Origin: Octopus vulgaris
Lineage: Eukaryota
Assembly: GCA_951406725.2 (NCBI GenBank)
Contig: OX597838.1
Span: forward strand, 24,676,001 to 24,740,000
Direction of reading: 5' to 3'
DNA length: 64,000 bases
Shown here: in pieces, positions 1-64,000 of the stretch
Layout of the letters: the number at the start of each line of letters is the position of its first letter
How positions within the stretch are numbered: position 1 is the stretch's first letter
The notes under the pieces: generated by a model
The model's input: only the letters and a program-made list of their open reading frames with translations
What the model was told of the DNA's origin: nothing
Database searches by the model: none
Translations under genes and position numbers: made by a program

Positions 1-28
1 GAAATGAAGAAACAAATGCATTATATAC

Positions 29-74
29 CTGTGTTTGTCACTGTTGCCGCACTGGAAGCGGAAACAGGCATCAT
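29..74 (-). CDS. Possible first coding exon of a gene divergent from RPL6 (MMPVSASSAATVTNT, continues left of the window)
   Basis: Minus strand reads ccaata-ATG ATG CCT GTT TCC GCT TCC AGT GCG GCA ACA GTG ACA AAC ACA G|gtatat. It is open, has a CAG|GTAT donor and lies ~170 bp from the RPL6 TSS. The product is not recognised. Confidence 0.3.
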
Positions 75-154
75 TATTGGTTGAAAAGTGAACTTTTTAA
101 CAATCTAAATGTGATAACAGAAAAATCAACCAAAAATGCAAACAGAGCGGTTGC

Positions 155-250
155 GAACTACGTCACGGCAACATTACAGTTAACTTCCGTTTCCGACAGT
201 GAGCACCGCTGAAACTAATTTGATTAAAACGTCATCAGTTTGTGTCTTTC
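155..250 (+). promoter_or_regulatory. RPL6 core promoter: CRE-like TACGTCAC (159-166) and ACGTCAT (229-235), tandem ETS/GABP-like ACTTCCG/TTTCCG (183-195), TCT initiator at ~245-252
   Basis: Motifs were read directly. A TCT initiator with ETS sites is the known architecture of animal ribosomal-protein promoters. A YY1-like AAATGGCG lies at 466-473 in intron 1. Confidence 0.6.
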
Positions 251-271
251 TTTTTAGCCACTACCTGGAAT
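246..271 (+). other. RPL6: RPL6 non-coding exon 1 with 5'TOP tract
   Basis: CTTTCTTTTTAGCCACTACCTGGAAT followed by a GTAAGT donor at 272. It begins with C plus a pyrimidine tract. Confidence 0.7.
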
Positions 272-867
272 GTAAGTAAAATGGTTGTTTATATGTCTCC
301 TTATAAATCCACTTTAATCGTGGCTTTTAGCCTTAAATTTATTTTCATCATCAAGAGAAAAGTAACATGAAAGATGTTTATTTCCGTTTCTATGCTTTAT
401 TATTTAGATTACTCATGCAAAATTGATATTATTACATGTTTTTCTCCTCTAACTCAAATTTTCATAAATGGCGATAGATTCATTTGTTAGAAGCACATGA
501 GTTTTTTTTTTTTTTCAAGAATCGTGTCTACATTCATTTACTATTTAGTAACTTTGTTCTTAGGAACATAACACTTTCCACATAATTCCCATGTAATGAA
601 CCTATTTCCACATGGGTTACATTCACGTGTATGTGTGTCTGTCCTCGTTAAATATATTTTCTCCCTCCTCCTTTCCCGTCGTGTCATTTTTCACCGTTCA
701 GAGCTTGATGCCTCTCGTACATATTGTTAAAATGCGGACAGAAACATTTTGTAAGTTTATAAATTTCCAATGGAGGGAGAGCTATTCATTTTATTATTGT
801 AATATCGACAAACTGAAACTGGCCTCGAGCAATATAAGCTATATTAACCAACCGAATGTGGACATAG

Positions 868-957
868 GTATATATACATATATATATATATACATACATA
901 CATATATATATATTTATATACATATATATACATACATATATATATTTATATACATAT

Positions 958-990
<33 letters not shown>

Positions 991-1011
991 CATGCATAAT
1001 ATATATATATA
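868..1011. repeat. (TA)n/(TACA)n compound microsatellite
   Basis: Seen directly; it explains spurious ORFs 612..1112 and 786..1025. Confidence 0.95.
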
Positions 1012-2880
1012 GGACTATAATCCAAATTGTGTTCTCATCTGCATATTCCAGCTATTATACATGTGTAGAACCATATACTTACACAGATATACTCCGCTCG
1101 TGTTGCCTCTAATTATTTTTAGGGGTTAATGTTAAGCTTTTTAGGCCCTAAGGTACGAATATCGTATACATTCATCACTGTCTCCTGTTGTTAGGGCTCC
1201 TTAAAGACTGAGTGGAATTCGAACCAACGCGAGGAGCCTCAGGTGCTCGACATCGTCTTCAAAATTTAAAGACGAGTAAGGCAATGAATAATACAAATGT
1301 GTGGTCTATAAAAATAAACAAGATTAGTTGGTCATGGTTGGAGCGTCGCTCATTTACGATTTTCAGTTCGTCCAGTTTTTAATAATTTGAACGTATACTA
1401 TTTATGTGTTCAGAAATATTGCTTTTTGTTTTTAACCACGGGCATTTTCTATGTAATAGCTGTTTAACACATGGTCAACCATCAATAAGCTGACCCATGA
1501 CCAAAAAAATAAAGCATCCAGACGCGATCACTCCCGGTTTTTTTTTCCTTGAAGCAGTGTCTTTATATATTTATATATATCTAATGTTTTCAAGAGAATA
1601 CGGTGATATTTCAAGGACATTGGCTACTATTTCTCGCCGATAAGGTGAGTACGTTGAGGCCTCTCGTTGGTTTGTTGTAGTAATTTCAAATCGAAGCCAT
1701 GGTAAAGTATTAACTCATCGTGTGGTTAAGAACTTCATAATCGCATGGCTTCGGGATCAGTCGCTTAAACGCATCATTGTGTTTACATTTTGTGCTTCTC
1801 CCAAAACCGATAAGCTACAAACAGTGCCGTTGTGGTCAACAAGTTTGCTTGGGGGCCTTGAAATTAGCGATCCCTTACTTCAAAACACGGGTATGGGTTA
1901 ATGGCAGGAAACACATCCGCTTATAAAACAGGGTCTCCATGACATATTCGTTTAATTTATTCCAGCAAGTAAAACTGAATGAACGAACATTTGTGTTGGT
2001 TTAAATTCAACGCACGTGTGACTAGTGTGTCTCCACAGGATTTCGTGAAACGAGGCAAAACAGTTTACTATGCATTAATGTGGATTCTTTGTTTTAGTTC
2101 ATGGAATCCTGTCTTAGGATGGTGGCGATTTGTAGTTCAAATCTAACCAGAAGACATGTCTCTTTTCTATGACTTTTTACCTATGTTTGAGATTGTTATT
2201 AAATAATGAGCAAGATGTGAACGCTGTAATATGCAGATGTGGCATTTTGTTCAAGTGTCGTCTTCTATATCCCTGGTTTGACCAAAGCTTTGAATGGATT
2301 TGGTAGGCGGAAACTGAAAGAAGCCCATCGTGTATGTATTACTATCTAGTGTCACCATCAATGCATGCAGTGTCCTTTGTTTCCATTCAGTCTTCCATGA
2401 AAACCTGGAAGAAATGTTATCTTGCTCTGAGACAGGTGAGGGTTGGTGACAGGAATGGCATCTTCCTGTGGAAAATTTACCATAACATGCGGGAATGGAA
2501 AGTGGTTGTTAAAACAAGGTTGGCAATTGTAGGTTATGTATTGAGGAGGAACTATCTTAATCGATTATCTGTGTTTGTGGATAATAACAATTATGTTCTG
2601 TTGAAAGCTCTATTCTGTGGGCCTTGGTTCAGGTACCTGATCTGGTTAACCCTTTTGTTATGATATTTCTGTTAAAATATACTTTCTTTCTTATAATTAT
2701 TCTGGAAACAATAATAAAAAAATCTTTGTGAAAATAGCTTTGTCATTATTAAACTGGTGTTTGGAACATAAATTAAGTTTCACTGGTTTTAATTTAGATG
2801 ACTTGAAAACAGAAACTTTGTACCATAATACCAAGGGCAGTTTCAGGAGGGTTGGTATGAAAAGGGTTAACAACACTAGG

Positions 2881-2969
2881 TGTGTGGCTATGATGGAAAT
2901 GTCATGATCTGTCAATCCACTGATTTTATCAAGTTTGATGAGAATTTATTTTGACGCTGAGCACACACA
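2881..2969 (+). ncRNA. Box C/D snoRNA, SNORD110/HBII-55-like, copy 1 (RPL6 intron 1)
   Basis: C box ATGATGG 2890-2896; guide GATCTGTCAATCCA; D' CTGA 2920-2923; C' TGATGA 2936-2941; D CTGA 2957-2960; terminal stem TGTGTGGC/GCACACA. The guide is complementary to the conserved 18S sequence GGAUUGACAGAU. Confidence 0.85.
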
Positions 2970-3991
2970 CATTAATATTTTAGTAAATTTGGCAATTTTT
3001 CTGCCCTTTACGAGTTTTTAACCCTTTAGTATTTAGATTACGCTGTCAAATGTAATGCTTATTTCTTGACGTTGTTTCAAATTAATCAAGGTTTATATCA
3101 TAGCTTTGAGATTTTGATGATGTGGTTGTAGGTATTTATGTTTTTAGAATTACATTGTAGGGTACCTAATGCAGAAAGACACACTATGAGACACATACAC
3201 TCACAGTCATATACAAAATGTAACGTCGTTGTGGTATATAATGCCCTGTTGATAATAGAAAGATTGCAGTGTGGAAGATGTTTGTAAGCCATTGCAGAAC
3301 ACACAAAAACTTAGTTTCACTTCAACATTTAAACTTCATTTGTGACAAAATATTTTTCGGCGCTTTGAAACCATGACCTGTTCACTGACAAAACTTCCTG
3401 CTGCATCTGAGAGAGTTAGTTCATGATTTATGTGTAAATGTGCATGCATGCGTATACACGTACGTATGTAAGTATATAGACGTGTATGTAAATGTATGCA
3501 TTCAAGTTGTATGTATAACTGTTATTCCGTCGATGGTTGTGTGTATATACACACACACACACATTTGTTCTGAGCACATGGTCTCAGATCAAGTCACTTG
3601 CTATGCAAGTACATCGCTGTAAATAAAAAAATTATCTCTATGAAATATATTGTTTTAATCGAAATGAAAATAAAATTTCGTATTGACATTGACCAGCCCT
3701 TACATGCATACAGTGTGTTTAACGTGCATAACACAGAAAGACACACACACACACCGTAAGACATATACACGCTCATACACATACATTCACCGACAGAAAA
3801 TGTGACAGCCTCATCGTTAGAATTAAAAGTTAAAGTATAAAAGTGAAACATAAGATCAAGTCTGTTTTTTTTTTTTGTCTTTTTCAAAGTATACTTGGTT
3901 TATATTTGTCTTAGACTGTGTGATTTGAAAGGGAATTGGTTGCTGTTTGTGATGGTCAAGCATCTACATAGGTGCTCTCTGGTTGGGACTG

Positions 3992-4076
3992 GTGTGTAGC
4001 CATGATGTACTCGAAATCTGTCAATCCACTGAATAAATCAGTTTGACGATAAACCATTTTGACTCTGAGCACACAC
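3992..4076 (+). ncRNA. Box C/D snoRNA, SNORD110-like, copy 2
   Basis: C ATGATGT 4002-4008; guide ATCTGTCAATCCA 4016-4028; D' CTGA 4029-4032; C' TGACGA 4044-4049; D CTGA 4065-4068; stem GTGTGT..GC/GC.ACACAC. Confidence 0.85.
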
Positions 4077-4779
4077 TTTTGGAAAAGGACTATGACCTGT
4101 CTGTTGCCTGGGCTTGGGAATTTGATGTGTGAACGTACTTTCTAAAAATTTTGTGGGGTGCAAAATCAATTTTCACATTCTTCTTGTGTTTAGAAAACAG
4201 CATAAAAATCTCAGCATAAAAAGCTACGAGATAATGCTAAAAGGTTGGCTGAAAGCAATGGATAAATAAGCATTACATTTGACAATAATCTGAATGCTAA
4301 GGAATTAGACATCAAAATCTGTCTTTTGGCACTGAGAATAATTTTAGATTATAATTTATATTCAGTTAGAATGATGGATTAGATTCAGAGTAAAGTATTA
4401 AGTTTGTCTTCCTACATTGTTTCACATTCCTTATTCGAAAATGACAAAACAAATTCAAATGGATATATGTACGATAATGTAATTATTTTGTCCAATTTCA
4501 ATTTACTGCTCTGAAACAGTGTATTGGTTCTGGTGACTATTTCTTTTGCATCATCAGTATCTACCATTATCATCGTCGTTTAACATGCACCTTTCATGCA
4601 GGCATGGGTTGAATGGTTTGACCGGAGACTCGACAGGGTTTTTTTACAGCTGGATGCCCTTCCTAACACCAACCATCCTGCAGAGTGGTGTGATGCAAGT
4701 TAATCGGAAAAGAACTGCCAAGCCTGGTTTCTATGATTTCATTTGTGTTCCCTTATTCTTGGTGGTGGCCACATAATTG

Positions 4780-4867
4780 GTGTGTAACCATGATGCACTG
4801 TCAAGATCTGTCAATCCACTGATTAAATCAACTTGATTGATAAACCCATTTGACACTGAGTTCACAC
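4780..4867 (+). ncRNA. Box C/D snoRNA, SNORD110-like, copy 3
   Basis: C ATGATGC 4790-4796; guide GATCTGTCAATCCA 4805-4818; D' CTGA 4819-4822; C'-like TGATTGA 4834-4840; D CTGA 4856-4859; stem AAC/GTT plus GTG/CAC. Confidence 0.8.
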
Positions 4868-5651
4868 TACTTTGGGCCTTGTCATTGTTGAAAAACTGGC
4901 TCTGATTTAGCTGGGTTCTGTTTAGTCTAGGTCCATATGACCCTTGAGGGTCCACATAAGATTTTGTTGTTAAAGTTTATGTTTGGTTTATTCTACAATA
5001 CACAAAATATTTAATGCAAAAATATAATTGTTTTTAGGTAGCGAATGGTTGTGAGAGTTCTAGCCCTTGAGTAAAATAAAAAATTAATGGGATCCATAGA
5101 TGAAAAAAGAATGAAGAACAACTTGTTTAGAAGACAGGGCAATATCCATAACCTTAGCAGGGGCTTTGGTACGACTGATAATCTGCTTACACATGCATGT
5201 CAACATCTGCAGGAAAGACAGAGAGAAGATTGTTAGTGCAGGGTGGAGGGACTGAAGGTGGTGAGGTGGGGGCAGCTTGTGGTATCGTATTAGGGATAGA
5301 AAAATATGAGGAGACTGCATGTCTGTGAGGCAGTGGCTGGAACTTTTGGTGTGAGATATTTCCGTTGTTGCTACCATTAAACCCAATTCATGCTCACTGC
5401 TATTGGGGTGAAGATGGCTATCTGCAAGTGTGAGTCAGAGTGGCTTTCCACCAAATCTCCCTTGCCATTCTCTGGCACAATACCTCTTCCGTTTTCTCTG
5501 CTGGGACCAGGGGTTGGTCTGAATCAAGAGAGCATAAGAATTTTGTAGTTCACTACACATACAATAACCTACTTCATTGTTGACTGATTCACTGCAAACT
5601 AGTTCTATAATAAGGATATGTAAATATTCACTCCTCCAGAAACTGTTTATT

Positions 5652-5866
5652 TTAGCCCTTTAGCATTTAATCCAACCCAAATGTTCTTCCTGTTTAATGT
5701 TCAAACCAACCGGATCCAACCTCTCACACCTACCATACAATTTCATTCTAAAATATACAAACACACCTTTGAAATCTTGAAAGCTACAAAATGTGTGATT
5801 ACTTCAAAATAATATGAATAAATAAGCAATATATTTGACAAAGAAATCAGAATGCTAAAGGGTTAA
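5652..5866. mobile_element. TTAA-flanked MITE (piggyBac-type ends CCCTTTAGCATT...AATGCTAAAGGG). Other copies at ~6765-6969, 45746-45978, 47451-47680, 48968-49190
   Basis: Terminal inverted repeats with TTAA flanks; the ~210-230 bp body recurs many times in the window. Confidence 0.65.
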
Positions 5867-5985
5867 GAATGGTGATCGGTAGAACAACAGGGAATGTAAT
5901 AACTTGTTTTGCAGTATTCGTTGATGTTCTGGTGTTGGAAACCATTATTACGATGCTTTTCATATTCTCCAACAGTTCATTCATT

Positions 5986-6258
5986 ATGGAAGGAACAGAG
6001 AAAAAGAAGCCTGAGACTAAAGCAGCAGCAGTAGCAAAGAAGGCATCAACCAAGCGCCGGCCTCGTAATCCAGTCATATCTTCAAGTGGTTTGAGGAGGT
6101 TTTCTAGATCTCGGGTGTACAAGAGGAGGAGGATCTTCATCAAGAAGGAACAACCTAAGACAAAAGCAGCTAAGAAGGTCAAACCTGCAAAGTATGTCGT
6201 GAAGCCTATTGGTGGTGAGAAAAATGGTGAAACGAGGAAAGTCCGTGTTAAGCGATTG
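5986..6258 (+). CDS. RPL6: 60S ribosomal protein L6 (eL6), coding exon 1 (exon starts 5976)
   Basis: Acceptor ccaacag|5976, ATG 5986, donor TTG|gtgagt. Peptide contains PRNPVISSSGLRRFSRSRVY and VKPIGGEKNGETRKVRV, the RPL6 N-terminal domain. Confidence 0.95.
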
Positions 6259-6467
6259 GTGAGTCATTGTATTTTTCTGTTTCCTGTGAGATTGAGTGAT
6301 TACTGGGTTGCTTCAAACTGACATGACATTACTTTCTTTGTCTCTTGGCAAACTATGTTGCTATTTTAGGTCACGTCGGCTTTGGTATAGTTTATTAGTC
6401 ATGTTAGTGTGTTTAACCTTTTAGCATTTAAACTGGCCATATCCAGCTCAATTTTCTGTTCAAGCTG

Positions 6468-6670
6468 TGAAGGCGCCTGGCTCAGTGGTTAGAGTGCCGG
6501 GTTTGCAATCGTGAGGTAGTAAGTTTGATTTCCAGGCTGGACTGTGTTGTGTTCTTGAGCAAGACACTTTATTTCACTTTCCTCCAGTTGACTCAGCTGT
6601 AGAAATGAGTTGCAATGTCACAGGTGCCAAGCTGTATTGGCCTTTGGGTAACATCAGTAGCATGGGAACT
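6468..6670 (+). mobile_element. tRNA-derived SINE family B (A box TGGCTCAGTGG; core TGTGTTCTTGAGCAAGACACTT). Other copies at ~27373-27704(-), 45982-46302(+), 47125-47450(+), 50241-50560(-)
   Basis: tRNA-like head with A/B boxes; multiple interspersed copies in the window. Confidence 0.75.
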
Positions 6671-7593
6671 TTAAAGGTTCTTACATAATTCTGTTTTGTT
6701 TTTTTTCATTGACCCCTGACAAAAAGACTTCTTGCAAGCAGTGTCTGTGAGATGCTAAGGTATTTAACCCTTTAGCATTTGATCTGGCCAAAATATTCTG
6801 TTTTATGTCCAAACTGACCAGATCTGGCCTCACACCTACCCTATAATATCATTCTAAAAATGAACAGTTACCTCATCAAATTTTCAAAGCTACAAGATGA
6901 TGCATGATTAATTCAAAGCAATGGGAATAAATAATTGCTTTTGACAATAATCTGAATGCTAAAGGCTTAAATTCTTTATTGGAAGAACCACTAAATTATT
7001 CTGTTGTGTCTAGGGAGAGTCATTTTCTTTTTGTGCCTTATAATTTAACACACTCACTGGTAAAATTTTCACTTATTCCTTATTTTTATTTTCCTAAAAT
7101 TTTCGTTGCATCTTGCAACCTTTTCAATAGTCTTGACTTTGTCCGTAATTCACACTGCGTTCCTGTTTCTTGTGCCTGTGTGGTCAGTAGCAAATTTCCA
7201 TTCTGCTGTTCTTTGTTTCTTTGGACAGTCTGTTTCCCTGACTACTGACTTGATTTCAGTGTTTCAGAACTGAAACGAGATATATTTTGTGTAGTGGGAG
7301 CTGGATCATAATCTTCTCCACTTTATCCTATGTAGAAATATTGACCCACAACTTCAGGGTTTAAATTTATGCTCCATCCCTTTGTCGGTAACATTGGTAG
7401 ATTGGCAAGTTACAGCAATTTAGCTTACATTTTACTCAACTTGTGGTAATGGAACTAAAATTACGGTACCTTGATCATAGTTTTGATTAGTTGCTTGGTT
7501 GTCAAACTTTCTGTAAAATTTTAAAGAATAAATAAATGGTAGGTGCTTTAGAAACAAGAATGACCTTTATACAGTATGAAATTTTTCTTCCAG

Positions 7594-7734
7594 CCTCGCC
7601 ATATTCCAACACAAGAAGGTAGAAAAAGACAGTCGAAACACAGGAAGCCATTCTCTAAGCATAAGCGTAATCTGCGCAAATCTATTGTTCCTGGAACAGT
7701 GCTTATTCTGCTAGCAGGAAGGCATAAGGGAAAG
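7594..7734 (+). CDS. RPL6: RPL6 coding exon 2
   Basis: ttccag|CCT...AAG|gtatgt; PRHIPTQE...[21 protein letters not shown]; phase 0/0. Confidence 0.97.
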
Positions 7735-8619
7735 GTATGTGTATTTCTTCAGCTTTGTGGATGTTAACTAATGTCCATCTGTCTTTTCTTTTCTCTCTTT
7801 CTCACTCTTTCCTGATTATCAATTGACTACGAGGGTCCCACCTCCCTGAGTAAAACAGGAGTCGTTCAATATAATCAGTTGGCTTGAGATTGTTAATGCT
7901 AAGAAACTAACTTTGATTTTCCTGGTCTTGTGCCAGGATTTGCATTTAGCACAGTTGTTGCTGTTAATTTTTGTGCCAAAGGTTTAAGATTGTGTCATGA
8001 ATTGAAGAATTGTACAGGACTGAGTGATCTCTTTAATGCTCTGCCCTAACAGTTTTTTTTCTCTTGGTGAGGAATTACTTTCTGTACAGAATTTAAAATG
8101 GTTATTAGTGAAAGAAGCTTGTGGATGGATACATGTTGAATATTAAAGATTAATTTTTACTAACCAACATATTGTGATTTTTGAAGCACAAAGAAAGGGT
8201 CCTTAATCAATTCTGTTGCATAACTTTTGTCTTTAAGTGACCCTAATTACAAGTAAATTCAACAAAATATAAAAATAAATTTTGTTTAAGCATCACCATA
8301 GAAAATGTCAGCTAATATTCAATTTTAATATAGAAGAACTGCATATCACTAGATTATTAATTGCATTTAAGGCACATAAGAACAGGTGTACCATAAAGGT
8401 CAAATAAAAATGAAATAAACTTGCATGAATACACAGCCCTAGTCAAACCGTCCAGCCCATGCCAGCATGGACAACAGACATTAAATGATGATATGTAATA
8501 AAGATTTACAAAAGAAATTAAATCAAAACTTGTCACTCACCTGACAGGTAAATAAAAAGTGAAAACGAAGTAATTTTGAAAAATATTTATAAGATCAAAT
8601 CATACATATATACACTATT

Positions 8620-9260
8620 CACACTATTTCTGTGCTGGTAACTTGTAAAACATCCCACTCTACATAATGCAACCTTGCAGAATGAACATTGGAAAGCAGT
8701 TTTAATTTTGTTTTTTCTATATCCAATGGCAGCCCTTTTCTACTAGCAATAACTGTAGCACACGTATGTTATCACAGCTTCTAAATCCACTGCAAGTTTA
8801 ACCAAACTAAAAAAAAATTTATCAAAAAATAATATATGGCTGTGGTTACAGTATGGAAGCGATAAATTCCAGACCACATCGTACCAGAGGCCATGCTGAC
8901 TTACATAGTTGTCCCTTTTCCCTATATAAAAACTAAAACCACAACAGTACCCTGTATTTGCTTTGCAAATCTTCCAAACTTTGATCCCCCACTTTGTGGG
9001 TTTTCCTGGCATGTATTGTCGGAAATGTAGTCTGCCTTTATACCTCACTATGTTCTCATCAATGGATAAAGGTATATACCAGGGTTGTAAAGTGTTTTAT
9101 ATGCAAATGCAGTTATTGAAGGGTCTTATTTTAAAAAAAGGGAGCTAAGTTTGGTTCTCCTTGTACTGGGGTACTACTAGTGTCTCACACGTAAATAGTT
9201 TTACAAATCCTGTATTGATGCTGGAAATGTATTGGACTCCAAAAGGTGCATTACTCCACT
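8620..9260 (-). mobile_element. Internally deleted, degenerate piggyBac (PGBD4-like) transposase
   Basis: SIDE..RYKGRLHFRQYMPGKPTKWGIKVW..C..TGY and FFDKFF (catalytic region), joined to the C-terminal Cys-rich TAFQCSFCKVALCRVGCF..Y.H at ~8630-8705; contains stops. Confidence 0.85.
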
Positions 9261-9440
9261 TCAATTTCTTTCAAAAATTGAAATAAAAAGGGAGTATTCT
9301 ATTTACTTATATTATTGAAGACAGAATGGGTTTGTTAGGAAACGTCCCTTATTTTTGTTTTCATTTTAATGTATTGTTTCTTCAGTACTGATGATAACAA
9401 GAATTGTGAAAACTCTATGATAATTCTTTCTTTCCTCTAG

Positions 9441-9489
9441 CGTGTTGTATTCCTGAAGCAGCTTAGCAGTGGTCTGCTCCTTGTGACAG
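9441..9489 (+). CDS. RPL6: RPL6 coding exon 3 (49 nt; not in the ORF track)
   Basis: ctctag|CGT GTT GTA TTC CTG AAG CAG...ACA G|gtaagg = RVVFLKQLSSGLLLVT(G). Confidence 0.97.
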
Positions 9490-9964
9490 GTAAGGGCTTT
9501 TATAGTATTTCTACCATTTTGGCCTTTCTTTTACCATGATATTCCTGCTGTTGTCTCCTGTTTATTTCTATATTGGGCTAGTGTTCAGAGCACAGCAAGG
9601 AGGTTACTCAAATAAATTTACAAAATTTTCATTTTAGAGTTACTCTAATTACATGAATTAAGTAAAATATACAATTTGCCATCCTTTAAAATGCCATTTT
9701 CAATATTTGGGATAAATAATAATAGTCGACAGTTGTGTGCGTATAAAACTGCATGTGTGTGCAAAGAGGCAACAAGAGAGCACGAAATATTATTGGAGTT
9801 TGGGAAAGATATCCTAGTGAAGGATAGCAACAGAATTTTCTCATGTTATATCAAAGATAAGGTGCATTCTAAGGATACATTGTGTATATATACACACACA
9901 CAGGGAATTGTATTTGTGCCCATATCCATTAGCATCCCTCCCTTGTTTGCAATCAGAATGCCAT

Positions 9965-10330
9965 ATGTTTGTTGAGAGGCGTTCTTTGTGCAACATGTAG
10001 TTGAATGTTGTCTTGCAAGAGAATTGGCCTGTCTATAAGGGATTGAAACATCAAACCTTACTGCTAACTCACATGTAGTTTGAGATGTGTCCACTTCCAC
10101 TACAGTTTCCAACTCATCATTATCCACCTTGGTCTCGGGTCTACCACGGGGCTGATTTTCAAGAGTAAAGTCACCAGGCCGGAACTTCTCAGACCATTAA
10201 CGTACAGTGAGCTCATTTGCCACATCTTCGTCAAATACCTCATTGCTGTTTGGGATGCATTGGTTCCATGACAGAACTATTTATAAACAATACGAATTTT
10301 TGATCTATCCATGGAATCACAAAAATTGAT
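9965..10330 (-). mobile_element. Degenerate mariner transposase fragment
   Basis: MDNDELETVVEVDTSQTTCELAVRFDVSIP (mariner HTH linker region) and an LQDN..HVAQ motif; frameshifted. Confidence 0.7.
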
Positions 10331-10504
10331 TTACAAAAGAAAACTCACAATGTAATCAAATACCATGAATTGTATAGCGAAAAGTGATGTAACTCTTCAA
10401 TGCTGTAAAGGAAAGAATTGCCAGGATAGGGGCATAAAGTCTGACATTTCATTCAGAATGACCTGATAATGTAAATGTTCAATTTCCTTCTCTTAAGTTG
10501 AGCT

Positions 10505-10572
10505 CCTGTTAACAAATATAATTCTTTGATCTGTCAATCCTCTGAACTCTCATGTCTATAAATTCTTAGCAA
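10505..10572 (+). ncRNA. Degenerate fourth SNORD110-like copy (RPL6 intron 4)
   Basis: GATCTGTCAATCCT+CTGA at 10528-10545. There is no clean C box, and the D-like position reads CTTA (CTTAGCAA). Confidence 0.4.
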
Positions 10573-10674
10573 GTGAAACCTCATTATCAATTTATTTTCC
10601 CCCAGTCCTTGTGTATACATGTCTCTCTGTGTTTTTTTTTGTGTACTTAATCTTTGCCGATGCGATTGTTTCAG

Positions 10675-10859
10675 GTCCATTTGCAATGAACGGCTGCCCG
10701 CTGCGTCGTGTCAACCAGATCTATGCCATTGCCACCACAGCTAGAGCTAACGTGAGCAAGGTCAAGATACCACCCAGGATAAATGATAACTATTTCAAGA
10801 GGAAGGCCAAGAAGACTAACAAACACAAAGAAGTGGAATTGTTTGAAACAGAGAAGAAG
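10675..10859 (+). CDS. RPL6: RPL6 coding exon 4
   Basis: tttcag|GT CCA TTT...AAG|gtaaat; GPFAMNGCPLRRVNQIYAIAT...DNYFKR. Confidence 0.97.
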
Positions 10860-11612
10860 GTAAATTCACTTTTGGATCTTGTTAACCCTTTAGTGTTCAG
10901 AGTAATCTGTCAAGTGTAATGTTAGTTTATATTTTGAATTAATCTTAGATTATCTTGTTAAGTGATTTTGCTACCGTGATTGTTTAGTGTTAGAATGACA
11001 TTTTAGGGTTCAGGTGGGAGCCCAGATCTGGCCAGTTTCAACATAAAACAGGTCAAATGTTTTGGCTGGAGATGGGTGCTTTGAATGCTAATGGGTGAAG
11101 ACAATTTACTAAACCATGGGTGGTCTTGAGTATATTTTTTTATCCTTTTTGCCTGTTTCAGTCCTGTCACAGTGCAATGTATATTGCCTTAAAAAATTCA
11201 ATCCCGTTTTTTTTTTAATGCTACTTATTTTATCAGTCTCTTTTCTTGGACTGCTATGTTATTGGAGACACATATGCACACATGTATATGATAGGCTTCC
11301 ACTCGGTTTCCATCTATTGATTTCACTCAGACACAACTAGACTGCTTCATCAAATTCATTTCAATAATTAGCATAAGTGGTTGGGAACAGAAACAATTAT
11401 TTGTTTTCTATTTACTATTCAAAATGAGATTTTTAATGTCAGTGTACTTGCTTGAGAAAAGGCTTCATGAGGTGGTGTTTGTAATATCAAGCTGGTTACC
11501 TACTTTGCTGTGGTAATATTATAACCAATAAATGTGAAGACATTTCTTAACAGTGAGTGTTAGGTGCTTCTGCTCAGCTGAAGTGTAAGCTGGATTGCCA
11601 TAAAATGCTGAC

Positions 11613-11842
11613 TTAAGCCTTCCGTTACCAACCCGGCTGAAACCACCTCTGGTTTCTGTGTACAGCCGTCTTGTTTTCATAGGTTTTGAATTAAAATCTT
11701 CCACCAAACCTTAGTCACAATTTATGTTCCTAAAACTAGCTGAATGATAACTAAGTTATTTTACTAAATTCTTTGTTATATTTAAAATAATTGAAAGAAA
11801 CACAGCACATCTCAAAATAAATACAGTAACGAAAGGGTTAAC
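11613..11842. mobile_element. Second TTAA-MITE family (copies at 31615-31836 and, interrupted, 39484-40082)
   Basis: TTAA-(C)CCTTT(C/T)GTTAC...GTAA(C/T)GAAAGGG-TTAA ends; bodies are near-identical between copies. Confidence 0.7.
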
Positions 11843-12184
11843 ATTTTTACTATGCTAAACCTTGAGGACAGCTTAATGTTATATGTTTCTTTGATGACAG
11901 TGGAGATGTAAAGGATATTAGGTGACCATCCACATTGTAGTAACAGTCATAGTGTAAGGAGGTACAACTTTTTTTTTCCCCCTAAAACTCCTATTAATGG
12001 TTTGTGGTATAGTGTAGGTATTAATTTTAATTTCTGCAGAGACCAGTCTATTTCATGTTTCCATTATCAAGTAAGGAGTTATTTTGCATGTTGTGTGTCT
12101 GTCTGTCTATCTCACAGATTGTCATTGTACAAAAGTGTGGCAACGGTGGACGTTCTTCTAAATGTTTTATTGTTTCGATTTCAG

Positions 12185-12346
12185 GAGTATACCCTGACAA
12201 AAGAACGTAAAGAGGACCAGTTGGAGGTGGATAAGCAGGTTATTGATTCTATCAAGAGGCATAAGGAGAGGAAACAACTGAAGGGATACTTACAGTCAAT
12301 GTTTGCTTTGAAAAATAAGATGTACCCCCACAAGATGTTATTCTAA
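12185..12346 (+). CDS. RPL6: RPL6 last coding exon
   Basis: tttcag|GAG TAT; EYTLTKERKEDQLEVDKQV...YLQSMFALKNKMYPHKMLF*. The spliced product is 269 aa. Confidence 0.97.
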   Translation, partial: EYTLTKERKEDQLEVDKQVIDSIKRHKERKQLKGYLQSMFALKNKMYPHKMLF

Positions 12347-12370
12347 ACAGTGTACAAGTTGTTCTTTGGG

Positions 12371-12376
12371 AATAAA
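12371..12376 (+). terminator. RPL6 polyadenylation signal AATAAA
   Basis: 24 nt after the stop codon, followed by a GT/T-rich downstream element. Confidence 0.75.
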
Positions 12377-15300
12377 TCTGTACAGGTCATACGGGGTCTT
12401 TGGCTGTTTTTTTATTATTATTTGTTTGAAGAAGTGTGAGGTTTTGTCAATTTGAGTCTTGTGACTCTTAGACGTGGTCCTGAAGCAGCGATTAGTTGTG
12501 GGAGTGGAAATGGTAAGAATTGATCTTTTTATTTGATGTCCTTCTGTCATCTTGCTGGTTTAGCTATTCATCTATTAAATCTTATCTTTTTATGTTTAAC
12601 TTGTTTCAGTCATGAGACAGGCCATGCTGGGGCACCGCTTTAGATTTTTAGTCAAACTAATCAACCCAAGCACAAGTTATGGGGATGTAAACACACCGAA
12701 TCTGGTTTGTAAGCAGTAGTTGGGGACAGGTATACACACACTCACATATATATACATAAATATATGTATATATATATATATATATACATACACACGTGCG
12801 CATATATAATGTATATTATATCCTTTACTTGTTTCAGTCATTACACTGTGGCCGTGCTAGAGCTGGAGCATGTTTATTACACACACACACACACATATAT
12901 ATATATACATACACCCTTTTTCACACAATAAAGAAGGGGTCCCGAGGCATTCTTGAAATAGCAACCAAATCACCCTCAAATCTTACATCAATAACCAATA
13001 ATTCCTTGGGCTGACCAAAGCCTTGTGAGTGGATTTGGTAGTAGGCGGCAACTGAAAAGCCCATAATATATGTATGTGTCTGTCCCTGTCTTTCCTTGAC
13101 AACTGATGCTGGTGTGTTTACATCCCTGTACCAAGTACTAGACTTACAAAGAATAAGTCCTGGGGTCGATTTGCTTGACTAAAGGCAGCGCTCCAGTATG
13201 ACCACAGTTACATGACAAAACTAAATTTCCACAGTAAAGCAGTTGCTACTTCGTTGGCTAGATTGGTAGAAAGGTTTGTTGAAGTTAAATGGTGGTTTTG
13301 GGTTTCAATTCCTACCAAAGTTTAAACATTTTTTTATTAACTAAAGTTGTTTATAATTGTGGACAAGTGGCTAGAGATGGTCACAACTGGAGTGTCTAAA
13401 AGTAGCAGCCAAATTTTCCTCAAAAAAGATTGTGTGAAAAAGGGTTGCAAGGCAACCTTAACGGAGTAACCAAAAAAGTAAATTTAAATATCTTAATTTT
13501 CTCATTAAAATTGTTACTGCTTCAGTGGCCCAGTAGGTAAGGGTGTTTAGAAGTAGTAATGTAATACAGGAGTGGAAGTTTCAAATCTCTGCCAAGGAAC
13601 TTTTTTTTCTTTTAAATCTTTTGATAAAACAAAAAAAAATCTTCCTTGCAGGACTTCCTTGAGATTGAACCCTGACCAGGATATTCAATGTTGTCTGCAT
13701 AGGCTTCTACCCACGAGTCCACTGGGACCCCCCAATGGTATTAGTTAAAAATGAGATATTTAAATCTATATCAGCTGAAGATAAATAATCAAATCAACAG
13801 ACCTGTTTGGATGCCTTTGTGGAATAAGGGTAGTCAGTGGACGTAGGGATCTAATGCACAGAGGGAGGGTTTGCAGTCGAAGGGAGTTAGATATTTTAAT
13901 TTTCTTTATTTTTACCTATCTCCATAGGGAATAAAAAAAACTTCAGATTTTTATCAAGGCACTGAATGGAACACCTGTGAAGGATTGAATCTTGCTCAGG
14001 ATCTGTAATATTGCATGTGCAGGTACATACAAGACAACACTAATATTTGCTACTAATACTGAGATCTGTACCTCCAGTCAGCTTCATGCAAGTTTGTGCC
14101 TGTGGCTTCCCTGGTCACCATTCTTGATCAGGCATCAGAAAGACCCTCATAAATGAGAGTATATGTGTAAACAAGTCACTGAAAGGCTCCAGGATGGTGA
14201 GTCATCAAAAAACAGATTTGATTTTTGAAATCTATGTTCTAACACCAAAGTAGTCAGTTATAGTTAATCAGAAAATTTAATTTGGCATGAGAAATAAACT
14301 TTTAGATGTGGAACAAAATCATAATTAACTGATCCTCCTGTATTTTCTTTTAAACAAAACCCAAGAATTTTTCAGCACACCCTCATATGTATGTGTGCAC
14401 ATATATATATATCTTTGTAAAACCCCTCGTAATTCTGTACCATGTTTTCCGTTCCTTTTTCTTGTGTTTGTTGCTATACACATCCGCTAGCTTTCTTACA
14501 AAGGAGTCTAATGCTCTTAGCTTAGACATCTTTGGGGACAAACAGATTGAACCATCTCAAGTGTAATTGTTTGAAATGGTCATGACTTCTAGTACTTAAC
14601 TGAAGAAAGAAAGCCAAGAATGACCTGTCCTAATTGTTGTTTCTCTCGTCTGCCTTAAGTGTTGTCTATCTGTCCGAACGTTTTAATGCCTCTATTGCAT
14701 TTTTTATCCATTTTTCTATTCGTATATATATATATATATACACACACACACATGTATATACCTGGCTGTTTATATTAATTTTTAGTGTATGCATTAGTAT
14801 TTCGCTAAATCTATAAATTTCTGTGGTAAATATATTATATGCTGGCAAACGGAATTAGCTGATCATCAGCTGTCTGTGCAGTCACCAGTCTAGGTGCAAT
14901 CCTTTGATCGTTCATGATCTTTACCCTTTTACATTATCCTATGTATCAGTGAAGGTGCATTGATCAGTGATTAGAGTGATGGGCTCAGTTATGAAGTTTG
15001 ATGGTTTATAGAAATATTAGAAAATCCCAGTACTTAACTGTTTTTCATACAAACCAATGAGGGAGCCTCTAAGTAGTCTTAGTCTTCTGTTATAGTTCCA
15101 TTTACATCTGGGATGTTTTACAGGAATATTAAATCAATCCCAAATGAGGCTATGTTGTAAGAAGTTTGCTTCCCAACCACATGGTTCTGGGTTCAGTTCC
15201 ACTGCATGGCACCTTGGGCAGCCTTTTTTTTTTTTTTTTTGCTATAGCCTTGGACTGACCAGAGCCCTGTAAATGGAGTTGGTAGATGGAAACTTGCAAA

Positions 15301-15405
15301 AAATTCGTTATACCGGGGTCGATTCATTTGACTTAGAGTAAATTGTTCAAAGTGGTGCCCCAGCATGGCTGTAGTCTAATGACTGAAACAAGTAAAAGAT
15401 AACAG

Positions 15406-16589
15406 TTACTTTGCTGGCCATTCATTGATGTCTTCAAATAAAAAAGAAGGCAATGAGCAGTCATTGAGATTGGACCATTGCAAAGAAGGAAATACGTCTG
15501 ATATTGGAGTCAATTCACTGTCTTCTATCAATAAAACTTTAACAACTTCTTTTTGGTAAATAACATTATGGCTTTTGCTGTTTTCTCTGGAAGAATAAGC
15601 ATGCTCTTGGCCAATGTTCAGGAGGGTCGAATTAATCCTGGAGCAGTTCTTATGCCGCAGTGTATTGCTGTAGTTAGCAGTGATCTTCCAGTTGTTGGAC
15701 ATCTCTATGTTGCTGTCATCATATAGAGTCTCAACTATTGGTGTTTGAGTAAATATTGTATTCTGGGGTTGGCTAAATTCTTTTGGGGCTGATGAACTTG
15801 TTAATGGATTGTTTTTCTGATTCTCCTCTGACACAAGTTTCTTTACAGTACTTTTATTCTGTTGACTGCTAAGATTGCTCTTACCTGGGACTGAAGTCTG
15901 TTGCCGTGCCAAGAACGGTGGAATTGTCATTTGAGGGAAGTCTTCACTGGAAGCTACAGACAAAGGTGGCAAAGAGTTCTTTGAATTTGGAGCTATAAAT
16001 GAAGAATTATGTTTGTTTGGATTTGACTTGTTCAATTGATTCATTGGTAGATTAACAATATTCTTAAAGACTTTGGCAAATTGGTTTGGCACCTTATCTT
16101 GGAGATTTAGCTGCAAATGCTGCCCTTCTATGGAATGCTGATTCATAACATTTCTGTTAACATTCTCTATTGGCAGTTTATTGTCTTTAATTTCATCTCT
16201 GTTTTCTGTTGTAATCTTAACATGTTTCGAAGTTATACTCATAGAATAAACTGTACTGGCTTTATCAGACTGGTTGTCATCAACATCTACAAGTGTGTCA
16301 TTTGCTGGAGGCTCTATAGTTTTAGAAGACACTGTTTCAGCAGTTTTTGGCCGCTGAGATAAAGGAAGATTCAGTTTTTCCTTAGCAATTCGACAAAATA
16401 CATTGTGTGAGTCAAAGAGGGACTTCAATGTTCTCTGCCGAATTTTAAGAGTGTGGATTTTGCTTAGGAGAATGGCTTTTGATTTTGCAGTGTGGTTCAT
16501 TTGCAAGCCCTGTTGTTTCAACAATTCACAAGTGATTGAATTTGTTCTTTTAATAACTGACAATTTCTCTTGTGATTCTAGTAGAAGGT
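15406..16589 (-). CDS. Uncharacterised SQ-repeat protein, last exon (coiled-coil-like segment, then S/N/Q/K-rich disordered region)
   Basis: 1.2-kb open frame in AT-rich DNA. Acceptor tttctctag|AC at 16589; its phase matches the upstream 97-nt exon. Confidence 0.8.
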
Positions 16590-18181
16590 CTAGAGAAAGA
16601 CAAAATGAAGAATATAAACATAGAGAAAATTTTTTAAAAGATTGAAAATACAAATTCTATTACTAATATTAAATCTCCCAGATGTGAACTTGCCAAGGGA
16701 CATGATTATAATCATTTAACATCTGCTTTCCATGCAAGCATGGGTTGGACGGTTTGACAGGAGCTAGCTAGGCAGAAGACTGCACCAGGCTTTAAGCCTT
16801 TAACAAAGTGTTTTTCAACAGAAACATGGTAAAATGGTAAAGAAAGGGTTAAATTAAAATGAAATTCTGATATTTAGATCAATTTTTGTTTCAAAAACAG
16901 CTAAATAATGCCAGTTATTTTACTGAATTCTTTCAATCTTTTCAAAATTCATTTAATAAAAGGCAATGTAGTTCAATAAAAATGTGGTAGCAAAAGGGTT
17001 AAGTCGTCTTATTTATTAGGAAGTGTCTCAAAATTTTCAAAAATAATGTGCATTATAGAAGTAAAACCAGTTTATTGCAATATGAATTAACAACAAAATC
17101 TAGAATGGAAGCCTAGTTGGGGTCCCCTAATATAGAGTAAGGATCAAGTTAGCTTGGAAAGGAGGGCAATACTGATGACCTTTGCAAGCCTTCAAAGTAT
17201 GATGTGACTAATGACTATTCTGAACATTTGGTCATTGTCCAAAGAAGAAAAATTTTAAGTATGGAGTGGTCAGATTCAGATAGTGACAACAAACGAGCCC
17301 TCTTTATCGTACATTTTTAAGGTACTGTAAAGAGAACTAGGGACAAGGGGATGGTGCTGGATCTACCACACATGTGAGGGAACTAAAAGTCTGATCCAAA
17401 TGCTTGGAATAGGATGGAATCTACAAAAAGGCACCCAAATTGTCAGGTGACCGTAGAGTTACACAAGGGAGATAACCAGTGGTATGTTATTGATAGAATC
17501 CAGCTGAAGTGGATTCTGCTAAAAGTAGCTAGGAGCAGATAGTGGTGGTGGGGGCTAGTATTAAACTGGGGGGGATTTGTTTAGTCTACCCTCGCCCAAG
17601 AAAGATTTTCAACTCACAGGCGCATGTATGGTAAGAAGTTTGCTTCAATCGTTTATCTGAATCAAGGCAACAGCCATGCTGGGGCACCACCTTGAAGAAT
17701 TAGTTAAATGAATCGACCCCAGTATTTTTTCTTTTTAAAGCCTGGTACTTATTCTATCAATCACTTTTGCTGAACCACTAAGTTATGGGGACGTAAACAC
17801 ACAAAGACTCACACATATTCGATGGGCTTCTTTCAGTTTCCATCTGCCAAATCCACTTACAAAGCTCTGGTCAACCCGAGACTATAGTAGAAGGTACTTG
17901 CCCAAGGTGTCACATGTGGGACTGAACCTGGTACCATGTGGTTGGGAAGCAAGCTTCTTACCACACAGCCATGCCTATATTGTTTCATTTAATTTTGAAA
18001 ATAGCCAAGAATTCAGTAAAATAATTTGGTCATTATTTAGCAGCTGCTGTTTGCATTATAAATTCACACAAAATTTTGATAGAAGGTTTTAACTTAGATC
18101 ACAGGACCAACGACAGTCTCAGGTCAGTTAATCTACAGATGCTTCCTTGATAAGACCATATCTAATAATCAACATGTAATA

Positions 18182-18312
18182 TAAGGTTGTCCCAAAAGTT
18201 CGTAAAAACTTTGCAAAAATTTGAATTTTTATGCAATTTTTAATTGTTTGTTTGGGTTTATATTGTTATAGTCAATTTTCGCAAGTGTTTACGAACTTTT
18301 GGGACAACCTAA
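18182..18312. mobile_element. Mariner-type MITE
   Basis: TIRs AGGTTGTCCCAAAAGTTCGTAAA / TTTACGAACTTTTGGGACAACCT with TA flanks. Confidence 0.8.
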
Positions 18313-18336
18313 TAATTAAATTGGTCTTTCACTTAC

Positions 18337-18433
18337 TTGTTAGGTTAGAATAGGATTTAGTTGACAGTTGCTGCTGTATATTCTTGTGAAGTTTTTTAAC
18401 CCCCGTCATACTGGCTCTCGCTGTCTTTGGTTT
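18337..18433 (-). CDS. SQ-repeat protein internal exon (KPKTARASMTGVKKLHKNIQQQLSTKSYSNLT)
   Basis: Acceptor ttcttccaag|, donor |gtaagt, 97 nt. Phase 0 in and phase 1 out joins both neighbouring exons in frame. Confidence 0.7.
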
Positions 18434-19129
18434 CTTGGAAGAAATTCATTAGCAAAATGGTATTAAAAAAAAGTTGATGAGAGGAAAGAATTAATGTAGT
18501 AACTAATTAACAATTAACTGTTGAATTTTTTCTTTTACATATATATAAGATTAGAAATATTTGACAGATGCAATCTTGAATAAAGCAAACCTCTACTTTC
18601 TTGTGAGGAAAAAAATTTATGCTTCATCGTACAAACATATACTTGGTGTTCCATCTGTAATACAGTTGCGTTTGATGTATAACAAGTTTTTGTTATATTT
18701 AAGAATGCAAAAAAACACACCACATCCACTGGCATATATGGTATGCAACTGGTAGGAATTGAACCATTAACTCTGTTAGTTGGCATAGTGATACATGAGC
18801 GATTATGCTACAGCCGTTGATACAAATTATCAGTTATGCTACATAAGGCAGCAAGCTTGAAGAATCGTTACTGTGCCAGACAAACTACTAAGTGGCATTT
18901 CTCCATCTTTATGTTCTGAGTTCAAAGGCTGCCAGGGTCGAATTTGCCTTTTATCCTTTCGGGGTCAATAAAATAAGTACCGGTTGAACTCAATTTTGCC
19001 AAAGCAAAATATTGTCATATTTCAGGTTCAAGCATTGCAACGTGATGGTAAAGGAAACACAATTATGACATTACCACATTTACTGGATATGATCACCTGT
19101 TTCAAATCACAGCCTTAAATCTAGGTGCG

Positions 19130-20100
19130 AATGCTTCACATATGGCACACTGCTTTTCATGCTGAATTCCTGCACATTCCTGGTGCAGTTTTGCCATTAG
19201 AGAATGAAGCATGAGGAGTACTCAAGAACCCCATCTCTAAAATGGACCAAACAGAAAAATCCAATGGGTTGAGATTGGGGTTTTTTGAGGGCCATACATC
19301 ATTGCCTATGAATGATGGAATGTTTTTCTGAATCTAGTGTTGTATTCATTTGGGGCTGTGGGATGGTGTCGAGTCTTGTTGGAGGCCCCAAGGTACACTT
19401 TGAAAGTGCTCGTTTGCCCATAGAAGCAGTTCAGCTTCCAGCTGAGTGATAATTTTAACACCTGAGGGCACAAAAATGTGTGGAAACCTTTCTGTGGCTG
19501 TCACAGCCACCCAAACCATAAATGACAGTGGTTTTTGGTGTCAATTTACGAGTGTATCCTCAATGGGGCCGGATACACTCCAAAGTCAGTTATTCTGGTG
19601 GTTTACTGCATGTTCAATGTCAAATTTCTTTTCACCAGTGAACACCAGGTTGGGCAGCATGCCTTTGGCAATCTGACGCAGGACAAGATGACTTCTCTCC
19701 AGTCTCATGGCCTTATAAACTTGAGCCCATGACAGCAAATCCTCTTGTAGGGGTGGGTCCTGAGATCCTCTTTCAGCACTCAATACATTGATGTTCAGCT
19801 TATTTTTGCTGTGGCAGTCAGTTTTCTAATGGAACAATGAGGGTTTCACCGTATCTTTTCTCTGATACTTTTGATAAGCTGAGGGGTCCACACACTTCTT
19901 TTTGCCATGTCCAGGCTGATCAGTGGTGGAACCAATCTCTTGAAATTTCTTAACAATTTTCCAGACTGTTGTTCAGTTAATTTTAAGCTTTCTGGCTATA
20001 GCTGTATTACATTTGCCTCCTTTGTAGAGGGTTATGATTGTATTTCGGTCTATAGCCATTATCTAATTTATAAATCAGAATTTATTTAGTCTGAAACAAA
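19130..20100 (-). mobile_element. Degenerate Tc1/mariner (maT/DD37D-like) transposase
   Basis: LVFTGEKKFDIEHAVNHQN (first catalytic D region) and WP..NPNLNPLDFSVWSILE (third) are visible across frameshifts. Confidence 0.75.
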
Positions 20101-20189
20101 AAGACACACTAAGCTTTTATAATGATGTATAGTTTTCATATCTTATCACATTTATTGATAGTTATTGAAGCCCAAAACTTTGGTTGGCT

Positions 20190-20760
20190 TAATTTTGGGA
20201 CACCTGGTGAAGCATGACCTTCGAATGTTGGGCCTCACTGAGGCAGTGACAAAAGACATAGACCTCTGACGATATGCTGTGACTGAGAAGACCCGGCAAA
20301 TAAAGTGAGTCCACAGCTGTAACCTACACCAGTGTCGCATAACCAGCTCCCTCAAAAAGTACCTTGGATCGTAGAGCAACATGCCGTGCTTGAGGAGACC
20401 TAGTGAGTCAAGTACATCAAAATCAAATTAAATCACAATCAAATGGAAATTGTAGTTGTGGTCCCCATGCTGGTGGTACATGAAAAGCACCATCTGAACG
20501 TGGTCGATGCTAGTGCTGCATTGACTGGCTCCAGTGCAGGTGACATGTAAAAAGATCGTGGTCAATGCCAGCCCCCTCTGGCCCCTGTGCCAAGGGCACC
20601 CACTACCCTCTCAGAGTGGTTGGCGTTAGGAAGGGCATCCAGCTGTAGAAACACTGCCAGATCAGACTGGAGCCTGGTGCAGCCTCCTGGCTTCCCAGAC
20701 CCCAGTCGAACCGTCCAACCCATGCCAGCATGGAAAACAGACGTTAAACGATGATGATGG
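20190..20760 (+). mobile_element. RTE-type LINE 3' end: ORF tail, 3'UTR and (GAT)n tail. Truncated copies at ~21097-21270(-), 31065-31330(+), 42910-43200(+), 53500-53720(-), 59180-59330(+)
   Basis: LVKHDLRMLGLTEAVTKD..RYAV tail, then the recurrent CCAACCCATGCYAGCATGGAAA..GACGTTAAA(TGA)n end. Confidence 0.7.
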
Positions 20761-22070
20761 TATTCCATCAGTTACAATGGTAAGTGTTGCAGTTGATCTG
20801 ATCCACAGAACAGCTTGCGAATGGTTGAGCACCCCATGAACACATATACTCGTAATGTAGTTATCAGGGAGATTCAGCGAGACAAGGCTGGCCCTTTGAA
20901 TTACAGGAACTACTCAGCTAAGTGGACTCAAGCAACATGACATAAAGAGTCTCGTTCAAGGTCTTAATATACCACTATGAATCAGGTTAAGTACGAGAGC
21001 CAAGATCTTGCTGGTTAGAACATAAAGCAGGTAGAATATGCGGGCCAGTAGGGCCAGTTAAATGCTAAAGAGTTAATAGTGACCACATTATACAATCGTC
21101 GTCGTCATCGTTTAGCGTCCGCTTTCCATGCTAGCATGGGTTGGACGGTTCAACTGGGGTCTGGGAAGCCAGAAGGCTGCACCAGGCCCAGTTTGATCTG
21201 GTAATGTTTCTATGGCTGGATGCCCTTCCTAACGCCAACCACTCCATGAGTGTAGTGGGTGCTTTTTACTGAATAAATTTTATTGCGACATCAGTACTAT
21301 TGGGGTTACCTGTTATCTCACTAAACTAAAACCCCACTGCATGGCACCTAGGGCAAGTGTCTTTTACTAGAGCCCTTCACCAACCAATGCTTTGTAAGTG
21401 AATTTTGTAGGCAGAAGCCCAGTGAAAATCTCTTGTGTATGTATTTACAAGAGGGTGCTAAAAAGTTTGTCTTTAAGGGTATCATAAAAGGCCTGGTTGG
21501 AGGCCCAACATTCTAAGTTCTTTTGCAGGGCTTAGAAAAACTAAAATCATAATTAACTGATCCTCCTGTATTTTCTTTTACCCTTTAAAAATATTTAATG
21601 CCCCGAAACCAGTAGATTTACTCTACAGCAGCCTTTATGCATATTTAGTGCCCTGGAAATAGCATATATACTATATGAGAGGGTGTTGAAAAGTTCCTGA
21701 CTTTAAGGGATCACAAAAGGCCTGGTTGGGGGCCCAACTTTCTGAGTTCTTTTTACATTGGTTTTCTAGTATTAGTTTCAAATTTGGCACAAAGCCAGCA
21801 ATTCCAGAGGAGGGGGTAAGTTGATTACACTGACCCCAGTGCTCAGCTGGTACTTGTTTTAACGATCTTGAAAAGATAACAGGCAAAGTTGACCATAACA
21901 GAATCTGAACTCAGAACACAAGATAGACAAAATGCCGCTATGAATTTGGTCCAGTGTTCTAATGGTTCTACCAGCTTGTTGTTGCTTTTCAGTTCCCTAA
22001 TATTGAACACAATGAATCAAAATCTCTTACAAAAACAATATGAAAATCTTCAATGAAACTTAATACTTAC

Positions 22071-22180
22071 TGTTTGAAAATGCTTTGACTTAGTACTGCG
22101 TATCTGTTGGTTTTTGAAGACAGGTTCTTCGGTGAAGCTATAGGGGTCGAAATCAGGCGGTTCTGTTGAAAGGATGGAAC
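22071..22180 (-). CDS. SQ-repeat protein internal exon (xSILSTEPPDFDPYSFTEEPVFKNQQIRSTKSKHFQT)
   Basis: Acceptor ttttttag|, donor ACA|gtaagt, 110 nt. This frame ends in phase 0, matching the next exon. Confidence 0.65.
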
Positions 22181-22224
22181 CTAAAAAAATTTGAGCAAAA
22201 TAATGATTCTTTTAAAAATTCATA

Positions 22225-22600
22225 GGTGTAGGAGTGACTGTGTGGTAAGTAGTTTGCTTACGAACCACATGGTTCTGGGTTCAGTCCCACTGCATGGCAC
22301 CTTGGGCAAGTGTCTTCTACTATAGCCTCAGGCCGACCAAAGCCTTACGAGTGGATTTGGTAGATGGAAACCGAAAGAAGCCCGTCATATATGTGTATGT
22401 GTGTGTCTGTGTTTGTTACCCCAACATTGCTTGATAACCAATGCTGGTGTGTTTGCGTCCCCATAACTTAGCAGTTCGGCAAAAGAGACCGATAGAATAA
22501 GTACTAGGCTTACAAAGAATAAGTCCTGGAGTTGATTTGCTTGACTTAAGGCGGTACTCCAGCATGGCCACAGTCAAATGATTGAAACAAGTAAAAGAGT
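22225..22600 (+). mobile_element. tRNA-derived SINE family A (most abundant repeat). Other copies at ~26611-26878(-), 26977-27335(+), 31925-32275(-), 38533-38905(+), 40162-40480(+), 48157-48550(+)
   Basis: A box TGGCTGTGTGGT, B box GGTTCAGTCC, internal (TA/TG)n, and 3' GCATGGCCACAGTCAAATGACTGAAACAAGTAAAAG. Confidence 0.85.
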
Positions 22601-22859
22601 ACAATTATTAGAATCAGGGATTTTGAACTAGAAATTGCACTGTAGATACACATATTAATTAAACTGACCCCTTTCTGCTAAAAAAAAAAAACCAGAAACT
22701 CCAAAATACCAGCCTTATACTTACATTTGAAACAATTATTAATATATTCACATAGTTGGTAGATTTGTGGAATCAGTAGAGCATCAAACAAAATACCTTG
22801 TGGCTATTTGTTCTAGCTCTTTATATTCTCACTTCAAATCCCGATGAAGTTAACACACA

Positions 22860-23345
22860 AGGTGTGTACAAAATGTATTCGACATTTGAGCATGAAAAAA
22901 AAACAAATCAATTTTGCATGTTTGATAAATCTTACTTAATCATCTTCAAAATACTCCCTTCTGCCATTTCAGGTAACACTTCTGGGTTGCTATGGAGCTC
23001 TGCTGTTGCTTTTCTCATAATTTCTCCTCACAACTCAAATCGCTTCCCTTTCAGAGTGGTGTTTGGCCTGGAGGAAGAGCCAGAAGTCATATGTGGCTAT
23101 GTAGGGAAGCTGTCCAATGAATAGTGTTGTTCTTGATAAGGAAAGTCAGATTACAGAGTGTGTTCAAAAAGTATCTGACTTTATTTTTTTGCTGACATCC
23201 TATGCATGCATAAACCCTCTGTTTAAATGGAATGCACTGAATCCTGTACTCATTCCCACTCTCCTGGATCGTTACATGACAGTTTTCCAAGACTATTCGC
23301 TGAACCATCTCAATTGGCTCAACAAGTGCTACATAGGTAAACATC
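22860..23345 (-). mobile_element. Degenerate mariner element
   Basis: IEMVQRIVLENCHVTIQE-like HTH segment and LKGKRFE C-terminal motif on the minus strand. Confidence 0.55.
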
Positions 23346-23475
23346 ACAAGGATGGACTAAAAACAGAAGGGGAAGAATTTTTAAAAGGGGTTCCCAAAAG
23401 AACCCCAACCAAACATTGGGGGTCAGATCACCTTGAAGGATAAGTAACCCCCAATCTTACCTTTCTCCAATCAAC

Positions 23476-23900
23476 ATGGCGGACATTAGAGTAGGTCACA
23501 TGTGTGGGACCAGGGATTGTCCTGGAAGCAAGGTCACTTGCTCAATGACCTCAAGTTGCTAGGTTTGGATGTGATAGCTGCCAGTGGGACCAGGGTTTCT
23601 GATACATGCACACTAGCTCCCATTTTTGACAACTCTGAGATCAATGTATCTCTTAGCCATCCTGGAAAGGGAAGCGGGTTGGTAGTGTTGGATAGAAAAG
23701 GCCTGGATCTTGAGGTATGGATGATTCTCCTGGACCCGGATGGTAAGGTGGTGATTTCAGACTAGTTGCTGAGTATGCCCCAACTGGGGTAAGGTAGCCA
23801 GACTTTTCCAGATGTTTGGCGGTTTTCCTTTGGAGGTCTCACTTTTCATTGCTTGTGGGCGATTGGAACGTCATCTTGGATAGGGAGGGCCAGCTGATAT
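23476..23900 (+). mobile_element. Tx1/L1-clade LINE apurinic endonuclease fragment
   Basis: Frameshifted pieces LLNDLKLLGLDVIAASGT, DPDGKVV, YAPT and LLVGDWNVILD (APE GDxN motif). Confidence 0.75.
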
Positions 23901-24019
23901 GAGAGGAATTGTAATAGTTNNNNNNNNNNNNNNNNNNNNNNNNNNNNNNNNNNNNNNNNNNNNNNNNNNNNNNNNNNNNNNNNNNNNNNNNNNNNNNNNN
24001 NNNNNNNNNNNNNNNNNNN

Positions 24020-24545
24020 GCTTGTGACAGGTTTGTATGTGGAAGAGTCACTTGTGACAGACTTGTATCTGGAAGAGTCAACTGTGACAGGTTTGTATCT
24101 GGAAGAGTCAGCTGTGACAGGTTTGTATCTGGAAGAGTCAGCTGTGACAGGTTTGTGTCTGGAAGAGTCAACTGTGACAGGTTTGTATCTGGAAGAGTCA
24201 GCTGTGACAGATTTGTGTCTGGAAGAGTCAGCTGTGATAGTTTTGTGTCTGGAAGAGTCAGCTGTGACAGGTTTGTATCTGGAAGAGTCAGCTGTGACAG
24301 GTTCATATCTGGAAGAGTCAGCTGTGACAGGTTCATATCTGGAAGAGTCAACTGTGACAGGTTTGTATCTGGAAGAGTCATTTGTGACAGGTTTGTATCT
24401 GGAAGAGTCATTTGTGACAGGTTTGTATCTGGAAGAGTCAACTGCGACAAGTTTGTATCTGGAAGAGTTACTTGTGACTGGCATATCTCTGAAAATGCAT
24501 TTTGTGACAGGTTTATGTCTGGAAGTGTCATTTGTGACAGGCTTA
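24020..24545. repeat. 30-bp tandem repeat, at least 18 units (TGTGACAGGTTTGTATCTGGAAGAGTCAGC)
   Basis: TGTGAC recurs every 30 nt from 24024 to 24534; the array is truncated by the assembly gap. Confidence 0.97.
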
Positions 24546-24681
24546 GTTTTGGATCAGGCATCTGTTGGCTTGCATCGTGTACTGTTGTTTTTCCGTTTCT
24601 GATTTCTGTATTCTTATCAATTGTTTCAGCAGGTAAAGTTGGAAATAATATTTCTGAACCAGAAGATGATGCCACATCCAT
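24020..24681 (-). CDS. SQ-repeat protein first coding exon (ATG 24681; exon acceptor at 24711; runs into the N gap)
   Basis: Acceptor ttttacttgacag|; non-repetitive N-terminus MDVASSSGSEILFPTLPAE precedes in-frame repeats. The exon end is hidden by the gap. Confidence 0.65.
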
Positions 24682-25071
24682 TGTGTTAATTCTGTTGGCA
24701 GAGATTTTAAACTGTCAAGTAAAAGAAATAAAGAAACATTTTTTTTTTCATCATTGCTTTCGAAATGATGAGGGGCGTCTTTTAACAAAAAAAACCCAAA
24801 AAAACTTTGTTGATCCTTAAATTCCAGCAATGGACTACACGTGTTACTTCTGTATCATCCTTCCATAAAATGTATTTATGGGGAGAAAAATATTGAAAAA
24901 CATCAACATATGTGAACAAACGAGGAAGGTGGGATGTGCTAGAAACAAGAGCCAAATCTCCGTTAGATCACACACAGTTTCCTTTAAAAATATTTACATT
25001 TTTTCTTTTTTCGTTTTAGGATTTGGCTTGCAAGATTCTTTATGTGAGTTCGTGTGTTGAAGCATATTCTA

Positions 25072-25205
25072 TTGTGTCTGGGGAGAGTCATTCTCTTTTG
25101 GTGCCTTATAATTTAGAAAAATAAAAAAAAAATAAGTGGAAATTTTACCGGTGGGTGTCTTAAATTATAGGGCATCAAAAAACAATGACTCTCCCCAGAC
25201 ACAAC
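25072..25205. mobile_element. Palindromic MITE; related sequence at ~7004-7140 and 28348-28520
   Basis: TTGTGTCTGGGGAGAGTCATT ... AATGACTCTCCCCAGACACAA inverted arms. Confidence 0.65.
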
Positions 25206-26004
25206 AGAATACATTTCTTTTTCTTTATCGAAAAGGCTTATCTCGTTGTTTTTTAGTTTCAAACTATTTTTCATAAAAAGATGTCCAACGCCCATCATTT
25301 GAAAGGCCGTGGTGAAAAGAAAAATTGGGGAAATACCCGTCAAAACGAACAAAATCCAATTTATGTGGGCTTAATGATCCGAAACTCCGCAAAAATGTGT
25401 GTGAAACCCAGAAGTGAACTTTGGACGAGAAACATTTTGAGAGCCATCAGAAGAAACAAACATGGCTCTCAATAAACATATTGACAATAAGTTTAGAGAT
25501 TACAGATATGAAAGAGATAATACTACAGAACTTCAAAATATAGACACTGAACGACAATAAAATAGTATGAACTAAAAATAACAAAACTTAAAAATGTAAT
25601 ACTTAGCAACTTTGTAGCGTGGAGCTTTCCTTGGGTTTACCGTAAAGCATACGACGTCTTTTTCCGTATCCCGAAGAATTCCGGCTTGGCAGACTCCAAC
25701 ACATGGCAAAAAACAAAATCCTTTTTTTCATATTTTCTTCAATGATAAAGCAATATTTTATCAAACGTTTATACTGATAAAAAAAAAAATTGGCTCAAAT
25801 ATTGGAAATAAAAAAAATTCGTTAAATTTCGATATGACCCATTTATTTTCTTATAACGCGACATATGGCGGGGTTTTAATCTTGCTGGAATTAACCTGAA
25901 TTATATTTGTCCAATAAAAAATAAAAATGAGATATCGATATAATTTGTGGCAGTTAATGATTTATGATCGATATTTTTAATGTTATTCTCTTACGGCGGA
26001 AAAC

Positions 26005-26589
26005 GGGGCTAATGCAGTTTCGCACCTCTCCTTGAAAAATGCATTTTTTTTCGAAATAAAAGTTTTTCAGATTCCTACCTTTTAGACGGAGATTACGAAT
26101 ATCAAAAAAAAAATAACCTCCCCCATGCCCCCACCTCTTTAAAATTTTGAACTTTTTCGAAATTTTTTCCGTTTTAGATGACGGAGATTCCGAAAATGCA
26201 AGAAACCACGTTTTCAAAATTTTCAATAAGCATATAGATTATGTGGGCATACAAAACTTTATAACATGAATTATTAAACATTGATGTTTGTTTCTCATAA
26301 AATGGTGTATATTCAATTTACATTAAATTATTTACGATTAATTTAAGGCAAACAAGTAAAAAGCTAATTCTTTTCACTTTAATGTTTTTGTCTGTATTTA
26401 ATTTCCATTTGCATATGATCGTCAATTCGCTACGATCTCTTTAAAGTAAATAATCAAAAATTTAAAGGGAGGGGAGGGCGAAATAAAAAGAAAATTATTT
26501 TTGCATATTCATAATCTCGTAGGAATTCGAAATATTTTTTTCAAAAAAATGCATTTTTCAAGGAGAGGTGCGAAACTGCCATTAGCCCC
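26005..26589. mobile_element. Non-autonomous DNA transposon with ~45-bp TIRs and 8-bp TSD
   Basis: GGGGCTAATGCAGTTTCGCACCTCTCCTTGAAAAATGCATTTT is inverted at the right end. Flanks are CGGAAAAC (25997-26004) and CGGAAAAT (26590-26597). Confidence 0.8.
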
Positions 26590-27704
26590 CGGAAAATCTT
26601 TCACACATCTCTTTTATTCTTTTACTTGTTTCAGTCATTTGACTGTGGCCATGCTGGAGCACCGCCTTTTAGTCGAGTAAATCGACCCCAGGACTTATTC
26701 TTTGTAAACCTAGTACTTATTCTATCGGTCTCTTTTGCCGAACTGCTAGATTACGGGGACGTAAACACACCAGCATCGGTTGTCAAGCGATGTTGGGGGA
26801 CAAACAGACACACACACATACATATATACGACGGAATTTTTTCAGTTTCCGTCTACCAAATCCACTCACAAGGCTTTGGTAGACGGAAACTGAAAGAGGC
26901 CCGTCGTGTGTATATATATATATGTGAAAAGTCTGGCTGCATCCGAAAAAATATATATTATGATATGTATATATATGGAGTGGCTGTGTGGTAAGTAGCT
27001 TGTTTACCAACCACATGGTACCGGGTTCAGTCCCACTGCGTGGCACCTTGGGCAAGTGTCTTCTACTATAGCCTCGGGCCGACCAAAGCCTTGTGAGTGG
27101 ATTTGGTAGACGGAAACTGAAAGAAGCCCGTTGTATATATGTATATATATGTGTGTGTGTGCGTGTATGTTTGTGTTTGTCCCCCTAGCATTGCTTGACA
27201 ACCGATGCTGGTGTGTTTATGTCCCCGTCACTTAGCGGTTCGGCAAAAGAGACCGATAGAATAAGTTGCTCAATTAAAGGCGGTGCTCCAGCATGGCTGC
27301 AGTCAAATGACTGAAACAAGTAAAAGAGTATAAAAGAGTAAGAGATATATATATATATATATATATATAAAAGGGGTAAAGACCCCCTTCGGTCATGAAT
27401 GACCATGGGATTGCACCTAGAAAGTTACCCTCCTAGACACAAGTCCGGGCAAGGTTGTTTATGGAAGACCAGCAGTTGCCCATGCTAACCAGCCTCCCCT
27501 CTCCACGCCACCAGTGTTATCCAAGGGAAAGACAAAGGTCGATACAGCTTGGCACCTGTGACGTCGCAACTCATTTCTACAGCTGAGGTGAACTGGAGCA
27601 ACGTGAAATAAAGTGCCTTGCTCGAGAACACAACACGCAGCCCAGTCCGGGATTCGAGCTCACAACCTCACATTCGTAAGCTCGACGCTCTAACCACTGA
27701 GCCA

Positions 27705-27744
<40 letters not shown>

Positions 27745-28055
27745 CACATATATACATATATATATATGTATATGTATATATTTGTGTGTCTGTGTTTGTC
27801 CCCCCAACATCCTTGACAACAGATGCTGGTGTGTTTACATTCCCGTAACTTAGCAGTTCAGCAATAGAGACCGATAGAATAAGTACTAAGCTTACAAAGA
27901 CCAAGTCCTGGGATTAATTTGCTCGACTAAAAGTCGGTGCTCCAGCATGGCCACAGTCAAATGACTGAAACAAGTAAAAGAATAAAGGAATATATATATA
28001 TCGTTTGTAGAAAACATAAATCCGAAAGAAAAAGCAGACTGTAAGGTGCAGAGCA

Positions 28056-28340
28056 GTATATATTAAAAATGGGGAAGGGCTTGTTTATGGGATTATCTTA
28101 GGTTTCCCACCCATAAGGGGTTTAACTTTATGGTGTATCATTAGACCTCAAAAACCTGTTGGTCCATGACGTCTGAAAAATATGGAGGGAGGAAATGCCT
28201 CACTTCCACCTCCATATTTTTAAGAGGTTATGGGCCAACAGGTTTTTGGGATCTGATGATATGCCATAAAGCTAAACTCTTTATGGATGGGAAACCTAAG
28301 GGAATCCCATAAACTGGCATTCTCCATTTTTAATATATAT
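28056..28340. repeat. Foldback inverted repeat with ~140-bp arms and a 3-nt loop
   Basis: The arms align end to end as reverse complements around CCT at ~28198-28200. Confidence 0.95.
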
Positions 28341-28609
28341 ATGCAGTTGTGTTTGGAGAGAGTCATTTTCTTTTTGTGCCTTATAATTTAACACACTCAC
28401 CAGTAAAATTTCCACTTATTTCCTATTTTTATTTTCCTAAAATTTTCGTTGCGTCTTGCAACCTTTTCAATAGTCTTGACTCATAAGGCACAAAAAGAAA
28501 ATGACTACCCAGACACAACAAACTACGCTTCATCACATGAACTCACATAAGGAATCTTGCAAACCAAATCCCAAAATGAAATATATATATATATATATAT
28601 ATATAAATT

Positions 28610-28790
28610 AGAGAAAACTACTATTATGCAATTCAAACAATGATAGACGTAAATCATAATACTGTTTATTTATTATTATGTACTTTATTGTGATTTAGGT
28701 AAATGCTTTATCATATATTTATTTTTTCTATGTGGTATGATTTACGTCTATCATTGTTTGAATTACATAATAGTGGTTTTTCTCTATATA
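28610..28790. mobile_element. MITE/inverted repeat inserted in (TA)n
   Basis: AGAGAAAACTACTATTATGCAATTCAAACAATGATAGACGTAAATCATA and its reverse complement. Confidence 0.75.
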
Positions 28791-30106
28791 TATCTCTATA
28801 TATGTATATATATATATATATTTATATTGTGAAGTTTGATTTAATACTAAATTGAATTTTTCCCTGTAAGTTTGGATTTATACTCCCTAATATTATATAT
28901 ATATATATTTTAGTCAGAGGAGAGATATAATATTTTGGCTGATACTGAATTCCTCTTAGTGAAAAGCCAAGGCTGGTTCCTTTTGATGGTGCATTTTTTT
29001 GTTATATGACATTGCACAAAATGACTTTTTTTTTTTTTTTTTTTACACACCTGAAAATATTAACTGCTAATTCTTCTGGATTTTGCAAAAACAGCTTACC
29101 CTGACACATGGCATTTATCTTTAAATTTCAAAAATTACTAATGAATTTTCTGCAAAACAATGTCTGTGCTCATGATTCTCATTTACCTGGTGTGACGTGT
29201 GTAACAAAAATAGAAGTGAGATTTTCAAGACAAAATATTTTCTGTGTTTCCCAAATAGTGTAGATCTGGAAGAAATTGTCCCAATATCAATATCTGTTTG
29301 AAAATGAAGCATTTCAACATACATTTACAGGTATATAATGATTTGTCTTGTGGGTATTCTAGAAATTTTCGAAAACCTGTTTTGGTTTAACATTCATAAG
29401 AACGGCCCCATTTTGTCTTACTATGGTTGACTTTATATTACTGAGATCCAGAAGGTTGCAAGGTCAAACAACAACGAAGTCTTGAGACACATTCTAATTG
29501 ATTGTCCTGCCCACTCCTCCCTAAATTTGTGAAGCCATGTTTGTGTAAGACAGCAGTTCTCAACTGGGGTCCATAAAAGACTTTGTTGTTTATGAGTAAT
29601 AAGTTGCTTATAGTTTTACAATACACAAAGTAGTGTTTTCTTTTATACGTTTCAGTCATTTTAACTGCAGCCATGCTGGAGCACCATCTTAAAGGGTTTT
29701 AGTTGAAGAAATCGACCCCAGGACTTCTTTATAAATCTAGTACTTATTCTATCGGTCTCTTTTGCTATAAAGACACCAAGTAATGGTGAGGGGACAAACA
29801 CAGACACAAATATATATATTTAGACAGGCTTCTTTCAGTTTCCACCTACCAAATCCACTCAAGACATTTGTGGAAGGTGTCGTGCAGTGGAACTGAACCT
29901 GGCATTATGTGGTTGGGAAGCAAGCTTTTTACCACACACCCACAATTCCTAATGTTTAATAATAAAAATACAAGAGGATTTTTTAAAACCTCAAATGGCT
30001 AGGAGGGTCCATTTGAGTAATATAAGAATCAAAGGGTCCATAGATAAAAAAAAAATACAGTTGAGGACCACTGGTTTAAGAAGTCCTGATTATTATTTGT
30101 ATTAAA

Positions 30107-30330
30107 GAAGGCGGTGAGGTGGCAGAATCGTTAGCACACCAGGCAAAATGCATAGCGGTATTTCGCCTGTTGTTACGTTCTGAGTTCAAATTGCACTGAG
30201 GTCGACTTTGCCTTTCATCCTTTCAGGGTTGATAAATTAAGTACCAGTTGAGTACTGGGGTCAATGTAATTGACTATCTTGCTCCCACCAAATTTCAGGC
30301 CTTGTGCCTATAGTAGAAAGGATTATTAAA
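30107..30330 (+). mobile_element. tRNA-derived SINE family C with central GCCTTTCATCCTTTCGGGGTCGATAAA..AGTACC domain (MetaSINE/Nin-like; naming uncertain)
   Basis: A/B boxes and a conserved central domain. Copies at ~18845-18990, 40745-41540(-), 54587-54810. Confidence 0.7.
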
Positions 30331-30597
30331 GTGCTGAGCTAGCAAAATTGTTAGCATGCTGAACAAAATGCCTAGTGGTATCTCTTCTGGGTTCAAATAC
30401 TGCCAAAGTTGACTTTCTTTTCAAGGCTGATAAAATACAAATGAGGTGATGAAAAGTTCATGGCTTTAAGGGTATTGCAAAAGACCTTTTTGGAGGCCCA
30501 ACCTTCTGAGTTCTTTTACAGGGCTTAGAAAAAACTGAAGCACTGTTGCAATAAGTGTGTGAATCTGAGAGGGGAATATGTTGAGTGAAACCATAAT

Positions 30598-30923
30598 TAA
30601 CTGATACCCTTATTTACATTTGACGGATATTTGTCTTCATCTTGTTTGTTGTTAACACAATGTTTCGGCTGATATACTCTCCAGCCTATTTCAGGTGCCC
30701 TGGGAAATTTCGCACCTGGGTTCTCATTCCTAAGATACTTTTCGATATTATTATTCTTCAGGTCATTGCCTGGAATCAAACTCGGAATCTTGGGGTTAAT
30801 AGCCCGCACTCTTAACCACCACACCATATGCCTGTGGGCATAACAACAAACAAGATGAAGACAAATATCCATCAAATGTAAATAATTCCTCATCTCTCAA
30901 ATATAGAACTGTAACTGATACCC
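30598..30923 (-). mobile_element. Penelope-like element remnant with inverted terminal segment and TSD TAACTGATACCC
   Basis: 30610-30655 is the reverse complement of 30841-30884. A 12-bp direct repeat flanks both ends. A hammerhead-like core lies at ~30660-30695 (-). Confidence 0.6.
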
Positions 30924-33900
30924 CTTTTTTTTTTTTACTCAGAACCAGGGACTTTTCAGCACTCCCTTGTAAATACTAGTTGAACCCTGGGGGTTGATGT
31001 AATTGACAAGCTGCATTCCCCTAAATTTCATGCCTTGTGCTTACAGTTGAAAGTATTATTATCTGATTGTGGCCGTTGTCAGTGCCACCCCAACTGGCCT
31101 CCGTGCTGGTGGCATGTAAAAAGCACCATCCGACCGTGGCCATTTGCCAGCCCCGTCTGGCACGTAAAAAGCACCTACTACACTCACAGGGTGGTTGGCG
31201 CTAGGAAGGGCATCCAGCTGTAGAAACATTGCCAGATCAGACTGGGCCTGGTGTAGCCTGGCTTCCCAGACCCCAGTTGAACCGTCCAACCCATGTTAGC
31301 ATGGAAAGTGGATGCTAAATGATGATGATGATCATCATCATCATCATCAAGTTGGCAAAATTAAGCATGCCAGGCAAAAATACTTAGTGGCATTTTGTCT
31401 GTCTTTACATTCAGAGTTCAATTGCTGCCAAGGTTGACTTATGTCTTTCATCTGCTTTTGGGGTTGATAAAATAAGTACTAGTTGAGACCTGGAGCAGGG
31501 TCGATGTAACTGACTTATCCCCTCTTTGCAAAATTCTGGCCGTGTGCCTGCAGTAGAAAGGATGATTATTACCATCAGGACAGTAAAGTAAAGATGGTGA
31601 TGACAGCAGATTAGTTAACCCTTTTGTTACCAACCCGGTTGAAACTGGCTCTGAGTACAAATGCCTTGTTTTCATAAGTTCTGAATTAAAATCTTCCACC
31701 AAACCTTAGTCACAATTTATGTTCCTAACACTAACTGAATGATCACTAAGTTATTTTACTAAATTCTTTGTTATATTTAAAGTAATTGAAAGAAACACAG
31801 AGCATCTGAAAATAAATACAGTAATGAAAGGGTTAATCCTTTAATGTATGAAATTTAATCCCCCCTCCCCCCATCTCTATTATTTACAGGTGCATGTCAA
31901 TGTCAGAATTGTTTGCATGTTTTCTTTACTTCGGTCATTAGACTGCGGCCATGCTGCAGCACAGCCTTGAGGAATTTAGTTGAATGAATCAACTTAGTAC
32001 TTTTCTTTTTGAGCCTGATACTTTATCAGTCTCATTTGCTGAACTGCTAAGTTACAGAGACATAAACACGTGGAGGTGGAGTATCATCGCAGACACAAAA
32101 ACACACAGACACATACATTTATGATGGGCTTCTTTCAGTTTCCATCAACAAAATCCACTCACAAGAGTCTGGTTGGCCCGAGGTTATAGAAGACACTCGC
32201 CTAAGGTGCCACACAGTCGGACTGAACCTGGGACCATGTAGTTAAAAAGCTACCTTCTTACCACACAGCCACACCTAGGGCTTTTTACGTGTACATGTTG
32301 TTTCTTCAAATTACATCAAGACCAAGTTTGGTTTTCAGTCTTCCAAGGGGAAGGTAGTAATAAAAAATAAAAAGTACCAGTTGTGGCAGAGTACCGGAGA
32401 CAGCTGATTGGTTGACAAAATCATGTGACTGCTCCTCACCCTATCATTTTTTTTTTTTTTTGATGTGAGGATTCATCACAACTCATTTCTAAACAGAAAC
32501 ATTTAGCCCCACCTTTGCCTTGAATAAACAAATAAAGAGAAAACAAGAAGTATATAAATAAATAAATAAATAAATTTTTAAAAATTAAAAATAAAGATAA
32601 AAAAACATTTTTAAAACATGTTTTATTTATTTATATTTGATGACACCAGTATCTGGGTCCATTTGGTTTTAAAAGTTAGCATGCCATCAAATACAGGTAA
32701 AAGTTGTATAGATGTGTGTATGTATATATATATATATACATAAATATATATATATATACCTACATAGATATATAACAATTCACCTGCATACATTTGTTAT
32801 TTTAGATAATTATGAATTAGAATACAAACAATGTCATTGCTTACATTTAGGTTTGAAGGGGTGTGTGTATGCTTGTGTGTAAGTATGGATGGTTGGAAGT
32901 GTGTGTGCATGCATATTTGTTGTGTCAGTTAGTCTTTAAGAAAGGATTAAAATGGAAGATGGCTGAATAATAATAATAATAATAATAATAATGATGATTT
33001 GTTACAAAATAATAATTGTATAATAATCATTCATAATTAGGAACAGCCGAAGTAAAAAAAAAAAAATTAAAACAAAAACAAAAAAACTACTAGCACTATC
33101 GTTCTTTCCAGAAAATTTCAGCGGATAGATGTTAGTAAGATGTTTTGTTTTTCAGAGAATTTGGTTCAGTCACATCAAGTGGTACCTCAGGGGTGTTTAG
33201 TGTAGCTTCAGTTTTGACTAACACCCCGTGTTTGATAGATGGAAAGCATACAGAGGAACCACTAGGAATTCTTTTACTGGTTTTAACCCATGGACTATGA
33301 CCATACTGTAGCTCTGTCATCAAAGCATTTAATAGATCATATTGAGTTCAGTACCTATTTCAGTCTGGTAATCATTTTATCAATATTCATTTGTCAAACT
33401 GCTTAGTGTTGTTACAAGACATAAAGAGACAAATATGCCACACTGGTTTCTAGACTGGTGTAAATAGATAGATGCAAGATGCGTGCACACACACACACAC
33501 ACACACACTTCTGCAGTGCTTGTCTACCAAATTGCACGCAAAATATTGAAAAAGAATTTACCTGAATACATAAAAATATACACTTAGTCTTGCCCTGCCT
33601 ATAGATCCTCATGGTTGCACAACAGGGCTTCTTTTTGTGGAAAAAAAAAAAAACAGTTTCACAGGTCATTACAGCTCATCAGGAACTACGACTACTAGTA
33701 AAATAAATGCAATGAACTTGTAGTCTATTGTAACTTCTATACTTGCATACTAGCCTGAATTTTGACATTGCTGGTTACTGTTTATTTTAACTTTCTACAC
33801 ACACACAAAATATGAACATTTTTGTTATAGACCAAAATTTTATATGCTCTAAAATCAATTATATTTTATTTAATCAAATTAAATCAATTGTTTGCAAAAC

Positions 33901-35746
33901 AACAATATTCCTTATACTAGGCAAAGTGCTAAGTCAGCAAATTTTCACCAAAAATTTAAATGCTAGTCTTTATTAAAAAGAGAATCTTGCACAGCCCGAA
34001 TAGAACTCCTAAGATTTATCAGCAGAACAGAAGCAGCAGTAAGCTATGCTTTGTCCAAAGATAGAATGAAGTAGATAATTCTAACGAGCTGTTAACGATT
34101 GGTAAAACTAGTGCGAGTTATTCTTCAAACCCATTTGCAATGAGGAGTAGGAGAGAAACCCACGGTTTCCTCAAGAGTCTATTAACACAGCAAGACTAAA
34201 TGTATATCTATCAAATGTACTTGTGTATATTTAGTTTTGAAATTATCCACAAGCACTCATATATACATACATACACACACAAGTGTGAGTACTGGCACAG
34301 TACAGACAAAAACCCATGCGAAAAAAAAAAAAAAACCTTTTCTTTTGTTTCGCTGGAGTTATGTCCCTTGGTGCCACACTTGACTTTTCTCTCGTCCTAT
34401 CACAAACCATTCAATATCTTCATAAATTTGTTATATTTAACCTTTAAGACAACAAGCAAAATTGTTCCAGTGTTATAGCAATAGAATGGTGGGTTTCTTA
34501 CAAGTCGTAAGGTAGCAATCCAACACAATATATGCAAAATAATACACCAGATTTATTTATTTATTTATTATTATTTTTTTTTAAAAGTTTAATGAGGATG
34601 AATCTCTTATTTGTGAAGAGAAAATAATGTAAGAGGACAGCAACATTGAAGATTAAGATTTAGAAACAAGACAAATTCCAAGATCACCCAGCTCCCTACC
34701 CCTCCTCTGCACACAAACATTTGGAAGTTTTTTTGTTTTTTTTTATGAATGCAACTAAAAAAAAAATTCTGGGGAAAGATTCGCCAACAGAAAAAAAAAA
34801 AAGAAATTTTGGATAATAATAATGATAATAGTCATAAATTTTGACACAAGGCCAGTAATTTCGAGGGAGCCATTGAACCCCAGTAGTCAACTGGTAACTA
34901 CTTTGGCCCCTCAAATTGATGAATGGCAAAGTCAACCTCAGTGGAATTTGAACTCAGAACAAAGACAAATGAAATGTCGTTAAGCATTTTGCCAGCATGC
35001 CACTTTAATAAGGATTTCAAATTTTGGCACAAGGCCAGGAATTTGGGGTGGGTGGGATAAGTCAATTACATCAACCCCAGTGCTCAACTGGTTCTTATTT
35101 TATTAACCTGGAAAGGTAAAGTCAACCATGGCCGCATTTAGATAATAATAATAATAATAATGGCTTCAAATTTTGGCACAAGGCCAGCAAATTTAGGTGA
35201 GAGGGCTAGCCGATTAGATTACCCCAGTATTAGACTGGTACTCATTTCATCAATCCCAAAAGGCAAAATCAACCACAATGCAATTTAAACTTGGAGATTA
35301 TAAGAAATACCACTAAGCATCTGATTCTTCCAGCTTGCTGCCTTAATACTAGTAAAGAATTGACAAAGAGGAGGGAAAGAAAAGAGAGAATGTTTATACC
35401 ATTAAAGGAATCAATTTAATAATCATAAGATGGGTTGGGGGAATGTTGCAGATAAAAGAAAATTAGAAAGCAATGACTTAAGCATACATAAATTAAGTTT
35501 GTGATTGTTGGTATGGCTGTGAATAGTATAATAACACATCCTTTTGATATATATATATGTATGTGTATATATATATATATTTTCATTCAATAAGCAAAAA
35601 GCTGATGTAATTTTTAAACTTTTATTAATTTTTCTGGATTTTTTTTACAGAAAGAAAAGAAGCTTTATGTAAAATTTTTGAAGCAAGCAACAATCTTTTT
35701 CACATTTTTCCCTTTTTTTTTCTCTTGTATCTCATATATAAACTTC

Positions 35747-35964
35747 CAAGAGATGACTAGCTACGTATCCCAAGAGTAGCCTGCTCTGAGAGCAGGTAGA
35801 GTCAGAGATGACAAGCCAAGTATCCCGTAAATGGCCCACAAGAGCAAGTAGAGTTCGAGAGATAACAAGCCCAGTATCTCAAGTGTGCACCTCCCCACCA
35901 AGAGCAGCTAGTGTTAGAGACAATAAGCCAGTTATCTCAAGAGTGGCCCCCAAGAGCAGACAGA
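35747..35964. repeat. Degenerate ~52-bp tandem repeat, 4 units
   Basis: Recurrent GAGATGACAAGCC.AGTATC(C/T)C.AG...CAAGAGCAG.TAG. Confidence 0.8.
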
Positions 35965-37402
35965 ATTAATTAGTGTAAAATAAACACCATGAAATATGTA
36001 AATAAATGTTGTTTTTTTTTTCTTCTTTGTTGAGACAATCACATGTGGAAGCAGAAAAGGAAAAAAAAAAAAATGGCACTAAAAGCAAAACTTCTCAGAT
36101 AAATCATCATATTATGGTTTGGAATAATATGATGGTTTGGAATAAAGAAAAAAAAAAAAAAGAGAAAGAAATGAGATCGTCTACATTTTGGTTCAAATTC
36201 GTTTGAAGTTTGTCTTATAGGAAGAAACAAACACTGGCTGTGTACAGAACATTGCTGGATTTGAGTAGATAAAGTCCAACACTGCCATCTCCTCCAACAT
36301 TGCCATACATCTGTCTCATACACATGACCCTTAGTAACCCAACATCCCCCTGCCTTTTCTATTTTCAGAATGAAGGAGGTTTTTGTTTTTTTTTATATAT
36401 ATATTTAGTTGTAAAATAAAAGAAAAAGAGTTGTAAAATTAAAGAAAATAAGTTGTATGACAAAAGATCAAATAGTTTTAGCGTGGAAACTTCAGTATTT
36501 CTTTTAAATTTGAAGTTAGATTCTGTTTTAATAAAAACTGTGACAAGTAGAATATCTAACAGACACCTATCTTCCATGGACATGGTTGATGGTATTCATC
36601 ATCCGTGCAGCCACCATGAACAATATCCATTGTCCGCATATCCACTGGGAATGATGTCATTCACACAGCCACCACAAATGATATCCAGTTTCCCAACACA
36701 CACAAGTTGGTAGACCAACTGCTGCCCTTAGTTTACCATTATCAAAAGGTACCACATAAATAAAAGAAATGGGTCAAATGTAGAAATAAGGGGGCAGGCG
36801 AAGCAAAAAAGTGTAAAAAACAAAAAAAACTAATTTTGTGGTTTTCAGTGTTGGAAAGTTAGAGGTAGTGTTGGAACGATAAATTATTCCCATAATAAAT
36901 GGCAAAACCAGAAATTTAAATGAAGGAAAAACTCAAATTTTATCGACCTCAGAAGAATGCAAGATAAAGTTGACCTCAGCAGGATATTATGATAGTGTAA
37001 AGGAACATTAATTAAATACCACAAAGCATTTTGTTTGCTATTATCATCATCATTATGGTTTCAAATTTTGGTACAATTCCAGGAAGTTTAGGAGAAGCTG
37101 GGAGGCAGGGGCGCCGATTACATTGCTCCCCCACTACTTCACTGGTACTTTATTTTATTGACCCCGAAAAGATGAAATGTAAAGTTAACCTGAGTGGTAT
37201 TTGAACTCAAGTATTTGTAATAATAAGACAATGATGAATAAATATTCCAGTGATTGTTTCAAAGAATTCAACAATGATAGTACTCCCATCTTGGTAATTG
37301 TAGCACTAATTAAATGAAGTCTCAGAGCAATTAATGAAGCCGAGAATCAACTTTCCAGAAATGACCCATTATGTAGAGTGTGTGTGTGTGTGTGTGTGTG
37401 TG

Positions 37403-37433
<31 letters not shown>

Positions 37434-38338
37434 CTCACATGACCAACCTGACTATCAGATTTTATTACACAATACACTTTGCACTGTTTCAGCATTTAAG
37501 TGATGCCACCCCTGTGGCCAGACAACAGGTCAACGCCATACCATCCACCCATCAAAAGGGGGACTGGAGAAATGTGAAGGAAGTGTTTTGCACAAAAAAC
37601 ACAACGCGCCACCCAATCTGGGAATTGAACCCATGATCTAGCAACCGTGAATGCAACACCCAAACCACTAGACCATGCACCATTCACTCGCACATGCACA
37701 GCATAGAATATTTAATTCCAAATGCACTTCTATTCCAGTAGGTATTTAAAAGAAAACACACACACACACACACACACACAAAGAGTGGATTAAAAACACC
37801 CTATTAGAATATCTCCCCGACTTCCCAGCGCTAACTGGGGTTTTACTTAAATTTAGTTAGTCATCACTAATGTACATATGTGACACACAGACATTCATGT
37901 ATACACACAAACACATGGTTATTTCTGACCAATTTCAAACTGGATTTTCAATTGCACTGAACAGTCTGACAGTCAAAATAGCCCAAAGTTTCCACAAGAA
38001 CGATGATTCGGCAAGCCTAGCTAACAGCGTGACAGATTGTCTACTCAAGTCCAGCAACTTTTTTTCCATTTTTTTTTTTCATTATTTTTTTTTTTTGTTG
38101 GAGGGGAGGAATTTCATCTTGTTTATTTGTTTGTTTTATCCACTGCAACTCCAAACCCAAGAAAACCTGGTAAAAAGTTGCAAAAAGAGAACGTTTAATT
38201 AAAAAAAAAAAAAAAAAAAAATTGGATGGTGAAGAAAATTACAATTGAGTTCTTTATAATTGTTGTTTTTAGTGTGTTGTTATATATATATTTTTTTTCC
38301 GTCTTTTCTTTGTCCACACCAAATAACAGGCAAACTGT

Positions 38339-38497
<159 letters not shown>

Positions 38498-39534
38498 TTA
38501 ATGTGACCATAGTAAAAATATACTAAACATAAGGTTCAGGTGTGGCTGAGTGGTAAGAAGCTGGCGTCTCAACCACATGGTTCAGTCCCACTGCGTGGCA
38601 CCCTGGGCAAGTGTCTTCTACTATAGTCTCGGGCTGACCAAAGTCTTGCAAGTGGATTTGGTAGGCAGAAACTGAAAGAAGCCTGTTGTATATGTATGTG
38701 TGTGAGTCTCCCATCACTGCTTGACAACTAGTGGTGTGTTTATATCCCTGTAACTTAGCAGTTTGGCAAAAGAGACTGACAGAATAAGTACAAGGCTTCG
38801 AAAAATAATAAATCCTGGGCTTGATTTATTTGACTAAAACCCTTCAAGGTGGTGCCCCAGCATGGCCATAGTCTAATGACAGAAACAAAGTAAAAGATGA
38901 AAGATAAGAGTATTAATACGACCAATGATTTTCTTTTGTTGTTGTTGTTTTCCTGCTGTTGTTGTTGTTTAGGCAGATTATCTAAATCTTCTTAAATTAA
39001 CAAGAGATCAGAATACGTCAAACAACCAGCTCAAGCAGCAATCAAACTGTAAACAATGCGGACTGCCCACCCATATCCACACAATCGTTCTAACGTCTAC
39101 TTTTCCATGCTTGCATGGGTCGGACAATATTTGCAGAGGGAAATTTTTCTATGGCCAGAAGCCCCTTCCTGCTACCAACCCTTACCCATTTGCAAGCAAG
39201 GTAATATTTCCCCTGGAGATGCTTCCACGGAACATTGGGGGAAAAAAAAAAAAAGGACATTGCCTGTATGACGGTGACACTCGTTTACAACAATCATGCA
39301 ATGGTGACACAGAAGCACTGATTCACATGCTCGCACATACGATGCCACAAAAAGACATGAAGATTATCCAAAAGAAAGATCTGGAGAAACTAAAAATAAC
39401 CATCGATAACGCAGAACATCCAGCAGAACACACACACAAAAAAAAAAAAATGTGGAAGGAAATCGTCCTTGAATAAAGAGTACTTAACCCTTTTGTTACT
39501 GTACTTATTCTGAGATGCTCTGCATTTCTTTTAA

Positions 39535-39903
39535 TCTATATATATAAAGCTGAAGTTGTCTGTGTGTAGCCTTCAACTAAATCTATCTCCTCTGAGACCC
39601 TGCAGCACAAGTTGATCAAAATTGAGAGTATGATAGAAGAAGGCTTGCTCTTCATTCCGTAGAAGATAAAATTCAAATCGGACCATGTTAACACAAAAAA
39701 TTATTTACATCAAAAAGGTGCTTTTTTTTCTATGAAAATCCCTATTTTTTACGATTTTTTAACTGCTGTGTTGCCATTTTTCGGTGTATTTCAACCAGAA
39801 AAATGTTCACTTAAAGAGAATAACAAGCTACATAATGCAAAATTTTTACTTTTCAAAAATTCCAATTCTAAAGGGTCGAAACAAACCCGAGCAATACTGC
39901 TAG
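39535..39903 (+). mobile_element. Non-autonomous Helitron nested in a TTAA-MITE
   Basis: 5' TC(TATATATATAAA), 3' CTAG, inserted between host A and T. The host MITE is continuous once it is removed (compare 31615-31836). Confidence 0.8.
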
Positions 39904-40949
39904 TTAATTCTAAATGTAACAAAGAATTTAGTAAAATAACTTAGTTATCATTAAGCTAGTGTTAGGAGCATAAATTGCAACTAAGGTTTGGTGGAAGATT
40001 TTAATTCAAAACTTATGAAAACAAGACATTGGTACTACAGAGCCAGAGGCGGTTTCAGCCAGGTTGGTAAAGAAAAGGTTAAGGAAAATGAAGTTAAACC
40101 AAAAGGGAACACTTCGAAATTACCCACTGTCTAAAATATTCTTGAAAGTCATCAATATTACATGGCTTGTGTGGTAAGAACCTTGCTTCCCAACCACATG
40201 GTTCTGGGTTCAGTTCCACTGCATGGCACTTTAGACAAGTGTCTTCTACTATAGTTGTAGGCCAACCAAAGGCTTGTGAGTAGATTTGGTAGATGGAAAC
40301 TGAAAGAAGCCCATTGTATGTTTTTGTCTTCAACCACCACTTGACAACCGGTGTTGGTGTGTTTATGTCTACATAACTCAGCAAAAATGACTGATAGAAT
40401 AAGTATCAGGTTCCCAAAAATTCAAGATGGTGCTCCAGCGTGGCCGCAGTCTAATGATTGAAACAAGTAAAAGAGTACACATGATACACATGTATCATTT
40501 CCTCTTCATGATTCTTTTACCATTCCCTGTTTGGTCTTTTTGTGTTTTATCCTATAAACCATGCAATTCCATTTGGTTAGCATTGCTGCTCTGTTTCCTT
40601 GTTTTTACCCTTTTCTGAGACAGTTCTAGTGCACCTGAGCACTAAATACAATAAACTAAACAACAAAAAGTTTAGTTGGGAAGGAGTTGGGGGCAGGGTA
40701 AGAACCTTTCAACAGTAAGGGACAAACTACTGTGAGAGAAGAGGAACCAATATTTGGTCCCAAATTCTGGCACAAGGCTAGCAAGTTCAGGAGGGGGGAT
40801 AAGGCAGTTACATTGACCCCCAGTGCTCGACTTGTACTTATTTTTATCGACCCTGAAGGGACAAAACGCAGAGTGGACCTTGGTGGAATTTGAATGCAGA
40901 ACATTATGACAGACGAAATACTGCCAAGCATTTTGTCTGATATGCTAAT

Positions 40950-41500
40950 GATTCTTATTTCTTTATTGCCCACAAGGGGCTAAACAAGGACAGACAGAGA
41001 GATTAAGTTGATTACATCGACCCCAGTGCGTAACTAGTACTTAATTTATCGACCTCGAAAGGACGAAAGGCAAAGTCGACCTCGATGGAATTTGAACTCA
41101 GAACATAATGGCAGACGAAATACCTATTTCTTTACTACCCCCAAGGGGCTAAACACAGAGGGGACAAACAAGGACAGTCAAACAGATTAAGCCGATTATA
41201 TCGACCCCAGTGTGTAACTGCCTTTCATCCTTTCGGGGTCGATTAAATAAGTACCAAAGTCGACCTCGACAGAATTTGAACTCAGAACGTAACGGCAGAC
41301 GAAATACCTATTTCTTTACTACCCACAAGGGGCTAAACACAGAGGGGACAAACAAGGACAGACAAACGGATTAAGCCGATTATATCGACCCCAGTGTGTA
41401 ACTGCCTTTCATCCTTTCGGGGTCGATTAAATAAGTGCCAAAGTCGACCTCGACGGAATTTGAACTCAGAACATAACGGCAGACGAAATACTGCTTAACA
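40950..41500 (-). repeat. Local tandem duplication (~180-190-bp units, about 3 copies) of SINE family C parts
   Basis: GGGGCTAAACA..GGACAAACAAGGACAG..GATTA..TCGACCCCAGTG...GAACTCAGAAC..GGCAGACGAAATAC is repeated. Confidence 0.8.
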
Positions 41501-41574
41501 TTTTGCCCAGCGTGCTAACGTTTCTGCCAGCTTGCCGCCTTCAAAGGAATCGATATTACAAATCTCTCTCTTAC

Positions 41575-41772
41575 CTGTGTCAGTGCTGAACACTCAACAT
41601 ATTTCACAGCACGTAATTCCTTGGCCAACTTCTCTCCTTGTTCATATGATATTGGCTTCTGTTTGTTCTTTGCCAATCTTTCTATTGTACCGGCATCATC
41701 TCTCAAATCAATTTGTGTTCCTACCAGCAGGAACGGTGTTTTCTGGCAATGATGTGTGATTTCTGGAACCCA
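41575..41772 (-). CDS. CDC42: Cdc42 coding exon (aa 97-162)
   Basis: ttgcag|TGG...CAG|gtaaga; [26 protein letters not shown]...[10 protein letters not shown] (Cdc42-specific TQID). Confidence 0.98.
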
Positions 41773-42058
41773 CTGCAAAAGAACATACAGATCTTTTAAG
41801 AAAATATTTTTTTACAGTGCAAATCATTAACAATGTGAAGGTGGTGGTGGTGGTGGCGAGTGAGGGTGCAATCTTATCTGAACCTTACAGAGAGGAAGAG
41901 TGAGAGACAATAAGGAAAAGAATTCCCATCTGTGTTTTAATTATAGGAAATAACCAAGGCTATGCTGAATATGCAGAATACATACAAACGTACAGACATG
42001 CATATGCACACACACACAGTGCTGAATGAAGAACTGCCCTGATAAATCTTTTAAAAGG

Positions 42059-42467
42059 TGAGAGAGAGAGAGATGAGAGAGAGAGATGAGAGAGAGATGA
42101 GAGAAAGATGAGAGAGAAATGAGAGAGAAATGAGAGAGAGATGAGAGAGAGATGAGAGAGAGAGATGAGAGAAAGATGAGAGAGAGATGAGAGAGAGAGA
42201 TGAGAGAAAGATGAGAGAGAGATGGAAGAGAGATGAGAGAGAAAGAGAGAGAAAGATGAGATGAGATGAGAGAGATGAGATGAGATGAGAGAGATGAGAT
42301 GAGATGAGAGAGATGAGATGAGATGAGATGAGATGAGATGAGATGAGATGAGATGAGATGAGAGGAGATGAGAGAGATGAGATGAGATGAGAGAGATGAT
42401 GAGAGAGAGAGAGATGAGATGAGAAAGAGAGAGATAGGGAGAGAGATAGATAAAGAGAGAGAGAGAG
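42059..42467. repeat. (GA)n/(GAGAT)n polypurine microsatellite
   Basis: Seen directly; it explains the SHL-rich spurious ORFs. Confidence 0.95.
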
Positions 42468-45132
42468 ATTTGTAGTCCACCAAAACAATAGTTTTAAACC
42501 CCTCGAGTTGTACCCTAATATAATTAGCAGTATGCCTCCATCCCCAGGAATTTAGCTGCTGTTGATACCGTCACTATGTCGACTTCACTCAGAAAAACTA
42601 AAACATCAGGATGCTTATTTAGTCGAATAAGAGCGGAAATATTCCGGAGTTTAATTGACCTCGTATAACTTGTGTGTGCATGTGTGCACGTGCGAGTGCC
42701 TGAATTATGCGTGTATTTTATTACACGATAAACAGGAACATATTCAAATTCATAGGCTTAAAAGTGGCTGTCTGTTAAGTCTACTTCCCAACAACATGGT
42801 TCCAGGTTCAGTCCTGCTGTGTGGTACTTGGGCAGTGTCTTGTATTATAGCCCTGAGCCTTGTGAACGGATTTCACAGACTGAAACTGAAAGAAGCCCAT
42901 CATACATATCCGATCGTGGTCGTTGCCATTGCCAGTCTCGCCTCCGTGCATGTGGCACGTAAAAAGCACCATCCGATCGTGTCCGTTTGCCAGCCTCGTC
43001 TGGCATCTGTGCTAGTGGCACGTAAAAAGCACCCACTACACTCTCAGAGTGGTTGGCGTTAGGAAGGGCATCCAGCCGTAGAAACATTGCCAAATCAGAC
43101 TGGGCCTGGTGCAGCCTTCTGGCTTCCCAGACCCCTACTGAACTGTCCAACCCATGCTAGCATGGAAAGCGGACGCTAAATGATGATGATGATGATGATG
43201 TGTGTGTGAATAACTAGTGTTGCTTTGCTTTTATGTCCCTGTAATTTAGCAGCTTGGCAAAAGAGGCCAACAGAAGTTCCAGACTCAAAGAAATATTGTA
43301 CTGGGGTTTATATGTTCAACTAAACTCCTCAAGGCAGTGCCCCAGCATGACTGCAGTCCCGTGCCTGGAACAAGTTAAAAAAAAAAAAAAAAATCGTTTC
43401 TATTACAGGCACAAAGGCAAGGCCTGAAATTCTGGGGAGTGGGGTAGTTAATTACATCAACCCATGTACTTTATTGGTGCCAAAAGGATGAAAAGCAAAG
43501 CCAACTTCAGCAGAATTTCTTTTCTACTCCTAGGAACAAGGACTGAAATTTTGGGGAAGGGGGCCAGTCAATTAGATCGAACCCATTACACAACTGGTAC
43601 TTAATTTATTGACCGCCAAAAGAATGAAAGGCAAAAATCGACCTCGGTGGAATTTGAATTCAGAACGTAAAGACAGACAAATTACGGGTAAGTGTTTCTG
43701 CCAGCTCACCACCTTACTTTGGTAGAATTTATACACATCCCCACAGTCTGATAAGCATTTCGTCCTGCACGGTAACGATTTTGCCAGGTTGTCATCTTTA
43801 GATAACTTATAATAATCCTATTTAATAGAACAAGCTACTCAGATTTTTTCAGGAATTACAATGCCCATTCCCCTACAGAATTACTGTTTAGCCACAGGTT
43901 AGCTCTGGCGGAGTAGATCTATGACCAAACTATTCCTACATGATCATTCCAATTTATACACACATTAAGTGCATCTCAATTGGCCACATGATCAAGAGTT
44001 CAAATGCTATTACTACTGCTACTACTATGCTGTGTCTATAAACACAAAACATCTCTATACACTTCCTGCTTGTCTGACTCTTAAGGTCAGATTCTCACCC
44101 TCACTTCCTCCTCGTGAGATTGATATTAGGACGGAAATAAAAACAAAAAAAAAATTAAAAAGCCATCATGACAAAGTGAGCATTTGAAATAAAATACTGA
44201 ACCGAACAAAAAACAATAGCTTTGGTAGGACAGACCAAGCATTGTAGTAGATAAGGATGGTGGATTCTTTTACCGTTTACAATTGGTGGAGTTTACCATA
44301 TCCGTGATCTACAGATGGCAACACTTGACTTGAAACTGCTCCCACTTTAGGAGAAAGTGGTTTAGTTTTAAACCAATAAATGAAATAATGAGAGAAGGCC
44401 TGGCGAACTTGAGTTACATTGTGGGCCACTTTAATCGCAGAAAGGTTTTTGAGGGCCGCTTGTATACTGACAGAATTGGAAGCAGTTTGCTTTCTTATGC
44501 TATTATCCCGATAATGAATGAATGATCGTGGATTCAACAGGAAATATTATTGCAAAAACAGTAGTATCTTTCTGTTTTACTTTTCATTACAATTTAAAAT
44601 TTTTTAAATCTTTGTTTAAATAAACCCATTTCAAGACTTTCTTGAGTCACAAGAAAAAAGTCTGTGGACCACATGCAGCCTGCAGGCCTCAGGTTGGCCA
44701 GCCCTGCTCTACGGACTCACTTGAGCAGCGAGAAATTGCAGTCAAGTCTTCCAAATCACATGCAACTATCTTAATCTCTTAGCATTCTGATTTATTTATG
44801 AAATGTCATGCTTATTTATTCATATTGTTTAGAATTAATTGTGGATTATCTTGTAGCTTCAAGATTTCAATGGTGTGGTTGTGTACTTTTAGAATGACAT
44901 TGTAGGATAGGTACGAGGGGTTGGATCTGGTCAGTTTTAACATAAAACAGGTAGAATATTTGGGCCGGATATGGCCAGATTAAATGCTGAAGGGTTAAGG
45001 AAGGAATTATTATAGTCCCACATATACAAAAAGATGGGATGGGCATGACTAGAACCCTGACTATAAATCCCTATTTATATTAAAATACAGTTCTTTTGTA
45101 TCTATTTTGAAAATGAGGAATTTAGTAAAACC

Positions 45133-45750
45133 ACTCATTAACTGGTTGTATACTGTCAATCTAACGTGAATGTGACAGTAGGGGATTACACCACTGCTGT
45201 TTAGCCCTAGGAAGCATTGACGCTTCCTGATAGCTTTGACACATTTTTTCCTGTGTCCTTATATATCTATGAAGGGGAGACAAACAGCCCCAGCAGCCAG
45301 GCCTGTATCTTGAGACACGCATGTTTCAGGATCTTTGCCCATCATCGGTCTAGAGTAGCAGACGCCCGCCAGCTGTTGATATCTGTCCCGATTCGCAAAT
45401 GTATATATCTAATTTTCAGTGAAGTTTATTCACTGATTACCAAAATCAGAAATATTAAATTTCTAAATATCTCATAGAGATATGTACGGTGGTGGGGCGA
45501 TAGAATGGTTGTATACTGTCAATCTAACGTGGGGGTGTTTGTCTCCCCTTCGTAAATATATAAGGACACAGGAAAAAATGTGTCGAAGCCATCAGGAAGC
45601 ATCGATGCTTCCTAGGGCTAAACAGCAGTGGTGTAATCCCCTACTGTCACGTTCACGTTAGATTGACAGTATACAACCACTCTATCGCCCCACCACCGTA
45701 CATATCTCTATGAGATATTTAGAAATTTAATATTTCTGAACTCATTAACT
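45133..45750. mobile_element. Penelope-like terminal-repeat element with inverted duplication and TSD ACTCATTAACT
   Basis: 45143-45290 and 45446-45531 are inverted in 45532-45739. An 11-bp direct repeat sits at both junctions. A hammerhead-like core lies on - at ~45308-45354. Confidence 0.65.
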
Positions 45751-48700
45751 CTTTAGCATTTAATTCCTTCAACATTTAATTCGGCCATATCTGGTCAAAA
45801 TATTCTACCTGTTTTATGTTAAAACTGACCAGATCCAATATCTCAGACCTATCTATTCTAAAAACATACGAACATACCATTGAAATATCAAAGCTAGAAG
45901 ATAATCCAGGATTAATTCAAAACAATGTGAATAAATAAGCAATACATTTGACAAAGTAATCTGAAAGCTAAAGGGTTAAACTGTGGTTAGAGCATCAGGC
46001 TCACAATCATAAGGTAGTGAGTTCGATTCCTGGACTGGGCTGTGTGTTGTGCTCTTAAGCAAGACACTTTATTTCATGTTGTTCCAGTTCACTCAGCAGT
46101 AGAAATGAGTTACAATGTCACTGGTGCCAAGCTGTATTGGTCCCTTTGCCTTTCCCTTGGGCAACATTGGTGGCATGGGAAAGGGAAGCTGGTATGCATG
46201 GGTGCCTGCTGGCCTTCCATAAACAACCTTGCCCAGACTTGTGCCTTGGAGGGGAACTTTCTAGGTGCAATCCCATGATCATTTGCAAGTGACAAGGGTC
46301 CTTTAGCAACATGGAATTTTGATGGAAGTTTTGAATTTAAATCACTTCAAAACAAGAAGTTTGTATCATCATAGAACCAGTGGTGATATCAACCAGACTG
46401 ATATCAAAAGGGTTAATCAGGCCTTGTTGACCTGGGGCTAAACAGCAACTCCTTCGAAAATAGACACAACAAAACTGGTGTCCAAGCATGGATACAGTCC
46501 ACTTGATGAAACTAGACTCTTGATGACCACCTCCAATAGAAATATGAGTTTCCATTCAATTGCCATTAATGTTATGTACACCAGGAACTGTTGTTTGCTC
46601 CACATAAATAAGAGGGGAGGGAGACTGGATCAAAATGTTAAAAGTGGAACACTTCCTCTACATTAGGATATGTGATAAAATCTTTAAAAAAGCAGTAAAA
46701 GCTCAAAATGTTGTCGTTGCTAAGTTTCTGCCATTACTGCAGGCTAACATTATCAGTGATAAATTTAACCGACGTCCTTGAATGTAGATCTGTATCTATG
46801 GTGCTGAAATTAGCCTAGTTTCCAGTTGCATCCACTTCAGCGGGTGTATTTTTAAACCAGGATGTCTAGTTTAATCCTTTCGTGATCATATTTCTAATGA
46901 AACACACGGTCTCAGCATTTCAATTTTGAAAAATATCGAGAATTTAGAGATTTTACAGAAACAAATGTTTTTTTGGGGGGGGTGGGGGGTCTTCATTAAA
47001 CTTATGTTTGGAACATAACAAAATGGTTCAAACAATGAATTATGATGGAAGGTTTTTGAGTTAGGGTTGGGATGGAAGATTTTAGGTTGTGATGGAAGGT
47101 TTTAAGTTTTAAGGCGTATGTCAAGGTGCATGGCCCAGTGGTTAGAGTGTCAGGCTCACAATCATGAAGTAGGGAGTTCAATTCCTGGACCAGGCTGCAT
47201 GTTGTGTCCTTGAGCAAGACACTTTATTTCACATTGCTCTAGTTTATTGAGCTGTAGAAATGAGTTGTGATGTCACTGGTGCCAAGCTGTATCAGCCTTT
47301 CCCCTAGGTTTCATCAGTGGCATGGAGTGGGAAGACAGGTATGCAAGAGCAACTGTTGGTCTTTCATAAACGACCCATGTCCACACTTGTGCCTTGGAAG
47401 CTAAATTTCTAGGTGCAACGCCATGGTCATTCATGACTGAAGTGGGGTCTTTAACCCTTTAGCATTCAGATCATTCTCTCAAATGTAATGCTCATTGGCT
47501 CACATTGTTTTGGATTAATCATGTATTATCTTGTAGCTTGGAAATTTCCATGATGTAATTCTTTATTTTTAGAATGACATTGTAGGGTAGGTGTGAGAGG
47601 CTGAAATCCAGCCACTTGGAATGTAAAACATGTAGACTATTTGGTTCAGATATGGCCAGTTCGAATAGTAATGGATTAAAACAAATTTTCTATCAAAGAA
47701 TGAGAAGCAGTCTCAGGTGGTTTGGATCCAAAACGGATAAGTATCAGAAGAACTACATTTGTTCCCATCATCTCTATTTGAATAGGGGTCAGGCTTTTCT
47801 TGGGCCATGTCTATCAGTGGTACAGAGACCTAATAGTAATACTGCATTTAGAGAAGAAGAAAAAATGATACCCACAAGTTTTTAATAACACAAAGGTCAA
47901 TGTTTCAACAACAACAGTATTAAAGACCACTTCTATTGTAATCACTATTTTAAATGAAATTTAAGCATTATGAAATATTTTACAACTACTTTACCGGGTG
48001 GTTCAGAAATGCTTTACAATACATTTTTCCTAAATGAAAGACCTAATATTTTAAGCTCTTCTACTTCAATACAGTCCAGTGTCATTAACTACAACTACTA
48101 CTACTATTGTTTTACTTTGAGTAACTTCCTACTAATTCATCACCAAAATTTCCACAGGCGTAGGAGTGGCTGTGTGGTAAGTAGCTTGCTTACGAACCAC
48201 ATGGTTCCGGGTTCAGTTCCAGTGCGTGGCACCTTGGGCAAGTGTCTTCTACTATAGCCTCGGGCTGACCAAAGCCTTGTGAGTGGATTTGGTAGACGGA
48301 AACTGAAAGAAGCCCGTCGTATATATGTATACATATATGTGTGTGTTTATGTGTTGGGTTTGTCCCCCGCCCCCTTCGCTTGACAACCGATGCTGGCATG
48401 TTTACGTCCCCGTAATTTAGTGGTTCGGCAAAAGAGAACCGATAGAATAAGTACTGGGCTTACAAAGAATAAGTACTGGGGTTGATTTCCTCAACTAAAG
48501 GCAGTGCTCCAGCATGGCCACAGTCAAATGACTGAAATGAGTAAATGAGTATACAATTTGGGTGTGTGGCCCACTTACATTCAAGTCACCACACAGCACA
48601 GTTATCTTTCTTGGATGAGTCAGATGACACACCACTATGCCATGAGGATCTGATGCGCTGAAGTGAATTACTGATTCTTAAAAAAATATAATCGAAGGCT

Positions 48701-50803
48701 TCACAAATCTGAATTAATTTTTAACCAACTTGTGAGACATTATTACTTTGTACACAACTATGATTAACATCTTTAGCATTCCGATTATTCTGTCAAATGT
48801 AATGCTTATTTATTCACGTTGTTTTAAATTAATTATGCATTCTCTCATGGTTTTGAGGTTTTAATGAGGTCATTGTTTATTTTTAGAATGACATTGTAGG
48901 ATAGGTGGGAGACCAAATCCTGTTAGTTTGAACATAAAACAGAATATTTGGGTGGGATATGGCCACTTTAACCCTTTAGCATTCAGATTACTACCAAATG
49001 TAATGCTTATTTATTCACATTGTTTTGAATTAATCATGTATTATCTTATAGCTTTAAGATTTTGATGAGTTAACTTAATATTTAGAATGAAATTGTAGTG
49101 TTAGTATAAGAGGCCAGATCCAGCCAGTTTGAGCATAAAACAGTCAGAATATTTTGGCTGGATATGGGCAGATTTAAATGCTAAAGGATGAATAAAATAA
49201 AGTAAGCAACCTTTTTCTATGTTTTTTTCTTAGCTTAATTCTAACACCCCTTTGACACCAACATACCTGAGACCACCACTGATTCAATGATGCAAACCTG
49301 TTTTAAAATTATCTAAACTAAAACCTATCAAAATTTGATGCCAATTTATGCTCCAAACACCAGCTTAATAATGACAAAATTATTTAATTAAATTCTTCAT
49401 TATTTTCAAAATGAATTACAATAAAGTTAGTGTATTTCAACAGAAATATGGTAGTGAAAGGATTATATTTCTTGTAGACCTTGCATGTGAGATGCACCAA
49501 TAGTTGTATATTTGATCTCCAATGTCCCATAAAATCAAAAAAAGAAGAAAAAAATTGAAAACCACTGCCCCAGGCATAGAGCTGATTCATCTGGGCTCAA
49601 CTAATCTGTCTTGGGTTTGTCTCACACTTCCAAGTTACAGCCATAAAACACTGTTTTTTTGGAGTCCTTGTCCCATATACTCTGTATGGAAATAGCAGGA
49701 ACAGCCCTGTTACCAAATAGAAGACATTCTCGAAATTTCTTGAGTCTCCTCAAACCTTAAACAATTAGGCCATCACCAGCTCCACCCCTCAGAGTTAACC
49801 GTGTCATCTGAGAAGTAACAGTATTCAATCTTTGGTTGCTCTATCCTGATACAAACAGAGCATATGACACACCCAAAATTCATTCCCCCACAGTTTATTG
49901 TTTGTACATGAATTAGTTGAGACGTCTCGATCTCATATCAATCTCTTCTTCATATCAATCAAGGCTATTTCTTAGAAAACCCCGAGTCTCACCCTAGCCT
50001 AAATTTTCATGCTAGACATCAGAAGCCGTAATCCAAATCAAAGTGAAAGAAACACCGATCTATGCAACTAGGATGAGAATCCTGCCACACAAACTACTAG
50101 CGCCCTCCATATAGTATATAATAGAAACAGAGGCAGTATTACTACAAAGAGGTAATATTTACCCCCCATTTCAATGTGGATGTTCTATTAGAATTACAGC
50201 AGTATAGTTTGTTCTAATCAAACATCTACGTTAGGTTGGGGGTAAAGGGTAAAGACCCCCTTCAGTCATGAATGACCAGGGGATTGCACCTAGAAAGTTC
50301 GCCTCCAAGGCACAAGTCTGGACAAAGTCGTTTATGGAAGACCAACAGTCACCCGTGCATACCAGCCTTCCCTCACCACGCCACTGATGTTATTCAAGAG
50401 AAAAGCAAAAGGGGCCGATACAGCTTGGCACCAGTGACGTCGCAACTCATTTCTACAGCTGAATGACCTGGAGCAATGTGAAATGAAGTGTGTTGCTCAA
50501 GAACACAACACAGCCTGGTCTGGAAATCAAACTCACTAGCCACTGAGCCATGTGCCTTCACTAGAGGCATTACTAGACAAATTACATATTTATAGCTTTC
50601 CTAGCAAATCTTAACCCTTCAGCATTCAAATTATTTTCAAAGCTTCAAGATTACAATGATATGAGGTTATATTTTTGGGATAATACTGTAGGGTAGGTGT
50701 GAGAGGCAAAACCTAGCAGTTTGGACACAAAACAAGTATAATATTTGGGCCAGATATGGTCGGTTTAAATGCAAAAGCATTAAGTGTTCTTTTATTATCA
50801 TTA

Positions 50804-51000
50804 TTAATTCCCTCCGCCTTAGCGAAGGTGGAGGTATTGTTTTCAGTCGCATTTGTTTGTCTGTGGACAAGATATCTCAAGAACCGTTGGATGGATTCGG
50901 ATGAATTTTTTAGGGATGTTTGGCCCTATGACTGGTACAAACTGATTAGATTTTGGAATCGATCCAGTACTGGACAAGGATTCTGGATTATTTGCTATAT
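50804..51000 (+). mobile_element. DINE-1/Helentron-associated (HINE)-like element
   Basis: 5' CCTCCGCC..GGTGGAGG short hairpin, then TATTGTTTTC and a GTTTGTTTGTCTGT microsatellite-like tract. Confidence 0.5.
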
Positions 51001-51228
51001 TTACTTTACTTGATTACAATCTTATGTTAACTTTCAAGTCTTTCTCAATTATCTCCCTTTAGGTTGTAACTATTTTGAATGCAGAATTTGTTAACTAAGG
51101 ATAAACTACAGCCACCTTCACATTCCACGACTACCATTGGGATCAATCAGGTACTGGACTCATGAGCTAAAAGTCACACTAATTTTCAAAAACTGTTGTT
51201 TATGAAGTAGACATCAAGTAGGACTTAC

Positions 51229-51411
51229 CTTTTCTCTGACGTTTTCAAATGAAGATGGCGACACTACAGAAAAACAAACCAAAAAGACATCTGTCTGGGG
51301 GTAGCTGAGGGGTCTTAGCCTATCGTAGTCTTCCTGACCAGCAGTATCAAACAATCCTAAAGTGTATGGCTCACCTCCAATCATTACTGTTACTGCATAG
51401 TTATCAAAAAC
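51229..51411 (-). CDS. CDC42: Cdc42 coding exon (aa 36-96, switch I/II)
   Basis: ctctag|GTT...AAG|gtaagt; [61 protein letters not shown]; not in the ORF track. Confidence 0.98.
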
Positions 51412-51786
51412 CTAGAGAAAAGGAAAAAAACATAATTAAAGTTAATTAACATAGTTAAGTGTTCAATATGAATGTAATTATATTAGCTTAAGTGTTTCTA
51501 TAGAACAGAACTCTCACCATTCAGATTTCCAACCAAATAGTCCAAAACCATGTTTTTCATGTCACAGAAATGAAATATTAAGGGGGGAGGGGGAATCATA
51601 ATGCATGTGGTGGCTCAATGTTCTGGCCATTATTAACTCCTTAGCATTCAAATTACTTGGTCAAATGTAATGCTTATTCATTCATTTTGTTTTAAATTAA
51701 TCATAATCATGCATTATTTCATAGCTTTTGAGATTTCAATCCCGTCATTGCATATTTTTAGAATGACATTATAGGCACACTTTCTA

Positions 51787-51916
51787 ATGATGATGATGAT
51801 GACAAGGACCATCAAGAATGATGACAAGGACAAGGATGATGACAAGGACCATCAAGAATGATGACAAGGACAAGGATGATGACAAGGACAAGGATGATGA
51901 CAAGGACCATCAAGAA
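51787..51916. repeat. GATGATGACAAGGAC(CATCAAGAA) compound minisatellite
   Basis: Seen directly. Confidence 0.9.
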
Positions 51917-53769
51917 ACTTCAAATACTCAACATTTTAAATGACTTGTTCTAAGTGACCATCACTAGGGGCCTGAACTTCTAAACAAAGTCTTTTGGAAT
52001 AGCTAGCCTACAATGATAGGTGTATGCCTGTGCATAAGAGGAACCTTAAAGAGAAGGAATGATAGGTTGAGCAAAAATTTATCAATCTGACAGAACCCTC
52101 CTCACACATACACCTATCCTGCCACTGATATCTATCAAACTTAGCATGAGGAAGCATTATGGATGAAATTTGATAAAAGGAAGCAGAGTAAAAGCCAACC
52201 AAATGGAATGCATCTGCTCTTGGATAATAGGCTTAATTTATTTAGTTTAACATTTCCACCTGTCTCTTCCTTTGAGTACCTTAAGCAGAGCCTATTGCAA
52301 ATATCTGAACCAGGCTTTTGGTCTCAGGTTAACAAAATATCTTCATACACAGTTTTTGACTTGCATCAACCCTTGTGTCATGGGCCTTTTTCTCTTCCCA
52401 CCAATCTTCAAACCCTGAGAACCACTCAGTGTGTTTGATTTAGATATTAACCTTAGCTTTTTCTAGCAGCGGGCATTTTTGGGCATGTCTTTAGACCATG
52501 GAGTTTGAATGATTGGGACTTAATTGAAAGGAAACATTAACTAATGCACATCAATCCTAACTATTGTTATTTTTCATTTAACAAGAATTATTGCTCATCT
52601 TAACTATAAGCAGCATGTAGATGAGACCTTTATGTTTTACACAACAAACAAGAATAAATTGTCTTCAGATTCTTCTTTCTATATTTGCAGTCTTTCACTC
52701 AAAATGTCTCCACAGAGTTCTCAGTCTTGAATGGAAATTTAACCAATGTTTCAATTGTAAGCCAATGTTTATTAATACCTTTTAGTTTTGTTCTTTAGTC
52801 TCTGAATACTGAAACAACCATTATAAAGGGTCCCTTGGGACATCTTGCAACAGAAGCAGCACTGACTTTAATTTTACCTTCAACAAAATTTATTCTGTTC
52901 AGAACTTGTCGGTTCCCATCACCTCCACTGATACCATACTTGCTACCAGTTCCATCAACACACAGGAAATTCTGTGAAATATCACAGCTAAATTTACCCC
53001 AGTCTGTTCTTCAGAGTCAGAAAGGAAATAAAAATCACTCATTTAGCTGGTAGAATTGGTGATAATGTTTAGCCTGCTGAGGATTCTTTAGAATTTAACA
53101 GGAACCCCACCAACTTGAAAGAAATTCCCATGTTGACTTTAACTAAAAAGTGATACAGAACATGAACTTGTGTACTTTTTGCTACAGTGGTAGTACAACA
53201 ATTGACTAAAAATACTTTGAATTAACTGGATAGAGGAAATTGCACAGGCACATACATAATATATTGGTCTTTGATCCATCAATTCCATGCACAATATATT
53301 GTCTTTGATCCACCAAAAATACGCATGATAAATTCTCTCTGACATACAAAATAGATTATCGATAAATAATCAAATATATTCTCTTTGATCCGTGAATAGC
53401 ATATACAATAGATTCTCTTTGATCCTTAATGGTTAGGTAGAAGATAAATTTAAAGCGATCAAAAACCATTTAAACCTCCAGTTTTATATCTTAGATTTCA
53501 TCATCATCATCATCATCGTTTAACATCCGCTTTCCATGCTAGCATGGGTAGGACGAATGACTGAGGGCTGGCGAACCAGATGGCTGCACCAGGCTTCAAT
53601 CTTGATCTGACAGAGTTTCTACAGCTGGATGCCCTTCCTAACGCCAACCACTCTGAGAGTGTAGTGGGTGCTTTTACGTGCCACCGGCACGAGGACCAGT
53701 CAGGCGGTATTGGTAACGACTTCATGTTTGTCAATAGAGAGGTGGGGAGGTATGTGTGTACTTATAAAT

Positions 53770-54177
53770 TTAAGTATACTTTGTAAATACCTCCTTTGAG
53801 TAAAACCACCAATAGAAGAGAATATGACCAAAGACTGCATGTACTCCATCCCATGCAGCTGTGGTAGGTTATATAAAGGTGAAATATGCCGCACCCTCAA
53901 AATAAGGGTAGATGAACATTGCAAAGCTGTGATACGAGGAGATATTGATAAATCGGGTATAGCTGATCATGTATGGAAAAATGGAGACCACTTCCCCCAG
54001 TGGGATGAAGTTAAAATAATAGACAGAGAACACCAATGGAAAATACGAAAACTAAAAGAAGCAGCACATATGCTAGGTTACAACAGCCTCCTAAGCAGAC
54101 TGGGTGCAGATATGAACAGCATATCGGAACCGGTATTAAGGAAGGATAGGCACACAACCTACATGACTTTGCAATAA
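53770..54177 (+). mobile_element. Penelope-like retroelement GIY-YIG endonuclease fragment
   Basis: CMYSIPCSCGRLYKGE..RTLKIRVDEH..A...SGIADH......WDEVKIIDRE..W..RKLKEA, a typical PLE GIY-YIG C-terminus. Confidence 0.9.
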
Positions 54178-57100
54178 GAAATTTGATTCTCAATCCCACT
54201 GTCCCAGGTTAAGTTCCACTACATGGTACGTTGGGCAAGTATCTTCTACTTTAACTCTGAGCTGACCAAAGGCTTGAGTGGACTTGGGAACTAAAAGGTG
54301 TGTGTGCTTGCTCCTCATCAGTGCTGGTTTTGTTTACATCCCTATAACTTAGTGCTTCAGCAAAGAAAATAAATAAATAAAAAAAACCAATAGAATAAGT
54401 ACCAGATTAAAAAAAATATTTAGTACTAGGGTCAATTTGTTTGGCTAAAACCTTCAAAGCAGTGCTCCAGCACGGCCACAGTCAGTGAAATCAGTAAAAC
54501 ACACACACTACTGTGGTCAATACAACTGACTTATACTTGGGAAATTTAGTGTCCATCTAAGATAAATCAATATTGAATTATTCATAAAGGTGGTGAGTTG
54601 GCAGAAACATTAGCACACCTGGTGAAATGCTAAGTGATATTTTGTCTGTCTTCATACATTCAGACTTCAAATTCCGCTGAGGTTGACTTTGCCTTTCATC
54701 CTTTCGCGATCGATAAATTAAGTACCAGTTGCATACTGGGTCGATCTAACAAACTGCCTCAACTCCCCCCCCCGAAATTTTGAGCCTTGTACTTAGAGTA
54801 GAAAAGAATATTGAATTATTCATAATATCAAATGGCCTAGATATTTTAATAGCCATAGGAAAAGTTTTTTTCTTTTGCGACATAAAACTTTTATTCTGTA
54901 GCTGGCTCAGCCGCTACCCACAATACTGTAACAGGATTTGGGGCAAACTACAATCACTTCATTGCTTTCCATCTTTCTAATGTAATGGAAATCAATCACC
55001 ACTGCCACCTTGCTTTACGGTAACACAAAGCAAGGACAGCTATGCAGAGACCTTCAGTAAATAGCAGAGTTAAACTTAATTCAGACAGAAAACATAAGTT
55101 CTGTATTAAACCATATCCCAGATATATATGGATCATGCCTCACCTGTAGTTCACTATAAATCAAAAATGGGTAAGTATTAACCCATTAGCATTCAGATTC
55201 CTCTGTCGAATGTAATGCTTATTATGATCACACTGCTTTGAATTAATGTTGTATTCTCTCTTGGCTTTGGGGTTTCATTGATTATGCTTACGTTTAGAAT
55301 GACCAACCAAAGCCTTCTGAGAGGATTTGGTAGATGGAAACTGAAAGAAGCCTGTCATACACACACACACACACGTGTGTGTGATTCTTTGTGTCTGTGT
55401 GTCCCCTATCTTCATTTGACAACTGGTGCTGGTGTGTTTACGTTCCCATGACATAGTGGTTCGGCAAAAGAGATCGATAGAATAAATACTGGGCTTAAAT
55501 AAAACAAGTCCTGGGGGTTGATTTGTTCAACTAAAACCCATCAAGGCAGTGCCCCAGTATGGCCAGTCATGAAAAACAAGTAAAAAAAAAAAGTATTTTA
55601 AATGTCATACAACTAAATAGAAAAGGGTTAGCACTGTATACAATAATTTCATTTTTATTATTTTAAAATAAAAATAGTTCTTTCTTAGAGTTTAAGATAG
55701 ATATGGAAGTGGGGTAGGGACAAGAAGTTGAACTAATTTTGTTTTGGGTTTGTGGTTAAGAAAGCTAGCTCATTTTGCAACCTTCAGGTTCAGTCCCAAC
55801 CTTCAGGCTTCAGGTTCAGTCCCACTGCAAAGCACTTTGGGCAAGTGTCTTCTACTATATCTCTGGGCTTAGCAAAGTCTTGTGAATGAACCTGGTAGAC
55901 AGGAATTCCGTGCACATGTGTGCATGCGTACGTGTGTGCACACGCGCACGCTCTAGCATTTTGGTCTTCTCACCATACACCACCAGACAACCAGTATTGG
56001 TTTGTTTACACCCCAGTAGCATAGTAGTTCAACAAAAGAGGTTGATAAAATAACTATCAGAAACACCCCCCCCCCCCCGGACAAACTAAATACTGGGGTT
56101 GGTTGGCTAAACCCTTCAGAGTGGTTGGTGCTTCAGCATGACAACAGTCCAATTACTGAAACCAGGTAGGGAAAAAAAAAAAAAGATCCAAGAATTATAA
56201 CTGTTGTAAATGCCTGTAAACAGAAATGACACCAAAAATATCTAAACTTCCATACTGCAATATTTCAATACCCTAACTACAAACCAACGAGAGAGCCTTT
56301 TCTGGGAGAGCAAACCTCCCCTTAAATCACGTACTACAGTCTCAAGTTACTGGATGCTAGAGTCTTCTCTAGTTTTACTTAAAAAAATTTTTTTAAATTA
56401 GAGTGCTCGTGGGGCTGGGATAGCTTCGATTATAGGTCAATTCTCCAATGGATGACCAAAGGCTTAAACAACAGACCAACTCCCAAAAGAAATATCTTAT
56501 GCAGATATGTTTATAAGGTTACTAAGAGGAGATACACACACACATGCATTGCCTGCTAAACGTATGTGAACCTCCTCCCTCATAAAATGCTTCATTTATA
56601 AATAATACAAGTTGAATTTATTCTGAATTATAGAGATACTGACTCTAGTTGGCCTATGAGGGAAGTATTTCAGAAAAGATATTTTATAAGAGACAAGCTC
56701 GCTTTAACAGACAGACTGACTATGTATCTGTCTGTCCTGCTTTTAAAGCAAGGGTGTGAAAGACTGACAGAGACTGCTACTACTTATAAATGGGGTAACT
56801 AACTACCAGCACAACTAGGTTAGTCTGATATTAAGTAGTTTTTCAGTTCTCCTGGGAGGACAGCATTCAACAGTCAATTAAGACTTTTTCTTTTTTCTTT
56901 CCCTTTCAGTAGAAAACTTATATTAAGTTAATTGATAGACATTCCTGAGTTACTAGTCAACATCAATAACATTACTATTAAATACTATAAGAGATGGCCT
57001 GGTTTTTCTTTAGTCAACATCTCACTCAAGTGAAGACAGATTGACTGTGGGTGAGTGTGCGAATATTAAAGTAAGCCATTTTAATAACTACACTCAAGTT

Positions 57101-59379
57101 TAAAAATAGAGAGAGCTTTTTCTAGCTGTTTAGATCAGGGATAGATTAAGTAAACTAAAATACAATCTAGCTGGGACCATCCCTTCTTTTTAGGAACATC
57201 TACAACTACAGTGTCCAATGTGTCCTTTATTTAAAATGGTAGGTTCTGATTTGAGGAAGAATTGGTTGCTATTTCTAGTTGGTTGAGCGACTATTTCGAG
57301 TAGAAGATCCCTTGTTGGTTTGAATTTTCAAAGTTTGTTGTACATATGTATTAAGGGATTTTGTCATTAATTAAAACTGGAAATTAGAAACGATTGAATA
57401 AAAAAAGTAAAATAAAATCAAATTTCCATATTTGTAGGACAGATGGAAAATATGGGGCATTTGCCAGTAACCAGAAACTCAAATACTGAAGTTTGAGAAA
57501 GAGAGAGATTATTCTTTTAAGTAACAACTGATGCATTTTTTAATTAAAAATGTTTGAAGATGATAAGCTAATTGATAAAATATCTCTTGGTAAAAAGTCC
57601 TAAAATTTTCTTTTAAAAAAAAAAAAAATCAGCAAACAGCTAAATTCTAAATATAGTTTGAAATTTTGGATAACTTTTGTGCCGAGAAGGGGAGAGTAAA
57701 GTCAAGATTGTGTGTGATAGTAATATGAAGATTGCGTGTGTGTGTGAGAGAGAGAAACAATTTTATATCCAAACCCTAGAACAGTTTTGCGATAAAATTT
57801 CTGCTGACACAGAAGAAGACCACCATTAGTTTCTGCATCCTGTAGTTGTGCAGTGCTTTAGCTATTTAAACAAACCAACCTCGACTCCCAAGTTACAGAC
57901 AGCTGAATTACCAGCCACCCAGAGAAGACAGCAGATATGAAGAAATTAATATTTTAATTAGTTTATGTAATTAGTGACATGTGATCCCCACAGAAAATTC
58001 AATAACAGGGCAATTTTAATATCTGAGAGGAATGACTACCATCACCACTACTACTACCACTACTATGAAGTAGAGGTACCTAGCAGATGGATGCTCCAAG
58101 ATAAGCCAATTCAAGGGTAGAGAGTGAGGTGGGGTGTCAAAAACATACACTAGAAGAATGCTGTGAAGTTGGTCAGATCCTTTCAACTATATTAACTGAT
58201 AGAAATATTCAACATTTTAATGTAGAAATTCACAAATTTTTCTGTAGACACTAAAGTGTGTGTGTAATCAACTTAACTAGTAGCAGAAAGGAAGGCAGCT
58301 TTATATCTTACATCAATTAGGCCAGAGAAAGGACAATCGGATTAGTGTGTAAGAGTGTGATGCAAGCAACTGAACTGCAGCAACCTTCCCAAAAGATAGC
58401 TTCTCTCCAGCACCTTATCTGTTCCTCCAAAGAATTTCTCTTGATAACAGACCTATTACACTGACACCTATCATACTCTCCTACCACATTGCACAGCCTG
58501 CCTATATATATATATATATATATATAAAACAAGCCACATATGACTAAGGTTTAGAGACTTATAAATAGCCAAAATAATGTAATCAGTTTATTTCTATAAA
58601 TATAAATATATCTAAATTTTACCCTCAACTAAGGCTTAACAGAATTCTTTTGTTTTTAAATCTACAGAAAGCTAAACGGTTTTATCGAGTCTTAAAAAGG
58701 TAAAGTATATTTTAGGAATTGCTAAAAGAAATTTAAAAAAAAACAAAAAAAAAAAAACATTACCTAACAGGATTAATTAAGCAATTAACTGAATAATATT
58801 TTTTTCTTTTAAAGTTATTCCTGGAAGGTGGGTAGTGGCCATGATCTTTGGAAGACCTTCTTCTCAGACTGGTTTAGTTCTTTTATAAAATGTTTATAAA
58901 TATGATTTCACTGATATAGAATTCAAGATAGAAAATATTTATTTTCAAACTAACTGGCTTTTAGTTTTAAAATGAAATTATTTCGGTCTACTAAAACGGA
59001 CTGTCAGTTCCTATCATGTAGTTACACACACACACACTATATAAATAAATAAAATCTGACAACGGAGCAAGATACCTGGCGCCTAGCCATACTCAAGAAG
59101 ACCTGTACCCAGCAGCAGAAGTGTTAAGACTGATCCTGCTGGTGGTGTTAAAGCACTCGTAGCAGTACCATATAAAAGCACCCAGCACACACTGTAAAGT
59201 GGTTGGCATTAGGAAGGGCATCCAACCATTGAAACCATACCAGAACAGACAATAGAGTCTGGTGCAGCTCCTTGGATTGCCAGCTCTGGTCAAACCATCC
59301 CACCCATGCCACGACGAAAATGATGATGAAAATCATCAATTCCATTGAGACTTAGGACAGTGGAGAATTATTGCCAGTG

Positions 59380-60290
59380 ACCTGCATCATGCTCTCTATA
59401 GTCCATCATAGATGTTACCCAAGGAATGGGAAAACTGAGCAGTTGCCCAGGAACCAAATTCTGATTTTTGTATAGAGCCTAGTGCATTGATTTGCCCTAA
59501 AATGTTGCTAAGACAGCTCTGCGTGTTCCTGTTCAGGAAATCCTTGTTTGATAATACTTATCGCTGATTTGATACAGTATGTCCCCAATTCTGTATAGCC
59601 ACTTTATCTCTTCAGCAATTGATAGGTCCTTAACCAGAGATCCCTGTGGCCAATTTTCTTAGCTAGCAGATGCAGAGGATTCTTCACAGGCAGCTGTTTA
59701 TGAAGGTTTGTACCTTCTCAAGTGTGATTTTGGTAGTAAACCTAGACTCTGCACCATAAAGCAGGGCTGCTTTAGTGTTGGAGGTCAGCCTGATTTTTAT
59801 GGCTATCGTCAGAAATCTAGATCTCCAGATGTTCTTGAGAATCAGAAAGACTGCCAATTTTTACCCTTACATCAGCAGCTCTGTCACCATTTTTATCAGT
59901 GCTGTTCTCTAAGATGTCCTTGAGAAGCAGAAAGATTTCAGTTTTTACCAGCAGTGCCACCATTTTTACCAGCACTGCTCTCCGGGATGTTCTTGAGAAG
60001 CAGAAAGACTTTGCCAATTTTTACCCATACGTATGAAATAGTGCCACCATTTTTACCAGTGCTACTCTCCAGGTATTTGAAAGGCCTCTACTTCTTCCAT
60101 TGCTGTGCCAACCCAATTCTGCACTACTTCAGGAATTTCTTTCATGAATTTGCAGATCAACTGTCTTTGAAGGGGTTGTCAAACAACTGTTACGAACTGA
60201 CTGAGACAATCATTGGTAAAATCCAGTACTTCCAGTTGTGTGAGAGATGTGGGTGCCTTCCTTCATGATTCAGCCTATAACCAGCAGTTT
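59380..60290 (-). mobile_element. Old degenerate non-LTR retrotransposon fragment containing three ~80-bp tandem units (59824-60075)
   Basis: GC-richer, coding-like but broken sequence. GATGTTCTTGAGAAGCAGAAAGA...TTTTTACC..GCCACCATTTTTACCAG occurs three times. Clade assignment is weak. Confidence 0.4.
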
Positions 60291-63200
60291 ATTTAAAGAC
60301 TCACAAAAAGAAATAAATGGCAGAGAGATTCGTGGTGGCCAAACAACTAACAGTTTTGGAAAAAATTAAGACAGGAGTGAGAGAAAGTCACTGGCTATTC
60401 TCTTTTCTCTTCTTGCAGATCATAGAATGGATCACACAGTAGATTCAAATTTACAAAGTGTATGTATGAAAATATTTTGATCATAACGTTCATCACAAAA
60501 TATACAATACTTCCAGAAAATTGTTCAAACCAAAATCTTTATAAGAGAATCTACAGACACAAACTGAGATAGGTAATTTAAGTGCAATGAATTAGTTATA
60601 CTTCTAAAAATACACAAAATTTAACAATTCCTAATAATATTTATAGAAATATAATAGGGATGAGAGGGGTCCATCCCAGCGAAATAGGGAAGGGGTCCAT
60701 AGGTAAAAATGATTGTGAATGGATTTAAAGAATGCAATGGAGTTTCATCTAATTATAGTCAAGGAATATTTGCAGTCTTTGGTAGAACAAAACATTTTGT
60801 ATTTATAAAAGAATAAGCTGTCCATTTTGGATGCACAAGTGAGCCCACTACAAGGGTATCGGACTAGTTACCTCAACCCCTTGAAACATAATAGACTACA
60901 CACTTCCCTACAGTCATGAACTGAGCATTTTAATTCTTTCAATACCAACCTGTCTGGGACTGCTTCTGGTTTTTGGATGCAAAGCAATACATCTAAAAGT
61001 GTTCATCTCTTCATAAATTTAATCAGAGAACTATCTGCTAAGTTGTTCCATACACCTAATAATAATGGCTTCAAATTTTGGTAGAGGGCCATGTAGAAGA
61101 AGTGGATTTCGTTGACCTTAAGACTTGACTGGTACGTCTTCTATTAACCCAGAAAGGACGAAATGCTAAGTTGATCTCAGTAGAATTTGAATTTAGAAAA
61201 TAAAAATGTACGAAATGCTAAGCTTTTTGTCCAGCATGCTAATGGTTCTGCCGGCTCGCCATCTCCAAATACCTTATAATTGATTTATTTTATTAACTCT
61301 GATTTTTTTTTTTTTTATTTATGGAAAGTCAAGTTCCAGCTTCTGACTGACAGGGATGCTGCGCCTCCCCTCTGTCTTTTCTATTGCAACTATAATGGCC
61401 TCTGTTTCTTGGATTTGGCTGATCTTGTACCACCATCACCCTTTAGGCACCTCCAGCCTACTCATCTCCCTTATCTCTTGCCAACATCATCTCTCCTCCA
61501 CTTCGAGTACACTAACCACTGTTCCCAGTATGTCAGAACCTTCCCCACTGCTTATGTTTTTCCAATATGTGTTGACCTACAACAGTTTAAAACAGAACAT
61601 CAACTTAATTGATCCAACTGAACTGGTCCCAGAGAGCCTGTAAAGGACCATGGACTGTGCTGCTTCCACTGGACGCAGAGAAAGAAATAAAAATTCCGTT
61701 CAAAATGTTATGAAAGGATTAATGTTTACATGAACTATAATCCTATCTTTTACTGGTTTCATTCCGACTGCAGCTGTGTTGGGGCAGTGCCCCAAAGGGT
61801 GTGGCCAAACAAATTGACCTTAGTACTTTTAGTACTTTTTTCTAAGTCTACCTATTCTATTGGGATCCTTTTTGATAAATTAAGCTGCAGAGTGGCAAAC
61901 ACACACACACACAAAAGGCTTTTTTTGAATTTCCATCTACCAAATTCATTCACAAAATTTTAGTTGACTCAATGCTATAGTAGAAGGCACTTGCCCAAGG
62001 AGTCACAGAGTGGGACTGAACCTGGAACCATGTGGTCAAGAAGCAAGCTTCTCACCATGCAGTCAATGCCTGCACCCTGTCAAATGCTGAAAGGGGGAAG
62101 AAAAAAAATTACTATTTCAAGTTGATTTTCTGTAGCAAGTTCTTTTAGCTGGAGGCAAGGAGAAAAAGAAACTGGATCCACAAAGCAGATAAGGAGGACT
62201 AAATAAAAAGTAAAACAAAAAATTCTAGGAGGTAAGTAACTGCAATGAGTCATCAGCCATTCATAGAGATGTGAAAACTTAACACTCCTACATACTTCAA
62301 CAGCTGTCAGGAAGAAAGAGAAAGAGGGGGAGGAAGGTGTGAGAGAGAAAGAAAGAGAAAAAAAAGTGGGATAGGTCCATGCTAAGCAGTATTACTATCA
62401 GGGTTACTAGTACTACTACCACTATTACTCTTTGCCGATGCTGCTACTACTACTGCTGCTGCTGCTGCTAGATTTAGTTGTGGCAGTTAGTTAACAGCAA
62501 TTGATAATAGTATTCAATACTGAACTTGCATAAACCACAGAATAGAGTTGACTGTATAAAGGGTTTAATAATCATTAAATGGTTAAATTATTCAACACTA
62601 ATTTTGGTGTGAGTGTGTGTTTGTGTGTGTGTGTGTGTGTGATACCAAGAGAATTGGTGACCTCCTCCCCTACAGCAATCTTTTCAATGAAATTTCATAC
62701 CGAAATGCTTAATTAATTACAACCCACACAGTCTTTGCTGGTTTAGCAATCACACCAGGCAACCATGGTGGGCGACACTGAGGTGGCACATTTAGAGGAA
62801 ATGCATCAGTAGAAAAATTAGTGTAGGGGGAGTTGACCGAGCCCTGGGGCATTCTTAAAATGATACAAAGGGGATGAGTAAAGTTCCAGTACCATGTACT
62901 GCAATGGGAGTAGCGACCAGAGGAAGGTAGCTAATTTGGCCAGGAGATTTTGGTGACATGTTTGAAGGATTTGGCTGAAAGTCAATTTTTCTTCCTATAA
63001 AGATTTTCAAGGGCTCTTTGGTGTGAGTGACACAAGTCCCAAGTACCCAGTATCATTATTGCTTGCTGGGCAGTCATGGGACTGCAGCCATGCAGGGGCA
63101 CTGCCTTGAAGGTTTTAGTCAAACAAATTAACCCCGTCCCTGCAACATGTTTAAGCCTGGTACTTGTTTCATCGGGCTTTTGCTGAACCACTAGGCTATA

Positions 63201-64000
63201 GGGACATAACCAAACCAATACTGGTTCTCAAGTGATGGAACAAACAAATACAATATATATAACAGGCTTCCACAGTTTCTGTCTACCACTCACAAGATAC
63301 AGATTGGCTCCGGGCCATAGAGACACTTGACAAAAGTACCATACAGTGGGACTGAACCTGAAACCACATGCTTGCAAAGCAAGCTTCTTAACCACACAGC
63401 CATGCTTGCACACACAAATGTGTGTGTGTGTTACTTGTTTCAGTCAATTGATTGCAGCCATGCTGGGGCACTGCCTTGAAAATAAAATATGGACCACTTC
63501 ACAAATTCGCATGTCATAGTATATAAGATAGACTGCCACAGTTTCTGTCTCACCCACAGTTTCTCTGTTCCACAATATCCCTCACAGTTCCTGTTATGTG
63601 GGCCAAATTTAAGTTAAGTTGTTGAATTGTGAAGCTAAGTTTAAGAAATACTCCTAATTTAAATGCTTATGAACAGAATTAAACTAGTAAAATCATAAAT
63701 CCAGCTATACAAGTCAATGAGTCCCTGAAGCTTGGCAATACTGAGTTGATGAGTCACTGATGCTTTGTTAGTACTGTGCTTTAAGTGTAGGTGTGCGGTT
63801 GTGTACTAAGTTCACATATTCCATTCATCTTCATAATGCTAAGTAAGTGTATAAACATCACAAACAACTTTTGCTATATATGAAAAATATGTAAAATATT
63901 AAGACAATTGATGAAAAATATTTATAATGGAATTCTAATTGACAAATATAAATTTTTATTGAAACAAAACACACAGGTGAAGTAAATCACGTGGTGTGAG

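Follow-up and report, generated by a model that had tools for sequence, protein, structure and literature searches.

The question raised by this locus is how several box C/D snoRNAs are freed when they lie together in one intron of an animal gene. In Octopus vulgaris, the 5'-UTR intron of RPL6 carries three paralogous box C/D copies on the sense (+) strand of the window, by which we mean the whole 64,000-nucleotide stretch of contig OX597838.1 that was analysed. In animals, introns that host snoRNAs predominantly hold one each, and intronic clusters are a recognised class (PMC11028025). Intronic snoRNAs that sit about 75 nt from the 3' splice site are processed with splicing, and distant ones need extended terminal stems (PMC4150776, PMC5519232). 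Box D of the octopus copies is separated from the 3' splice site by 3015 nt (copy 1), 1907 nt (copy 2) and 1116 nt (copy 3).

The three units that a sequence-only reading of this DNA had placed here are found with their boxes on the + strand, and a model built from outside orthologs scores all of them (Table 1). The ATGATG core of box C and the CTGA of box D are present in each. Exact occurrences of the 12-nt guide number four: those at 2907, 4016 and 4806 in the units, and another at 10529. That reading had limited the common sequence to the boxes, the guide and a terminal stem, which understates it, as pairwise identity is 72-79% with 61 of 96 alignment columns invariant. Its spacing of about 1 kb fits the 1035 nt between copies 1 and 2 but not the 715 nt between copies 2 and 3. 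The flanks are unrelated, as it had said, with best local scores of 18-24 and repeat insertions at 2997-3164, 4219-4318 and 4558-4696, so that boxes, guide and stems are retained within surroundings that are not. The outer stems of 9-10 bp with one bulge are more stable than 98.1-99.75% of 2000 random intron positions each, and presumably close a kink-turn in each copy. A G-C stem pair in copies 1 and 2 is A-U in copy 3; the covariation that had been read as selection on RNA structure thus comes down to a single compensatory change, which says little about selection when taken alone. No other C/D snoRNA with both an rRNA guide and a stem is found in the RPL6 introns or the rest of the window.

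Table 1. Positions of the snoRNA copies, the host gene and related features (window numbering unless a contig is named).
Feature	Position	Strand	Remarks
Copy 1 with outer stem	2880-2970	+	predicted mature RNA about 2886-2963
Copy 1 boxes	C 2890-2896, guide 2906-2918, D' 2920-2923, C' 2935-2941, D 2957-2960	+	
Copy 1 outer stem			9 bp, one bulge, -13.1 kcal/mol
Copy 2 with outer stem	3991-4077	+	
Copy 2 boxes	C 4002-4008, guide 4016-4027, D' 4029-4032, C' 4043-4049, D 4065-4068	+	
Copy 2 outer stem			9 bp, -10.5 kcal/mol
Copy 3 with outer stem	4779-4868	+	probable mature ends 4785/4788-4862, from the retrocopy
Copy 3 boxes	C 4790-4796, guide 4805-4817, D' 4819-4822, D 4856-4859	+	
Copy 3 C'	about 4837-4843	+	degenerate
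Copy 3 outer stem			10 bp, -9.5 kcal/mol
Candidate main first exon	245-271	+	pyrimidine-rich start, no ATG, donor GTAAGT at 272; proposed from sequence only
Upstream sequence joined to exon 2	1347-1644	+	5 ATGs; X10 record 9 starts at 1347, X1 record 1 at 1223
Intron holding the three copies	1645-5975	+	GT..AG, 4331 nt, donor AAG/GTGAGT; joint in contigs
RPL6 coding exons	5976-6258 (ATG 5986), 7594-7734, 9441-9489, 10675-10859, 12185-12346	+	269 aa
Guide and D' remnant	10526-10545	+	in intron 9490-10674; 3' splice site about 130 nt downstream
Copy-3 retrocopy	G000:C15:8667553-8667628 (L001 1462-1535)	-	corresponds to 4785-4862

Copy 1 is recognised as Rfam snoR14 (RF01280) with 41.4 bits against a cut-off of 40. 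The Rfam check that had been proposed therefore succeeds for copy 1, but copy 2 falls below the cut-off (24.7 bits, E = 0.87) and copy 3 is absent from the matches at E ≤ 1. A genome search with the Rfam SNORD110 model, in which 64 of about 236,000 candidates were scored, does not pick up the copies. The guide of the copies is the snoR14 consensus guide, and Rfam clan CL00076 includes both snoR14 and SNORD110/HBII-55 (RF00610). For an independent measure, a metagenome pattern scan gave at least 120 stretches sharing the anatomy, which cluster to 53; with L072 and L129 left out as likely chance matches, 51 went into a sequence-only model made without the copies of the window. It matches all three near full length (copy 2 at 36.8, copy 1 at 32.3 and copy 3 at 28.2 bits, with E from 5 × 10−10 to 3 × 10−7). 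By these sequence matches, the three copies belong to the pan-eukaryotic snoR14/SNORD110 clan CL00076, sharing with it the guide before D' and the box spacing, and the SNORD110-like assignment made from the sequence was right. The ortholog set also bears on the last base of box C, in which all three copies deviate, as had been pointed out. The deviation is not special: of 78 distinct orthologs, 11 have a seventh base other than A (10 of the 53 that are left once they are clustered), always T or C and never G, and the feature consequently carries little weight.

Five of the at least 120 outside loci (L058, L123, L050, L070 and L092) have two guide copies each, which suggests that local duplication of the snoR14/SNORD110 family recurs in other eukaryotes. 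In L058 and L123, the two guide copies are 213-229 nt apart.

Complementarity of the guides to the 18S sequence of this same genome (2643 nt) extends over 14 nt in copy 1, 12 nt in copy 2 and 13 nt in copy 3, the antisense element in each ending 1 nt before D'. The D'+5 rule leads to SSU U1795 for all three, which is the first U of the matching site, as had been claimed. SNORD110 is listed as the guide of human 18S Um1288 in PMC8677024. Judged from the common guide rather than from an alignment to human 18S numbering, U1795 is likely its equivalent, and one and the same 18S uridine is the predicted site of 2'-O-methylation for the three copies. The 18S rRNA gene itself, at C20:23978688-23981330 (L005), is far longer at 2643 nt than the Rfam model of 1831 positions.

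The host was named as RPL6 from the sequence, and the 269-aa product of five coding exons bears this out, with Pfam L6e_N and L6e (PF03868, PF01159) matched in 3 of the 4 exons scanned. To see the intron borders, we use four sequencing runs, all consisting of contigs and only guessed to be RNA, aligned over 1030-6250. Among the 15 joints listed, out of 47 and besides 754 loose ends, a single one has GT..AG borders, running from 1644 to 5976 and skipping all three copies; the remaining listed joints link repeat fragments. The GT..AG joint is present in X1 and X10, which are 2 of the 4 runs and come from two studies with two organism labels. In these contigs, the copies thus lie within one intron of the spliced host transcript. 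In X1, however, depth at the joint is 5.4 versus 16,000-30,000 in the exon 2 bins, which indicates that the main RPL6 first exon is probably upstream of 1030. The candidate for it in Table 1 would give an intron of 5704 nt (272-5975). The earlier statement of one 5.7-kb intron therefore holds in that the copies share one intron either way, but the length seen in the contigs is 4331 nt and the 5.7 kb comes from inspection of the sequence. What is joined to exon 2 from 1223 or 1347 to 1644, in front of a perfect donor at 1645, could be a minor alternative exon with upstream ATGs, an alternative start, a cassette exon of 87 nt with its acceptor at 1557, or an intermediate of stepwise splicing.

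Upstream of copy 1 in the same intron, a single-copy hairpin at 2035-2114 (+) folds into about 30 bp, G-U pairs being numerous among them, around a loop of 11 nt; its fold z-score is -5.4 on the sense strand versus -0.6 on the other. It looks like a microRNA precursor in its predicted fold, has no Rfam match, and is absent from four supplement text files of PMC9699675, whose sequence tables are possibly elsewhere.

Drosophila likewise has a triplicated C/D guide for an 18S uridine, Me18S-U1356a/b/c in Uhg8, which we take to be the fly ortholog of the RPL6 copies. Each of the fly copies is mono-intronic in a non-coding host according to the rows of the PMC11028025 supplement that list them, whereas the octopus copies occupy one RPL6 intron. 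The fly arrangement, along with the predominance of one snoRNA per intron in animals stated in the same source, recommends a reading in which non-coding exons or recursive sites split the octopus intron in a rare transcript, leaving one copy to each part. Such isoforms would be unstable because of upstream ATGs and nonsense-mediated decay. There is an extra donor in use at 1645 that resembles an AG/GT ratchet point, and acceptor-like sites are at 4193, 4557 and 4601. However, the 15 of 47 joints listed include no GT..AG joint between copies, donor-like sites in the spacers reach at most 5 of 7 consensus positions versus 5-7 for the donors of the gene itself, AG/GTR is absent between copies 2 and 3, and the AG/GT at 3132 is inside a repeat. 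Contigs are weak on expression levels, and rare isoforms can drop out of them. On balance, we regard hidden splicing as quite unlikely.

The sequence-only reading also held that the host differs from NOP56, in which human and macaque SNORD110 is single and mono-intronic (rows in the PMC11028025 supplement). The NOP56-like gene of this genome is at about C18:30.087-30.107 Mb, and neither the 9-nt guide core nor the ortholog model finds a paralog in the 40 kb around it. The same two probes find none in the 80 kb around two other intron-containing Nop-domain genes, so a paralog near any of the three loci is rejected over 120 kb. We take these loci to be NOP56, NOP58 and PRPF31 on the strength of protein motifs and a NOP5NT match. 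With no guide around the NOP56-like gene and three copies in RPL6, the host does differ from that of vertebrates. No RPL6 match is seen in any of the at least 120 outside loci, 40 of which have only about 300 nt of flank, and RPL6 is absent as a host for the snoR14/SNORD110 family from the table searched in the PMC11028025 supplement. Two observations were made along the way. An Rfam SNORD83 match (36.9 bits, cut-off 35) at C1:151248651-151248723 (-), L147 8651-8723, has the orientation of the NOP58-like gene and lies within it or shortly after its end. At C23:4136090-4136458 (-), a long uninterrupted Nop-domain match with two stops is probably a processed pseudogene.

Next is whether the units could be a mobile element, the dispersal of which the sequence-only reading had named as fatal to its interpretation. 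Searching the 2.8-Gb genome for a 17-mer of guide plus D' gives 4 sites, of which three are those of the RPL6 copies and the other is on contig C15; the reversed control gives 0. A looser 16-nt pattern has 11 other matches outside the window, limited to guide and D', several being in SINE-like sequence. With 3 local copies, 1 retrocopy and looser matches confined to the guide region, we reject a transposon or dispersed repeat, and the feared dispersal is not found genome-wide.

The fourth guide match of the window lies in a later RPL6 intron, at a distance from the 3' splice site that is the usual place for an intronic C/D snoRNA. This remnant has a 16-nt match to 18S and aligns with the ortholog model at positions 21-62 only, having no usable box C, box D or stem, and a fold z-score of 0.14. 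It is probably a decayed paralog and possibly a decayed ancestral copy; a chance match related to a SINE is less likely but possible.

The match on C15 is a recent retrocopy that differs from copy 3 at one base and is identical to it at 77 of 78. It begins 2-5 nt before box C, 3 nt of that being common to the target-site duplication, and ends 3 nt after box D, thus lacking the outer helix. On its 3' side are 11 A and then a SINE-like repeat, of which the window holds several relatives, and a target-site duplication of 15 nt encloses the whole. The A-run and the SINE-like repeat could have been joined to it within one duplication by a template switch, or else by two insertions at the same site. 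On the 51-ortholog model the retrocopy scores 26.7 bits.

Type-1 snoRNA retroposons copy the matured RNA, begin at the mature 5' end, and have 0-9 extra 3' bases, an A-tail and a target-site duplication of 7-19 bp (Weber 2006, PMC1687206). The C15 retrocopy has every one of these features: mature 5' end, extra 3' bases, A-tail and a duplication of the same length class. It differs from them in that the single duplication noted also encloses a SINE-like repeat, and in that its parent is a member of an invertebrate intronic cluster. Because its divergence from copy 3 is about 1% as compared with 21-28% between the copies, the retrocopy postdates the triplication. Since its ends are the predicted mature ends, clustered copy 3 was probably released as a monomer. 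That a finished molecule of copy 3 was cut out is likely, on the basis of one retrocopy event, which is the sole evidence here on expression, and for copy 3 only, and the 5' end could be a chance truncation.

Genome searches find no retrocopies of copies 1 or 2, and the existence of one for copy 3 only, together with the decayed fourth remnant in the same gene, could be taken to mean that a single copy, most likely copy 3, is productively expressed while the others are slowly decaying duplicates. We consider this very improbable, as at 21-28% divergence none of the three has lost its guide, its stem, the core of box C or the D' and D boxes, and copy 3 is outscored on the independent model by copies 1 and 2, which also have better C' boxes.

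The reading that we favor, to which we give about an even chance of being correct, is that each copy assembles independently by way of its stem, that a cut in the spacers and trimming follow, and that the products are three guides for one 18S uridine. The copies would be co-transcribed with RPL6 and would have arisen by duplication in place once the host had changed, in whichever direction, between the vertebrate type and RPL6. Each would then assemble its protein complex through the outer stem independently of splicing, would be separated from its neighbors by a cut in the spacers, and would be trimmed by exonucleases. Splicing-independent assembly is what the D boxes at 1116-3015 nt from the 3' splice site suggest, far from the usual distance of about 75 nt. 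If copy 3 has a trimmed 5' end, then copies 1 and 2 either had been cut off or were unprotected, that is, unassembled. The spacer cut is an inference, neither a nuclease nor a cut signal having been identified: a hairpin scan has no standout RNase III-like hairpin in the spacer between copies 2 and 3, and the top-ranking hairpins of the other spacer consist of microsatellite or repeat sequence.

The same scan result suits another route, in which exonucleases trim the debranched intron back as far as the copies that carry core proteins. A monomer would emerge only if one copy had assembled; otherwise the products would be sno-lncRNAs of 0.9-2 kb with snoRNA ends, and the extra copies would offset poor assembly far from the 3' splice site. 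Known enzymes suffice for this, and it accounts equally well for the copy-3 retrocopy. It is documented for two snoRNAs in one mammalian intron, which yield snoRNA-ended long RNAs and not monomers (mammalian examples in PMC11028025). The sno-lncRNAs of the Prader-Willi locus, SLERT and LNC-SNO49AB likewise have two or more snoRNAs per intron, but the product there is a long RNA capped by snoRNPs, whereas at RPL6 the retrocopy indicates a monomer of the last copy. Contigs at depth 3-9 cross the octopus copies with no raised segment outside repeats, so that depth between the copies is not above that in the rest of the intron, with the reservation that contigs inform poorly on levels. If assembly is efficient, the monomer yield would also drop with each added copy. 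We hold trimming alone to be doubtful, though worth serious consideration. Of the three mechanisms to which the sequence-only reading had restricted the locus (hidden exons, recursive splicing or endonucleolytic release), the first two find no support, and this exonuclease-only route had been missed.

The drop in yield matters more at a second locus. Between the last two RPL34 coding exons found, at C5:95705622-95715670, there are nine C/D copies with no exact match elsewhere, having flanking duplexes of -7.8 to -13.6 kcal/mol in 8 of 9 and a 10-nt match to the rDNA unit. With nine protected copies, few monomers would presumably result from trimming alone. Rfam has no match in the part of the array that was scanned. 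At least one further fragment is near C5 95712176. The RPL6 triple and the nine-copy RPL34 intron suggest a recurring arrangement in this genome.

For comparison with other animals, we turn to the annotation in the PMC11028025 supplement, where the fly rows of parts 7-9 of 91 include many H/ACA snoRNAs and 6 C/D rows marked intronic_cluster. The C/D clusters annotated there include Or-CD11a/b/c in RpL28 and Me28S-U2134a/b in RpL13A, each with several paralogs in one ribosomal-protein intron, as in RPL6. The fly clusters are mostly H/ACA in those rows, and the RPL6 cluster is C/D, its copies being spaced by 0.7-1 kb and lying at 1.1-3.0 kb from the 3' splice site. The supplement has at least 108 animal C/D cluster rows, and the 30 of them listed are from macaque and mouse, being largely imprinted arrays. 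The DmSnR60 set is one per intron (PMC1821038). No paper on cephalopod snoRNA clusters was found in the literature searched, mostly outside subscription journals. The surprise first expressed at three snoRNAs per intron was overstated, given the annotated fly ribosomal-protein C/D triple and the nine-copy RPL34 intron of this same genome.

A bolder proposal is that this lineage abandoned the one-per-intron, splicing-coupled rule for C/D snoRNAs genome-wide, with the guides freed by a dedicated endonucleolytic step that would be new to animals. We think that unlikely, and likewise, taken jointly with it, that the guides were amplified in place within long repeat-filled introns and are assembled through short outer stems. 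On that proposal, the cleavage would possibly be of Microprocessor type (compare the microRNA-like hairpin upstream of copy 1), and the retrocopy would be a fossil of the product.

The intronic cluster in RPL6 is real, and its snoRNA family, target and layout are all of known kinds. The exonuclease-only model, from which long RNAs with snoRNA ends are expected, does not settle how several snoRNAs leave one animal intron. Because the copies are distinguishable by sequence, lie 0.7-1 kb apart and are in a highly expressed gene, release is cheap to test at this locus, where the retrocopy already speaks for a copy-3 monomer whose ends are defined.
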